Under the pieces are notes generated by a model. It searched no databases. It was given only the letters and a program-made list of their open reading frames with translations, and was not told the origin of the DNA. Of a stretch of DNA of 64,000 nt, positions 1 to 64,000 are shown piece by piece (the stretch's first letter is position 1; each line of letters opens with the position of its first letter). The stretch spans positions 96,001-160,000 of the forward strand of contig CAVWHO010000020.1 in NCBI GenBank assembly GCA_963754875.1, given 5' to 3'. Origin of the DNA: Nitrospirota bacterium (lineage in GTDB: Bacteria > Nitrospirota > UBA9217). Position numbers and translations under genes: made by a program.

Positions 1-858
1 GAACGCGCGGAAGAAATACTCAAGAGCTGCACACTCTGCCCGAGGGAGTGCAAGCTCGACAGAACCAAGGGCAAAAGAGGATTTTGCAGAACAGGAGACA
101 AGCCCTTTGTTTCGAGCTGGGGACCCCACTTCGGAGAGGAACGTCCGCTCGTGGGATCGCATGGTTCAGGGACCATCTTCTTCGGGAACTGCAATCTTCG
201 CTGCCTGTTCTGCCAGAACTACACCATCAGCCACCTGGGAGAAGGGTCAGAGATGTCCAATGAACGGCTCGCCGAAGTAATGCTTGAGCTTCAGCAGAAT
301 GGCTGCCACAACATTAACCTCATAACACCGACCCACCAGATGCCCATGATCCTTCGCGCCCTGTCGATCGCCGCAGGGCAGGGTCTTGTCGTTCCGATCG
401 TTTATAACTGCGGAGGCTACGAATCCCTCGAAGCCATCAAGCTCCTGGATGGGATCATAGATATCTACATGCCGGACTTCAAATACGCTGACCCGGAAAT
501 GTCATTCAAATATTCGAATGCCAAAGACTATCCTGCCGTGACAAAGGCCGTTATCAAGGAGATGCATCGTCAAGTAGGAGATTTGGTGATGGATGAATCA
601 GGCATTGCCCAACGAGGACTTCTGCTGCGGCATCTTGTCCTGCCCGAGGGCATTGCAGGGACCCGCGAGGTTGTCCGGTTCATCGCCGAGGAACTTTCGA
701 AAAACACCTATGTCAACATCATGGACCAGTACTATCCCTGTTACAAGGCATTAGATCAGGCGCCTCTTGACAGAAGGATCACAAGGAAAGAATTCGCGGA
801 AGCAGTCAAGCTGGCGCGCGAAGCCGGTCTGACCCGGCTTGACGGCGTGACCGTTTAG
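1..858 (+). CDS. PflX-like radical SAM protein (5' end outside window)
   Basis: Frame is open from base 1 (ERAEEILKSCTLCPRECKLDR...HFGEERPLVGSHGSGTIFF); radical SAM motif CNLRCLFCQN; DIYMPDFKY and RHLVLP motifs. Confidence 0.9.
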   Translation, partial: ERAEEILKSCTLCPRECKLDRTKGKRGFCRTGDKPFVSSWGPHFGEERPLVGSHGSGTIFFGNCNLRCLFCQNYTISHLGEGSEMSNERLAEVMLELQQNGCHNINLITPTHQMPMILRALSIAAGQGLVVPIVYNCGGYESLEAIKLLDGIIDIYMPDFKYADPEMSFKYSNAKDYPAVTKAVIKEMHRQVGDLVMDESGIAQRGLLLRHLVLPEGIAGTREVVRFIAEELSKNTYVNIMDQYYPCYKALDQAPLDRRITRKEFAEAVKLAREAGLTRLDGVTV

Positions 859-1083
859 CAACACAGAGGATGACATTGGCGCGTATGTCGTATGTAACGC
901 GGCGCTATAGTTTTTGTTGCATTCGTCTTCATAACGCAAATACTGATATGTTAGCATATCCCAGAAAAAAATTTCGCTGAGACCCCTGTCTTTTCCGTTG
1001 CCAGCACTCGGTACAGAGGATGCATTAATTCTGCATCTTCCGTCTACATACAGAGCAAGCGAGTGCATCTTGTGCTGCCTTGT

Positions 1084-1112
1084 TTGACAATGAACCTGTC
1101 CGTTGTTATACA
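1084..1112 (+). promoter_or_regulatory. Putative sigma-70 promoter of cooS
   Basis: TTGACA-17 bp-TATACA with TG just upstream of the -10 box. Confidence 0.55.
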
Positions 1113-1123
1113 TGAACTAGTGT

Positions 1124-1137
1124 GTGATAACCATCAA
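1124..1137. promoter_or_regulatory. FNR/CRP-family-like operator
   Basis: GTGAT-AACC-ATCAA, one mismatch to TTGAT-N4-ATCAA. Confidence 0.35.
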
Positions 1138-1183
1138 CTGAGATGTTGTCTTTCAGACGTCAGACATGAGGAGGGCAGCTGTC

Positions 1184-3058
1184 ATGGATCAATACCAGGA
1201 ATTTTCCATCGCGACCGATGCGCAATCAATGCTGAAAAAGGCCCACGACGACGGTGTGGCAACCGCATGGGACCGGGCCAGGAAGCAACAACCGCAGTGT
1301 CTGTTCTGCAAATCAGGGTTGTCATGCCGTGTATGCGCCATGGGCCCCTGCCGGATCGATCCCCACGGTAAAGGCGCGCATTACGGTGTATGCGGAGCTG
1401 ACGCCGATATCATTGCGGCGAGAAACCTGTCAAGGATGGTTGCGGCCGGTTCCGCAGCCCATTCGGACCACGCCCGCGACCTTGTCGAGGTGCTGTATAA
1501 CGTGGGCAAAGGTAAGGCAGCGGGATATGCGATAAAAGACCCGGAAAAACTGAAGAGGGTTGCAACTGAATACGGCATTTCGATCAACGGTCTCAGCGAC
1601 AGGGAGCTCGCGGTCAAGCTGGCGGAATCAATGATGGAAGATTTCGGGATGAAGAAAGGACGGGTGACCTTTGTCAGCAGGGCGCCGAAGCAGCGAATAG
1701 AGCTCTGGGAAAAATTGAACGTCGTTCCGCGCGGGATAGACAGGGAGACCACTGAAACGATGCACCGCACGCACATGGGCGTGGACAACGATTACGTTTC
1801 TCTTTTGCTTCACGCGGTGAGGAACAGTCTTTCCGACGGCTACGGGGGGTCGATGATCGCTACTGAATTGTCCGACATCCTCTTCGGGACGCCGAAACCC
1901 GGTCTTTCCACGATCAACCTGGGGGTATTGAAAGAGGATCACGTCAATATCCTGGTTCATGGCCACAACCCCGTCGTGTCCGAGATGATCGGGCTGGCGG
2001 TTGAAGACGGCGAAATAATCAAACTAGCGCAGTCGAAAGGTGCAAAGGGCATTAACCTCGCCGGTCTGTGCTGTACCGGCAACGAACTCTTGATGCGGAA
2101 AAAAATACCCATGGCCGGCAATCATCTCATGACCGAACTGACGATAGTCACCGGCGCCGTTGAATCTATCATCGTGGATTACCAGTGCGTCATGCCTGCC
2201 CTCGCGCAGGTGGCGCATTGTTATCACACAAAGCTGTATTCCACCTCTAACAAGGCAAAATTTCCTTTTATGGAACACGTTGAATTCAACCCTGAGAACG
2301 CAAAGGAACAGGCCTTCAAAGTGGTACGGGCATCGATAGAAAACTATGCCCGCAGAAACAAAGACAGGGTATCCATCCCCGTTTCTCCGGTCAAGAGTAT
2401 GACCGGATTTTCCGTGGAGTCTATCGTTGGAGCGCTCGGCGGAAGCCTCACCCCGTTGATCGATGCGATCAAAGCAGGTAAAATAAAAGGAGCAGTGGGT
2501 GTGGTCGGATGCAACAACCCGAAGATAAGACAGGATTACGGTCACGTAGGGCTGATCAAACGTCTCATAGCAAATGACATCCTTGTTCTTACAACAGGAT
2601 GCGCAAATGTGGCTGCAGGAAAGGCCGGTTTGCAGATGCCGGAGGCAAAAAACCTGGCCGGTCCCGGTTTGAAAGAGATCTGCGGCCTTCTCAATATACC
2701 TCCTTCACTTCATGTCGGCTCTTGTGTCGATAATTCAAGGATCGTCGTTATCGCCTGCGCATTGGCCAATGCTCTCGGCGTTGACATCGATAAACTGCCC
2801 CTCGCTGGCGCAGCCCCGGAGTGGTATTCCGAAAAAGCCGTTGCCATTGCCTTCTATGTTATGGCCAGCGGGATTTATACCGTCCTCGGGGTGATGCCGC
2901 CCATTGGTGGAAGCACGAATGTAACGAAGCTTGCAACGTCCGGACTTAAGGATGTCTTTGGCGCCAGCTTTGCTGTAGAAGCCGACCCCGACAGGGCAGC
3001 CGATCTTATCATTGCCCACATTACCGAGAAGAGGAAGGGATTGGGTTTGAGTGCTTAG
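1184..3058 (+). CDS. cooS: Anaerobic Ni-carbon monoxide dehydrogenase catalytic subunit
   Basis: CRVCAMGPC (B-cluster), AHSDH, HGHNP, LCCTGNE, DYQC, GCNN, GSCVDN, EWYSEKA motifs; GAGGAGG RBS before ATG 1184. Confidence 0.95.
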   Translation: MDQYQEFSIATDAQSMLKKAHDDGVATAWDRARKQQPQCLFCKSGLSCRVCAMGPCRIDPHGKGAHYGVCGADADIIAARNLSRMVAAGSAAHSDHARDLVEVLYNVGKGKAAGYAIKDPEKLKRVATEYGISINGLSDRELAVKLAESMMEDFGMKKGRVTFVSRAPKQRIELWEKLNVVPRGIDRETTETMHRTHMGVDNDYVSLLLHAVRNSLSDGYGGSMIATELSDILFGTPKPGLSTINLGVLKEDHVNILVHGHNPVVSEMIGLAVEDGEIIKLAQSKGAKGINLAGLCCTGNELLMRKKIPMAGNHLMTELTIVTGAVESIIVDYQCVMPALAQVAHCYHTKLYSTSNKAKFPFMEHVEFNPENAKEQAFKVVRASIENYARRNKDRVSIPVSPVKSMTGFSVESIVGALGGSLTPLIDAIKAGKIKGAVGVVGCNNPKIRQDYGHVGLIKRLIANDILVLTTGCANVAAGKAGLQMPEAKNLAGPGLKEICGLLNIPPSLHVGSCVDNSRIVVIACALANALGVDIDKLPLAGAAPEWYSEKAVAIAFYVMASGIYTVLGVMPPIGGSTNVTKLATSGLKDVFGASFAVEADPDRAADLIIAHITEKRKGLGLSA

Positions 3059-3224
3059 AATAAGTTTAGACGGCGAGGGCCTCGACTACGCTGGGCTTCG
3101 CCAGTATCCGGTCTCTTGTGGCTAGAATTAGATATCCTCTGGGCGGCGGAAAAGACATGCACGACGGGAGCCCGGGCGGTGGATACTGAGAGATATGAAT
3201 GCCTGAACAGACCATGGAGCATGC

Positions 3225-4442
3225 ATGAGCACTGAACAAATAAAGGATAAGTTCCCAGACACCGGTGATTTTTTCCAGACGATCTTCGAAAGCAGCCCAT
3301 ACCCCATGTGGGTCTATGACCTGGAGACCATGAAGTTCCTGGCGGTCAACAATGCAACCGTGGAGCTTTACGGTTATACACGCGAAGAGTTCCTTTCCAT
3401 GAACATCAAGGAGATCAGGCCTCCTGAGGAAGTGCCCCGCCTTGTCAATATGATCTTGCGGCTCGGCATGGGAGTACAGCACTTAGGCTCCTGGAAACAC
3501 CGCAGGAAGGACGGTTCTCTCATGGATGTGGAGATCTCGTCCCATGGTATCCTCTTCGAAGGACGGAAGGCGCGCTTTGTGATCATCCAGGATGTTACCG
3601 AGCGCAAGCGGACCGAATGGATGTTGCGCGCCAGCGAGGAGCGGCATAGGTTAATCCTTGGGACAGCAATGGACGGGTTCTGGCTTGTGGACATGCAGGG
3701 ACATCTTTTGGAAGTCAATGAGGCATATTGCCGAATGAGCGGCTATAGCGAACAGGAACTGCTGGCCATGAGTATTTCCGATCTGGAGGCCGCCGAGCTT
3801 CCCGTTGAAACGTCATCACATATACAAAAGGTCGTATCCGAAGGCGAGGATCGCTTTGAGAGCGTGCACCGACGTAAGGATGGAAGCACTTTTAACGTCG
3901 AGGTCAGCGTCCAGTTCAAGCCCATCGACGGAGGGCGGATTGTCGGGTTCATGCGCGACATAACCGCACGCAGAAAGGCAGAAGAGAATCTCAGGGAATC
4001 AGAAGAGAAATTGCGTGTGCGATCGCAGGAGCTCGAGGAGATGAACAGCGCACTGAAGGTCTTACTTAAGCAGCGGGAACAGGACAGGAAAGAAATTGAG
4101 GAGAAAGTCCATACAAATGTGAAGCAACTTGTGCTGCCCTATATCGAAAAGCTGAAGAAGCGCAAGTTCGGAGAAGATGCTGCATACCTTAATATCATCG
4201 AGGCCAATCTTCATGGGGTGATATCCTCATTAGCAACGACGACGTCAGGAAAATTACGCAGGTTGACACCACAGGAACTACTCGTGGCCAATCTTATTAA
4301 TGACGGCAAACAGGATAAGGATATTTCTGAAATGCTAAACGTATCGATTCATACAATTAAAGCTCACCGAAGAAACATCAGAAAAAAGCTCGGCCTTACC
4401 AAGGGAAAAGCCAACCTACGAACTTTTCTTTCTAACTTATAA
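3225..4442 (+). CDS. PAS-PAS / LuxR-type HTH transcriptional regulator
   Basis: Two PAS/PAC repeats (HRRKDGS), coiled coil, C-terminal LTPQE...TIKAHRRNIRKKLGL. Confidence 0.88.
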   Translation: MSTEQIKDKFPDTGDFFQTIFESSPYPMWVYDLETMKFLAVNNATVELYGYTREEFLSMNIKEIRPPEEVPRLVNMILRLGMGVQHLGSWKHRRKDGSLMDVEISSHGILFEGRKARFVIIQDVTERKRTEWMLRASEERHRLILGTAMDGFWLVDMQGHLLEVNEAYCRMSGYSEQELLAMSISDLEAAELPVETSSHIQKVVSEGEDRFESVHRRKDGSTFNVEVSVQFKPIDGGRIVGFMRDITARRKAEENLRESEEKLRVRSQELEEMNSALKVLLKQREQDRKEIEEKVHTNVKQLVLPYIEKLKKRKFGEDAAYLNIIEANLHGVISSLATTTSGKLRRLTPQELLVANLINDGKQDKDISEMLNVSIHTIKAHRRNIRKKLGLTKGKANLRTFLSNL

Positions 4443-4681
4443 TATTAGTCCGTATAGCTATTATATAGTTAATAATATCCCCTAGAATCCTCGAACTTAC
4501 TGATTATAATAATGTTAAGTATGGTTAACTGAGAAAAAATACCTCAACGCATCTTTGGCTAACTTCTGCAATCTTATAAAGACTTGTAAAAACATTGGCT
4601 TCTAGGGATTGCCATGCACGTTATCATGAAAATTTTTATAACGTGGGCTGACTGCATTTTATAAGTATAGAAGGATCTATC

Positions 4682-5362
4682 GTGAGAAAGCCAAGGGTCG
4701 TCATTTTTAATGATAGTGGGCATATTCAACGTGAGCTGACAACTTTTTTTCATAACTGCGGCTACGAAACTTTTATTGCAACGGAATCTATCAGATGTCC
4801 CGTTTATGATAAAAATGAGAACAAAACCTGCCCTGGCCCCGTTCTCTGCGGCGATATCATGGTCGCAGTCCAAGATGTAGAGCAGAGTAAGAGTGTCGAC
4901 CTATTCAATAGGCAATTGCGGATCGGATGCAAACTGACATCCCGTAATAAAACGATCATCACTCGTTCCCTCGTCCGTGACAGGTTTGATCACATTAATG
5001 TCGGGGGAATAACAATATTTGGAAATCCGTTCGATTTCGGCGTCTTTGCAGCTTGGGTTAAAGACTGTGAAAGCCGTATGAACCTGACGCAAAGACTCGC
5101 TGTTATGCGTCGCGCAAACAGGGATGCCTCTAGCAAACATGTCCAGTTTCGATTGCTTGATGAAGATGTTGACATCGAGGCTCAAGCAGTGAACGTAAAT
5201 AGTTGCGGTATCTGCCTGAAGATATCTCATCCGCTCAAACGAGGGCAGGTGCTTCATTTTGTGGACCAGAGTCGTCGGGCAGACGCTGAGGAGGGTATAG
5301 TACAATGGACGAAAAAGCTTGATGACGGGCGGTATCTCGCTGGAGTGACTTTCTGTGTGTAA
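4682..5362 (+). CDS. Receiver-like domain with Cys-rich insert fused to a PilZ domain
   Basis: N-terminal receiver-like pattern; RRANR and NVNSCG resemble PilZ c-di-GMP motifs; ends YLAGVTF. Confidence 0.65.
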   Translation: MRKPRVVIFNDSGHIQRELTTFFHNCGYETFIATESIRCPVYDKNENKTCPGPVLCGDIMVAVQDVEQSKSVDLFNRQLRIGCKLTSRNKTIITRSLVRDRFDHINVGGITIFGNPFDFGVFAAWVKDCESRMNLTQRLAVMRRANRDASSKHVQFRLLDEDVDIEAQAVNVNSCGICLKISHPLKRGQVLHFVDQSRRADAEEGIVQWTKKLDDGRYLAGVTFCV

Positions 5363-5428
5363 AATTCTCGGATTTTTCAATGTCCTCACGAATTCATCAA
5401 TTTACATCACGGGGAGGAGGAAACAGTT

Positions 5429-5743
5429 ATGGCGGCACTAGAGACGGTTAAGAACATAAAAGAGTCTATACGTAGAGCTGTTACAACGCAGCAAATAGAA
5501 TTCACATTCCGTGCTCCGGAAGCCAAAAAAGTATATATTGCAGGAACATTCAATGACTGGAATACGAAATCAATGCCTATGAAAAAAAGCAAGGACGGAA
5601 CCTGGCGAATTATGGTCAAACTTTCTCCCGGGAGGTACGAGTATAAATATTTCGCAGACGGAATGTGGGCACAAGATATTCCCGGCGCAGAATTGGCTCC
5701 AAATCCTTTCGGCACCCAAAATTGCGTTATTAATGTCGAGTAA
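5429..5743 (+). CDS. Glycogen-binding (CBM48 / isoamylase early-set) domain protein
   Basis: VYIAGTFNDWN...GRYEYKYFADG...NPFG motif; GGAGG RBS. Confidence 0.85.
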   Translation: MAALETVKNIKESIRRAVTTQQIEFTFRAPEAKKVYIAGTFNDWNTKSMPMKKSKDGTWRIMVKLSPGRYEYKYFADGMWAQDIPGAELAPNPFGTQNCVINVE

Positions 5744-5772
5744 GGGCTACCGATAGTGTTACAGACAAGATT

Positions 5773-6069
5773 ATGAAAAAAGAAACCCCTTTTGCGGACG
5801 CGCGCAAGACGGCAGTTTTTACGACGCGGGACATCGTCGAAGAAGGTAAGCCTATCTTGTTTGTCACTCACGATCCTGACGATGGGGCGTGGGAGTTTCA
5901 CACGAGGAAAACAGTTCCGGCCTCTGAAGCCAAAGTCGTCGCTCTGGATGAAATCATCTTCCGTGACCCCAGCGTAGTCGAACTGGCTGACCTGCCACTC
6001 GGGTGGTCAGCCATTCGAGATTCAATTATATCACCATGGAAACGGCAACCAATTTTATCAAGCGCTTAA
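5773..6069 (+). CDS. Hypothetical protein
   Basis: 98-aa ORF with ATG start and protein-like composition. Confidence 0.6.
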   Translation: MKKETPFADARKTAVFTTRDIVEEGKPILFVTHDPDDGAWEFHTRKTVPASEAKVVALDEIIFRDPSVVELADLPLGWSAIRDSIISPWKRQPILSSA

Positions 6070-6138
6070 CATGGCGTTACACCCTAGGTCGAACACGCTA
6101 CGGCGCGGCTTCTGTGCTTCATTATTCGCAGAGAGAAT

Positions 6139-6417
6139 ATGCCAAGGACAACATTTAAGGTTGTGGAAACCTTTAACATCAAGGGACACGGTGTAATCCT
6201 CGTGGGGGACAAGTCATTTTCTGATTTTCACGAAATCAAGTCGTGCGATATCGAAATCATCACGCCGAACGGAGATGTCCTGAAGGGCGTTGCCTTCAAG
6301 GAATGGCTCCTTGGTTCATCGACACCTCAGCCGAATGAGATAGAAGCATTCTTTATCAGAGGAATGAAAAAATCTGAAATTCCGATAGGTTCTATGGTCA
6401 GAGTCAAACAAGAGTAA
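6139..6417 (+). CDS. Hypothetical protein
   Basis: 92-aa ORF with ATG start and weak RBS. Confidence 0.55.
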   Translation: MPRTTFKVVETFNIKGHGVILVGDKSFSDFHEIKSCDIEIITPNGDVLKGVAFKEWLLGSSTPQPNEIEAFFIRGMKKSEIPIGSMVRVKQE

Positions 6418-6605
6418 GTCACCCACCAACCAGTAAACATCTTAATAGTTGCGCCAAGTCGTTATGCATATTTAACTAGTAATTCACAATAATTTTAAAT
6501 TGTAAAATTACGGCTTAGTATGCCTCGCAGATATCCTAATTTGACTGTATTAAAAAATATCTGTGATAATTTGTACTGCGACGTCCTTCCTGAAGCTGGT
6601 TAACT

Positions 6606-7061
6606 ATGAAGAAAATTAGCCGAATCAGTTTTGGAGGCACGGCTGCGATTGTAACCAGTATGGCCCTGATCACTGGCCTCAACGCAGTTGGGACGGGCAA
6701 ATCCGCCCTCATTACCGCTCTCCTGATTGCCGCGCTTGCGGATAACCTCACCGATTCATTGAGCATCCATATTTATCAAGAGTCTGAGCGACTTGATGAA
6801 CGAGAGGCGTTCATCGGCACGTTGTCGAACTTTACCACACGGTTGTTAGGCTCCCTCAGCTTCGTATTAATAGTCGTTGTATTCCCGCCTAACATTATTG
6901 TCCTAGGATCGATTGTCTGGGGCATGTTATTTTTAGGCGTGTTATCTTACCTTCTTGCACGCGAAAGAAACGTTGGGATTCTCTCAGAAGTTATTAAACA
7001 TCTCGCTGTGGCAGCAGCTGTCCTTATCATAAGCAAGTCCATTGCCTATCTCTTAATCTGA
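6606..7061 (+). CDS. VIT1/CCC1-like small membrane protein
   Basis: About 5 hydrophobic segments; ADNLTDSLSIHIYQESE motif. Confidence 0.65.
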   Translation: MKKISRISFGGTAAIVTSMALITGLNAVGTGKSALITALLIAALADNLTDSLSIHIYQESERLDEREAFIGTLSNFTTRLLGSLSFVLIVVVFPPNIIVLGSIVWGMLFLGVLSYLLARERNVGILSEVIKHLAVAAAVLIISKSIAYLLI

Positions 7062-7189
7062 TGTTTGCCATACTTCCTAAAGAATCGATTCAGGGCTAAG
7101 CAGTCTTGGTCACTATCGCGTTAGCTTTACCCCACTTTAATTCGATGAGGCATCCTGTCTGTAGGCTGCTGCGGATTTATAAAAACATC

Positions 7190-7722
7190 CTGAAATACCC
7201 AGCAGCTCTGCTGCTGGGATGAAAAGGATATCCTGACGAAGTCAGGATGAGAATCTGTTACAATACGGGCCATGAGCCCATTGAGAAGAAGCAAACATAG
7301 CGTCTATGATCTGAAGTACCATTTTGTATGGATACCAAAATATCGAAGGAAGCTGTTCAGCGATCGAATGACGACGAGACTGAAAGAGATATTTCGTGAG
7401 ATCGCAGAGCGATATGAATTTGAAATAGATACGATGGAAGCAATGGATGATCATGTGCATTTGTTTTTGGTTGTGCCACCGAAGTATGCTCCAGCGAGGG
7501 TAGTACAGATAATCAAAAGCATATCGGCAAAGATGATGTTTCGAGAATTCCCCGAGATAAAGAAAAAACTTTGGGGAGGAGAACTCTGGAATGACGGCTA
7601 CTTTGTCCGTTCGGTTGGCGACAAAGTAACGGCTATATTCGGTATCAGCATGATGAGCAAGTTGGCTTTAGGTTCTAGCGCATTTAGGATGCCCCGCAGC
7701 TCTGCTGCGGGGTAATTCACTA
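7190..7722 (+). mobile_element. IS200-type element (IS200/IS605 family)
   Basis: Subterminal hairpins CCCAGCAGC-TCT-GCTGCTGGG (7198-7218) and CCCCGCAGC-TCT-GCTGCGGGG (7692-7712) flank tnpA; ends approximate. Confidence 0.9.
7272..7678 (+). pseudogene. tnpA: IS200 Y1 transposase TnpA with catalytic helix out of frame
   Basis: YHFVWIPKYRR, DHVH (HUH), GGELWNDGYF; YIRYQ lies in another frame from 7634, ending at TAG 7678. Confidence 0.85.
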
Positions 7723-7899
7723 ATCGATAACTGCAAAGTACATTTGCAATTGAGGCTTAATAACATTCTTATAACTGCTATAATAATACCGTCCGGTAAA
7801 GAGCCGAACCGCTACGCGATAGGTTGCACTGTCGTATTGCAAACCGTTGGCTTTTAAACGCTGGAACGCTGCATTTCAGGATGAACATCAGGTGAACTC

Positions 7900-8103
7900 A
7901 TGAAAGCGCTGCTTGCGACAGATGGGTCTCAATACTTCGCATGTGCGGCGCAATTCCTGACTCGTATCAAGTGGTCCCAAGATGATACCATACCGGTATT
8001 TCACGTTATTTTAGCGGTCGAGTTCCGAAATGACGTGAAGTTCAGCATCATAGCTTTGTCCGACCCGGCCCGGCTTTATAATACTGAAAGGAGAATGAAA
8101 TGA
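7900..8103 (+). pseudogene. Universal stress protein N-terminal fragment
   Basis: MKALLATDGS start is typical of Usp; only 67 aa. Confidence 0.5.
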
Positions 8104-9212
8104 ACGGGACATTGTCTCAGGGCTCATGGAAAATCGGAACGATCATGGGAATACCTATCCGGGTGCACTTCTCATGGTTTATCGTCTTTGGTTTGATAAC
8201 TTGGTCTCTCTCGACGTTCTACTTTCCCGAGGCGGCGCCGAACCTTCCGGCCGCATCGTATTGGGTCAAAGGCGTTCTGGCAGCGCTCCTGCTTTTTGCC
8301 TCCGTCGGTTTCCACGAGCTTGCCCATTCTTTTGTGGCAAAGAAATACAAGATCTCCATTGAGAGCATTACGCTCTTCATATTTGGAGGCGTTGCGCAGA
8401 TGAAGGGTGAGCCGCCGTACCCGAAGGCGGAATTCAGAATCGCAATTGCCGGCCCGCTTTCAAGCTTTTTTCTTTCCGCTCTGTTCTTTTTTCTGTCGAT
8501 GACTGCCGCAGGCGGGACCAAGGCCCTTTTTTCCTATCTTGCGCAGATAAATTTTATCATCGCGGTGTTCAATCTCATTCCCGGTTTTCCGATGGATGGC
8601 GGCAGGGTGCTGAGGTCCGCAATCTGGAAGAAAAAAAAGGACTTTTTTTACGCGACCCAGAAGGCGTCGAACATCGGGCGGAAGATCGCTGTGTTTTTCA
8701 TTTTTTTCGGGCTCTTCTCCGTTTTTACCCGCATGCCGGGTGGGTTGTGGCTGATGCTCATCGGGTGGTTCCTTTACACCGCCGCCCAGTCAAGCTATCA
8801 GCAGTCCACCCTTCAGGAGAGCTTGTCGGGGATCAGGGTCAGGGACATCATGGTGAAGGATATTTTGACGCTCAGCTCGTCCGTGACCATCGACGAGGCT
8901 GTGAACGGCTATTTTCTCAGATACGGCTACGGCGGATTCCCCGTCGCTGATGATGGGAAATTTCTCGGCCTCGTGACCTTAAAAGAGGTCAAGGATGTCC
9001 CGAAAGCAGACTGGGGAACAGTGAAGGTGATTGACGTTTTAGTTCCCCATGACAGAAGATGGGAGGTCTCTGCTGAAGACGACATCATGCGGGCCCTTGA
9101 GATAATGATCCGAGAAGACAAGGGAAGGCTGGTCATTATCGAAAACGGCAGGCTGAGCGGCCTGATCACGAGAAACGGCATTGCTCGGTATGTGCAGATA
9201 AAGGGGAAATGA
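8100..9212 (+). CDS. Site-2 protease (peptidase M50) with CBS domains
   Basis: HELAH, NLIPGFPMDGGR, C-terminal CBS pair. Confidence 0.93.
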   Translation: MNGTLSQGSWKIGTIMGIPIRVHFSWFIVFGLITWSLSTFYFPEAAPNLPAASYWVKGVLAALLLFASVGFHELAHSFVAKKYKISIESITLFIFGGVAQMKGEPPYPKAEFRIAIAGPLSSFFLSALFFFLSMTAAGGTKALFSYLAQINFIIAVFNLIPGFPMDGGRVLRSAIWKKKKDFFYATQKASNIGRKIAVFFIFFGLFSVFTRMPGGLWLMLIGWFLYTAAQSSYQQSTLQESLSGIRVRDIMVKDILTLSSSVTIDEAVNGYFLRYGYGGFPVADDGKFLGLVTLKEVKDVPKADWGTVKVIDVLVPHDRRWEVSAEDDIMRALEIMIREDKGRLVIIENGRLSGLITRNGIARYVQIKGK

Positions 9213-9624
9213 TGCCGGCGAGCGAAAGAAATAATAATATTCACGCACGGTTTCTGGTGAGCCGAGTCATGCTTCGCGCCCTGCTTCCGGCACCGACGTT
9301 GTGGGTGCCCACTGGAGGTGATGCCGAGTTGTGATGTTGCGGTGTAGAAACCCAGCTCCGCGTAGACGCGGAATTCGCTACATACCGTCGAAGACCGCAC
9401 GCTTCGCACGCAGTGAACATCTGCGGGACGTAATCTCTAGTATTTCTCAACTATTCATATCAGCTCAGCGCGGTTACACATTTGTAAGTGTATCTCTTAG
9501 TGATACTGATTCTGATCGAGGTGCAGAATATCGATTGAAACATGTAGTGTGATGTACATAATGAATCATGATGTAGACTGAATGAATGTGCAGAATAACA
9601 TCTTGTTTCATTTACATGAGGTCT

Positions 9625-9732
9625 ACGAAGAAGACAAGCTACATGGAAGAACAGATTGCCTATGCTCTGAAGAAGGTTGCTACGCGCACGTCAGTTTAGG
9701 GGGTCGTCAGGAAGATAGGATTTCGGCTCAAA
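9625..9732 (+). pseudogene. IS3-family transposase OrfA remnant
   Basis: Translates (T)KKTSYMEEQIAYALKKVATRTSV*GVVRKIG; ACG in place of ATG after a GAGG RBS; internal stop. Confidence 0.6.
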
Positions 9733-9821
9733 TCAAGATGCCGTTTCTAAAAAGCAATCATAAAGCATATTTTTTGCTCTATGGGTGCTGTATGAGAATT
9801 ATAGGTGTAAGTCTTTGAAAG

Positions 9822-9847
9822 ATTGGCGGGAGAGCATGAGAATCGAA
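9822..9847. repeat. att site: duplicate of the tRNA-Sec 3' end (distal island boundary)
   Basis: ATTGGCGGGAGAGCATGAGAATCGAA, identical to 25414-25439. Confidence 0.93.
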
Positions 9848-10427
9848 ATTATGCCTGTGCCTAATTTATCAATGAGTTAAAGACTTATACGGTATGTTCA
9901 CGGTATGAAATTCATTTCCAGATCCACTGACATCACTCCCGCGAAATCCATCCACCCGGTTACCTCAGTATCGTTGCTCTTGTTAGAACTGATAGCAAGA
10001 AAAGCCCCTAAATGTCTGTTCTCATAATATCATTCGGAGCAGTGACTTTTCTTACTTGCCACTTGTACTTATAACGGCAAAAAATCCAGATGCCCAAGCA
10101 TCGACAGTTACACCTGCTACACTCACAAACTCACTGCCTGTCTCCCCTGTAATATATGCCTCGTCGTTCTTTTGCATCTAGTAGAGTCGACCTGTTTATA
10201 CGGGTGGTAGTATGGATATTCCTTGTTCTCCCCATCCACTCTTGCCGCAACTCCGCATGAGGTATTTCCCTGCAATTTTCGCAGCACCATCCCGTGCTTG
10301 CACTCAGAGAGGAGGGGCTGTTCTCCGTGCGCAGTCAGTGTTCGTCCATTTTCCACGAACTTGAAACCCCACATCTTTTGTCTTATCGCGATCTTACCTT
10401 GTCGGTTAAGCGCCATCAGAAAAAACC

Positions 10428-10551
10428 TTTTCACAGTGGAAAACGAAATTGCTTCAATATTTCATTTTGAAAAGAAGGATGTTGCAGTTCCCTCTAGAAC
10501 CTTCAAGATATCAGTTAGTTGAGAATCGCCATGGTCGGGCACACCTATTGC
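10428..10551 (+). promoter_or_regulatory. Sigma-54 promoter with putative enhancer palindromes and IHF site
   Basis: GG(10538-39)-N10-GC(10550-51) in CGGGCACACCTATTGCA; TATCAGTTAGTTG IHF-like; palindromes TTTTCACAGTGGAAAA and TTTCATTTTGAAA; all conserved in the inverted copy at 24.7-24.8 kb. Confidence 0.8.
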
Positions 10552-10629
10552 AATATTATGCAAACAGGAACGGCGCTTAACAGGTAGCTTCATCAATTTG
10601 GGTCCAAAAAAAAGGACAAGGAGGTTAAG

Positions 10630-12167
10630 ATGAAAGTAACAAGACGCAATTTATTTAAGCTTGGTATTGCAAGCGCAGTAGCCGGGGTGGTAGCGAAAGT
10701 AGGTTCTCTAAAAGTGGGCCTGTCCTCCAACACAGCTGAGGCCGGCATATTCGGGGACCCTACGTTCCAGGATGTCTACAACCAGATCGGAAAATACATT
10801 CATCTGGTCCCGGGCAAGTTCGCCGGCGGCGTCTCCGCCCATGATATGTCGACCGGTCAATGTCTTGCCTCGATGAATATGAGCATATGGGCCGGGAATA
10901 AAACACCAATCGTTCACCATCTCGCCGCATTCGCTTCTCCAGACCCCTACAAGGAATTCGAGTGGATCGTCGATTCTCAAGGGGGGAAAAACCTGTATAT
11001 CTACGGTGTGACCACACCCGTGAAGGACCCCGCAGAAGGGTTCAATATCTGGAGATGCAATTACGATGGCACCAAGATGAACGTCCTGGAAGACGTTGCG
11101 GAAACTACGGGCATCGGCCTTGGTGTGCACGTCACTGTGGCGCCTGATAACAAACGGTTCTCCGTGTGTGACGGCCAGAAGGACATCATGGCGGTATTCA
11201 AGAAGGGCGAAGGCACGGGTAATTCTACCGTGGAGGCCGCAGTCCTCTTTGACTGGGAGTATAACAATTCGGAACTTTCGCGGGTTTGGTTGGACGGGGG
11301 AACGCTCACTATCAGAAAGCTTCATGCCCCCTACGACCTGAAAGGGACCAAGGGATGCAAGACTGACTGGGAGCTTGTTCCTGGCGGTGAACTTTTCGCT
11401 GAGCAGGGGAAAGTTCCCGGCCCCCGGCTGAAGAACCTCGTCGCTCTCGACTCACTTTGCTGGGATCCGAACCACAAGAACTATGCTATTGCAGCCCTTC
11501 GCCTCCCCGGATGCGGCGTCGTTTTCGATACGACAACGTGGGAACCGAAAGCTATCTGCGTCGGGTCCGATAAGCATGCCAAGCAGGGCTTCCAGGTACC
11601 GGTACAGAAGGTAGGCAACGGGGAATGGAAGGCTGTCTTTAAGAATGTTCCCACGCCGGCACATCAGGCGGGCTTCAGTCCCGACGGAGACCGTTTTATC
11701 CTCATGAACAACAGCCGGGAGAACATTATGGCGGTCTTCGATTCGAGCAATCAGTCAGATCCTACAAGTTGGAGAAGAATTGCAGGAGTCGGCGATCCCA
11801 GCTGGCGCGGCGCCTATCCGAATCCGTTCCATATGGCCTTTACGCCTGACGGCCGAAGATGTACGTGACGCTGTGGTGGCCGTCCCCGAGCACGAACGGC
11901 ATTGCCGCTGTCGACACAAAGACCTGGAAAATTATCAAGACCATAGATATAGGACCGGACACGCACACTATCGCGGTCACCGATGACGGGAAATGGCTGT
12001 TCGGCGTGTTCAGTGGTTATCAGAAGACCAAGACCGGGACCTACGTGGTCCGTGTCAAGGATGACAAATTTTATGGTTATCTGCCGAGCCCTTACGGCAG
12101 CCACGATTCCGTCATCGTACCAAAATCGGTTGCCGGTCTAGCGTTTTCAAGGTGCCCTACCACTTAG
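10630..12167 (+). CDS. Thiocyanate dehydrogenase (TcDH)-like Tat-exported copper beta-propeller enzyme; one frameshift near 11855
   Basis: TRRNLFK Tat signal; PGKF, IVHHLAAFASPDPYKEFE, QGGKN, GLGVHVT, DWELVPGGE, HQAGFSPDG, WRGAYPNPFHM, YVTLWWPSP, GPDTHT, GSHD match Thioalkalivibrio TcDH as recalled from memory; split over ORFs 10630-11868 and 11859-12167. Confidence 0.88.
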
Positions 12168-12203
12168 CAAACTGTTCGCGGGCGATCCGCGCGGAATGTC
12201 GAA

Positions 12204-12243
12204 AAACCCCTTGATGGAAGACTAGCTCTCCATCAAGGGGTTT
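12204..12243 (+). terminator. Strong hairpin after the TcDH gene
   Basis: AAACCCCTTGATGGA...TCCATCAAGGGGTTT, 15-bp stem. Confidence 0.7.
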
Positions 12244-12297
12244 AAGGCCCGATGCACAAGGGCGCGGCCATATACCCGCGACCATGGGAGATTAAAC

Positions 12298-13512
12298 ATG
12301 ATCAGGTCCCTCTTTGGACTTGCTTATCAGAATCTACAGGTGAAACATCTGCGTTTCTACATCATTCTGGTCAGCGTTAGCATAGTCATCGGGGCGTTCT
12401 TTGCAAGTTCTATCCTCATTATGGGGATCAACCACACTCTTAACCAGGGCCTCTCGAAACTCGGGGCCGACCTACTCGTAATTCCCAAGGAATCCCTGGT
12501 AAATCTCAAGTCGGCGCTCCTGACGGGAGAGCCTTCCGCCTTTTATATGGACAGTGCAGTGCTCGACAAGATACGGGTGCTGAAGGGCGTTAAGAAGGTA
12601 TCGGGACAGATTTTTCTGACCAGCGCAACGGGAGATTGCTGCGTCATGGGAAATTCATTTCTCATTGGTTTCAATCCCAAAGATGATTTCACCGTGATGC
12701 CGTGGGTGGACAAGAGCGTAAAGGAACCGTTCCCGCCCGATGGAGCGATTGTCGGCGCAATGACGCCCTGGAATCTGGAGGACGGTCTTAAATTCTACGG
12801 TGTTCGTTTGAAAGTATGGGCCAAGCTCGAACGGACCGGGATCGGATTGTACGATAACGCAGTTTTTTTCAATATCGACCGGGCCTATGAAATGTCCGAG
12901 AAGTCGCAGCGCGATTCATTGGTGAAGCCTCTTGCGCCGCTGAGAAACAGAATATCCGGCGGATTGGTCCAGCTCGACGTAGGGGCAAAAATCCCGTTCA
13001 TCACATTTTCGATCCTGAAGGATAATCCCAGTCTGAAGGTGGTGACCACGGGAAATATCGCGACCTCGGCTCGGCAGACGACGGTAGCCGTATTTTTTGG
13101 CATCGTCGTGCTCATCGTTGTCCTCATTCTGTCCAATGTCCTTATGATTAATGCCATATTCTCCGCTGTTGTGAATGAACGCAAAAGAGAAATCGGCATT
13201 ATCAGGGCTATCGGGGCTACAAAAGCCAATATATTCATGCTCATCCTTTATGAATCGACCCTGATCAGCGTCATCAGCGGCTTTATGGGCATGGTCATCG
13301 GGGGAGTTCTCCTGAAACTGTTCCAACGGTCGATTATCTTTTACCTGAAAATGCTCAACATACCGTTTATGCTGCCGCCCTTCGAAATGATCGCATCAAT
13401 GATGGTGGGAGCGATTGGGGTGGCTCTTATCATGGGGGTAAGCGGGTCGATGTATCCGGCCATCCTCGCTGTGAGGATAGATCCTCACGAAACTATGAAG
13501 CAGGGGTTATGA
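12298..13512 (+). CDS. ABC transporter permease (MacB/FtsX type)
   Basis: ERKREIGIIRAIGA; 1+3 TM layout; GDCC in the periplasmic part. Confidence 0.9.
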   Translation: MIRSLFGLAYQNLQVKHLRFYIILVSVSIVIGAFFASSILIMGINHTLNQGLSKLGADLLVIPKESLVNLKSALLTGEPSAFYMDSAVLDKIRVLKGVKKVSGQIFLTSATGDCCVMGNSFLIGFNPKDDFTVMPWVDKSVKEPFPPDGAIVGAMTPWNLEDGLKFYGVRLKVWAKLERTGIGLYDNAVFFNIDRAYEMSEKSQRDSLVKPLAPLRNRISGGLVQLDVGAKIPFITFSILKDNPSLKVVTTGNIATSARQTTVAVFFGIVVLIVVLILSNVLMINAIFSAVVNERKREIGIIRAIGATKANIFMLILYESTLISVISGFMGMVIGGVLLKLFQRSIIFYLKMLNIPFMLPPFEMIASMMVGAIGVALIMGVSGSMYPAILAVRIDPHETMKQGL

Positions 13513-13513
13513 C

Positions 13514-14245
13514 ATGGCAGACTTCATTCGGACTCGTGCACTAAAGAAGATCTATTATCTGGGTGATCAGCGAGTTGAGGCCCTGAAGGGCGTCGATCTC
13601 GACATTCCCTCGTCTGATTTCGTGGTCTTTATGGGCCATTCGGGATCAGGTAAGACCACGCTCATCAGCACCATCGGCGGGCTTACGAAACCAACCGAGG
13701 GGACAGTATCAATCGATGGCGTTGACATCTGGAAACTGAACGACCGGGAACTTTCCATCCTGAGGAACCGCAAGATCGGTTTCGTCTTCCAGTCCTTCAG
13801 TCTGCTGTCGACGCTGAACGTCCTCAACAATGTCGTTATGCCTGTGATATTCAACAAGAACGGGGACCGCGATGCGGATGTCGTCCGAGATCGTGCGATA
13901 TCCATCCTCGAGGGTCTCAACATGAAGAAAAAGATCGAGTCATATCCTTCGGAACTGTCGGGGGGGGAACAGCGGCGGGTGGCCATTGCACGTGCGCTCA
14001 TAAACGACCCCGACATTATCCTTGCCGACGAGCCGACCGGCGAGCTCGATATCAGAACGGAGCAGGAGGTCATTGACATCTTCCGGATGATCAACACGCA
14101 ATACAAAAAAACCATAATCGTTGTGAGCCACAGCCTCACCTGGCTCGAATCTGCTAAGACGGTTGTCGTCATGAAGGACGGGTTTTTGTACCGGGATGTG
14201 GCAGATCCCGTTGAGGCCTTGATGGGAAAGATTTGCAAGCCATGA
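13514..14245 (+). CDS. ABC transporter ATP-binding protein (LolD/MacB type)
   Basis: GHSGSGKT, LSGGEQRR, ILADEPTG. Confidence 0.95.
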   Translation: MADFIRTRALKKIYYLGDQRVEALKGVDLDIPSSDFVVFMGHSGSGKTTLISTIGGLTKPTEGTVSIDGVDIWKLNDRELSILRNRKIGFVFQSFSLLSTLNVLNNVVMPVIFNKNGDRDADVVRDRAISILEGLNMKKKIESYPSELSGGEQRRVAIARALINDPDIILADEPTGELDIRTEQEVIDIFRMINTQYKKTIIVVSHSLTWLESAKTVVVMKDGFLYRDVADPVEALMGKICKP

Positions 14246-15690
14246 CCATCCTGAAATTCGCGCTACTTGACCTGATGCGCAGGCCGAAAAAGAGCGGGTT
14301 GATCGTTTTTGCGATCGTCATATCCGTTGCGCTCCTGTCTTCGCTTTCGATCGTAAGCACTTCGGCGACGTCAAACATACTGGAAGTGATCTCAAAGACA
14401 GGTCATACGCTGACCGTTCGTCCCGTCATAACCGCCGCTATCGACGAGGCGGACAAGAGTGCACTGCAGAACCTCACCATTTCGGAGGTGGTCTTCGGCA
14501 AATATATACCCGAGTCGGCGGTGCAGGAGATTTCAAGGACATATGACAAGGCAATTCGGGAGGGATGGGAACGGAAAGGCGGGCTGGTCAGCAACCCGGG
14601 AATCCCGGACACGAGCATCGTACCGCCGACCTGGGCGCCCCGGCTCTACGTGAAGGCGGTGGTGGACGGTCATGAGGCTATCGTTACGGGAATCGATATC
14701 ACCAAGGAATATTTCGTCCGTTTCTGGTGGACCTTGTCCAGCGGCGAGTGGCCGAAAAATGTGGATGTCAAGAATGTCGATACGAAGATCGATGCCATGT
14801 ATGTCATGGGGCGCGACGGACAGGTAACCGTGAAGAAGCCGAAATACCGGCTCGATGAACAGGGGAAGACAATATACGATGACAGTCATCATGACAACGC
14901 TACCGGGTCATCAGACGATAAGCTGCGCCATTTTGCCTATGGGCATGGAGCCGCCGATGAGATCAGAAACGATGCCTATCTCGGGGGGGGGTATGCCGCC
15001 GCCAGGAGACTGAAAGTCGGAGATACCATGACGGTTGCATCGCGACAATTCAAGGTCATGGGCGTCCTGGAGGAAACGAACTCCGCCGATGATTATATGG
15101 TCTTTATTCCGTTGTTGACGGCCCAGAAAATGTTTCACAAGGAAGGATATATATCGCTGCTGAGCGTCAGGGCCATGTGCCCTAACTGCCCCGTTGGAGA
15201 CGCCATGGTGGAGTTGAACAAGAACATCACGGGCATTACCGCGGTCTCCCAGCTCGACGTCGCGGGTTTGCAGTTCGACTTTTTTAATATGCTGTATCGC
15301 TTCCTCTTGGCAGTGGTGGTTGCCACCATTGCCGTGGGTATCTTTTCGATCTTCAACATTGTCGCCGGCTCTCTGTACGCGCGGGCGCGGGAGGTCGGCC
15401 TGCTCAAGGCGGTCGGCGCATCGCGTTTTCAGCTTGTCAGGATATTTCTGTACGAACACCTTATAATCGGGATCATTGCGGGGCTCGGCGGATTTGCGGC
15501 GGGTGTCGGCATGGCGCATATCATGAATACGTTCCTCGGTATTGGAGCGGTCGTCCGGGTCGAGGTTGGGGTGCTATGGCACGCACTGGCTCTCGGCATA
15601 ATTTGCAGCCTCCTCGCCATTTATTACCCGGCATATAAACTGTCGGGTATAAAGATCACGGAGACGTTTCGAACCCAGTGGGAGGTTTAG
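14242..15690 (+). CDS. ABC transporter permease (MacB/FtsX type) with His-containing insert and CPNC motif
   Basis: REVGLLKAVGA; RAMCPNCP; start overlaps upstream stop (ATGA). Confidence 0.88.
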   Translation: MTILKFALLDLMRRPKKSGLIVFAIVISVALLSSLSIVSTSATSNILEVISKTGHTLTVRPVITAAIDEADKSALQNLTISEVVFGKYIPESAVQEISRTYDKAIREGWERKGGLVSNPGIPDTSIVPPTWAPRLYVKAVVDGHEAIVTGIDITKEYFVRFWWTLSSGEWPKNVDVKNVDTKIDAMYVMGRDGQVTVKKPKYRLDEQGKTIYDDSHHDNATGSSDDKLRHFAYGHGAADEIRNDAYLGGGYAAARRLKVGDTMTVASRQFKVMGVLEETNSADDYMVFIPLLTAQKMFHKEGYISLLSVRAMCPNCPVGDAMVELNKNITGITAVSQLDVAGLQFDFFNMLYRFLLAVVVATIAVGIFSIFNIVAGSLYARAREVGLLKAVGASRFQLVRIFLYEHLIIGIIAGLGGFAAGVGMAHIMNTFLGIGAVVRVEVGVLWHALALGIICSLLAIYYPAYKLSGIKITETFRTQWEV

Positions 15691-15691
15691 G

Positions 15692-16882
15692 TTGAACTTA
15701 TTGTCGCTCGTGACTAAGGACATCATGCGGAGAAAGGGGAAAAGCGTTTATCTGCTGACCGCCATGCTTATTCCTGTTGTTATTCTCAGTACGATCCTGC
15801 TGACGGTCGACAACGCGGACAGGTCCCTCGCGACCCTCGCCTCGAAATTCGGCTTTACCATGACTGTGCAGCCGAAGAACATCAAGGTCGAGCGGATCGA
15901 TCAGATCGGTGTGGTGATTAATGAGTTCCTGCCGGAGACCGTCATGAAATCAATTGACGAGATTGTCAGGAAAAGGACAGGGAACAAGCAAGAAGCGATT
16001 ATCATCGCGCCGCGGATATACCAGCGGACGGATACCGTGATCCGGAAGTCTTCCGTCAGTACGGTCGTCGCCGGTATCGATTTTCAATCCGAACGAGCGG
16101 CCAAACCGTCCTGGAGTCTGGCGAGCGGGCAATGGCCGACGGGAGAAGGGGAGGCTGTGATAGGCGGGACTTTTGCCCGCGCGAACAATCTCTCGGAGAA
16201 TGCGGTAATCTCGGTGGACGGCAGGGCCTTTACGGTTGCGGGTATCCTTAAAAATTATAACGTCTCCGACGATTATATGGTTTTTGTCCCCTTCAGTGTT
16301 CTCCAGGCCCTTTCCGATAAAAAAGGTTTCTTATCGCTCGTAAATGTGCAGAATGTTTCCCTTGACCGGGATCGGAACCTCCTGCGCGATGTTGTCACTG
16401 AATTGAACAGCACCATTCCCGACGTCAAGACCCTCGTACCTCAGCAGTTTAGCACGATGAAATATGTCTTTCTCAAGAAAACCTTCAAATTTCTCCTTTC
16501 CATCGTTGCGTCAACGGTGTTCATCAGCATATTCGCGATCTTCAATATCGTTACGAGTGTACTCTATTCCCGCATCAGGGAGATTGGCCTGCTGAAGACC
16601 GTGGGTGCCTCGCGGTCGCAGCTGCTTCTCGTTTTTCTCGGCGAGTACTCAGCCATGGGCCTCGCGGCCGGTATCGCGGGTTATCCGATCGGCATGGTGA
16701 TGACCTACGTCCTCGATTCCTTTGTTCTGAACCTTGGCGCAGGCGTCCATTTTAGCCTCTCAGTGTTTCTTGCTGCGATCGCTTCCGGTATTCTCTGCAG
16801 CCTGGTGGCTGGCTTTTACCCAACCTACAAGCTGTCGGGGATAAAAATATCGGACAGCTTCAGATCCCAGTGGGAGGTGTGA
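15692..16882 (+). CDS. ABC transporter permease (MacB/FtsX type)
   Basis: REIGLLKTVGA; C-terminus FRSQWEV resembles the preceding permease (FRTQWEV). Confidence 0.88.
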   Translation: MNLLSLVTKDIMRRKGKSVYLLTAMLIPVVILSTILLTVDNADRSLATLASKFGFTMTVQPKNIKVERIDQIGVVINEFLPETVMKSIDEIVRKRTGNKQEAIIIAPRIYQRTDTVIRKSSVSTVVAGIDFQSERAAKPSWSLASGQWPTGEGEAVIGGTFARANNLSENAVISVDGRAFTVAGILKNYNVSDDYMVFVPFSVLQALSDKKGFLSLVNVQNVSLDRDRNLLRDVVTELNSTIPDVKTLVPQQFSTMKYVFLKKTFKFLLSIVASTVFISIFAIFNIVTSVLYSRIREIGLLKTVGASRSQLLLVFLGEYSAMGLAAGIAGYPIGMVMTYVLDSFVLNLGAGVHFSLSVFLAAIASGILCSLVAGFYPTYKLSGIKISDSFRSQWEV

Positions 16883-17607
16883 TTTTGGACAACAACGAAG
16901 GGGAAACATTCCTGGAACTTCGGGATGTCAGCAAGGCATTCAGACTGGCGTCGGGGGAGGTAAAGGCACTCGACGGCGTTTCTCTCAGCATCGGAAGGGG
17001 CACACTGGTCGCACTTGTGGGACCGAGCGGGTCTGGCAAGACCACCCTTCTCAATATCATCGGTGCTCTTGATAAACCGTCCCAGGGGGAGGTGCTGCTG
17101 GAGGGGATCAGGATCGACAGTTTGTCGGAAGAGAAACTGGTCCAGTTCCGCAGAGAGAAGTTCAGCTTTATATTCCAGGACGCAAAACCACTGCGTATGC
17201 TGAACGTGCTCGAAAACACACTGCTCCCTTTCAGCTTTTTCAAACCGAAGCACAGCAGCGGGAGCATAAAGGACACCGGAATAGAGATAATCAAATCCCT
17301 GGGGCTAGGGCATCGGCTTTACCATATGCCGAGCCAGCTAAGCGGCGGAGAGATCCAGCGTGTGGCCATTGCCCGTGCGCTGATAACCCGTCCGGCAGTC
17401 ATCCTTGCCGACGAACCGACTGCCAATCTCGACCGGGATAACCGGCTGTTCGTTATGGAGACCTTTAAACTACTTTCCCGCGAGCGGGGGATAACCATAG
17501 TATTTTCCACCCATGACCTTGAGATAGCTAATAGCTCCGACCGTATCATCCAGATGAAGGACGGCGTGCTGTTAAAGGATGAGTCTCCCTTGTGCCCGGT
17601 CTGTTAG
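16879..17607 (+). CDS. ABC transporter ATP-binding protein
   Basis: GPSGSGKT, LSGGEIQR, ILADEPT; ends CPVC; start approximate. Confidence 0.93.
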   Translation: MILDNNEGETFLELRDVSKAFRLASGEVKALDGVSLSIGRGTLVALVGPSGSGKTTLLNIIGALDKPSQGEVLLEGIRIDSLSEEKLVQFRREKFSFIFQDAKPLRMLNVLENTLLPFSFFKPKHSSGSIKDTGIEIIKSLGLGHRLYHMPSQLSGGEIQRVAIARALITRPAVILADEPTANLDRDNRLFVMETFKLLSRERGITIVFSTHDLEIANSSDRIIQMKDGVLLKDESPLCPVC

Positions 17608-17643
17608 ATATAAGGGCGTGGCGCCAAAAGAAAGGGTGCAGGC

Positions 17644-18318
17644 ATGAAAAGCAAAACTGATATACTTGCTGCCCTGAAAAGCAGGAAAATGGCTGTTGCG
17701 TTCGTGACGGCAATCGTTGTCCTTCTGCTGGCGGACATCGTTGTCGGACGCTGGCAGGAAAGTATTATCAGGGGAAAAGAGGCAGCGATTAAACGCCTCC
17801 AGGCGCAGGCGTCTCGCATGCTTTCCGTCGATGTTCGCGATATCACCGAAACGGCCGGCATCACTCACACGGGACGTTATGAAGTGCTCATACGGATAGA
17901 CAACGTCGGTGAAGAGCCGGCCTACTTGACGCACCCATCAGTGAAGGCCTACATTCAGACCGGAACCATCTCGTGGACAGAAGTGCCCGTAGCGGAAAAG
18001 GCCGGTGAGAAACAGGAACAGGTATACAAGATCGCAGAAGGTCACCTGCTTTTCAGAAAAATACTTACGGTCTCCCAGCGTTTACCCTACAACAAATACC
18101 TGATCCCGAAGTACATGCATGTGCGGTTCTATATAACCATGGATGTCCTTCCGGAAAGCGGTTTTAAGGAGGGAGAAGTCGTTGAAAGGAAGAGCGATAT
18201 CTACATTTATCTTAAACCCTACTGGATCAGCCGAAGGGAAATCGCTAAGGCGATAGATTTCGGTGACACGAAGATCCCGGTTTATATGCCTATATCGTCG
18301 TTCAGGAACTGGAACTAG
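17644..18318 (+). CDS. Membrane-anchored hypothetical protein (paralogue A)
   Basis: Single N-terminal TM; clearly similar to 18369-18995. Confidence 0.8.
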   Translation: MKSKTDILAALKSRKMAVAFVTAIVVLLLADIVVGRWQESIIRGKEAAIKRLQAQASRMLSVDVRDITETAGITHTGRYEVLIRIDNVGEEPAYLTHPSVKAYIQTGTISWTEVPVAEKAGEKQEQVYKIAEGHLLFRKILTVSQRLPYNKYLIPKYMHVRFYITMDVLPESGFKEGEVVERKSDIYIYLKPYWISRREIAKAIDFGDTKIPVYMPISSFRNWN

Positions 18319-18368
18319 TTGACGTCCCGGCGCGCTCGTTCGGAGTCTGTCGACGGGGGGATTACGAA

Positions 18369-18995
18369 ATGCTCAGAAAAAAGAAACTGATCGCCTCGCT
18401 TATCGGGGTTGTCCTCCTCTTCGTTGTCGCTGATTACCTGGTCGGGCTGAAAGAGACCGCCATCATCAGGGAAAAGGAGGCAAAAAAGGAGCGGCTGGAA
18501 AAAAGGGCCTTCTATCAGATCATGCCCGACGTCGAGGACGCACGGATCATCAAGGGAAAGCCGGGGCAATACGAGATTGTTATCAAGATAGAAAACCTTG
18601 CAGATGAGCCCGTGTATATATCCTATCCGCAAGCGGTTGCGTACGTTCAGACCGGTATGTCCTGGACGGAAGTCCCTGTACGCGAGGGCGAACGAAAAGC
18701 GGAGGAGCAGGTCATCCGTATTGAACCGGGAGTCCATCGTTACCGGAAGATTATCACGATCAGCCGCTCTATAAAATACAGCTATTATCAGATGTTTGGT
18801 TACATGCACGTCCGTGTCCGTCTTTCCCTGTTCGTGCTGCCGGAAAGCGCCTTCAAGGAAGAAGAGGTCGTTGACCGATATTCGGATGCTTATATGTATT
18901 TGAAGCCCTATTACATCACTGACCGGGAGATCGCCCGGCAGGTGAAATTTCCAGACAACAAGATACCCGTTATGATACCGATGCCGCCCCATTAA
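18369..18995 (+). CDS. Membrane-anchored hypothetical protein (paralogue B)
   Basis: Shares QTG..SWTEVPV, YMHVR, VLPES, YLKPY, KIPV with paralogue A. Confidence 0.8.
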   Translation: MLRKKKLIASLIGVVLLFVVADYLVGLKETAIIREKEAKKERLEKRAFYQIMPDVEDARIIKGKPGQYEIVIKIENLADEPVYISYPQAVAYVQTGMSWTEVPVREGERKAEEQVIRIEPGVHRYRKIITISRSIKYSYYQMFGYMHVRVRLSLFVLPESAFKEEEVVDRYSDAYMYLKPYYITDREIARQVKFPDNKIPVMIPMPPH

Positions 18996-19015
18996 GAAAA
19001 AGGAGGGAAAAAACA

Positions 19016-19429
19016 ATGCGTACGGATACGATGTTAAGGTGGACAGGGGTTTTCTCCATCTTGGCAATAAGCGTTTTCCTGATGGCCTTCGAGCAGAAAG
19101 GAATCAATAGCGAACAGGGATTCTACTCGATCGATGTGCAGTGCGCTGCAAATCCGGTGACGGTTGGCAAAAACAACATGACTGTCACGATAAACGATGC
19201 GAAATCCCTGAAGCCCTTCGAAAAAAAGCTGACTGTTGAAGTGATTCCCTGGATGCCAACCCATGAGCACGGCTCGAGTGATATTGCGTCGGTGACATAT
19301 CTCGGGAAGGGACTGTATCGTGTTGAAGGAATTAACTTCACTATGCCGGGGGAGTGGGATGTATACTTCAAGATACGAGACGGAAGCAAAGAAGATTCTG
19401 CGGTTTTCAACGTTAACATTACCCCATGA
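19016..19429 (+). CDS. Exported YtkA/FixH-like protein
   Basis: Signal peptide; PWMPTHEHGS and FTMPGEW motifs; AGGAGG RBS. Confidence 0.75.
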   Translation: MRTDTMLRWTGVFSILAISVFLMAFEQKGINSEQGFYSIDVQCAANPVTVGKNNMTVTINDAKSLKPFEKKLTVEVIPWMPTHEHGSSDIASVTYLGKGLYRVEGINFTMPGEWDVYFKIRDGSKEDSAVFNVNITP

Positions 19430-19555
19430 TCGTCGTTCAATGATCTTTCTTCGGCGGCAGGGCGCTATAAAAAAGCGGCATCAGGAACTGGTATTTCATC
19501 ATTCACCGTCCTGCTATATAAAAAAACATTTCTGAAGATAGAGTTCAAAGACGTT

Positions 19556-20077
19556 ATGCCGAACGCCTGTCTGAAAAAAGCAGTACCTATCTGCATGTTT
19601 GTCGCCCTGTGCGCGTATGCTGGAGCCGGATTTGCAGGGAGGATGACCCCGGACCACTTCGCCGCGGAAGTGTCGAACATTACTTATCAGAACAACGACG
19701 AGTACCTTGTGGAAATTACCATAACAAACAGTTCTAATGAAACAGTGGTTCTGGAAGGATATGAGGCGAGTTTTTCCGTACAGAGCGAAATCCTTGGCCA
19801 GTGGATTGAACTTAGCCATCGCGCGGTCGGCGTTCCGGGGCACCCTGCCGGGCTCGCTGCTCTCAGCGGAAAAAAATGGAAGACCACGGAGACCGTAATT
19901 ATACCGTTCGCTGGTCCTCACCTGTTCAGAAACCATGAGGGTGATATGAATTTGCTGTTCCGATATAAGCTCAAATTAACTGGTACCTCATCTTCCCGAG
20001 AAGGTGAAGACGGTGGAGAAAGTGCTTATTGGGTGACGCCGCAAACAGACCGGTGGGTGCTCAGGGAGGGGATGTAG
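19556..20077 (+). CDS. Secreted hypothetical protein (distant paralogue of A/B)
   Basis: Signal peptide; YLVEITITN...VQ...WIEL...GDMN pattern. Confidence 0.65.
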   Translation: MPNACLKKAVPICMFVALCAYAGAGFAGRMTPDHFAAEVSNITYQNNDEYLVEITITNSSNETVVLEGYEASFSVQSEILGQWIELSHRAVGVPGHPAGLAALSGKKWKTTETVIIPFAGPHLFRNHEGDMNLLFRYKLKLTGTSSSREGEDGGESAYWVTPQTDRWVLREGM

Positions 20078-20307
20078 AGGCGACATTCACCATGCCGTTA
20101 GATCTCGTGGTACGAGTGGTGAGTTTGCAGATCAGCGAGCTGGTTTCCCGGACTAAGATCCGGCATATGGCATAATGTGATGATAACTTATCTGGTTTTT
20201 TCAGGGTGCCGTTGTGATATAATATAACGTCAACGAAAGATTAGGAGCGGTTTGCGGTTATGAACGGCAGAAGGGGCGTCAAGAAGGGTCTTCCGAAGGA
20301 AAGGAAA

Positions 20308-20604
20308 ATGAGGCTAAACTGCTGGGAAGTCATGAAGTGCGGAAGGGAACCCGGAGGGAGCAACGTAGCGGCACACGGGATATGCCCTGCCGTGACCTGC
20401 GCAAAGCTTGACAGCGCTCACGGAGGGAAAAATGCGGGCCGTGTGTGCTGGATCGTTGCCGGCACGATGTGTGGTGGAGAGATTCAGGGGAGTTTCGCTC
20501 GAAAATACTCCGACTGCCGGAAATGCAGGTTCTACCAGATGGTAATGGAAGAAGAAGGGCCGAACTTTCATTTAACAATAGACCTTGTAGAGTGGCTCAA
20601 ATAG
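20308..20604 (+). CDS. Two-CW domain Cys-rich small protein
   Basis: NCWEVMKCGREPGG...CPA...CWIVAGTMC...CRKCRFY. Confidence 0.75.
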   Translation: MRLNCWEVMKCGREPGGSNVAAHGICPAVTCAKLDSAHGGKNAGRVCWIVAGTMCGGEIQGSFARKYSDCRKCRFYQMVMEEEGPNFHLTIDLVEWLK

Positions 20605-20606
20605 GC

Positions 20607-21950
20607 TCATCTAATACCGTATCTATTCATCTTACGCCAGAGCGTCGTTCTGTTGGTTCCCAGTTCTCTGCATACTTTGCCCAGATTGTGGTCGTTCCTT
20701 TCGATGCTTTTCACGATGACATCTTTTTCCCATTCTTCCAGGGTGCCGGGATTTTCCTCTTTGCTCGCGCCGATAGACATGTCAAACAGTTGGTTTGTAA
20801 ACCCGAGCGACAGATCGGGTACTGTTATCACCAGCCCCGTTGCGATTGCTGCAGCACTGGTTATGATGTTCTGCAGTTCACGCACATTCCCGGGGAAGTC
20901 ATATCGGTAAAGAAATTCCAGGGCTTCCGGCGACAGGTCAATATCAGGTTTGCTGTGCGCGACCCTGACGTTTTTCAAAAAATTTTGAGCCAGGACGGGA
21001 ACATCCTCCGGTCGCTCCCTGAGCGGCGGGATGTGGACTTGGGTGACCTTGATTCGGTAATAGAGGTCTTCCCGGAATGTGCCGTTCTCAACGGCCTGTT
21101 CAAGATTCCGGTTCGTGGCGGCGATTATCCTGACATCCACACCCCTGTGTTGGTTCTCACCCACCCGTCGGATAGTTCGGTCCTGCAGAACGTCAAGTAA
21201 CTTTGCCTGCATGGTATACGGCATAGCACAGATCTCATCGAGGAACAGGGTCCCGCCGTTCGCTTCTTCAAATAAACCTTTTCTGTCAAGAATCGCTCCG
21301 GTAAACGCTCCCTTCACATGACCGAACAGCTCGCTTTCCAGCAGGTGTTCTGGGACGGCGGAACAGTTTATGGCCACATACGATTTCCTGCTTCTGCAAC
21401 TGAGGCTGTGCACCGTTTTGGCGACGAGGTTCTTTCCGGTGCCTGTCTCTCCGGATATAAGGACCGTCAGATCCACTTGAGCAATCTTGCGTATCTTGGC
21501 AATCAGCGCTTTTGTTGCATCACTGTATCCAAGGATGGGAATCTCGCTGTCATTTGTCTCATGCAGGGACGTTATCTCGCGTTCCGTCTCTATATGGGTC
21601 AGGGACTTTCTTACCCGGTGAAGTATCTCTTCGTTCTTAAAAGGCTTTACGATATAATCGAAAGCCCCGAGTTTCATGGCCAGGACGGCGGAATCGACCG
21701 TACCGTACCCCGTCATGATGATCACGTCAGCCTGGTGATGTCTTTCGAGGACATAATACAGAACGTCGAGTCCGGTGCCCGGCGACATTTTCAAGTCCGT
21801 AATAACTAGATCAAATTGACCTGAGGCGAGGTGTTCGGCGGCGCGCTTTCCGTTTTTCGCCTCTTCCACCGAATAACCTTCTTTCCGCAAGAGAATCACG
21901 AGGCTCCGTCTCATGCCGTCCTGATCGTCTATTACTAGTATCTTGGCCAT
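20607..21950 (-). CDS. Sigma-54-dependent response regulator (NtrC family)
   Basis: Receiver domain, GETGTGK, ESELFGH, GAFTGA, C-terminal Fis-type HTH. Confidence 0.95.
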   Translation of the reverse strand: MAKILVIDDQDGMRRSLVILLRKEGYSVEEAKNGKRAAEHLASGQFDLVITDLKMSPGTGLDVLYYVLERHHQADVIIMTGYGTVDSAVLAMKLGAFDYIVKPFKNEEILHRVRKSLTHIETEREITSLHETNDSEIPILGYSDATKALIAKIRKIAQVDLTVLISGETGTGKNLVAKTVHSLSCRSRKSYVAINCSAVPEHLLESELFGHVKGAFTGAILDRKGLFEEANGGTLFLDEICAMPYTMQAKLLDVLQDRTIRRVGENQHRGVDVRIIAATNRNLEQAVENGTFREDLYYRIKVTQVHIPPLRERPEDVPVLAQNFLKNVRVAHSKPDIDLSPEALEFLYRYDFPGNVRELQNIITSAAAIATGLVITVPDLSLGFTNQLFDMSIGASKEENPGTLEEWEKDVIVKSIERNDHNLGKVCRELGTNRTTLWRKMNRYGIR

Positions 21951-21988
21951 TTACTCTCCACTTCTGTCCGGCCGCCCACCATTCGCTC

Positions 21989-23646
21989 TCACGCTCGGTC
22001 GCCCTCACATGCGGCCTCAACCGTCTCGGGGGCGGGGAAATTAAGCTGAACATGGGTTCCCTTCCCCGGGGTGCTGGAAAGAAGAACGTACCCGTTGTGT
22101 TCCTTCACGATTTTGTGCACGATATTGAGCCCCAGGCCCAGTCCCGAGTCTTTTGTCGTGAAAAAAGGTTGAAAGGCCTGCGACACGACTTCCGGAGACA
22201 TACCGGCACCGGTATCGGCTATTGAGATCTCCACTTCGTTCTCGGACCGCTTGAACCGTGTTGAAATGGATACTTCTCCTCCTGCCGAAATAGCCTGCCG
22301 GGCGTTGATCAGCAGGTTGAGCAGGATCTGTCTGAATCGGTTCTCTGTCGAGCATCAGCCGGGGCACATCCGGCGCGAAGGAGTGCTCGATCCGGACCTT
22401 CGTCCAGCCTAACTTGTCGCTCCGGAGCAGCGAGATCGTTTCCTGGATGAGCGGGTGGACATCGGTCGCCTCCATCTTCAAGAGCGACGGGCGGGCGAAG
22501 CTTAAGAAATCCTCGGTCATATTGTTGAGCCGGTCCATTTCTTTTTCGACGATCCCGATCAATTCGAGATCGTCGCGGCCTAACGAGCTGTACCGTTTGA
22601 GCGCACCAAGAGAATTGGAGATGGCGCCGAGAGGGTTCCTGATTTCATGTGCCACCATGGCGGCCATTTTGCCCAACGAAGCAAGCTTTTCCGATTCCTT
22701 TAGGTATTTTTGCGTCGTTTTCAGTCGGTCATAAGCATCGCGGATCTCGAAGTTTTTCTGCTCGATCTCCCGGAGGAAGTTAGCCAGCTTAATCTTTGAT
22801 TCATGAAGGCGGTACACGGTGTGGGTGAATCCGTAAACAAGGCCGATGAGTAGACCTGAAGATATCATTACCTTGATGATATGCCAGTACCACCAGAGGG
22901 GATCCCAGAGTTTTGAAAAGGAGAACAACAGCTCACTTTCAAAGAAAAGGAGAGCTGCCGTCCCGAAGATCAGGTAAATGACGTCATTTGTTTTCAAAAA
23001 ACCTTTTACGAAAACGAAGCCTACAAGGAGATACAACATGCCTGCAATGAAATTGACAGCGTAAATCAAATTGCTAAATTGTCCTCGTACCTGGATCGCA
23101 CTCGCACTGTGCGGAGGCCTTATTGACAAGACGTTGGGAATGATCTCGACCATTCTCGTAGCCAGCAGGGCGAGTAGGATGATCAGGACGATCCCCGAGG
23201 CAACGAGACCGCTTCTGGTCCATGATGATTTTGCAGGTTCGCCCATCTTTTTGTTCAGAAAGGTGGAACCCGCGAGGAATACGAGACCCGAAAAAAGCGC
23301 TGCAGGAATGGAACCAGACAAAAGTGTTGTAATCATAATCGGAAAAAGCGTGAAAGATGTCGAGGATGCCGATCGAAAAGAATGCAAAGACTAGCCAGAG
23401 GATGTTTTTCTTCCCCGAAAGCTGGTATTCCCAGGCCAGGATGAATGCTATGATGCCGGAGATGAGTCCGCAGAATAGTTCAAGTGTCGCATGTTTTGAA
23501 GCATCTACAAAGAACAGATTGTTTGCCGCTGGTATGACGAATGGCTCGACGATAGACAAGGAGGCAACAGTAGCCAAGGTGAAAAAAGTGAGGAAAAGAA
23601 GCTTGTTTCGGTTGATCGGGGAGTGACCGCTTTCTACATCATCCAA
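21989..23646 (-). CDS. Membrane sensor histidine kinase (MASE3-like N-terminus); two frameshifts (~23270, ~22335)
   Basis: Multi-TM N-terminus (HATLELFCG, LDIFHA), HEIRNPL H-box, DTGAGM / PFFTTK / GLGLGL in the final fragment; start uncertain. Confidence 0.85.
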
Positions 23647-24015
23647 GCGAAATACCACATACCTGAGCAATGGCTCCTCGTAATTCACGGAGAGCAATTT
23701 CCTCAAATGACTGATTACGCGGTGTATTATCATTCCGAAGGTCCTGAAGAGGAATTTGCAAGGATTGCAACCAGAAAAAGTAAACTGCCATCAAACCGGT
23801 ATGACATGGGCGGGCTGCTCTCAAAAGACAGAGCTGTTCTCGGCAACACTGCTTAACTCTGTCCCCATATGTTTAATGTTACACCATATTGCAAAAAAAT
23901 ACTACTGCTGCGGACATATGAAAGAGACGTACTTGAGACTGGACTGAGGTGCGAGGAGGGAAATAACGGTTTGCATTGAAAACTTGTCTTTTATTTTTTC
24001 TCGTTTTTTTGTTTT

Positions 24016-24186
24016 TCAGACTGGCTTGTTTTTGGATTCATCTTCTCCTGAAATGGCTTTCTTAAATGATTTTATACTTTTCCCTAGACCTTCTCCAATT
24101 TCCGGTAGCTTTCCAGGGCCAAAAATTATTAACACGATAAAGAGAATTACGAGCAAATGCATTGGCCGAAAAAGTCCTTCAAACAT
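24016..24186 (-). CDS. tatA: Twin-arginine translocase subunit TatA
   Basis: 56 aa, [32 protein letters not shown]. Confidence 0.92.
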
Positions 24187-24483
24187 AATTAATTTCTCCT
24201 TTGACATACTACTATTTTTTGACGTTAGAAATACCAATTTGTATATTTGTAAAATATTTGCATAGAAGAACGGTTTCAATTATTAAATGGGTGATATAGG
24301 TAGGCAAGCATAGATTTAGGTCCAGATCTTGCTCGCATGACTGCCGCATAACTTTTATCCTATATCTGAGTTGCCGAGTGCGCGACATCTCCTAGACTGG
24401 CTGCGCAGTTTCTCTAATAAAAATGCGTTATTCATGGCCAATTGATTTCCGAATATTATGAGCAAAAAAAGGCGCAATACTAA

Positions 24484-24618
24484 TGTAGGATCGCCGAATA
24501 TGGTGGTTCCGCGGTTTCGGGTGGCACTCCCACTTTTATAGAACCCGCTTTAGATACCACCCCGGCTACCGTACTAGCAAATGCCAAGTTTGAACAAACT
24601 ACGACTTGTTAAATTCAT
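24484..24618 (-). pseudogene. Decayed copy of the TcDH 5' end (Tat signal region)
   Basis: Minus strand reads MNLTSRSLFKLGI/ASTVAGVVSKAGSIKVG...IFGDPT versus MKVTRRNLFKLGIASAVAGVVAKVGSLKVG...IFGDPT; indels, RR lost. Confidence 0.85.
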
Positions 24619-24703
24619 TTTAACATCTTTTGTCATTTGTTTGGGGTCACATCCCGATGAAGTTAAATATTAAGCACCTCTTTTCACCTCTTATCAGTTA
24701 CAC

Positions 24704-24828
24704 TGCAAAACGTATGCCCGACCATGCCTGTTTTCAACTAACTGATTCCTTGGAGGTTCTAGATGGAACCGCACAGTCCATCTTTCCAAATTGAAACATT
24801 CAAAGAACGGGGTTTTCCATTGTGAAAA
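24704..24828 (-). promoter_or_regulatory. Second (inverted) sigma-54 promoter and enhancer, homologous to 10428-10551
   Basis: Minus strand CGGGCATACGTTTTGCA, ATCAGTTAGTTG, TTTTCACAATGGAAAA. Confidence 0.78.
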
Positions 24829-25415
24829 GAGTTTTTTCTTGCACAGACCATCAGTCTAATCCTCGCTACTGCCTACTCATTTACTTTCTGGCTTCTTCTA
24901 AATAATTGGTATTCTTTGATTTAGCTTGCTTTGAGGCACTTCGGTGGATCTTGGAGACGAGTTTCAGTATATGTTCCATGATCTACTAATTTTGCCTGGC
25001 AGGTTTGCTCGCTTCTTATGGTGTTGCTTGCGCAATCATTTATCTCTAAAAAAAATATAGCGCATTGCGTAATGTCCGCCAGTAACATGTGGATATCTGC
25101 CTTGGGGCGGAAACGTGATGACTTTATAGTTAATATAAATTGATATTTATTCCGTCGGAGCAGGCGGCTGCAGAAGGATAGCGATTTACTATGGGACGAG
25201 CGTAAACAATATCATGGCAGCGATGGAATAAACGGCATAGCGGAATGATTTCAGGAAACGGAAACTCGGGCACGGTTTATTATCAAGGGCAATAATCAAT
25301 ATTGGGCTGTCGCTGCGGATATGTAAGTGGACTAGACGGACTGGGAGGAACAAAATAAAGTAGATGCCACGGTATGAGGTTTTAAAACGTATCTATTTGA
25401 AATTAAATGGAAAAT

Positions 25416-25514
25416 TGGCGGGAGAGCATGAGAATCGAACTCACCTCACCGTACTCACGCACGGTGACAGCGGATTTGAAGTCCGGGACGGGCACCAGCT
25501 CCGTAACCTCTCCC
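25416..25514 (-). tRNA. selC: tRNA-Sec (UCA)
   Basis: GGGAGAGG...GGACTTCAAATCC...long variable arm...GTTCGATTC...CTCTCCCGCCA, 99 nt; selA and selB nearby. Confidence 0.95.
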
Positions 25515-25583
25515 TTATGAGAAGTGCTTATTTGAAAATTGAAGGTTGGAAATTGGAAAATTGAAAATCTGCAATCTTCGACA

Positions 25584-25612
25584 ATTATACTGTAAACGGT
25601 GTTGCTTCGCAA
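25584..25612 (-). promoter_or_regulatory. Sigma-70 promoter of selC
   Basis: TTGCGA-17 bp-TATAAT on the minus strand. Confidence 0.6.
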
Positions 25613-25678
25613 CTGCGTTTTACTTTCAAAACACTTTCCTGTTTTGTCCTCAGCACTCTTAACTTACGTTGTAAAGAT

Positions 25679-27664
25679 CTACGCCTTTTTTTTCGTCAGC
25701 AGGTCCATTGCTTTGTCCAGGTCAACATGGGCGCCGAGAAGCACCACGATATCGTCGGGCTGAAGGGCGAGTTCCGGGCCGGGGTTTGTGATCGCTTCGT
25801 TGTTTCGCGCGATGGCGATGACCGTGGCGCCGGTATTTTTCCGGATGTCGAGGTCGCGGAGGGTCTTGCCCGCGCCCGGGGAATCAGGCCCGATCTGGAT
25901 GTTGTCCACGGTCGCCCCGACGAACAGCGCGGCGATGCGGCCGATGTTCTCCTGGTCCAGCGAGTAGCCCCGCAGCATTTTATAGCCGCCGAAACGCACA
26001 AGCTGGATCTGGCTCGCAATGATGTTGCCCGGGACGTGATACTCGTGCAGCACGCGCGAAAAGATCTCGATCGAGGTCTCGAACTCCTCGGGGATCACCT
26101 GGTTTGCGCCGAGCTTGGTAGAGCTCGTCCACTTCACGTGGCATACCGGGTGCGGATGAGAATGAAGATCGCGGGATTGAGCTCGCGCGCCATGCGGATG
26201 GCGATCCGCGTCGCCGTGTTGTCGGAGATGGCGAAGACAATGACCTTGGCGCAATCCACGCCGGCCCGCAGCGAGCACGTCCCTTCGCGTGATGTCGCCG
26301 TAGATGATGGGCTCGCCTTCTTCGCGCGCCTTGCGGATCGTATCTGCGTTCACCTCAAGCACGACATAGGGGATATGGGTCGCCTTGAGCGTCTTGGAAA
26401 GGTTGCGGCCGTTCAAACCGTATCCCGCAATGATCGTGTGCCCGGTGAGCGAACAGAAGTTTTTCTTTTCGCCGGCTTCTGCGGTCGTTTCGGGAAGACG
26501 CGTGGTGAACCAGGGGCCTGCCTGGATCAGGAACGGTGCGGCAAGCATGCTCAGGATGGACGTATTGATGAACAACTGGAAGACGTCTCCGCCCATCAAA
26601 CCGCTGTCGTGGCCCTGCTGGGCCAGGAGAAAGGAAAATTCGCCGATCTGGGCAAGGCCGAGTCCGGTAAGCAGGGAGGTGCGTATGGGATAGCGAAGCA
26701 TCCAGGCAGTCGCTGCCACGAGGCCGGTCTTCAAAACGATGAGGACCGCGGCAAGGAAAACGAGGATGAGCCAGTGGGTCCTGAAAAATTCGGTGTGCAG
26801 CAGCATGCCGATGGAAATGAAGAAGATGCTCGCGAAATAATCCCGAAAGGGCATGATCTCCGCCACGATATGGTGGCTGTATTCGGACTCGGAGATGATC
26901 AGGCCGGCAAGGAATGCACCGAGCGCGAGGGACAGGCCGAGGCTGTAGGTGACCCAGGCCGTGCCGAGGCAGAGCAGCACCACGAGGAGAAAGAAGATCT
27001 CCCGGTTCCGAAGCCTGATGACGTGGTGGAGCAGGAACGGGACGACCTGGCGTGCAGCGATATACACGCCGATGAGACCGAGGACGGCCTTGCCGAGGGA
27101 GATGAGGACCGAGAGGGGCGTGACCGCGCCTGCCGAACTAGCCTGGCTCAGGACCGGCAGCAGGAGCATCATGGGTACAACTGCAATGTCCTGGAATAGC
27201 AGGATGCCGGTGCCGAGCCGTCCGTGGGCCGTGTCGAGCTCGGTTCGGTCGGCGTACATCTTGAGCACGATGGCCGTGCTGCTTAAGGACGCGAGGAAAC
27301 CGAAGAACAGGGCCTGGGGCAGCGGATAGTGGAAGAGGACCGCGATGCCCATGACAACGGCGATGGTCAGCACGACCTGGATGCCGCCGCCGATCAGGAA
27401 CTGCCGTCCTGACTTGAAGATGTCCTCAAGGGAAAATTCGAGGCCCACGGTGAACAGGAGCAGGACCACGCCGATGTCGGCGAGTCGTTCGACCACCCTG
27501 GTCTCGGTAATGATCGCGGCGCCGTAGGGGCCGATCAGAACACCGGTGATCAAGAACCCCACGAGCGCAGGCAGCTTCGCGCGGTGGAATACATAGGTGA
27601 TCGGAAGGGACACCGCGAGCAGGATGATCAGTTCGCGGAGAATGGTGATTTCCTGTTCCTGCAT
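25679..27664 (-). CDS. Kef-type CPA2 cation:proton antiporter with TrkA-N/TrkA-C domains (compensating frameshifts ~26130-26290)
   Basis: GVVLLLFTVGLE, LSSTAIV, FQD, GYGLNG; garbled segment between GDITRR and LGANQVIPEE. Confidence 0.9.
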   Translation of the reverse strand: MQEQEITILRELIILLAVSLPITYVFHRAKLPALVGFLITGVLIGPYGAAIITETRVVERLADIGVVLLLFTVGLEFSLEDIFKSGRQFLIGGGIQVVLTIAVVMGIAVLFHYPLPQALFFGFLASLSSTAIVLKMYADRTELDTAHGRLGTGILLFQDIAVVPMMLLLPVLSQASSAGAVTPLSVLISLGKAVLGLIGVYIAARQVVPFLLHHVIRLRNREIFFLLVVLLCLGTAWVTYSLGLSLALGAFLAGLIISESEYSHHIVAEIMPFRDYFASIFFISIGMLLHTEFFRTHWLILVFLAAVLIVLKTGLVAATAWMLRYPIRTSLLTGLGLAQIGEFSFLLAQQGHDSGLMGGDVFQLFINTSILSMLAAPFLIQAGPWFTTRLPETTAEAGEKKNFCSLTGHTIIAGYGLNGRNLSKTLKATHIPYVVLEVNADTIRKAREEGEPIIYGDITRRDVLAAGRRGLRQGHCLRHLRQHGDADRHPHGARAQSRDLHSHPHPVCHVKWTSSTKLGANQVIPEEFETSIEIFSRVLHEYHVPGNIIASQIQLVRFGGYKMLRGYSLDQENIGRIAALFVGATVDNIQIGPDSPGAGKTLRDLDIRKNTGATVIAIARNNEAITNPGPELALQPDDIVVLLGAHVDLDKAMDLLTKKKA

Positions 27665-27672
27665 GGAGCTAC

Positions 27673-28957
27673 TCATAGCACATCCCTCAGGAGAAGCAAA
27701 CAGGCATTAGAAACCTTGCTCAATGCGTTCGAGCGCCATGCCTCGATCTTCTTCCGTTTCATGATCACGATGAAAAACACGATCCCGCAGATCAGCCCGC
27801 CTAGGGCGAAGGTGAGGGGAGCTTTGAGGACATGGGCGACTGAGCCGGCAAACAAGCTTCCGAAGGGCGTCAAACCGCCGAATGCAAGGGTGTAGACGCT
27901 CATTACTCTTCCACGAAGCCGGTCCTCGGTGTTCAACTGGACTGTGGTGTTTGCCATGCCGAAGAAGGTGACCATGGACCAGCCGGACAAAGCGAGCAGG
28001 AGGGCGGTCAGTCCGTAGGATTTCTGTAACCCGATAAGCATCAGGACGAGCGACAGCCCCATCCCGCCGCCCAACAGGAGGAATCGATTTGGGTCCGTGC
28101 TTGCTCAGGACTGCCAGGGAAAAAGCGCCGATCAAGGCGCCGACGCCGAAGGAAGACATGAGGAAGCCGTAGGCCGCGGCATCGCGGTGGAGCTCTTGCC
28201 GGGAGAAGACGGGGACGAGTACGTTAAAATTCGTTCCGAAGATGCTGACCACGGACACGAGAAGAATGACGATCATGACCACGGGCGTGTTCTTGATGTA
28301 GCTAATCGCTTCCCTGATGTCGGAAATGACGTGGTAAGACCTCGGCTCAGCCGGGCGCTCGGCGAACTTCATAAGCAAAAGTCCCCACAGCACGGCCAGG
28401 AAACTGAGCCCGTTGACGAAGAAACAGACTGCGGTCCCGGCTGCGCCGATGAGGAGTCCCGCTATCGCAGGGCCGACGGCCCTCGCTGCATTGAATATGG
28501 AGGAGTTCATCGCAATGGCGTTCATGAGGTCTTCTTTGCCGACCATCTCGATGATGAAGGCCTGACGCGCCGGCATGTCGATGGTATTGACGATGCCGAG
28601 GAGCGTGGCAAGGATCAGGATGTGCCAGTATTGGACTACCCCGCCCCAGACGAGCAGGGAAAGCGTAAACGCCAGGAGCATGAGGACCGTCTGGGTCATG
28701 ATGATGATCTTCCGTTTGGAGAAGTAATCGATGAACGGACCGGTAATGAACGAGAGGAACAGCATGGGCAGGAACTGGAGCGCCGAAACCACGCCCAGCT
28801 TGAAGGACGAATGGGTGAGTTCCAGAACGAGCCACGCCTGTCCCACGTTCTGCATCCAGGTGCCGATGAGGGACACGAGTTGGCCGGAAAAAAAGAGGCG
28901 GAAGTTCCGGTGGCGCAAGGAGCGGAAGAGCGTTTTCATCATTGATGGTTCTTGCAT
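27673..28957 (-). CDS. MFS transporter (frameshift ~28085)
   Basis: LRHRNFRLFFSGQLVSLIGTWMQ; C-terminal LRGRVMS in a second frame. Confidence 0.88.
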
Positions 28958-29177
28958 AGTGTTGTCTCTTTCAAATAAAGTATAGCACCTGAAGGGGAGG
29001 GACAAAAGAAGTGAGCATAACGAAGAAGGTTGAATGAACTACTTCACCTACGAGTGTGCAACGATGACTCCTTAAAAATAATTCGATATTCTGGTTGAAT
29101 CATGCATTGTTGAACGCCATGATTCTGAACTGAAAATCATGAAAAAGCTCTCCGAGCTGGCGCTTTTAGTATCTAGA

Positions 29178-29615
29178 TTATTTTATTATCCACTCGGCAA
29201 GGATATGACCCAGAAGAAATATACTGGCAAGAATGAAAAGAAAAGATACGATTTCAAGAAACCAAAGGATAGGCCCATTATGCGAATGAGGAGAGTTTTT
29301 TGTCGTATCGGAAAGGGTGAGCTTGCCAGATGATATTGGTAAGCCCTTTGTGCTTTTTTTTACCCAAATTGTGCATCCGAAAAAGTATAGCGGTAGAATG
29401 ATGAAAAAAAATTGTGGTAAGTTCAGAAACGTTGAAAATGTGACAGCTAATGGTACGCAAATTAGCAAGAGGCGCTTTATAGTAAGTCGAAACCCGTCTT
29501 TTCTATCATCGGGAAGAATATATCCTTTACTGAATATCCACAAAGGATAAAATATTGTATTCCCTTTTTCATCTGTTTTAAATGAAGCATCCGTGAGTCC
29601 GTCAAAGTATCCCAT
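29178..29615 (-). CDS. AT-rich hypothetical membrane protein
   Basis: ORF with about 3 hydrophobic segments and a GAGG RBS. Confidence 0.6.
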   Translation of the reverse strand: MGYFDGLTDASFKTDEKGNTIFYPLWIFSKGYILPDDRKDGFRLTIKRLLLICVPLAVTFSTFLNLPQFFFIILPLYFFGCTIWVKKSTKGLPISSGKLTLSDTTKNSPHSHNGPILWFLEIVSFLFILASIFLLGHILAEWIIK

Positions 29616-29851
29616 ATTATACCTCATACGTATCGTTTCAATTATTAACTAGGCTGACCAAACAGGTGCGTGACGTAAGGCCGAGATTGCCTGCTTTTTA
29701 CGAATATATGCCTGATCGAAGAAGATGTCAACGATTTCGAATGGACTCCAAATGGATTTTACGGGTAGCTGTTCACGTATACAGGTTCAAAATTTATGTG
29801 TTCCAGAGAATGGAAACTTCAACAGCTTAAGGATGAAGTCGATAACGTACA

Positions 29852-31753
29852 TCATCCCCGCAACACTCTCTTGTCCCCGACCCGCTGCGTCAGCTTCTGC
29901 GAGTCGAAGTATTCCATGAGCGGCACGGCGAACTTGCGCGAAGTTTTGGCCAGATCGCGGAACTCGGCCATGGAGATCTCTTTCTTGTCATCGAGGTACT
30001 TCTTGAGATCGGTCCTGACCTGCTCCAGAACATTTTTGTCGAGATGAATCGAGTCATTTATCCTGACTGTGCGGCCCTCGTCGGAGAGAAGTTTCATCAG
30101 GTCTTTGGCGTCTTTTTCCGTGATGCCGAAGAGAGCAGGGAGCTCTTCCCTGACCGGGGGCTGGGTCCCGCCTTTCGTGATGGCCTCGACGATCTTATTC
30201 TTGACCTCATCCTGGATTGCGCCGCGCGCTGCCTTGAACCCAGGGACCTTGAGCTTCGAACCTTCCGCCTCGATCTGCTTCTTTTTTACGAGTCCATCGA
30301 TCGTCGTGTTCAGGATTTTGGCGGAGACCCGCATTCTGAGCATGCCCTTGAGCTCTTCCTTGTCCAGGCCCGGTTTAAGCGGGTTGTCCTTGTGATACTG
30401 TTTGATAAAGTCGACGACTTTCTTTTCCAATGTCCCGAGATGCGTTGCATGTACATAGAGGTTGTCGACTCTTTGCGCCGTCTTCTTCTGGGTCAACGCT
30501 GCGAGGGCCGAAAGGATCGACTGTTTGTCCGCGGCAACAGCGCCGATGGCCTCTGCTTCTTCCATTCCTGCGAGGCCTTTACCGGAGATGAAGAGCCCCA
30601 GTATCTCTTCGAGCGTTCCTTTTTCGAGCGTGTCCAGGTCCTTGAGAGATTCCTGCATTGTCGCGGTTTTGTGCCGCCGCGTGTGGGGGGTCAGGACCAT
30701 GCCGCCGCCTAGGGTTTCCATGGGAGAATAGAAGCGGAGGATGTACCGGTCTCCGTGCTGGACGATCACGGGTTGGTCGAGCCGGAGTTGGACGTACGTT
30801 TCCTCGCCGGGAGCAATAACGTTCGACCCGAGGACGGTGATCCTGCCGATGGCCTCCTGCGTGGTGTTATAAAATCTGATGCGCGCGCCGGTTTTGAGTC
30901 CCCGCGGGGCCTGCTTCAAGAGATCGAGTTTTGCATCCAGCGTTTTGGTCGGTGTGAAGAACCCGGCGCTCACAATGGTATCTCCGCGCGAAAGTTGGTT
31001 TTTCTCAATCCCCTGAAGGTTTACGGCCGTACGCTGACCGGCAACGGAGCGCTGTACTGCCTGGTTATGGGACTGCATGCCTCGTACCTTCGTTTTGATG
31101 CCCTTCGGCACGATCTCTATCTCCTGGTCCGTGCTGATCGTGCCCGAGAGCAGCGTGCCGGTGATGACCGTGCCGAAGCCTTTCATGGTGAATACGCGGT
31201 CGATGGGAAGCCGCAGGATGCCGTTCGATGATTTCGGGGCAACTTCATTCGAAAGTTTCGCCAGCTCCGCGACGAGCGCAGGGAGGTTTTCCCCGGTTTT
31301 GGACGAGACAGGGACGATGGTGGATTTTTCCAGGAACGTGCCCTTGACGAAGTCGCGCACCTCGTCCTGCACTAGGGCAAGCCAGTCCTTTTCGACCATA
31401 TCCGTTTTGGTGAGGGCGATGATGCCTTTTTTGACGCGAAGGAGATCGCAGATGGCAAGATGCTCGCGGGTCTGGGGCATGATGCCTTCGTCGGCTGCGA
31501 TCACGAGCATGACGATGTCGATGCCGCCCACGCCGGCGAGCATGTTCTTGATCAGGCCTTCATGGCCGGGAACGTCGACGATGCCGAGGCGGTTGCCGCC
31601 GGGCAGATCGAGGGAAGCGAACCCGAGGTCGAGCGTGATGCCGCGCTCTTTTTCTTCTTTAAGGCGGTCCGGGTCAGTACCGGTCAGGGCCTTGACGAGG
31701 CTGGATTTTCCGTGGTCGATATGTCCGGCAGTGCCGAGGATGATGTATTTCAT
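29852..31753 (-). CDS. selB: Selenocysteine-specific elongation factor
   Basis: GTAGHIDHGKS, DVPGHE, C-terminal SRKFAVPLMEYFD winged helix. Confidence 0.97.
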   Translation of the reverse strand: MKYIILGTAGHIDHGKSSLVKALTGTDPDRLKEEKERGITLDLGFASLDLPGGNRLGIVDVPGHEGLIKNMLAGVGGIDIVMLVIAADEGIMPQTREHLAICDLLRVKKGIIALTKTDMVEKDWLALVQDEVRDFVKGTFLEKSTIVPVSSKTGENLPALVAELAKLSNEVAPKSSNGILRLPIDRVFTMKGFGTVITGTLLSGTISTDQEIEIVPKGIKTKVRGMQSHNQAVQRSVAGQRTAVNLQGIEKNQLSRGDTIVSAGFFTPTKTLDAKLDLLKQAPRGLKTGARIRFYNTTQEAIGRITVLGSNVIAPGEETYVQLRLDQPVIVQHGDRYILRFYSPMETLGGGMVLTPHTRRHKTATMQESLKDLDTLEKGTLEEILGLFISGKGLAGMEEAEAIGAVAADKQSILSALAALTQKKTAQRVDNLYVHATHLGTLEKKVVDFIKQYHKDNPLKPGLDKEELKGMLRMRVSAKILNTTIDGLVKKKQIEAEGSKLKVPGFKAARGAIQDEVKNKIVEAITKGGTQPPVREELPALFGITEKDAKDLMKLLSDEGRTVRINDSIHLDKNVLEQVRTDLKKYLDDKKEISMAEFRDLAKTSRKFAVPLMEYFDSQKLTQRVGDKRVLRG

Positions 31754-31757
31754 ATAT

Positions 31758-31857
31758 CAGAAGCCAGAAGAGAGAAGTCAGAATTCAGAATACAGAAGGA
31801 AGGCGAATAATCGATTCGGTTTTCTCCTGACTACCGGCTCCTGGCTGCTGACTCCTG
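31758..31857. repeat. Degenerate heptamer tandem repeats in two opposing arms
   Basis: CAGAAGC-CAGAAGA-GAGAAGT-CAGAATT-CAGAATA followed by CTCCTGA-like units. Confidence 0.55.
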
Positions 31858-33252
31858 AAGTATTCTCCTTAATGCCCCCACGATCTTTCCGATCTCTTCG
31901 TCATTCAGCGTCCGCGGGTCGAAAATGACCATGCCTTCCTTGATGCGCGTAATGATGTGCGGCTTGCCGAGGCGCAAGCCGGATTCGATCTGGTTTGCGC
32001 TCAGGCGCTCGTGCCGGATGCAGACGGTCCTGGTCGGGAAGTTTCCCGTGGGTAGAGCGCCGCCGCCGCTCTGCGAGGTGTCGTCCTGCAGAGAGACCGT
32101 AATGCCCGGGTTTCCGATTTGCCTGATGCCGTCGGACAAGAGGACGGCTTTTCGTTCGATCTCGGAAAGCGGCTGGGTCAGCATCCAGAGCGTGGGGATT
32201 TCTTTTATCGCCTTGTCCCTGTCCAGGTACTGGCGGAGCGTAGCGTCGAGCGCAGCAAGCGTGAGTTTGTCGATCCTGAGCGCGCGGGCAAGGGGATTGG
32301 ACCGGATCGGGTCGAGATAGATTTTTTTGCCGAGGATCATGCCGGCCTGAGGGCCGCCCAGGAGCTTGTCTCCGCTGAAGGTGAGCACGTCGACTCCGGC
32401 ATCGACGGCCTGCTGGACGGTCGGCTCATCTCCCGCGCCATAGGGCGAAAGGTCGATGAAACTGCCGCTGCCCAGGTCCCACATGACGGGCAGGCTGTGT
32501 TTTTTGCCGAGCTTCGCGAGTTCTCCCGCAGGGACCTCTTTCGTGAAGCCGACTATTTTATAATTGCTCGTATGGACCTTGAGGATCAGGCCGGTGTTCT
32601 CATTGATCGCTTTTTCATAGTCTTTGAGATGGGTCTTGTTCGTCGTGCCGACTTCGTGCAAGATTGCCCCGCTCCGCTCCATTACATCGGGTACGCGGAA
32701 CGAGCCGCCGATCTCCACCAGTTCGCCTCGGGACACGATGACCTCTTTGCCGCGGGCGAGAGTGTTCAAACAGAGGAGCACCGCTGCCGCATTGTTATTG
32801 ACTGCCGTGGCGGCCTCGACGCCGGTGAGGCGGGTGAGGATGCTCTCTACGTGCACGTGGCGTTTGCCGCGCTCACCTGCGGGGATGGCGTACTCAAGGT
32901 TGGAGTAGCTGCGGCTCATTTCAACGACGCGCTCTATTGCCTTTTCGGACAGAAGGGAACGGCCGAGGTTCGTATGAACGATGACGCCCGTCGCATTGAT
33001 GACCGGACAAAGGCTCGGTGCGGAGAGTTCCCCCAGGATCGTGTCCGTCTGGTCGAGGATTTCAGGCAGGGAGACCGTCGGTTGATGCGATCCGTTTTTC
33101 TCTCCCTGGAGGATGGCCTTGCGCCGTCTGTCGATGGCGGTCCTGATCGCTTCGAGCACGAGGACGCGCGGGTGTGTTTCAAGCCACTGCCTGGCCCTGT
33201 TTTCCTTCAGGATTTCGTCAACTGAGGGAAGTTGTCTCAACAATTCCTTCAT
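31831..33252 (-). CDS. selA: L-seryl-tRNA(Sec) selenium transferase
   Basis: NATGVIVHTNLGR, VNNNAAA, SRGELVEIGGSFR, FSGDKLLGGPQAG. Confidence 0.97.
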   Translation of the reverse strand: MKELLRQLPSVDEILKENRARQWLETHPRVLVLEAIRTAIDRRRKAILQGEKNGSHQPTVSLPEILDQTDTILGELSAPSLCPVINATGVIVHTNLGRSLLSEKAIERVVEMSRSYSNLEYAIPAGERGKRHVHVESILTRLTGVEAATAVNNNAAAVLLCLNTLARGKEVIVSRGELVEIGGSFRVPDVMERSGAILHEVGTTNKTHLKDYEKAINENTGLILKVHTSNYKIVGFTKEVPAGELAKLGKKHSLPVMWDLGSGSFIDLSPYGAGDEPTVQQAVDAGVDVLTFSGDKLLGGPQAGMILGKKIYLDPIRSNPLARALRIDKLTLAALDATLRQYLDRDKAIKEIPTLWMLTQPLSEIERKAVLLSDGIRQIGNPGITVSLQDDTSQSGGGALPTGNFPTRTVCIRHERLSANQIESGLRLGKPHIITRIKEGMVIFDPRTLNDEEIGKIVGALRRILQESAARSR

Positions 33253-33402
33253 AGCGGTAACATAGCATAGCCGATGGGTAATTTCAACAGGGCATTTCCC
33301 AGTTTATTTGGGCCTCCCTTTTTGCTCTTGACATCCTGGCGATAATATGTCAATTTTATGCGCAGAAAGCAAATAAATCCTGATCACGATGAGGTGCTGC
33401 TC

Positions 33403-34410
33403 ATGAACAGACGTTCATTTATCAAGGGTGCAGCTGCCGCGGGCGCAGCGCTTGCGGTCGGGGACCTGTTCATCCCTTTTGCCGAGGCGGTGGATGTTCC
33501 CAAGTTCAACTTCGTCCACATGACGGACCTGCATCTCGATGTCAGGGGAGAAAGCAGCTGGCAGCACCGGGCAGAAAGCGTGCCCCTGTTCATCGACGCG
33601 CTGCGCCAGTTGTCCCATCTGCCCAAACTGAACTTCATTGTCTTCGGCGGGGACCAGGTCCACTACAGCCCGAATGACAAAGAATCTCTCGCTGTGTTCC
33701 AGAAGTGGGCGTCCCACCTTGACATGCCCTATTATATATTGCTCGGCAATACGGAGGTGTCGCCGATCAGGGGTGTATCGAAACTGGGCAAGGACGATTA
33801 TCTCAAAGCATGGAGCGGGAGAGGGCTCAAGCCGGGGAACTCATCATGGGCGTTTGATCCCGTGCATGGCGTACGGGTCATCGGTTTTGACGTTACCGTG
33901 GACGGCAGTCCCCACGGCGAAGCAACTGCCGACGGTCTGAAATGGCTAGAAAACGAGCTCAAAGCGAACCATAAAAAGAAGCTCATCATCGTCTTCACCC
34001 ACCAACTGCTCATGCCGACGACGCAGAAGGATGACAGCCCTGAATGGTCGTTCTGGATGGTGAAGAACCACGAAAAGGTCCGCAGCGTTCTCGATCAGTA
34101 TCCGAATGTACGACTTGTCGTCTCAGGACATCATCATGTGTCCCGTGTCATAACCTCCGGCAGGATCACCTATGTCGCCGACCCTGCCGTTGTGTCCTAT
34201 CCCTGCGCGTTCCGTTCCTACGCCGTGACGAGGGAGGGCATTCACCTGAAAAACATCAGTCTCGACGACAAGGCTACGGTGGACAAGGCATTGGAACTGC
34301 TCGTTACCGACCCCTATGCCAAGATGTACGACGCAGCCGATCCGAAAAAAGCGGCCGACTACAGCGCCGGCTTGACACCGAAGGACCGGGAGACGACGAT
34401 AAAAATATAA
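33403..34410 (+). CDS. Tat-exported calcineurin-like metallophosphoesterase
   Basis: NRRSFIK signal; TDLH, GGD, LGN, SGHHH motifs. Confidence 0.88.
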   Translation: MNRRSFIKGAAAAGAALAVGDLFIPFAEAVDVPKFNFVHMTDLHLDVRGESSWQHRAESVPLFIDALRQLSHLPKLNFIVFGGDQVHYSPNDKESLAVFQKWASHLDMPYYILLGNTEVSPIRGVSKLGKDDYLKAWSGRGLKPGNSSWAFDPVHGVRVIGFDVTVDGSPHGEATADGLKWLENELKANHKKKLIIVFTHQLLMPTTQKDDSPEWSFWMVKNHEKVRSVLDQYPNVRLVVSGHHHVSRVITSGRITYVADPAVVSYPCAFRSYAVTREGIHLKNISLDDKATVDKALELLVTDPYAKMYDAADPKKAADYSAGLTPKDRETTIKI

Positions 34411-34457
34411 GATCGGGTGATGCCTCCGCATAATGAGCCGACTTTTTCCCCCTGTCC

Positions 34458-36603
34458 TTACTCTTGCGCCAGTGAAAAATCGATCCGCTTCCTCGCCGTA
34501 TCCACGCGGTCGACGCGAACCCTGACTCGTCACCGATCCGGTAAACGCTTTTTTTCTGTTCTCCCCGCAGGCAGTGCAGCTTTTCGACGAAATGATAGTA
34601 GTCGTCGGTCAGCGTCGAGACATGCACCAGCCCCTCGACGAAAAGCTCACTGAGCTGTACGAAAAAGCCGAATTGAACCACGCCGGTAATGATCCCGCCG
34701 TACACCTCTCCCAGCTTGTCCTCCATGAACCGGAGTTTCAGCATCGTGATCACGTCGCGCTCCGCCTCCATGGCCTTGCGTTCCCGCTGTGAACAATGCA
34801 GTCGCAGCCTCGGGCAGTTTTTCGGCGAGCGCCTCGACGAAGGCCTCGTCCCTGAGCTTGCCCCGCATGTCCGCCTTCAGGATGCGGTGGACGATGAGAT
34901 CGGGATAACGTCTGATCGGCGAGGTGAAGTGCGTATAGGTTTCCGCGGCGAGGCCGAAGTGGCCGACATTTTCCTCGGAGTACCGCGCCTGCTTCATCGT
35001 GCGCAGGAGGACGGTGTTGATCAGCGTTTCCTCGGGGGTGCCCTTGGCTTTGGCCAGCGCCTTCTGCAGGTGCACGGGCTTGAGCTTCTTTCCCGCAGGC
35101 AGCGAAATGCCGAGCGTGGCGAGGAACTCGACGAGGTCCGCCAGTTTTTCTTCATCCGGTTCTTCGTGGATGCGGTATACGAAAGGCGCTTCCTTGTTTT
35201 CGATGTGGTGAGCTACGGTTTCGTTCGCAGCGAGCATGAATTCCTCAATGATCTGGTGCGCCATATTACGCTCGGCCCTGATGATGTCGGTCATGCGCCC
35301 CTGCAGGTCGAGCACGAGTTCCGGTTCGGGAAGGTCGAAGTCGATACTCCCGCGTTTCGTCCTTTTCGCCCGGAGAATATCCATCACCTCGGCCATCAAA
35401 TCGAACTCGGCGAGAAGCCCGGCGTACCGCTTCCGCTGCGCCGGGTCACGGTCCACGAGGATTTCGCGCACCGCCGTGTAGGTCATGCGTTCGTTGCTGT
35501 TGATGACGCTCTCATAGATGTCGTAGCGCAGGATGTCCGCCCGCAGGAGAAATGTCCATTTCGCAGGTGAGGGTGAGCCGGTCTACGTTCGGGTTCAAAC
35601 TGCAGATGCCGTTCGACAGCTGCATGGGGAGCATGGGGATGACACGGTCGGGAAAATAGACGCTCGTGCCGCGCTGGTAGGCCTCCTCGTCCAGCATGGT
35701 CTTTTCCTTGACATACTGCGCGACGTCGGCGATATGGACCCAGAGGCGGTAGCCGTTTTTGATCCGGGTTATCGAGACGGCGTCATCGAAGTCACGCGCT
35801 TTCTCTCCGTCGATGGTCACCGTGGGCAGGTCCCGGAGGTCCTTCCTGTTTTTCCGCAGAGCCGGAGTGACCTGCTGGGGAACGTCCGCTGCTTCGAGTA
35901 CGGCTGCGGGAGAGAACTGCGTCGGCAGCTCATACTGTTCTATGATCAGCTCCGAGTCGATGCCGGGATCGCCCGGTTTGCCGATGATCCTGACGATCCT
36001 GCCTTCCGGCGGTCTGTTTCGCAGGGGGTAGGCAATGATATCGGCTGCCACGATATCGCCCGGTTTCGCCTCGCCGGCATTCTCGCGGCCGATGATGAGG
36101 TCATGGGTGATCCGCGTATCAAAGGGCGACAGGAACCCGAAACCGCCGGTCCGCGGCCCGGGCAGCTCGTAGGTGCCGACCACCCTGGTCAGGGCGCGTT
36201 CGAGGACGCGCACGATCATGCCCTCGCGTTTGCCTTCGGTTTTTTTTCGTCCTGCAGAAGGCGTGACGCGGACCACGACCTTGTCGCCGTTCATGGCGTC
36301 GAGCGTGCTCCGCGCGGAAACGTAGACGTCGGTTTTTCCCTTTTTCTCAGGAATCACGAAACCGTACCCCTGGGGATGGGCCTGGAAGATGCCGGTTTCG
36401 AGGTCCATTTTCTCGGGCAGACCGTATCGGTTTCCGCGCGTTTTGATGATCTCGCCGGTGAGCACAAGCTCGTTCAGCACTTGCTTCAAGTCGCGGCGGT
36501 CATCGGCCTTGAGCCGAAGCAGCCGCATGAGCTCGCGCACGAGCATGGGCTTGCCTGCCCTGGCCTTGATTAATTCGATGATCTGTTTGTGGGTGTATTT
36601 CAT
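34458..36603 (-). CDS. rnr: Ribonuclease R (about three frameshifts)
   Basis: TIDGEKARDFDDA, IEEFMLAAN, YTHFTSPIRRYPDL, S1 domain; spread over several frames. Confidence 0.93.
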
Positions 36604-36701
36604 AATTTTCCTAGAAGGGAGCCTTGACAGGAGCTTGTTACCAATTAGAGGAAATCAATAGGGATAGAATTTTACCCCGTCTCTTGCCTGACGTATGCTA
36701 T

Positions 36702-37106
36702 TTACTTTTTTCCCATTATTAACAGCTTGCCCTTTGCTTCCGCAATCACTACCGGTCCCCGTTCGATTTTTGCTTCTGCCAGGATCAAACGCCTGGTTTC
36801 CTGCGTCAGCCTGCCGGTGACGAGCAGCTCCTGGCCCGGAGCAGTAGACGCCTTGAACTTGACCGTGATCTCGGCAGTCACTGCCGGGAGCCCCACGGCA
36901 AAGGCCAGCTTTGCCATGGCCTCGTCGAGCAGAGACGAGAGGATGCCTCCGTGGACGATCCCTTCGTAGCCCTGGTGGGCGTCAACTGGGATGAATGCTG
37001 CCTTGATGGTGCGTGCGTCCTTGTCTATTTCGAAATCGACGGCAAGGCCGATAGGATTTTTTTTGCCGCATACATAGCAGCTTTGGTTGTCGCGGAGCTG
37101 GTTCAT
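36702..37106 (-). CDS. PaaI-family thioesterase
   Basis: CYVCGKKNPIGL, HGGILSSLLDE. Confidence 0.88.
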   Translation of the reverse strand: MNQLRDNQSCYVCGKKNPIGLAVDFEIDKDARTIKAAFIPVDAHQGYEGIVHGGILSSLLDEAMAKLAFAVGLPAVTAEITVKFKASTAPGQELLVTGRLTQETRRLILAEAKIERGPVVIAEAKGKLLIMGKK

Positions 37107-37231
37107 GGAGTATTAAGACAAGTAACAGGACATGCCGGACAACAGAATAAATTCGATTTTCACGCTCGTTCTCTCGAAGTGCCTCTAGCTTGTTCTTGTA
37201 TCTCCCGTTACTAGTCAGTATAATATAAAAA

Positions 37232-40200
37232 ATGTCTTTTGACAATCAGATAAGGTTGACAACAGCAGAGCTGGACGCAGCAGGGATCCTCAACGCAGCG
37301 CAGGCGTTTCGGAATTTTGACCTTCTGCAATCGGAGCTGGGGCAGGACGGCTGTTCCGTGCTGCTGCGACCGCTGTTGAACGAGCTGTCACGGTCGGCGG
37401 ATCCCGATCTCGCACTGAATAATTTTGAACGTTACGCGGGCGCGCTCAATAACAAGATCCAGCGGTTAGTATCACTTTGCCGCGCCCGCCCAGATATCCT
37501 TCATTCCCTCGTTACCATCCTCGGCGCAAGCCGGTTCCTTTCTACCTATCTCATCACCAGTGCAGATGATAGTTTGGCCTTCCTGGAGGCCCCCGATTTT
37601 CTTACACCTCCCGCGGGCAAAGAGGCACTGTTCAAACGGCTGGACGTCATGATCAACGAAGTTCGTGACGACGCAGGCTTCGTCCGAACGCTTCGCATGT
37701 TCCGCAAACAGGAAATGCTCAGGATCGGTTTGCGCGACCTGCTTGGCAAGGCAGACCTCCAGGAGATCGTAGGGGAACTGTCCGACCTGGCAGAGGCCTG
37801 TCTCGAACATGCCTCTGCATGGATGGACGCCGGTCTCCGGAAGCGATACGGCAGGCCGGTCATTCTTCATGACGATGGAAGCACGACGGGTGCCGGTTTT
37901 GCGGTCATCGCCATGGGGAAGCTCGGGGGTCGGGAATTGAACTTCAGTTCCGACATAGATCTTATGTACGTCTACACGTCTGATGGTGAGACGGAGGGGA
38001 CGCTGTCCGCCGCCGGCGCCATGACGAACCGCATCACGAACCATCAGTATTTCATTAAACTCGCGGAAAAAATGACCGCGGCAATAGGCCAGAAGACCGA
38101 GGACGGGTTCGTGTTTCGCGTTGATCTCCGGCTGCGGCCCGAGGGGCAGCGCGGACCGCTGGCGCAGAGTCTGGGCGGGTACGAGATCTACTACGAATCG
38201 TGGGGCCAGACCTGGGAACGGTCGGCGCTGATCAAGGCCAGGCCCGTGGCAGGCGATGAGACTGTGGGCAGGGAGTTTCAGAACAGGATCTCCCCATTCG
38301 TGTACCGGAAATACCTCGACTACAGCGCTATCGCCGAGATCCGCGACATGAAACAGAAGATCAACAAGGACGTGGAGCAGAAAGGAAAGACATTTCGCGA
38401 CGTCAAGCTCGGCTATGGGGGCATCCGCGAGATCGAATTCGTGATCCAGGCTCTCCAACTCATCTATGCAGGGAGGGACCGGTCGCTGCGGGAGAGAAAC
38501 GCGTTGAAGGCCCTGCACATGCTCTCGCAAAAGGGCCTGATCACCTACCAGGAGCACGAAATCCTCGCGAAGGCCTACGTATTTCTTCGTACAGTGGAGC
38601 ACCGAATCCAGATCCTCGACGATCTTCAAACGCAGACGCTGCCGTCAGATGAGCGCGAGTTACGGGCCCTTGCCCGGCGTACGGGATATCTTGAACGGGG
38701 GAGAGAGGCGGAACTGCTGCTTCGGGACTACGCGGACCATACGCGAAAGGTACGAAGCATTTACGACAACCTGTTTTCCTTCACCGGAGAAGAGGGGGGG
38801 CCGCAATCGCCGACCAAAGACTATTCTGCGCTGCTCGATCCGGAAACGTCTGAGCAGGAGTCGGTCCCCCTCCTCGGGAGGCTCGGGTTCCGCGACCCCG
38901 GGAAAGCATATCGGAACCTGCTCTTGCTTCGTGACGGCGAAGCATTTGTTCATCAGACTCCCCGCAGCCGCAAGCTGTTCAATGAAATGTTCCCGCAGCT
39001 CTTCGACGAGATCATCGCATCACCGGATCCTGATATGGCATTGAACCACTTCGAATCGTTCCTTGCGGCCCAGGGCTCCTGGGACGCGATTCAGTCCCTG
39101 GTAAAAATCGATACGTCGGCCCTTCGTGTCCTGGTTGCCGTTTTTGCAAACAGCGAGTATTTGTCGAGAATGCTCGTCAGCCGGCCGCAGTACCTGCAAA
39201 ACCTGCTCGAGTCCCGCCGGGCTTCAGGCGCGGGTACCTGTGCGAAATTTGCGAAGGACCTGGCGGATACCCTCGAACTCGCAGAGGACACAACGGAGAA
39301 ACTCGATGCGCTGAGACGGTTCAAACACCAGGAGGAAATCAGGATTGGGATGGCGGACCTCCTTTCTCACGCGCAGCCCATGACGGTGTTCCATGACTTG
39401 TCGAAGCTCGCTGAAGTGTGCCTCGACGCCGCCCTTGACCTGGCCGCAAAGGAAACGGGAAAACGATACGGCGGCACAGGTTCTCTTTCCGGCCTTGCCG
39501 TCATCGGTGTGGGCAAGCTGGGCGGCAGAGAACTTACGTATGGATCGGACCTCGATATTCTGTTTGTATTTTCCGAACCCCGCGCCGCCGCGCCCCCCAC
39601 GGGCCTGACGGTCTTCGAGTATTTCAATAAGGTGGCGGAAAAAACACTGGCCTATTTATCAACGCTCACCCGGGAAGGGTTTGTCTTCCGCATGGATACG
39701 CGGCTGCGACCGACGGGATCCAAAGGACCGCTCGTACAGAGCATCACAGCGTTCAAACAATACTATGCAGAACAGGCCGAGACCTGGGAGCTCCAATCCG
39801 TACTTCAGGCGAGGTGTGTGGCAGGTGACCGGATGGTGGGTGCTGAGTTCACGACGGCCATTCAGAACCTGATCTATCAGAAGCGTGACCACGCGGCGCT
39901 CGCCCGCGACGTCCTTGCGATGCGTCAACGTATGGAAGAAGAAATCGGCAGGGAAAGTCCGGCCCTTTACAATATCAAACAAGGCGCGGGAGGAATTGTA
40001 GACATCGAATTCCTGGTCCAATATCTTCAGCTCTTGTACGGACATGAGCACGCATTGCTGCGGGTCCCCGGCACGTACAATGCCCTTCGCGCTCTCCAGA
40101 AAAGGAAACTCATTAAGTCCGGCACGTACGATGTCTTGAAACGGGCTTATCTCTTTATGCGTCAGTTGGAAAGCAGGATGCGTATCATCTCGAACCAGGC

Positions 40201-40369
40201 CACGAGCGAGTTGAGCAGAGACCCCGAAAAACTGCATCTGCTTGCGCGCCGAATGGGATATGCAGACTCGGACAGTTCAGCCGGACAGAAACTTCTTTCA
40301 GAGTATGAACGTCTGAGCCTCAAGGTGAGGGAAATATATGATCAGGTTCTTCGCACAGGAGCTGGATGA
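37232..40369 (+). CDS. glnE: Glutamine synthetase adenylyltransferase
   Basis: Two nucleotidyltransferase repeats: MGKLGGRELNFSSDIDL and GKLGGRELTYGSDLD; DLRLRP. Confidence 0.96.
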   Translation: MSFDNQIRLTTAELDAAGILNAAQAFRNFDLLQSELGQDGCSVLLRPLLNELSRSADPDLALNNFERYAGALNNKIQRLVSLCRARPDILHSLVTILGASRFLSTYLITSADDSLAFLEAPDFLTPPAGKEALFKRLDVMINEVRDDAGFVRTLRMFRKQEMLRIGLRDLLGKADLQEIVGELSDLAEACLEHASAWMDAGLRKRYGRPVILHDDGSTTGAGFAVIAMGKLGGRELNFSSDIDLMYVYTSDGETEGTLSAAGAMTNRITNHQYFIKLAEKMTAAIGQKTEDGFVFRVDLRLRPEGQRGPLAQSLGGYEIYYESWGQTWERSALIKARPVAGDETVGREFQNRISPFVYRKYLDYSAIAEIRDMKQKINKDVEQKGKTFRDVKLGYGGIREIEFVIQALQLIYAGRDRSLRERNALKALHMLSQKGLITYQEHEILAKAYVFLRTVEHRIQILDDLQTQTLPSDERELRALARRTGYLERGREAELLLRDYADHTRKVRSIYDNLFSFTGEEGGPQSPTKDYSALLDPETSEQESVPLLGRLGFRDPGKAYRNLLLLRDGEAFVHQTPRSRKLFNEMFPQLFDEIIASPDPDMALNHFESFLAAQGSWDAIQSLVKIDTSALRVLVAVFANSEYLSRMLVSRPQYLQNLLESRRASGAGTCAKFAKDLADTLELAEDTTEKLDALRRFKHQEEIRIGMADLLSHAQPMTVFHDLSKLAEVCLDAALDLAAKETGKRYGGTGSLSGLAVIGVGKLGGRELTYGSDLDILFVFSEPRAAAPPTGLTVFEYFNKVAEKTLAYLSTLTREGFVFRMDTRLRPTGSKGPLVQSITAFKQYYAEQAETWELQSVLQARCVAGDRMVGAEFTTAIQNLIYQKRDHAALARDVLAMRQRMEEEIGRESPALYNIKQGAGGIVDIEFLVQYLQLLYGHEHALLRVPGTYNALRALQKRKLIKSGTYDVLKRAYLFMRQLESRMRIISNQATSELSRDPEKLHLLARRMGYADSDSSAGQKLLSEYERLSLKVREIYDQVLRTGAG

Positions 40370-40857
40370 ATTTATACCTTTGCCGCTCAGAGACATTTGG
40401 GGATCTCGTAAGAAGTCTTTATTTCCCCGGGGCGGGGTACATGAAGAAAGGACCTTGATAATGAAGGCTTTTTCTCTTTTGTGACTTCGTGGCTTTGTGT
40501 GAGACTGGAATTTTAGGACTTTATCAACGTTGGTGAAGATGAGGAAGTTGCCGCTGCTGCTCGTCGGCAGGCATTCCACAAGATAACGCACTGAAACAGA
40601 AGGATTTCGGGCAAGCCCCCCCTCGCACTTGCCATAATGCGGTGGCAGGCGGAATGATTGGGAAAAGGTTTATCACGAGTCATCGAAGAAACGCTTTCTA
40701 TATATAATATATAGGAACTGCTATAGGGACAGGGCAGTCGTCGCAACAACTACCAGCATTTACATTCAGTCTTCTCGCCTCCAGACTGCACTCGCTTAAT
40801 ATAATCCGAAAATTACATTGTTTACAGTATACGCTCCTGAATCCCGCGACTTGCAAT

Positions 40858-40887
40858 CCCCCGGCTCCTGCCGGAGGTGGCTTCACT
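40858..40887. repeat. Solo IS200/IS605-end-like or REP-like hairpin
   Basis: CCCCCGGC-TCCT-GCCGGAGG followed by TGGCTTCAC; no transposase adjacent. Confidence 0.35.
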
Positions 40888-41095
40888 TATATTCTTAACT
40901 GAAGGACGTTTTCCATTTTTTTTGGAAGTGACAAAAAATGCTATTTTATGTCAAAAAAACTGAAACACAAAAAAGCACAATATATCAATATGTTTTGTTG
41001 TGTAGGTCGTTAAAATGAGAAATATAGCGACGGAAATTTGGCGCCTTCTTCGCACAGTAAATATTTAATTCATTGATTTATTGGACAAAAGTATA

Positions 41096-41111
41096 TGGCA
41101 AGATAATTGCT
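41096..41111 (+). promoter_or_regulatory. Sigma-54 promoter
   Basis: TGGCAAGATAATTGCT (GG-N10-GC) in an AT-rich upstream region. Confidence 0.7.
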
Positions 41112-41429
41112 TTTTAGCAGCAAGATAATATTAGTCGCTCACGGAGTTTCTATTTTTCTTGTCTGGATAGCCTAACAGTCAGCTGAAAAAGTTTTTGAGA
41201 GGTTCGACAGCCCCACTACAAACGGACAAAAAAATCAATCGCTTCGATACTCCCGTGGTTCGCTCTGTCAGGCAAAAAATGAGCAAGGAAGAGTGCCACG
41301 CCAGCACGCTAAAGTTTTTCCATAGGTATCCGATAAGAGGGAAGGTCATAGCTTTTACTTTAGTAAGCCTATTCGGGAAATTAATTTGTTGGGGAAGTAT
41401 TAAACTCGAGTTAGATAAGGAGGAGGAAC

Positions 41430-44018
41430 ATGAAAAGGAACCTGATAAAGTTTTTGGTGCTGTTGCTTGTTGCGATTCTGCCATTAGCACTCAGTGCATG
41501 TGGTGGCGGAGGCGGCGGAAGCAGTAGCAGTTCAAGCAGCAGTAGCAGCAGTAGCGGCACAACAAGCAGCAGTAGTAGCAGCAGCGGCACGGTCGTCGCA
41601 GCTACTACCCCGCTGACGGTCGCCACACAAGTGAGCGTCGTCGATCCTCATCTCTCCGGTTCCGTAGCAGCCGCAAAACCGCTTGCAGTTGCATGGTACA
41701 GTATGCGCTCATTGCTCAGGTCTGCCCCCAGCGGGACCTCGGATTATAACACCGACAAAACGGAGGTTTATGTACAGGAGCAATCTACGAAGTCCTTCGA
41801 CACGATCAACATGATCCTTTGTATGATGGGACAAACCAAATATGACGCAATGCTGAATCAGGGCAACTATTTGGCCCTCGTTGACAATAATCAGTGCAGC
41901 AGCAATAAATCGGATGCGTCGGCAGCAGGTCAGCAGTCGCAAAACCAATCATCGAGCACTGACATGCCCGATTACTGGAAATTTACGACAGTTTCGACCC
42001 GGGCCGACAATACATCAGATGAGTTTGTGAAGATCTGGCTGCACCAGCCTGCGAACGATGGCGGCGGTCAGGATCCGGAAATGCTGATTTATGTAAACAT
42101 AGTGATTTCTGAAGGTACAAGCTCATTAAACCCCTACGGCATCTTCACCTTGAACTTCGCAGGATACCCCGTCATAAACGGCAGTCCGGACCTCTCTTCA
42201 TCTAAGATGCACGGTACGTTAAAGGCCGTGCGGGCAGTAGCTGGCGATCCCACGAGTAAAGTGCTGCTTCAGTTTGTTCAAAATGACCAACATAGCGACG
42301 GGAATGGCGGTACTGAAAACTCGCAGGAAAAGGTTACCTTGGACAGGCAGCCAGACGGCTCAGCAGGCGCAGGACATGTTTTCCAGAGCTACATAAACTC
42401 CATGGGATCAGGCACTACAGATTTGGATATTGCCTTTAATTCAAGCGACTTTTTCAGACAAGACGTGGTGACCAGCAATAAATTCTGCTTGAGCAGGACT
42501 TTGTTCGACGAAAGTGCCTGGAGCTACGGCCTCTACGACACTACCGGCGCGCGGGTGACACGCAACTCCGGGTTCCCGATATCGTTTACCGATAGTAACA
42601 GCATGCAGCATCAGGGCTATGTCGGTTATTGGGGGGTTTGGACGGACGGTACGACCACTCTCAGTAATGGCGACACGGTAAACAAGATGGACTACAACGG
42701 CGGCAATACGACAACCACGCCCTATACTGTCTTCATTGCCGGCGGCAAACTGCATAAGCATATAAAGCAGACGCTGACGCTTGGCAATATCATCAACGTT
42801 CCGATTCAGTATAGCGAGTGGTCGGGTTCCACAGGCACGAATTACCAGGTTGTGTGGGACGGCACGAATCTCAATAAAGTAGCTTATATGCCCCAGATGT
42901 GCAATGGTAACTGCACGTGGGCGAATATGTCCACCCCTGTGGCGATTGACGTCACTCATCTCACCAACGGAGGAGGAAGCATCAACTTCTGGTCCGATTC
43001 TCTTGGCGGCTCGGGACAGATCGTGCTGAGCAACTGCACGTTCACGTTCGATATGACGACCAATAGTGGTATCACGAGTTGCGCTACGCCGACGAGCGGC
43101 AGCCCGGTAATCTTCTATGCGGACTCTGTAGTGTACCCGGGAGATACGGTGCCGACGTCGTTCGCCTGTTATGACAACTGCCCCACCGTTGATCCCTCTT
43201 CCGGACAGGCGACCATGAATATGATGTCCGCCCCGACCATGACGCCGACAGCAACGAACTATACGTTCAGTGCAACTACCGGTGCTAACGGGATGACGCT
43301 CATGCTTGGAGCAGATCCGGTGCTTATGACAATGCTCACCCCAACGCAGCAGTACGGTATCCAGAGCGGACCGATCTTCGACCCCAGTACAGCGAACATG
43401 AATGCGCTCGATTGCAATTGGGATGGAGACAATGATCCTGCGACGAATACCCAGATATGCAGTTGGAAGGCTTGGAGTGCTCTGCCGGTATTCTACACCT
43501 GGGAAACAGGCCCGGACAACTGGAACCAGTTTGTCGGTGTGAAAGATTCTAATGGCACTTTCGTGAATTTCGATACCCCTCTGATGGTCAAGTACGTCGG
43601 CACCGGCGATCCCTATGGCACGCTTGGCGCTACGTTCATGCTGCAGTACGGTGGGTTCGGACAGTTGCAAGGCATTCCCGGAAAGTGCGTGGACATGAAT
43701 ACCGGAGCGGATGCGGACTGCAGTTTGAGCAACGGCAGCAGCAGCATCAGATACGTCCCACAATTTACGATCCCGACATTGACCGGCGGACAACCTACAA
43801 CAGTAACAGACGGAAGCAACACGTACTATGTGAAGCCGCTCCAGGTTGAGCAGAGGATGAAGGCAGACCCGGCGGACCAGTGCTCAACGCTTGCAACGAC
43901 CGACTTTACCGCATACACGCTGCCCGATATCAGCATCTGGTCAGATCCAACTGTTGCTAACGGTGTTGAGCCGTCGGTAACTTCAGCGCCTGCGGTCATC
44001 GGAGGAGTCGTTCAGTAA
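41430..44018 (+). CDS. Large lipoprotein with Gly/Ser linker, unknown function
   Basis: Lipobox LSAC-GGGGGG-poly-Ser; Ser/Thr/Asn-rich, many Cys; AGGAGG RBS. Confidence 0.85.
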   Translation: MKRNLIKFLVLLLVAILPLALSACGGGGGGSSSSSSSSSSSSGTTSSSSSSSGTVVAATTPLTVATQVSVVDPHLSGSVAAAKPLAVAWYSMRSLLRSAPSGTSDYNTDKTEVYVQEQSTKSFDTINMILCMMGQTKYDAMLNQGNYLALVDNNQCSSNKSDASAAGQQSQNQSSSTDMPDYWKFTTVSTRADNTSDEFVKIWLHQPANDGGGQDPEMLIYVNIVISEGTSSLNPYGIFTLNFAGYPVINGSPDLSSSKMHGTLKAVRAVAGDPTSKVLLQFVQNDQHSDGNGGTENSQEKVTLDRQPDGSAGAGHVFQSYINSMGSGTTDLDIAFNSSDFFRQDVVTSNKFCLSRTLFDESAWSYGLYDTTGARVTRNSGFPISFTDSNSMQHQGYVGYWGVWTDGTTTLSNGDTVNKMDYNGGNTTTTPYTVFIAGGKLHKHIKQTLTLGNIINVPIQYSEWSGSTGTNYQVVWDGTNLNKVAYMPQMCNGNCTWANMSTPVAIDVTHLTNGGGSINFWSDSLGGSGQIVLSNCTFTFDMTTNSGITSCATPTSGSPVIFYADSVVYPGDTVPTSFACYDNCPTVDPSSGQATMNMMSAPTMTPTATNYTFSATTGANGMTLMLGADPVLMTMLTPTQQYGIQSGPIFDPSTANMNALDCNWDGDNDPATNTQICSWKAWSALPVFYTWETGPDNWNQFVGVKDSNGTFVNFDTPLMVKYVGTGDPYGTLGATFMLQYGGFGQLQGIPGKCVDMNTGADADCSLSNGSSSIRYVPQFTIPTLTGGQPTTVTDGSNTYYVKPLQVEQRMKADPADQCSTLATTDFTAYTLPDISIWSDPTVANGVEPSVTSAPAVIGGVVQ

Positions 44019-44050
44019 CGGCTATTTATAACTCAAAACTCATAACCTTG

Positions 44051-44082
44051 AAGGGCGGGACAAAATCCCGCCCTTTCTTTTT
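44051..44082 (+). terminator. Rho-independent terminator
   Basis: AAGGGCGGGA-CAAAA-TCCCGCCCTT followed by a T-rich run. Confidence 0.85.
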
Positions 44083-44299
44083 CCCTTCGCTTTCCATAAG
44101 TGATGCTTATATCTTGTTATATCGAATTTATGGATTTAGAGCGCTATTTTCCTTGACAACTTCTCAATCATTATAATAACATAACAAATCATGCAAAATG
44201 AAACCCCATACTGCATAATGCAATAGTTTGTATGGTGCAGCATGGCGACTTCATTTAATAGATATAGCTGAGACACTGTAAGGGGAGGATGAATAAGAA

Positions 44300-45322
44300 A
44301 TGCTCCAACGCAAGGCTAATGTTATAATGCTACTTTTGATCATAGCAACAGCGATTTTCGCGGTCACGGCGACTGCTGCGGCACAGAATGAGGCTCCGGC
44401 GGCAGTTGCCACGGAAACGGAAAAGCACGGCGATGCTCAGCCGGTAACTGCGGGCCCGGCTGTCTCCGGAACAGCCGTGCCGTGGTGGATTTGGCCTTTG
44501 GCATTATTCATCGTGACGTTTATCCTCGGCATTCTTGCGGTACTCGGCGGCGTCGGCGGCGGAGTGCTGTTCGTGCCGATCGTGGGCGGATTTTTCCCAT
44601 TCAACATCGATTTCGTGAGAGGCGCCGGTCTTCTCGTAGCTCTTGCCGGAGCGCTCGCTGCTGGGCCCGGCCTTTTGAAAAGGAACCTCGCGAGCATCCG
44701 ATTGGCGCTTCCTGTCGCGCTGATCGCGTCGGCCGCAGCGATCGTCGGCGCAATGGTCGGTCTGGCCCTCAAACCCGACGTCGTCAACACGCTGCTCGGG
44801 GCGACTATCCTCTTCATTGTGGTGATCATGGCTACTGCAAAAAAGTCCGACTTCCCCGTCGTGCCGAAAGCTGACAACCTTGCTCAGAGCCTCGGGATCA
44901 TGGGCATTTATCGGGAGGAGTCGCTCGGCAAGGACGTGGAGTGGACCGTCCACAAGACGCCGCTGGGGCTGGCCCTGTTTATCATTATTGGCATCATGGC
45001 CGGTATGTTCGGCCTCGGCGCCGGCTGGGCGAACATACCCGTGCTGAACCTGCTGATGGGCGCGCCGCTCAAGATTTCCGTTGCCACGAGCAAGTTCCTG
45101 CTCTCGATCACCGATACCTCGGCTGCGTGGGTGTACTTGAACCAGGGTGCGGTGCTTCCTATGATCGTGGTACCGTCCCTCGTGGGCATCATGCTGGGCT
45201 CCATCGTGGGTGTGAAGATCCTCGCCAAGGCGAAACCAAAGGCGATCAAATGGATGGTCATCACGCTCCTGCTCTTTGCGGGACTGAGGTCCCTGCTCAA
45301 GGGACTCGGAATCTGGCCTTAG
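44300..45322 (+). CDS. TauE/SafE family (sulfite exporter-like) membrane protein
   Basis: GGVGGGVLFVP and GLGAGWANIP repeats; N-terminal extension. Confidence 0.88.
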   Translation: MLQRKANVIMLLLIIATAIFAVTATAAAQNEAPAAVATETEKHGDAQPVTAGPAVSGTAVPWWIWPLALFIVTFILGILAVLGGVGGGVLFVPIVGGFFPFNIDFVRGAGLLVALAGALAAGPGLLKRNLASIRLALPVALIASAAAIVGAMVGLALKPDVVNTLLGATILFIVVIMATAKKSDFPVVPKADNLAQSLGIMGIYREESLGKDVEWTVHKTPLGLALFIIIGIMAGMFGLGAGWANIPVLNLLMGAPLKISVATSKFLLSITDTSAAWVYLNQGAVLPMIVVPSLVGIMLGSIVGVKILAKAKPKAIKWMVITLLLFAGLRSLLKGLGIWP

Positions 45323-45334
45323 GAGGGAAGAACA

Positions 45335-45754
45335 ATGGCGAACGAAAAAACGAAAGCATCAGAAGAACAAATAGCATACGCAAAAATCCTCAATGTGGGC
45401 ATGTGGTTCGGGCTCGCTCTGCTCGTAGTCACCTTTTTTATTTACATATCGGGAGTGCTTCCGACCTTTGTGCCGATCAACGATCTGCCGAAGTACTGGA
45501 CCATGAGAGTCCACGATTTCAACCATGAGCTCCATGCGCCCATTGGTTGGGGATGGACAGCGCTTGCCGGCAAGGGTGATTATCTGAATTTCGTTCCCAT
45601 CGCGATTCTGGCCGGATTGACGATCCTGTGCTACCTTGTCATCCTGCCGATCCTGGCAAGGAAGAAAGACACAGCCTACGTCGTTATCGCGATCGTTGAG
45701 GTGCTGGTGCTGGCCCTTGCGGCGAGCGGGATTTTGAAAGTCGGCGGGCATTAG
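45335..45754 (+). CDS. DUF1634-type membrane protein (TauE partner)
   Basis: EQIAYA, GWGW, GDYLNF; typical position after TauE. Confidence 0.7.
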   Translation: MANEKTKASEEQIAYAKILNVGMWFGLALLVVTFFIYISGVLPTFVPINDLPKYWTMRVHDFNHELHAPIGWGWTALAGKGDYLNFVPIAILAGLTILCYLVILPILARKKDTAYVVIAIVEVLVLALAASGILKVGGH

Positions 45755-45781
45755 ATACTTCAATACAGGAACATTCCCATC

Positions 45782-45810
45782 AAGAGGCGGCCGAAAGGCC
45801 GCCTCTTTTT
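45782..45810 (+). terminator. Rho-independent terminator
   Basis: AAGAGGCGGCC-GAAA-GGCCGCCTCTT-TTT. Confidence 0.88.
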
Positions 45811-45891
45811 CGTGCGCCAGGCAGGGCGATCCAAACAACAGCATGATAACCTGAAGAATGGTCCTTGAAGTGGAGCAGATTTAATTTTTTC

Positions 45892-45919
45892 TTGACAAAA
45901 TGACTTAATGGAATATACT
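45892..45919 (+). promoter_or_regulatory. Putative sigma-70 promoter of the first Ehr operon
   Basis: TTGACA-16 bp-TATACT. Confidence 0.55.
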
Positions 45920-45982
45920 ACGGCATCGTTACTCGGTTTTCTTGTAAAACCTGATTTTTGACAGAGCGGGATTATCTTTTAG

Positions 45983-47974
45983 ATGGAAACGGAACAGTAT
46001 TTTCTTTCAGGCATTCTATTCTTCGTAATCAGCGCAGGCGCCGCACTCGTACCAGCAAAAAAAATCAGAACAACGGCTTACCTTGTCTCCCTGCTCGGCT
46101 CCCTTAGTTTTCTCTTCCTTGGTGTTTACCTAACCGTTGCCGCCCCCATAACGTTCCCTGCGACCTCGGTAACCTCTATTTTCGAGTTTGCCTTGCGCGG
46201 CGACGCGCTCTCCGGTTTCTTCATCATCGTCATTTCCCTGATAACGCTCGCCACGTCTCTCTATTCCATCGGGTTTACGCGCGACATGGAATATGCCGGC
46301 TTCATCGGGTTTTTTTACAACATCCTGATCCTGAGTCTGTACGCAGTTGTGCTGTCTGCGAACATCTTCACGTTCCTGATCTCCTGGGAAACCATGGCGA
46401 TCGCCTCATATCTGCTCGTTATAGTCGAACGATCGGACAAAGCGTCCCGCGCCGGGCTTTTTTACGCAGTGATGACCCACATCGGGACGGCATTCATCAT
46501 CGCGTTGTTCTTCATCCTGTACCGCGCCACGGGGAAAATGGATTTTGAGGGGATGAAAGCAGGCATTACCGTCATGCCGGTCGGTATAAAATCCGTCGTT
46601 TTTATCTTCGCCCTTGTCGGGTTCGGCACCAAGGCCGGCATCATCCCGCTCCACACCTGGATCCCCCGCGCCTACCGGGTTGTGCCTCCGCACATCGCGG
46701 CTTTGATGTCCGGCCTGATGGTCAAAATGGGCATCTACGGCATCATACGCATCTGCATGGACGTCATGGGGCAGGGGCCGGAATGGTGGGGAATCACGGT
46801 CATCGCCGTGGGCGCGGTTTCTGCCCTGCTCGGTATCCTCTATGCAATCATCGAAAACGAACTGAAAGTATTTCTTGCCTATTCTAGCGTCGAAAACATC
46901 GGAATCATTCTGCTCGGCGTGGGCGCATCCATGTTGTTCAAGAGCAACGGTCTTCCTGCGCTGTCTGCGCTTGCGCTCTCGGCGGCGCTTTTCCACGTGC
47001 TGAACCATGCCTTCTTCAAGGGTGCGCTCTTCCTCGGTGCGGGGTCGATCATCCGCGGCACGGGCATCGGAAATATGGAAAAAATGGGAGGCCTGCTCAA
47101 ACGAATGCCCTTCACCGGCCTGTTCTTTCTCGCAGGATCACTCTCGATCTGCGCGCTTCCTCCTTTTAATGGTTTTGTGAGCGAATGGCTTACATACCAA
47201 GCGCTGCTTCTCGGCTACCAGGCGCCGTCCATAACGGCAAAGATCGTGTCCCCGCTCGGAGGCGCGGCCTTGGCGCTCACCGGCGCTATTGCCGCTGCGG
47301 GGTTCGTAAAGGCCTTCGGCATTTCCTTCCTGGGCATGCCGAGGACCGCAGAAGCGCGTGAAACGCGGGAGGCATCGCCTTCCATGCTGATCGGCATGGC
47401 CCTGCTTGCCGTGCCCTGCCTCCTCTTCGGCCTCTTTCCCGGCGCAGCCTTATCGTCCCTGCTTCCGGCAGTCTCTGTCGTTACCGGTGCGACCCCGACG
47501 CTGGAGTATCGCGGCATGCTGAGCATCGGGCAGACGTCAGCCACGCTGTCGCCGGCGTTTCTGCTCGTCACGATGGTCGTCCTGCTGGCCGCAACCCTCG
47601 TCTTCATCCGGATCATCGGGGGAAAACGGCAGACCGTGTATGCCGATTCCTGGGCTTGCGGCATCCCCGGACTCTCGCCCCGCATGCAGTATACGGCCAC
47701 GGCATTTACCAAACCGCTCCGCATCATCTACAAACGCATCTATCTCCCGAGCCGCGACCTCAAAGTGCAGTACACGACGAAGCCTTTTTTTGTCAAATCG
47801 ATCCGTTACGGAAGCGAGATCACGCCGTTCTTCGAACGGTACCTCTACGAGCCGATAACCCGGCTCATCAATATCATTGCCGGCAGGGTCAAACTGCTGC
47901 AGTCGGGGAGTCTTCAGCTGTACTTGGGGTATATTTTGCTGACGCTGATTGTTTTGCTGATCTTCGGAACGTAA
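45983..47974 (+). CDS. hyfB: Hydrogenase-4 component B-like antiporter subunit (Ehr complex 1)
   Basis: KAGIIPLHTW, AYSSVENIG, PPFNGFVSEW, WACG. Confidence 0.9.
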   Translation: METEQYFLSGILFFVISAGAALVPAKKIRTTAYLVSLLGSLSFLFLGVYLTVAAPITFPATSVTSIFEFALRGDALSGFFIIVISLITLATSLYSIGFTRDMEYAGFIGFFYNILILSLYAVVLSANIFTFLISWETMAIASYLLVIVERSDKASRAGLFYAVMTHIGTAFIIALFFILYRATGKMDFEGMKAGITVMPVGIKSVVFIFALVGFGTKAGIIPLHTWIPRAYRVVPPHIAALMSGLMVKMGIYGIIRICMDVMGQGPEWWGITVIAVGAVSALLGILYAIIENELKVFLAYSSVENIGIILLGVGASMLFKSNGLPALSALALSAALFHVLNHAFFKGALFLGAGSIIRGTGIGNMEKMGGLLKRMPFTGLFFLAGSLSICALPPFNGFVSEWLTYQALLLGYQAPSITAKIVSPLGGAALALTGAIAAAGFVKAFGISFLGMPRTAEARETREASPSMLIGMALLAVPCLLFGLFPGAALSSLLPAVSVVTGATPTLEYRGMLSIGQTSATLSPAFLLVTMVVLLAATLVFIRIIGGKRQTVYADSWACGIPGLSPRMQYTATAFTKPLRIIYKRIYLPSRDLKVQYTTKPFFVKSIRYGSEITPFFERYLYEPITRLINIIAGRVKLLQSGSLQLYLGYILLTLIVLLIFGT

Positions 47975-48051
47975 AGCATCTGCCACAGAAGGGATCGTTA
48001 ACACCGAAAAGTCAGAAAGCAGGGGCCGGGGTCAAGGGGCAAGTTTAACAG

Positions 48052-48969
48052 ATGGCGCATTTTCAATTTATCATCATCATTCTGTTCTCTCCGTTGGTGA
48101 ACGGAGTGATCAAAAAACTCAAGGCGAACATGCAGGGCCGAGTTGGTCCGGGTGTGTTGCAGCCGTATTACGATCTCCTGCGCCTTTTTAAAAAAGACAT
48201 GGTCGTTTCCACGGTAACGTCCTGGATCTTCAAGGCGACCCCGTATATCGTTTTCACGGCAACCATCGCTACGGCCATGATCGTGCCTATAGTGTCTACG
48301 GCATCTTCCTATAGCATGATGGGAGATGTGATTGCGCTCATTTATCTCTTCGCTCTTGCGCGGTTTTTCATGGCCCTCGCCGGACTCGATGCAGGGACCG
48401 GCTTCGGCGGAGAGGGGAGCAGCCGCGAAATGACCGTCGCGATCCTGGTCGAACCCATGATGATGCTCGCGCTCTTCACTGCCGCCATCTCGGCAGGTTC
48501 GACGAACATCGCACGTATCGCCGCGACTTCGAGCGCCGTCTATTCGCCGTCCCACGTGCTTGCGCTGTCGGCGTTCATTGTTGCGATCATCGCCGAAACG
48601 GGCAGGGTGCCGGTCGACAACCCGGACACACATCTGGAGTTGACCATGATCCATGAAGGCATGATCCTGGAGTATTCAGGACGGTATCTTGCCCTCATGG
48701 AATGGGCGCACTATATAAAGCAGATGGTGCTGTTCACGCTTGCGGTGGATATCTTCTTCCCGGTAGGAATTATGCAGGCAGAGGGAACCTCAACAATCGT
48801 TGCGGCATCCGTGGCGTACGCGGGCAAGATGCTCGTCCTGGCGCTTCTGATGGCGCTTGTTGAGTCCACGCGGGCGAAAGTCCGGTTCTTTCGGCTCCCG
48901 TCGATCCTGGGCGGAGCCTTTGTCCTGGCGTTTTTGTCGCTGGTGACGCACATTATGCTGGGGAAGTAG
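48052..48969 (+). CDS. hyfC: HyfC/NuoH-like membrane subunit (Ehr 1)
   Basis: ETGRVPVDNPDTHLELTMIHE. Confidence 0.9.
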   Translation: MAHFQFIIIILFSPLVNGVIKKLKANMQGRVGPGVLQPYYDLLRLFKKDMVVSTVTSWIFKATPYIVFTATIATAMIVPIVSTASSYSMMGDVIALIYLFALARFFMALAGLDAGTGFGGEGSSREMTVAILVEPMMMLALFTAAISAGSTNIARIAATSSAVYSPSHVLALSAFIVAIIAETGRVPVDNPDTHLELTMIHEGMILEYSGRYLALMEWAHYIKQMVLFTLAVDIFFPVGIMQAEGTSTIVAASVAYAGKMLVLALLMALVESTRAKVRFFRLPSILGGAFVLAFLSLVTHIMLGK

Positions 48970-49017
48970 ACAACAGGGGGAGCGTTTGTTCTGGTACGTG
49001 GACGTGGGTGCGATGAT

Positions 49018-49677
49018 ATGAAAACCTGGATCGAAGCATTTTCCATAATCGATTTTATTTCCGTCGGCATCCTGCTGACGGCCGTGACCCTGAACGCGTT
49101 TAAAAGCATCGAGTCCTATGTCAAGGCATACACAATCAATTCCTGGCTCCTGGCTGGCCTGATTGCCGTGGTCGCGGTCCTGGTGGGAGAAACGCACTTG
49201 TATATCGCGGCCCTGCTGACCCTTGCGACGAAGGGCATCATCATCCCTCTTTTTCTCCGCAGGATTGTCCGCCAGATGCGGGTGACCCATGAAGTCCAGC
49301 CGTACATCGGCAACTCGCTGTCGCTCGCGATATCCGGCATCCTGGTCGCCGTCGTCTATGCGTCGCTCAAGGAAGGCATTTTCGTTACGGGTTTTTCGAG
49401 GAACGTGCTTCAAATATCCATCGCCGTGATCCTCATCAGCCTGTTCATTATGATCACGAGAAAGAAAGCGCTGACGCTGGTGATCGGGCTTTTGTTCATG
49501 GAGAACGGCCTCTTTCTCGCCGGGTTCTCGTTGACTTTCGGCATGCCCACGATGATTGAACTGGGCGTTTTGTTCGACATGCTCATGGGAGTCATCATCC
49601 TGGGCATCTTCGCAATCCAGATCAAGAAGGCCTTTGCGTCGGCCGACCTGGACAAACTGACCGTGTTAAAAGGATAG
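49018..49677 (+). CDS. hyfE: HyfE-like membrane subunit (Ehr 1)
   Basis: MENG...GMP...ELGVLFD. Confidence 0.88.
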   Translation: MKTWIEAFSIIDFISVGILLTAVTLNAFKSIESYVKAYTINSWLLAGLIAVVAVLVGETHLYIAALLTLATKGIIIPLFLRRIVRQMRVTHEVQPYIGNSLSLAISGILVAVVYASLKEGIFVTGFSRNVLQISIAVILISLFIMITRKKALTLVIGLLFMENGLFLAGFSLTFGMPTMIELGVLFDMLMGVIILGIFAIQIKKAFASADLDKLTVLKG

Positions 49678-49766
49678 TTCAAAGTTCAGAGTTCGCCCTG
49701 CATTCGCGCTAAGCACTCATATGCGCTGGGTGCAAGCAAAGTACTGAGTACAAGGTAGAAGAAATA

Positions 49767-51255
49767 ATGATTGCAATACTTATCATACCGATCGTCACGG
49801 CGATCATCTGTTACAATATCTGGAACCCCCGCGTCGTCGGCTATGTAAGCCTCGCAGGGACCATCGCCCTCGTGGTTGCCGCGTTCCCGGTCATTGCTGC
49901 GTCCCTCGTTGCGCCGGTTTCGGCAATGAACGATGCGTTCTCCATGGACGCCCTTTCCGGGTACATCATGGCGCTCGTGCTCTTTTTGAGCCTGGCCTCG
50001 GCGGCTTATTCCATCAGCTATCTCGAACACGAGTTCGAAGCCGGGCTCATGAACCCCCGCGGGGTGCGGACCTATTACGGACTGCTCCACCTCTTCATCT
50101 TTACCATGCTGCTCGTGACCATGGCGAACAACCTCGCCATCATGTGGATCGGGATCGAGGCCACGACGATCGTGTCGGCCCTCCTTATCGGCCTCGGGTT
50201 CCACAAACGGCCGCTGGCTGTCGAGGCGGCATGGAAGTATATCATCCTCTGCACCGTCGGCATCACCTTTGCTCTTCTGGGGACGTTCATCACCTATTAC
50301 GCGTCCACCGCGATCATGGGGACCGAAGGCGCTCTGAACTGGACCGAACTGAGAGGCGTTGCCGACAAACTGAATCCCGAGACCATGAAGCTCGCCTTCG
50401 TTTTTGTGCTGGTCGGCTACGGCACCAAGGCGGGTCTCGCGCCGGTGCATAACTGGCTTCCCGACGCCCACAGCCAGGCGCCGAGCCCCATCAGCGCGCT
50501 GCTTTCGGGCATCCTCCTGAACACGGCGTTCTACGGCATCATGCGCTTCGTTTCCATCGTCGAACCGTCGACAGGCAGCGCTTTCACCGGCAACCTGCTC
50601 ATCGTCTTCGGCCTCATATCCGTCGGCATTTCGTCCATCTTCATCCTGGTGCAGGACAATTTCAAACGGCTGCTTGCCTACAGCAGTATCGAGCACATGG
50701 GCATCATCTCCCTCGGCGTCGGCATCGGCGGTCCCATCGGCATTTACGGCGCCCTTCTGCACATTCTGAACCACGCAATTTCCAAGCCCCTCATGTTCTT
50801 TGCCTCGGGAAAGATCCAGTCGCGTTTCGGATCCACGAACATCGCGAACGTGCGCGGCGTGCTTACCTCCATGCCACTCCTGGGAACACTTACCTTTATC
50901 GGCGCGCTGTCGCTTGTCGGGCACGCCGCCGTTCAATATTTTCGTGAGCGAATTTACGGTGCTCAAAGCGGCCGTGGACCGCGGGTTGTGGCCGGCGGTG
51001 ATCCTGTTTCTTGTGTTCGTGGTGATTGTATTCTACGGCGTCCTTTCAGGCTTCGGGAAAATGCTGTTCGGCAAGCCCGAAGAAGCGATCATGCCCGATG
51101 CCGGGCATCATCCGCAGCGCTTTACGATCGGAAGAGTGCTGGCCAACGCCGTCATGATCGTGATGGCGCTGTCGGTCATCGTCCTGGGCTTCAGAGTGCC
51201 TGAGTTTATCGACACGACGATCAAGACCTGCGTGCAGGTCCTCGGAGTGAAATGA
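49767..51255 (+). CDS. hyfF: HyfF-like antiporter subunit (Ehr 1); frameshift ~50920
   Basis: EAAWKY, GYGTKAGLAPVHNWLPDAHSQAP; continues as GTPPFNIFVSEF in a second frame. Confidence 0.88.
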
Positions 51256-52827
51256 TGGAAAAGATCCTGAAAAATGCGATCAAGGCGTCGGAACACCTGA
51301 ATGAGTCCTATGATCGAGGTAAAGCGCGATGACTTCAGGAAGGTCTGTTCCTATTTATTCGAGGACCTCCATGCGCTCCTGCGCGTCATGTTTGCAACCG
51401 ACGAGCGGGAACGGGACGGCGTTTTCAAAATATACGCGGTTTTTTCCGTTCCCGGCGCAGACCGCTTTTTCGTTATTGTTCTGTCCGTGAAGCCGAGGAA
51501 GCGAGTTTTCCCTCCCTTACCGGCCGCGTTCCCTGCTGCTCACTGGTATGAGCGGGAGATCAGGGACCTGTTCGGTCTCACGCCGGAGGGGCACCCGGAC
51601 CAGCGCAGGCTGATCTTTCATGAGGCCTTTCCCGCAGGCTCCCATCCGCTCCGGAAAGACTGGTCGATTTCAGCGATCAGACCTCAAGGAATGGGAAGAG
51701 GGGACCACGGTCAAGGTCCCGCACCCCTTCATGGAAGTCGAGGGCGAAGGGATCGTCGAGATCCCCGTGGGCCCCGTGCACGCCGGGATCATCGAGCCCG
51801 GACACTTCCGGTTCAGCGCCGTCGGAGAGACGATTTTTTTTCTTGAACCGCGGCTGTCCTATACCCACAAGGGGACGGAAAAACAGTTCGAGAAACTGGG
51901 GTTCATCGAGGGCGTGAAGCTTGCCGAGCGCGTCTCAGGCACGTCTTCGTTTGCCCACGGCGCCGCCTATTGCATGGCAGTGGAGCGGATGATGGACGTC
52001 GAGATCACGGAAAAAGCGGCAGCCGTCAGGACGCTCGTGCTCGAACTGGAACGGCTCTACAACCACATCGGCGATATCGGAAACATGTGCGCGGGCACGG
52101 CGTTCGGCGTGGGCTACATGAACGGCGCGACCATCAAAGAACAGCTCATGCAGCTCAATGAACGGCTCACCGGCAGCAGATACCTGCGCGGCCTCACCGT
52201 TGTCGGCGGCGTTACGAAAGACCTGTTTGCCCAGGCCGACGATATTTTGAAGACCATCGACCAGGCGACGAAGGATTATAAGGACTTGAAGGAGCTATCT
52301 GCTCGGCTCGGTTTCTCACATCGAGCGGCTCGAGAATACGGGCAGGCTGTCGAAAGACATTGCGCGCAAACTCGGCGTCACGGGAGTGGCTGCCCGCGCT
52401 TCGGGCCTGCCCGACGACCTGAGGAAGTCGCATCCCCATCTGCTGTATGATCGCCTGATCTTCGAAGCCCATACCTTCGAAAAAGGCGACGTCTTCGCCC
52501 GCATGATGGTCCGGTCGGAAGAAATAGAGTGCTCGATCTCCATGGTCCAGGCGCTTATCGAAAGCGGCTACTCCGGCGATCTGGCCGTATCGCTCAAGTC
52601 GGCTGCTCCCTATGCTTCTGCGTTGGGCTATGCGGAATCGCCCCGCGGGATCGCTGTTTTACTGGGTGATGGCGGACAAGGACGGAAAACCGCTTCGCGT
52701 GAAGCTCCGTTCTCCTTCGTACTGCAACTGGCCTGCGGTGCCTTTTGCCGTGCATGGAAATATCGTGCCGGATTTCCCGTTGTGCAACAAGAGCTTTAAT
52801 TTGTCCTACTCCGGTACGGACATGTAA
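51252..52827 (+). CDS. HyfG/NuoCD-like large subunit lacking Ni ligands (Ehr 1); several frameshifts
   Basis: GPVHAGIIEPGHF, ERVSGTSSFAH, DFPLCNKSFNLSYSG. Confidence 0.85.
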
Positions 52828-52856
52828 ATAGGCAGAAGCAGAAGAAAGGTACCTTC

Positions 52857-52879
52857 GTAGCCGCAGGCTTCAGCCTGCG
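52857..52879. repeat. GTAG-type REP-like palindrome
   Basis: GTAG-C-CGCAGGC-TTCA-GCCTGCG. Confidence 0.55.
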
Positions 52880-52897
52880 AAATGAGAGACATCCATC

Positions 52898-53422
52898 ATG
52901 CTGAAAGAGATTCTGAAAAATTTAACCACCCGAAAACAGACCATCCCTTTTCCAACAGGGTTCAACGTTACCCCGGAACAGGCGACGAAGATTGTTGACT
53001 TTCAGAAAAAGATTGATACAATCTTCGGTAGGTCGCTTCGCATCAGGCAGGTGGATGCGGGATCATGCAACGCCTGCGAATGGGAGTGCACGGCGCTCAC
53101 GAACCCCGTGTACGACATCCAGCGGTTCGGCATCGATTTCGTGGCTTCGCCGCGTCATGCAGATGTCCTGCTCGTTTCCGGCCCGGTGTCCCGCCAGATG
53201 GCATTAGCTCTCAAGAGGACATATATCGCGATGCCCACGCCGCGGCTCGTCGTGGCCTGCGGAGACTGTGCAAACAACGGCGGCATCTACCGGGACAGCT
53301 ACGCGGTCACGAACGGCGTGGCAAACGTTATTCCGGTGGATGGCTACATTCCCGGATGCCCGCCAACGCCGACAGCGATCTTACTCGGACTTTCCCGGCT
53401 CATCGAACAGTGCACGAAATGA
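52898..53422 (+). CDS. HyfI/NuoB-like Fe-S small subunit (Ehr 1)
   Basis: GSCNACE, ASPRHAD, GDCA, PGCPP. Confidence 0.9.
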   Translation: MLKEILKNLTTRKQTIPFPTGFNVTPEQATKIVDFQKKIDTIFGRSLRIRQVDAGSCNACEWECTALTNPVYDIQRFGIDFVASPRHADVLLVSGPVSRQMALALKRTYIAMPTPRLVVACGDCANNGGIYRDSYAVTNGVANVIPVDGYIPGCPPTPTAILLGLSRLIEQCTK

Positions 53423-53511
53423 ACGGGATGGTGAGTTTCAGGCATGTATAGGTATGAATAAGAACTGATTTGTTTCAGGTTAAGATGCAGGGATAGACAG
53501 GGAGGTAGGGA

Positions 53512-55558
53512 ATGGAGCTTTCACCTATCAGCATCGTATCCTCATCTTTCGCGGCGCTTTTGCTTGTGCTGGTGCTGACGCCGATTCTGCGCCTGAAGCA
53601 GCATCTCCTCATCACGATCGGTTTCTCCCTCGCGAGCGTTGCATCGTTCCTTGCTGCGGGCGCGGGGATCTGGACCGTCGCCAGTAGGACCACGTATCAG
53701 GTCATTCTTCCCCTCGGCTTGCCTGATCTCCCTTTTCATCTGAGGCTCGACCTGCTGTCCGGTTTTTTTCTCACGGTCATCGGCCTCCTCACGTTTTTTG
53801 TGTCCCTTTACTCAATCGGTTACGTGAAAGGTTTTCTGGGGCACCGCTCGGTAACGAAACTTGTGGTCTTCTATACGTTATTTCTTGCAGGCATGTATCT
53901 GGTGGTCCTTGCCGATGACGCATTTTTCTTCCTGATCGCCTGGGAGATGATGGCGGCAGCATCGTACTTTCTCGTGCTCTTCGAGGACGAACGGGTCGAG
54001 AACAGGAGGGCAGCATTCCTCTATCTGGTCGTTGCCCACGTCGGGGCCATCGCCATACTTTTGTCCTTCGGCATCATGGCCGGGCTTGCGACGGGGTTCT
54101 CGGGGTTTGAAAGTTATGCCTTCGACGCCATGCGCAAGGCGGAACTTCCCGACGGGCTGGCCGCAGCGGCCTTTCTCCTGGCCTTCTTCGGGTTTGCCGC
54201 CAAAGCAGGCGTGATCCCGCTTCACATCTGGCTGCCCGAGGCCCATCCCGTAGCACCGTCCAATGTCTCTGCCCTCATGAGCGGCGTGATGCTCAAAACC
54301 GCTATTTACGGGATCGTTCGCGTCGTCTTCGACCTGATCGGCGTTTTCCCGTGGTGGTGGGGCGCCCTCGTGCTGGTCTTCGGTCTGGTGTCGGCTGTCA
54401 TGGGAGTCCTCTACGCCCTGATGCAACATGACCTGAAAAGACTGCTCGCATACCATTCCGTGGAGAACATCGGCATCATCCTCATCGGCATCGGCCTGTC
54501 GATGATTTTCACGTCCTTCGACATGTCTCTCCTGGCGGCACTGGCCCTGATCGCCGGTTTGTATCATACGCTGAACCATGCAATGTTCAAGGGCCTCCTC
54601 TTCATGGGCGCAGGAGCAGTGCTCCATGCAACGCATGAGCGCAACATGGAGGAGATGGGCGGCCTCATCAGGTTCATGCCCTGGACAGCGGTCCTGTTCC
54701 TCATCGGTTGCATTTCGATCTCCGCGCTGCCGCCCTTTAACGGGTTCGTGTCGGAATGGCTCACGTATCAGGCGTTCCTGCTTTCTCCCGCACTCCCCAA
54801 CCCGCTCTTGAACCTGCTGATCCCGCTGGGGGCGGCGCTCCTGGCCCTGACGAGCGCGCTGGCGGCGGCATGCTTTGTGAAGGCCTTCGGCGTCACCTTT
54901 CTGGGGCATCCGCGCGGGCACCATCAAGGACGCATCCATGAGGCGGACTGGTCCATGAGGATCGGCATGCTGCTTGCCGCGCTCACGTGCCTCGGACTCG
55001 GCGTTCTGCCCACCTACGTCATCGAATGGATGGACCCGCTCGCCGAGAAACTGGTCGGCGGTACGATCGCCGCATCCGCCTCGGGCTTCGGCTGGATGTG
55101 GCTCACGCCGGTTGCGGCGGAACGGGCCTCCTACTCGGCGCCGATTGCTTTCCTGGGCATCCTGTCCGTCGTGATCGTGACCTACCTCCTGCTCCATGCC
55201 CGGCCCGGCGCAATCCATCGCGACTCCGCTCTGGGACTGCGGGTTTGAAAAGGTCACGCCCCGGATGCAGTATACGGCCACGTCGTTTTCCATGCCCTTG
55301 CGCCGGATCTTCGGTTTTCTGTTCAGCATCAAGGAACATGTACGACAGCTCCCGCCGGAAACGCATCCTGCTTTCCCCGAACGAATGCACTACCATCTGC
55401 GGGTGGGCGACCGTTTCTGGATGCTGCTCTACCAGCCCGTCGTGGATGCCAGCTTCTGGATGTCGCGAAGGGTCGGGCGCATGCAACACGGCCGTATTCA
55501 GATTTACCTGATTTACTCCTTTGTGACGATCCTGGTCCTTTTGATATTTTCAAAATGA
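53512..55558 (+). CDS. hyfB: Hydrogenase-4 component B-like subunit (Ehr 2); frameshift ~55220
   Basis: PLHIWLPEAHP, AYHSVENIG; WDCG in a second frame. Confidence 0.9.
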
Positions 55559-55656
55559 GCAGGAGACTCCTCCACAAGACATGATTTTGGCAATCAGTGA
55601 GCATCTTGGATTGATCTGCTTCACCGTGGTCATGAATTTATTTCAAGGAGTTTTCA

Positions 55657-56601
55657 TTGAACATTGATCCATTCATCGTAGAAATTCTCCAGGTCACTGT
55701 GCTTCTTTTAGCCGCCCCGCTCTTCGCGGGCTGGGTGAAAATGGTGAAATGCTGGTTTCAGGGCCGGACCTCGCCGAGTCTGTTCCAGCCGTTCAGGGAC
55801 ATCAGGAAACTTCTTGCCAAGGACGTAACGCTTGCCGAGAACGCGTCGTGGATATTCCGGTTCACGCCCTATCTCGTCTTCGGCGTCTCGGTCATGGCGG
55901 GCGGCATCATTCCCATGCTGTCCATGGACCTGCCGCTGTCCGCAACGGCCGACGTCATCGCTCTCGTGGCGCTCTTTGGCATCGCCCGTTTTTTTACCGC
56001 GCTCGCCGGCATGGACATCGGCACCGCGTTCGGCGGCATGGGGTCGAGCCGCGAGATGACCATTGCGTCTCTTGCCGAGCCCGCCATGCTGATGGCCGTA
56101 TTTGCCGTATCCCTGGTGAGTAAATCCACGTCCCTGTCGCAGATGGCCTCGGTTATCGCCCAAGGGCATTCCCTGCTCCGGCCGTCGCTGGTTTTCGCGC
56201 TCCTGGCGTTCATCCTCATCGCCCTTGCCGAGACGGGGAGGGTGCCCGTGGATAACCCGGCCACTCATCTTGAACTTACCATGATTCACGAAGCGATGAT
56301 CCTCGAGTATTCCGGCAGACATCTCGCCCTTATCGAATGGGCCAGCATGATGAAACTCTTTCTCTTTACGACCCTGGGTATTGCGTCGTTCTTTCCCTGG
56401 GGGATCGCGCAGGCCGGCGACCCGGTTAACGTGCTGCTCGCGCTGTTGGTCCTGCTGTTCAAGCTCGGGATCGTCGGTGTCGGGCTTGTGTTGATTGAGA
56501 CCGGTCTTGCGAAAATGCGGATTTTCCGGATAACGGAGTTCCTTGGCAGCGCGTTTCTCTTTGCGACGCTCGGGATGCTGTCGTATTTTATGCTGGAGTA
56601 G
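55657..56601 (+). CDS. hyfC: HyfC/NuoH-like subunit (Ehr 2)
   Basis: ETGRVPVDNPATHLELTMIHE. Confidence 0.9.
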   Translation: MNIDPFIVEILQVTVLLLAAPLFAGWVKMVKCWFQGRTSPSLFQPFRDIRKLLAKDVTLAENASWIFRFTPYLVFGVSVMAGGIIPMLSMDLPLSATADVIALVALFGIARFFTALAGMDIGTAFGGMGSSREMTIASLAEPAMLMAVFAVSLVSKSTSLSQMASVIAQGHSLLRPSLVFALLAFILIALAETGRVPVDNPATHLELTMIHEAMILEYSGRHLALIEWASMMKLFLFTTLGIASFFPWGIAQAGDPVNVLLALLVLLFKLGIVGVGLVLIETGLAKMRIFRITEFLGSAFLFATLGMLSYFMLE

Positions 56602-56714
56602 GGAATTGAAAAAGTAGCATGTAGTAAGCAGCAAGGTGCAGGAAAAATAAAATAGGGAAGTCTGCATTCCCTTGCAACTTGACCCGTGCTGCTTGACCCT
56701 GACTGAGGTATGCC

Positions 56715-57380
56715 ATGAACATGCAGCTTGCATCGCAACTCAACAGTCTTCTCGCGGCCCTCATCCTCCTCACGGCATTTGCGCTGGTTGTTCAACGGAG
56801 AATGAACGCGCTTTTGCACCTGTTCGCATGGCAGGGGTTCCTGCTCGCCGTGAGTACTGCCATCGTCGGCTATGTCGGCGGGGCCCATGACTTGTACATC
56901 TCGTCTATCCTGACGCTTTCCATGAAGGTTGTTCTTCTCCCCTACATCTTGCACAAGCTCATCGTAAAATTGAAGATTCACCGGGAAGTGGAAACGGTCG
57001 TGAATGTTCCCGCTACGATGCTGATGGGGATTATCCTCGTCATTTTCTCCTATCATCTGACGGCCCCCATCAGGGAACTTTCCACGCTCGTGACCCGCTC
57101 GACCCTGGCAGTGGCCCTTGCCACGGTCCTGCTCGGTTTTCTCATGATGATCACCCGCAAGCACGCGGTCACTCAGATCATCGGGTTCCTTGCCATGGAA
57201 AACGGCCTCCTCTTCGCGGCAACGAGCGCCACCTACGGCATGCCGCTGGTCGTGGAACTCGGCGTGGCCCTGGACCTTTTGATTGCGGCGTTCATATTCG
57301 GAATGTTCTTCTTCCACATCAGAACGACCTTCGACAGCCTCGATGTGGACCAGATGGCGAAGTTGAAAGAAGAGGATTAA
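56715..57380 (+). CDS. hyfE: HyfE-like subunit (Ehr 2)
   Basis: MENG...YGMPLVVELGVALD. Confidence 0.88.
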   Translation: MNMQLASQLNSLLAALILLTAFALVVQRRMNALLHLFAWQGFLLAVSTAIVGYVGGAHDLYISSILTLSMKVVLLPYILHKLIVKLKIHREVETVVNVPATMLMGIILVIFSYHLTAPIRELSTLVTRSTLAVALATVLLGFLMMITRKHAVTQIIGFLAMENGLLFAATSATYGMPLVVELGVALDLLIAAFIFGMFFFHIRTTFDSLDVDQMAKLKEED

Positions 57381-57495
57381 GACAGTTTTTGTTTTCGCAA
57401 GGAGGCAAAGGACGCCGGAAAAACTTACGAGGTGAAGCTGCCTGTTTTCACCTTTGCGCCCCTGCGAGAAAAAGAACCAAGGGAATGAGGTTGAG

Positions 57496-58944
57496 ATGGA
57501 ACTGCTGGTCCTTTTAATGGTCCCCATAGTCGCGTCCCTGGCGCTGGCCTTCATCGGAGACAGGAAACTTGCGCCCGAAGTGAACATCCTCGGCTCGGCC
57601 GCGACCTTCGTTGCCGGCGTCAAGCTCGCACTCGAAGTCTACGAACGCGGGCCGATCCTGGCTGGAAACGATTTCTTCTTCGTCGATGCGTTCAGCGTCT
57701 ACCTGACGGTCCTCACTGCTTTCGTTTCCATGACCACCGCCATTTTCAGCAGGCGGTACATGCGGCGTGAACGCGAGCACGGCACCATCGGCCACAAGAG
57801 AATGCGCTTCTACCACTCCATGTTCCAGCTCTTTATCTTCGCCATGCTGCTCTGCCTGCTCACCAACAACGTGGGCATTCTCTGGATCGCCATGGAGCTC
57901 GCCACACTGTCCACGGTGCTGCTCGTTTCCCTCTACCGCACGCCCGCCGCGATCGAAGCGGCATGGAAGTATTTTATCCTCTGCGGCGTGGGTATCGCGC
58001 TTGCGCTCTTCGGTACGGTGCTCCTGTACTTTGCCGCGGAAAAAGTGCTCGGTGAAGGCGGCGCCGCTCTGCACTGGACGAACCTCGCCCAGGTGAGCGA
58101 CCAGCTGGAGCCGACCATCCTGTCCCTGGCCTTCGTGTTTCTCATGGTGGGATACGGCACCAAGGTGGGCCTCGTGCCGATCCATAACTGGCTCCCCGAC
58201 GCCCACAGCGAAGGCCCCACCCCGATATCCGCAGTGCTCTCGGGACTTCTGCTGAACATCGCCCTGTACGCGCTCGTCCGGTGCAAGGTGCTCGTAGACG
58301 GCTCGACCGGTACACACCATTCGGGCTACATCATGATGGGGTTCGGCATCCTCTCGATCATCGTCGCTTCTTTTTCGCTCCTGCGGCAGAAAGACATCAA
58401 ACGACTCTTCGCCTATTCGTCCATCGAACACATGGGAATCGCCACCTTTGCCTTCGGTCTGGGCGGACCGGTGGCCACCTTCGGCGCCCTGTTGCACATG
58501 CTGGTCCACAGCCTGACCAAGTCCTCCATATTCTTCACCGTGGGCCATGCTTCGCAGATGCACCGGACGCAGGAGATGGACAGGATCAGGGGGCTCATTC
58601 GCGGCAACCCTCTCGTGGGATGGGGACTGGCGCTCGGGGTCATGGCAATCGTGGGCATGCCTCCCTTCGGCGTATTCACCAGTGAATTCCTGATACTGAC
58701 GGCAACGATCAAGGATGCGCCGTGGTTTGCGCCCTTTCTGCTGCTCGGCCTCGGGGTGTCCTTTGCCGCCCTGTTCAGGAGGATGCAGCCCATGGTCTCG
58801 GGGGAACTGCCGCCCTATCAGCACCGCTTGAAGGTGGCGCACGTTCCGGTGATCCTCCATATGCTGATCGTACTCGTTCTCGGTCTGTATATCCCGAAAT
58901 TTCTCTCCGGGTGGTTCCAGACCGCAGTGGGGCTGTTGAAATGA
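57496..58944 (+). CDS. hyfF: HyfF-like subunit (Ehr 2)
   Basis: EAAWKY, GYGTKVGLVPIHNWLPDAHSEGP. Confidence 0.9.
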   Translation: MELLVLLMVPIVASLALAFIGDRKLAPEVNILGSAATFVAGVKLALEVYERGPILAGNDFFFVDAFSVYLTVLTAFVSMTTAIFSRRYMRREREHGTIGHKRMRFYHSMFQLFIFAMLLCLLTNNVGILWIAMELATLSTVLLVSLYRTPAAIEAAWKYFILCGVGIALALFGTVLLYFAAEKVLGEGGAALHWTNLAQVSDQLEPTILSLAFVFLMVGYGTKVGLVPIHNWLPDAHSEGPTPISAVLSGLLLNIALYALVRCKVLVDGSTGTHHSGYIMMGFGILSIIVASFSLLRQKDIKRLFAYSSIEHMGIATFAFGLGGPVATFGALLHMLVHSLTKSSIFFTVGHASQMHRTQEMDRIRGLIRGNPLVGWGLALGVMAIVGMPPFGVFTSEFLILTATIKDAPWFAPFLLLGLGVSFAALFRRMQPMVSGELPPYQHRLKVAHVPVILHMLIVLVLGLYIPKFLSGWFQTAVGLLK

Positions 58945-60513
58945 GCAGAATGGAACAAATCGTCAGGGCGGCCCTCGGGCCTGATGTGACTCGGGATGAT
59001 TCCCTGGCCCCGGCATCGATGTCCATGCTGGTCGTCCCGCGGGTGCGGTTTGCGGAAGCTGCCAAAGCACTGAGGAAAGAATATGCCCTGCTTGCCGCAG
59101 AGTGGGCGGCCGATGAAACGCTTTTGGAGAGAGGTTTCGGGATCTACGCCTGCTTCCGGAAGGAGATGGAATATCTTATCGTAAAAACATACGCCCCAAC
59201 AGATGATCCGACCTTTCCCAGCCTTACGAAAAAATTCGTCCCTGCTTACCGGTTCGAGCGGCAGATGAAAAGTCTCATGGGAGTGGTCCCTGTCGGCCAT
59301 CCCGATACACGGCCATGGATCAAGCACGAAGACTGGCCGGAAGATGCCTGGCCGCTCAGAAAGTCCTTTGACCCGTCACAGCCCCTGCCGAGAGTGTTCG
59401 GAGAATATCGCTGGATACGGGCTGAAGGCGAGGGGGTCTATGAAATTCCCGTGGGGCCCGTGCATGCAGGCATCATCGAGCCCGGACATTTCCGTTTTCA
59501 GGCCGTGGGAGAAGCAGTCATCAACCTTGAAGAGAAACTGGGCTATGTGCACAAGGGAATCGAGAAGCGGTTCGAGTCCCTGTCCTGGACGGAAGGCTCC
59601 CGGCTGGCAGGCCGGGTATCGGGAGACACGACCGTGGCCCATTGCCTGGCCTATTGCCGCGCCGTGGAGGAGATCAGCGGGTGTACGCCTCCTGAACGGG
59701 CGCTTTGGCTCAGGGCTCTCTTCCTCGAGCGGGAACGGATCGCGAACCACCTGGGCGATCTGGGCGCCATCTGCAATGATGTCGCTTTTGCGATCCTGTT
59801 GTATCAATTCCACCGGCTCAAGGAGATGCTGGTCCGGACGAACGGGAAACTCTTCGGTCACCGGTTCCTGATGGACACGATCGTGCCCGGCGGGACGACG
59901 GTTGACATCGATGCCGAAGGCGTAACAGCGGTCCTTGCCGAATTGGACTGGCTGGCAAAAGAGTTTGAGCGGATCGTGGTCATCTACGATGAAAGTGCTT
60001 CTGTCGAGGACCGGCTTCGGGACACGGGCATCCTGAGCCCCGAGAAGGCAAGAGACCTCGGCATGGTGGGGTTCGCGGCCAGGGCGAGCGGTCTGAATCT
60101 CGACTGTCGGATCCATCAGCCCTTTCCTCCCTATGACCGCATTACGGTGAACGTGCCGGTGCTGATCTCAGGCGATGTCCATGCCAGGGCATGGGTCAGG
60201 GTGGAGGAGATCAGGGATTCCATCCGCATCATCCGGGAAATACTGGACACGCTGCCCGAGGGCACCATCGCCCTGCCGATCGAAGCGCCGATGCCGGACA
60301 GGTCCGGATTCGCTGCTGTCGAGGGATGGCGCGGGGAGATCCTCTACTGGGTGCAGTCCGGCAGAAAAGGGGAGATCAAGCCGCTGCATGGTCCGGGACC
60401 CGTCGAGCCTGAATTGGCTGGGGCTGGAACAATGCATTCATGGAAACATTGTCCCCGATTTTCCGGTGTGCAACAAGAGCTTTAACCAGTCCTATTCGGG
60501 AAATGACGTGTGA
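58941..60513 (+). CDS. HyfG/NuoCD-like large subunit lacking Ni ligands (Ehr 2); frameshift ~60380
   Basis: GPVHAGIIEPGHF, GRVSGDTTVAH, DFPVCNKSFNQSYSG. Confidence 0.88.
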
Positions 60514-60657
60514 AGCGCAAGAGGCGAAGGACGATGGAAGAGGGACGCAAAGGCTTTTCGTCCGTCGTCCGGGTGAGCGAAGCGAACGATTGTCCCTCGT
60601 GTTTAAGAACGTCGTCGCCGCGATATCTTGTTCGGACGGCATGTCTCTAGGAGCCTT

Positions 60658-61168
60658 ATGATCAGAATCCTTAAACAGATATTCCATACCGGTATCGTCA
60701 CCGAGCCGCTTCCCCCGATTACCGACCCCGAGCTCGAAAAAATATCCGTACGACTTCGAGGAGGTCATCCGACGGCGCTTCCAGGGCAGTCTCGCCATTC
60801 GCCAGGTGGACGCCGGTTCGTGCAATGCCTGCGAGCTCGAGATCCACGCGATCAACAATGCGATTTACAATTGCGAGCGTTTCGGCATCCATTTTACCGC
60901 GTCGCCGCGGTTCGCAGACATGCTGCTGGTCACCGGGCCGGTTTCCCGCAACATGGAGATCGCGCTGAAGAGGACCTACGATGCCACGCCGCAGCCGAAG
61001 CTCGTGGTCGCTGTCGGAGATTGCGGGTGCAACGGAGGCATATTCGGCGAGAGCTACGCGTCTTTGGGCGGCATTCATAATGTGATCCCGGTCGATGCGT
61101 ATATCCCCGGGTGTCCACCCACTCCCACGGCCCTTCTTCAAGGCATTCTTAGAACGATCGAAAAGTAA
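60658..61168 (+). CDS. HyfI/NuoB-like small subunit (Ehr 2); frameshift ~60755
   Basis: GSCNACE, ASPRFAD, GDCG, PGCPP. Confidence 0.88.
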
Positions 61169-61324
61169 CACTTGCCTTTACGCATCCTGCTTTTTCGTTG
61201 CTACCCTATCTGTCGGGTTGCCGTAGCCTGAAACAGTCGCGCAACACGAAAAAGTGGCCACGATAAATGTTTTTTGCTATACTTTGACCTAACATTGGCA
61301 AATCCATGCATCAGGGGGGGACTC

Positions 61325-61642
61325 ATGAAAATGGCTATGCTGGTCTTGCTTGCTTTGTTCTGTATTGTATCATCGGTCGCTCTGGCCGAAACCATAGGTG
61401 GCGGGGACCTGACGTTTAATCCGAAAAATGCAGCTCCTGTCATTTTCAGCCACCAGATACACGTAAACGAGAAAGGTCTCAAGTGCTCGGGGTGCCATTA
61501 CCAGGTGTTCCAGATGAGCAAAGGCTCCTATAAGATGGACATGAGCAAGATCACGAAAGGCGCTTTCTGCGGCAAATGCCATAACGGGCAAAAATCATTC
61601 GATGTGAAAGACCCCAACAACTGCGCCAAATGTCATAAGTAA
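61325..61642 (+). CDS. Periplasmic c7-type triheme cytochrome c
   Basis: Signal peptide; FSHQIH; three CxxCH motifs (CSGCH, CGKCH, CAKCH). Confidence 0.9.
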   Translation: MKMAMLVLLALFCIVSSVALAETIGGGDLTFNPKNAAPVIFSHQIHVNEKGLKCSGCHYQVFQMSKGSYKMDMSKITKGAFCGKCHNGQKSFDVKDPNNCAKCHK

Positions 61643-61680
61643 TCATTTCTTCATTGACGATGCTGTTGCCGGAGGAAGTC

Positions 61681-62520
61681 GTGAACAGGGTAAAATTATT
61701 CTCCCGGTCCCTCAAAAGCGCACTCTTTCTCGGCCTGGTCTTTGTTGCCGGATGTCTCCAGCCGATCACGGTCCCGATGGAGACGATCCGTTATGACGCT
61801 CCGGCCGGTCAGGCCCACCGGCTGCTGTTCGTGTTTCTGCCCGGGAACGGCGATCCGATTACCGTGTTCCGGAAAGAAGGGCTTGTCGAAGCGGTGAGGC
61901 GGCGGGGCCTGCCCGCCGACATGGTCGCGGTGAACGCCCACATCGGCTACTACGAGAACGGCACGGTTTTGACCCGGCTCAAAGAAGACGTGATCGGCCC
62001 TGCAAAGGCCAAAGGATATGAACAAATCTGGCTCGTCGGCAATTCTCTCGGAGGCTACGGGTCCTTGTCCTATGCCCGCGAGTATCCCGACGACGTGACC
62101 GGCGTCGTGTTGCTGGGCCCTTTTTTGGGCCGGGAAAAAAGCGTCGATGAGATCAAACGGGCGGGCGGGATACTGCAGTGGACGCCCGCCGAAATTAAGT
62201 TGAAAACAGAGGATGAATGGGACAAGTATTTATGGCTCTGGATCAAGGACCGTGTCCAACAGGAAAAATTACGGCTCTCGGCCGGGGAATGCGTGCAGAA
62301 AGAATGCAATCCGAAGGTCTATCTGGGGTACGGCCGCAGGGACCGGTTTTCGTACGGTCAGGAGTTGCTGGCGTCGCTCCTGTCGCGGGAGCAGGTAATC
62401 GTCATCGACGGCGGACATGACTGGACGACATGGACCAGGCTGTGGAACCTGTTTCTCGACAGGAACATCTTCAGTGTGAAACCGCACTATGCTGCGGTCC
62501 CTCATGAAGCGGAAAAATAA
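61681..62520 (+). CDS. Alpha/beta-hydrolase lipoprotein
   Basis: VAGC lipobox, GNSLGG nucleophile elbow, GGHDW. Confidence 0.85.
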   Translation: MNRVKLFSRSLKSALFLGLVFVAGCLQPITVPMETIRYDAPAGQAHRLLFVFLPGNGDPITVFRKEGLVEAVRRRGLPADMVAVNAHIGYYENGTVLTRLKEDVIGPAKAKGYEQIWLVGNSLGGYGSLSYAREYPDDVTGVVLLGPFLGREKSVDEIKRAGGILQWTPAEIKLKTEDEWDKYLWLWIKDRVQQEKLRLSAGECVQKECNPKVYLGYGRRDRFSYGQELLASLLSREQVIVIDGGHDWTTWTRLWNLFLDRNIFSVKPHYAAVPHEAEK

Positions 62521-62676
62521 TCCGTCATCATGTCCTCCCGCTTGAGAACGAAGATACTCTCCGATTCTCCTTCTTTGGTCATCTTGTAGCGCTATACTTG
62601 AATCAGATTATAGCCGATCCGGTGTCCCCGGCGCTGCTGCCTTGATCTTGACTTTTTTACCGCTTAGGAGAGAGAG

Positions 62677-63708
62677 ATGGAACCTGAGGTAAAACCGGTC
62701 CCGGGAAGGCTCGTTGTCTTTCTCATCGGCAAAACCGAAGAGAATCTCGAGACCGCTGAGGTCGTCGAGATTAGGGCCGTGAAAAGCGCGCCGAGCTATC
62801 CCGACGTCATACCCAAACAGAAGATCATCAAACTGGAAAAACACCCCATAGACGGCATCGAGGTCGGCTTCCTGGTCAAGACCTATCTGCCGGACGTGGT
62901 CGTGGTAGAAGCGTCGCTGGACCTCGACGACATCCTGGGCGACGTGACCCTGGATGTCAAGCGGTCGCTTATCAACGAATGCAGGAGTATCATGAGAGAG
63001 TTCACCTGCGACCAGGAGTATGACGAGGAGTACAGCGTTTACTGCATCTCCGGCTACACCGGCGACCCGGAAGTGTATTTGTCCATGCACGGCGGGCGGA
63101 TCGCGGAGTTCCTTAAAAATGAGCGGATGCCGCTCGATGAAGAAGAAGTCCAGGCCACGCTTTCGACGTACCTGAAATACGGGAAGGACGATATTACGGT
63201 CGTGGACTGGGACGGCGCGTTCATTTTCGATTCAGACGGAGACTTCGACAGCAATATCGAACTTTTCGAAATCGCCAATTTGCAGCTCTTGAAATCCCGC
63301 ATCCTCGCAGACGACCTTGATGAACGCCTGGAAAAAACGCTTCGGCTCATCGGCGCATCAAAGAAGCGGCTGCCGATCATCCGATCGGGTGAAGTGAGGA
63401 AGATCGTGAAGGAAATTATCGAGACCCGGACCCAGTCCATCCTCGAGTCGGAAGCGGTGGAACGGAACATCAAACTGATCGGCGACTGGTATTCGGCAAA
63501 GCTCTATTCGCTCATCTCAAAGAAATTCCACCTCGACAGCTGGAAGGCCAACATCAAGGAAAAGCTCGATACCCTCGAAGACGTCTACACCATGGCAACG
63601 GAAAACTTCAGTGTGTCCTACCGCGCGACGTTGGAATTCGTCATCCTTGCAGGGTGGTTCGTGCTCCTGCTCCTCTATGTTGCCGAGTTCCTGTTCACCA
63701 AGAAGTAG
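62677..63708 (+). CDS. Conserved hypothetical protein (RMD1/DUF155-like) with C-terminal TM
   Basis: DDITVVDWDGA, IGDWYSAKLY, C-terminal hydrophobic helix. Confidence 0.65.
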   Translation: MEPEVKPVPGRLVVFLIGKTEENLETAEVVEIRAVKSAPSYPDVIPKQKIIKLEKHPIDGIEVGFLVKTYLPDVVVVEASLDLDDILGDVTLDVKRSLINECRSIMREFTCDQEYDEEYSVYCISGYTGDPEVYLSMHGGRIAEFLKNERMPLDEEEVQATLSTYLKYGKDDITVVDWDGAFIFDSDGDFDSNIELFEIANLQLLKSRILADDLDERLEKTLRLIGASKKRLPIIRSGEVRKIVKEIIETRTQSILESEAVERNIKLIGDWYSAKLYSLISKKFHLDSWKANIKEKLDTLEDVYTMATENFSVSYRATLEFVILAGWFVLLLLYVAEFLFTKK

Positions 63709-63794
63709 CTGACATCCTCATCATCTCCCTGCTTTACATTCCTCCGCTCTTTTGTTACTATACCCGCCTCATATCTCACTCAAAAGGATTTTTT

Positions 63795-64000
63795 ATGACA
63801 TCATCTCATATACAAACGATCGCCCAGGAACTCTCGATAACCGAAAAGCAGGTGAAGGCTTGCGCAGCTCTCCTTGACGACGGCGCCACGGTCCCGTTCA
63901 TCTCGCGCTACCGCAAGGAGGCAACGGGCTCGCTCGACGAAGTGGCCGTGACCGCAATCCGGGACCGGCTGGCGCAGCTCAGGGAACTGGACAAGCGGCG
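63795..64000 (+). CDS. tex: Tex transcriptional accessory protein (truncated by window end)
   Basis: LLDDGATVPFISRYRKEATGSLDEV. Confidence 0.92.
   Translation, partial: MTSSHIQTIAQELSITEKQVKACAALLDDGATVPFISRYRKEATGSLDEVAVTAIRDRLAQLRELDKR

Follow-up and report, generated by a model that had tools for sequence, protein, structure and literature searches.

A predicted thiocyanate dehydrogenase operon on an att-bounded island at the tRNA-Sec gene of a Nitrospirota bacterium

Thiocyanate dehydrogenase (TcDH) chemistry has been described from sulfur oxidizers living in wastewater and in soda and salt lakes. A block of about 15.6 kb at the tRNA-Sec gene (selC) of a Nitrospirota bacterium, which a first-pass annotation read as a self-contained, horizontally acquired package for thiocyanate oxidation in an anaerobic host, raises the question whether such a system also exists outside these settings and what it would do there. 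Here, we analyze the block within a 64,000-nucleotide window (positions 96,001 to 160,000 of contig CAVWHO010000020.1, assembly GCA_963754875.1). We consider it fairly probable that it represents a TcDH operon between copies of the tRNA-Sec 3' end, predicted to convert periplasmic thiocyanate to cyanate and sulfur.

The block is an att-bounded island inserted at the tRNA-Sec gene, as first proposed: an exact 26-bp direct repeat (9822-9847 and 25414-25439), the second copy of which is the tRNA-Sec 3' end, delimits it together with matching arm-type repeats at both ends, an 8-mer class with a chance expectation of 0.012 per 110 bases. Every part listed by the first-pass annotation, i.e., the TcDH-like enzyme, a five-gene ABC module (three FtsX/MacB permeases and two ATPases), periplasmic accessory proteins (YtkA-like, two-CW and a membrane-anchored pair), a sigma-54 promoter with a sigma-54 two-component system, and a dedicated tatA, was recovered in place:

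9822..9847, minus strand: distal att, a 26-bp duplicate of the tRNA-Sec 3' end, where the next stacked segment also begins
9889..9907, minus strand: two arm-type repeats (8-mer) adjoining the distal att
10429..10552, plus strand: promoter 1, in which the palindrome TTTCA-N3-TGAAA occurs twice (10429-10441, 10460-10472), plus a sigma-54 -24/-12 site (10536-10552)
10630..12167, plus strand: predicted TcDH orthologue with putative twin-arginine signal, split into 412 and 102 aa (PDB matches, alignments)
12298..13512, plus strand: ABC permease 1, FtsX/MacB-type, four predicted TM helices
13514..14245, plus strand: ABC ATPase 1, LolD/MacB type
14242..15690, plus strand: ABC permease 2, with His-rich insertion and CPNC motif
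15692..16882, plus strand: ABC permease 3, paralogous to permease 2 and additional to the set of two-permease clusters
16870..17607, plus strand: ABC ATPase 2
17644..18318, plus strand: 224-aa membrane-anchored accessory protein, long helix plus Ig-like beta-sandwich (predicted model)
18369..18995, plus strand: 208-aa membrane-anchored accessory protein, paralogue of the 224-aa protein (44-47% identity)
19016..19429, plus strand: YtkA-like protein, conserved PWM-x2-HEH motif
19556..20077, plus strand: exported 173-aa protein
20260..20604, plus strand: two-CW domain protein (NF045718)
20607..21950, minus strand: sigma-54-dependent response regulator, GAFTGA motif
21989..23733, minus strand: MASE3-type sensor histidine kinase in three frames, shifted by a single base near 23283 and again near 22346
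24016..24186, minus strand: tatA, 56 aa from the likely start
24482..24836, minus strand: promoter 2, inverted palindrome pair plus sigma-54 site (24827-24704), then, from 24618, a degraded 5' remnant of tcdh
25369..25376, minus strand: arm-type repeat, 8-mer identical to the distal-end one, directly downstream of the tRNA
25416..25514, minus strand: tRNA-Sec (selC), whose last 26 bases at the 3' end form the proximal att

Three further copies of the 26-bp repeat lie beyond the island on the same contig, so that four att-bounded segments are stacked, the island being the first. The arrangement resembles cis-mobilizable elements (CIMEs) and their tandem accretion at tRNA genes, as described in PMC6323972, in having att sites at both ends, stacked segments and no detected integrase or transfer genes; it differs from those cases in that the sister elements here appear phage-like (segment 1 of genome G012) rather than ICEs, the cargo is a metabolic operon, and mobilization is only putative. 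None of 14 PF00589 matches falls within the segment array (C20:56422-121514), the integrases of sister segments match nothing there, no island ORF scored as a serine recombinase with general domain profiles, and no transfer genes were found in the island. Since sister segments in G012 and G006 carry an integrase at their distal end, loss of the integrase is a simpler account than an integron-like new cassette system, which we ruled out. The island likely entered as one unit via a site-specific element whose integrase has since been lost. An end near-identical to its distal arm region borders unrelated cargo at selC of G001, and the G+C content differs mildly (island 50.2%, genome 53.2%, selA/selB side 56.4%). 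Seven same-genus selC regions, covering 7 to 72 kb downstream, all lack the tcdh cluster, which bears out the expectation of relatives without it; none presented a clean empty-site junction. Because selC is a general insertion hotspot of the genus, with cargo unrelated among genomes, and other tcdh carriers hold their clusters elsewhere, the location is uninformative about selenium, and a selenium link drawn from it was rejected.

The two pieces of the island enzyme match solved TcDHs along their full length. The first (10630-11868) aligns with PDB 8q9x (E 1.8e-131) and with 5f75 of Thioalkalivibrio paradoxus (1.5e-116), and the second (11859-12167) resumes the match to 8q9x at the next residue (E 1.8e-38; 8q9x 27-387, then 388-489). 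We take the 8q9x/8yu5 family, entered under the name 'twin-arginine translocation signal domain-containing protein', to be the TcDH of Pelomicrobium methylotrophicum. No Pfam or NCBIfam family matched the window's TcDH; an RR-x-x-FK leader is visible and kept in relatives, and the Pfam TAT_signal model gave no score. Placed by motif, all 13 active-site residues given in the Fig. 4 legend of PMC6504805 are present (K103, H135, H136, Q156, H206, E288, D314, H381, H437, H482, H528, D529 and R544). The 16 positions checked in total, which include non-ligand cavity residues, are unchanged in 14 other full-length Nitrospirota copies. Y164, P291 and F436 also occur in the window's TcDH, the latter two being presumably TcDH site positions. 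With homology running end to end, from the putative twin-arginine leader through shared active-site residues to the C-terminal end, the alignments identify the island enzyme as a true TcDH orthologue, in agreement with its first assignment. It departs from the solved enzymes in falling into a distinct and well-supported subgroup, the placed members of which belong to Nitrospirota, about 55% identical to characterized enzymes on a branch of 0.48 changes per site, and in being frameshifted in this assembly.

The operon layout is likewise of a known type. According to the available portions of PMC5328954 and PMC5744179, Thioalkalivibrio tcdh clusters comprise thiocyanate-induced genes, with ABC permease/ATPase genes, two membrane-anchored hypotheticals, a kinase, a sigma-54 regulator and tatA near tcdh. 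The island shares the order tcdh, ABC genes, two membrane-anchored proteins, kinase with sigma-54 regulator, and tatA, so that the suggested synteny comparison confirmed a Thioalkalivibrio-type layout. Orthology was assessed with metagenome loci that carry a TcDH from another subgroup (L118, L125); orthologues of permease, ATPase, accessory, kinase and regulator genes adjoin TcDH there, and permease 1 shares 43-47% identity with the permease that follows TcDH in such loci. Unlike the Thioalkalivibrio cluster, the island has three permeases instead of two and additional YtkA-like, 173-aa and two-CW genes, lacks copCD, fccAB and a cytochrome c gene, carries its regulators convergently, and is att-bounded at selC in a host with dsrAB and acsB. 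With the Thiohalobacter and Guyparkeria loci, as far as excerpts of PMC6504805 describe them, it shares the active-site list and a sigma-54 activator and, in the case of Guyparkeria, a short repeated piece of tcdh close to the gene itself; its ABC-type layout contrasts with their Cus-like genes and thioredoxin-like protein. Judged by these comparisons, this is a known TcDH system in a new host group. A literature search covering main articles, as distinct from supplements that may list Nitrospirota homologues, found no published report of a TcDH operon in Nitrospirota.

Among the accessory proteins, the YtkA-like protein is a candidate copper chaperone. The 224-aa protein matched no family and no PDB sequence, and its Atlas matches stayed below 0.9; its predicted structure has a generic Ig-like fold (best Z 8.1) with no specific fold match. 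The 173-aa protein is possibly a distant third paralogue of this Ig-fold pair, to which it aligns weakly (E 0.004, probability 8%), and the two-CW protein has about ten relatives elsewhere in the genome. Promoter 2 points into tatA and the kinase/regulator genes, and the palindrome pairs of both promoters are predicted activator sites. The combined palindrome/sigma-54 pattern, which was derived from these loci, occurs twice in the genome, both times in the island, and in none of three shuffles; a regulon member elsewhere serving as electron acceptor was thereby ruled out. A sigma-70 promoter and terminator scan gave no excess over shuffles.

Distribution and phylogeny bear on how the island was acquired. 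TcDH occurs in two of 15 genomes of the genus and five of 64 of the family, with clusters at differing genomic sites. The closest copy (95.5%) resides in another genus, the same-genus copy being 88.4% identical, and a tree joining the two same-genus copies was rejected (p-AU 8.5e-97). TcDH is 81% identical to that of G402, as against 66% for RpoB, which fails to resolve G012 against G214. A second AU test on seven non-family carriers was driven by G355, which has another TcDH subgroup, and is unused as transfer evidence; on plasmids, only two Methylocella records (45% identity) and none of the Nitrospirota subgroup were found. The TcDH phylogeny conflicts with host taxonomy. Horizontal acquisition at selC, as originally suggested, is thus upheld by the patchy distribution, the differing sites and this conflict; occupation of the same site in all relatives with vertical descent is not what the seven selC regions and the trees display.

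The anaerobic host backbone argued for initially did not hold up. CooS, one of its pillars, lies in the second, neighboring att-bounded segment. Oxygen-respiration genes are also present, for an A-type oxidase (C13:12298-13884 for subunit I, accompanied by a gene for subunit II) and for a cbb3 oxidase (ccoNOP at C10:247463-250237), both typed by sequence and gene context, and cNor and nar genes occur as well. Since A-type oxidase, cbb3 oxidase and cNor are encoded, the host is, by its predicted gene content, not a strict anaerobe; heme-copper oxidases of such kinds occur in every one of the genus's 15 genomes. Compared with classical aerobic sulfur oxidizers, the host still stands apart, though less sharply, because it carries dsrAB, aprA and acsB. 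Its dsrA scored above cut-off with 3mm5 as best PDB match; to our knowledge, Dsr structures in the PDB are of reductive types only. A small ORF 3' of dsrB was not recognized as DsrD in a search whose control was also silent, and PMC11033732 assigns the reductive Dsr type to these classes. The description as self-contained likewise needs qualification, because no CxxCH protein, electron-acceptor gene or integrase was found in the island and no cyanase or flavocytochrome c in the host genome. Flavocytochrome c (FCSD domain) was found in none of the five carrier genomes searched, where a positive control was detected. Cyanase was found in one of 16 carriers, the same-genus G012, about 1.1 kb upstream of tcdh. 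With narG in one of five carriers (there in three pieces) and napA above cut-off in four of 16, nitrate coupling is not general; nirK was found in none of five carriers searched, and the searches for nosZ and thiocyanate hydrolase, whose controls stayed silent, carry no weight. Next to the G214 cluster lie a pentaheme cytochrome and a rhodanese; they were dismissed as candidates, being not kept in the other loci compared and matched in this genome only at 24%.

In the proposed mechanism, the MASE3 kinase would sense substrate or product, and the sigma-54 regulator would bind the palindrome pairs and activate both promoters. Promoter 1 would drive tcdh and the genes up to the accessory ones, and promoter 2 tatA and perhaps also the kinase and regulator, which would give positive feedback. 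TcDH would be exported by Tat, while copper loading or enzyme maturation may be aided by the YtkA-like protein and by the MacB-type ABC module together with the Ig-fold proteins. Electrons would pass to a host periplasmic cytochrome and on to O2 via the cbb3 or A-type oxidase or, less surely, to NO or nitrate. Cyanate would be hydrolyzed without cyanase, and sulfur may enter the host Dsr system or be released.

Two alternatives concern the state and history of the locus. The operon could be dead in this strain, with the tcdh and kinase frameshifts being real: two of the island's 13 genes carry three frameshifts between them, a decayed remnant of tcdh is present, and the integrase was not found. 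Yet tcdh, which is split into two ORFs because one base is missing near 11855, keeps its frame in 11 full-length genome loci and in contigs of about 95-97% identity, i.e., relatives from other strains, from three studies (three of four sequencing runs, the fourth having no coverage there), and the kinase is intact in G012, G130, G214 and G311. Moreover, splits affect eight of 75 orthologue pairs beyond the island, or 11 of 78 when its own pairs are counted (with some redundancy among the queries), narG is likewise in three pieces in this assembly, in-frame stops are absent, and both promoters are intact. The frameshifts are probably sequence errors, and decay appears quite improbable. Very improbable is an ancestral operon, mostly lost in the family and merely relocated to selC within the lineage. 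The family's copies within the main Nitrospirota subgroup do form one supported clade that partly tracks host descent, and the G214 and G182 clusters share a relA-recJ-tatA-mobA locus; these two, however, hold different TcDH subgroups (95% and 57% identical to the window's), and the corresponding locus in the window's genome holds other genes. The low prevalence, the greater likeness of TcDH than RpoB across deep host splits, and mosaic identity to G214 (91-98% from tcdh to the 208-aa gene, 61-83% from ytkA to the kinase) also count against this reading.

Two others concern the purpose of the operon. A genuine TcDH serving detoxification or nitrogen/sulfur scavenging instead of energy conservation, which we regard as rather unlikely, would fit a patchy, mobile, non-core operon without detected dedicated acceptor genes, the cyanase adjoining tcdh in one carrier, and thiocyanate that is probably dilute in natural soils and wetlands. 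Against it, cyanase, wanted for nitrogen use, was not found in 15 of 16 carriers, and the periplasmic electrons would still need a respiratory chain. Available excerpts on Thioalkalivibrio growing on thiocyanate for energy likewise describe cyanase activity as missing or suppressed. That the Nitrospirota subgroup keeps the three-copper site for another substrate, for example selenocyanate, an organic thiocyanate or a different small sulfur compound, seems distinctly improbable. The long branch, an identity gap in the homologue list (69% to 57%) and the altered accessory set (third permease, YtkA, two-CW) speak for it, but the invariant checked positions extend to residues shaping the cavity, orthologous kinase and regulator are retained, and cyanase adjoins tcdh in G012; for a selenium substrate in particular, the hotspot character of selC and the placement of other carriers deprive the location of any weight.

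Returning to the predicted thiocyanate-oxidizing operon, a broader reading, which we put forward tentatively and with some doubt, is that Nitrospirota of soils, peat and wetlands, of the sulfate-reducer type and with the Wood-Ljungdahl pathway, exchange a mobile, self-regulating TcDH module and would thereby use thiocyanate as an electron source where oxic and anoxic zones meet, with O2 (via cbb3), NO or nitrate as acceptor and with sulfur passing to a reductive-type Dsr system. The mechanics of the island are ordinary. If this reading is true, the module would represent an unrecognized natural thiocyanate sink and lithotrophy outside the classical sulfur oxidizers. It also offers testable targets, namely a neutrophilic TcDH subgroup, a YtkA-type candidate copper chaperone replacing CopC or Sco, and the predicted activator sites. 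The occurrence of a conserved mobile TcDH in Nitrospirota that carry dsr and acsB suggests that thiocyanate, or a near relative, is of importance in common soils and wetlands with little oxygen, and that such bacteria switch to oxidative sulfur chemistry.

The first-pass annotation had proposed an att-bounded island of 15.6 kb at the tRNA-Sec gene, and its parts and positions were found as claimed: the 26 final bases of the gene recur exactly at 9822-9847. The features referred to below are as follows.

25416-25514, minus strand: tRNA-Sec gene (selC)
Contig C20 of the window's own genome (G000), 56422-121514: stack of att-bounded segments, whose right-hand part is window 1-25514
24827-24704, inverted: predicted second promoter copy, ahead of a decayed tcdh 5' stub

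Between the att copies lie tcdh, encoding a thiocyanate dehydrogenase (TcDH), genes for three FtsX/MacB permeases and two ATPases, and accessory genes (two paralogous membrane-anchored proteins, a YtkA-like protein, a 173-aa exported protein and a two-CW gene), with tatA, a MASE3 kinase and a sigma-54 regulator on the opposite strand. The island has a G+C content of 50.2% versus 53.2% for the genome, and no heme motif occurs in any of its proteins.

The assignment of the enzyme as TcDH-like held when its two pieces were compared with known structures. The 412-aa piece matches PDB 8q9x (E 1.8e-131) and the Thioalkalivibrio TcDH 5f75 (1.5e-116), and the 102-aa piece resumes on 8q9x at the residue directly after it. 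All 13 active-site residues listed in the available part of PMC6504805 are present, as is Y164 from the corresponding part of PMC9456337. Pfam and NCBIfam profiles did not recognise the protein. P291 and F436, which we take to be active-site positions, are also conserved, and the 16 residue letters are identical in 14 other full-length Nitrospirota copies; a fifteenth copy ends with its contig. In the assembly, tcdh lacks one base near 11855. Contigs from relatives of the window's strain, ca. 95-97% identical and originating from three studies (soil, wetland and peat according to their records), show an additional base at that position; four runs were compared, the fourth being without coverage at this site. 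The kinase gene contains two frameshifts, which lie outside the rows compared, and split orthologue pairs amount to 11 of 78 in the assembly overall and 8 of 75 outside the island. Given the intact relative contigs and the splits elsewhere, the tcdh frameshift is likely an assembly error.

A synteny comparison, as the annotation had proposed, identified the island as the known TcDH operon in modified form. In Thioalkalivibrio, according to the portions of PMC5328954 and PMC5744179 consulted, tcdh shares its cluster with a sigma-54 two-component system and with genes for two hypothetical proteins and four ABC subunits; copCD, tatA and fccAB lie close by, and the cluster is induced on thiocyanate. 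Metagenome loci with TcDH of another subgroup contain orthologues of the permeases, ATPases, accessory pair, kinase and regulator, and several have a Sco gene upstream. The main Nitrospirota subgroup, to which the window's copy belongs, differs from the known operon by an extra third permease, YtkA and the two-CW gene; ytkA occurs in 10 of 12 main-subgroup regions, the two lacking it being incomplete. The YtkA-like protein retains a PWM-x2-HEH motif, and Bacillus YtkA/CtaK aids CuA assembly (PMC13344008, in part); based on this motif and precedent, we infer that the island protein is a candidate copper chaperone. For the 224-aa membrane-anchored accessory protein, the predicted model (pLDDT 86) joins a long helix to an Ig-like sandwich, and fold comparison of this model returned no specific match.

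Several neighbourhoods were recorded alongside. Genes for CopC, CopD, NosL and a thioredoxin-like protein lie upstream of one TcDH cluster (L003:2218-9064), rhodanese and pentaheme cytochrome genes flank one side of a close cluster (L132:10668-12559), and a Cas9-like gene, cas1 and a CRISPR-like array, seen from translations only, lie immediately upstream of another TcDH operon (L007:498-5403). In two carriers of TcDH, the cluster includes a gene whose product fuses a NosL domain to a probable outer-membrane domain (L130:9133-10590, L009:15985-17439), possibly another copper-delivery part. The host genome has a second permease akin to island permease 1 (32%), with an ATPase, beside a heptaheme cytochrome gene (G000:C21:19906-22735).

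The att core occurs in five copies on contig C20, at 121414, 105822, 93569, 73093 and 56422, bounding four stacked segments of 15.6, 12.3, 20.5 and 16.7 kb. Segment 2 carries CooS and a PAS-LuxR gene, segment 3 narGHJI and an FtsH-like gene; segment 4 encodes a 2887-aa protein. Segments 1-3 each have one arm-type 8-mer on the tRNA-proximal side and two of the same type distally, and an arm past the last att may mark a further, older segment, which would be the fifth. A near-identical segment end (89% over 94 bases) encloses other cargo in the compared genome G001. None of the 14 tyrosine integrase matches in the genome falls within the C20 array, and the sister segments of G012, a same-genus TcDH carrier, and G006 have an integrase or its remnants at the distal end. 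The arrangement seen in the sequence fits the cis-mobilizable element as defined in the accessible text of PMC6323972, with which it shares the att-bounded, integrase-less state. Following the suggestion to inspect this site in relatives, we found the TcDH cluster in none of seven same-genus selC regions fetched, four of which contain further att copies; in G012, TcDH and selC lie on different contigs. Across the genus, selC serves as an integration hotspot, where the arm repeats are of three or more types (L097-L116: G001, G002, G006, G012). Segment 1 of G012 and G006 looks phage-like, with a probable cognate integrase at its distal end.

A pattern search of species genomes returned 12 loci, all Nitrospirota or its subgroups by record, with differing upstream neighbours. 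Among 401 genomes sampled from the phylum there were 19 matches (9 strong and 10 weak, partial propeller matches), and TcDH was found in 5 of 64 family and 2 of 15 genus genomes. The nearest TcDH (95.5%) belongs to another genus (G214), the RpoB identity of the same pair being lower (94.6%), whereas the same-genus copy is only 88.4% identical versus 96.4% for RpoB; for G402 the values are 81% and 66%. A tree uniting the two same-genus copies was rejected (p-AU 8.5e-97), the constraint having been set after the identities were known. Against pure transfer, however, the family's main-subgroup copies form a single clade, and RpoB does not resolve G012 from G214. Identity to G214 is 91-98% across the first seven proteins and 61-83% from ytkA onward; judged by this drop, the island is a mosaic. 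Nitrospirota also hold another TcDH subgroup, 57% identical (G182 and G355; L128, L129), which has regulators upstream and no evident twin-arginine motif in the leader; the tcdh of G182 follows a gene for a small diheme protein. The Methylocella tundrae plasmid records H1 and H2 show a TcDH homologue at 45% identity and 89% coverage; the plasmid measures 304 kb, and the gene is entered there as a hypothetical protein.

Upstream of tcdh, two TTTCA-N3-TGAAA palindromes, spaced 31-32 bases apart, accompany a predicted sigma-54 site; of 12 related loci, 7 show a palindrome pair with this spacing. A search of the 4.3-Mb genome for the full pattern gave two occurrences, against none in three shuffles, and as the pattern was derived from these very loci only the second genomic copy is informative. 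This copy, also seen in contigs of two runs, is directed into the tatA, kinase and regulator genes. Most likely, a substrate would trigger the sigma-54 regulator to activate both promoters, and TcDH would be exported and loaded with copper, and would oxidize SCN- with water to cyanate, S0 and two electrons. A hand estimate from formation energies puts E0' at roughly -0.17 V, at which O2, NO and nitrate would be ample acceptors, unlike sulfur reduction. The known TcDH acceptor is a c-type cytochrome, and Tv. thiocyanodenitrificans is known to grow anaerobically on thiocyanate when given nitrate, in an excerpt that does not show TcDH use.

The host genome encodes dsrAB, aprA and acsB as well as an A-type oxidase, cbb3 ccoNOP and cNor. 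In the RpoB tree, the host family is sister to a group with G402 and G405 (65-70% RpoB identity), which are linked to Thermodesulfovibrionales and Candidatus Sulfobium loci. These genes and this position fit class UBA9217 as described in the consulted part of PMC11033732. All 15 genomes of the genus give strong matches to the COX1 family, and 16 of 16 carriers have this family, which includes NorB. Matches to dsrA occur in 15 of 16 carriers (13 over the cut-off), napA exceeds the cut-off in four and cyanase occurs in one, adjoining tcdh; this sole cyanase lies directly upstream of tcdh (L044, G012:C2:237452-237655). The host has 41 ORFs with at least two heme motifs, none tied to the island. 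Assembly contamination is 4.5%. rpoB occurs twice (C12:10364-14266 and a fragmented copy at C11:102701-106605), as do tuf-like matches, possibly reflecting duplication or contamination. Within the window, 45983-61168 holds two tandem hydrogenase-4-like (hyf/Ehr) membrane gene sets, several genes of which are split by frameshifts.

Among the literature matches listed, largely main texts of open-access papers, none reports TcDH in Nitrospirota; one paper covers both topics, and in the part available its tcdh belongs to a Thiohalobacteraceae MAG. The window contributes the bounding of the island by att and arm repeats, the tandem array, the test for transfer and the second promoter. The island is a modified form of a known TcDH system in an unexpected host group.
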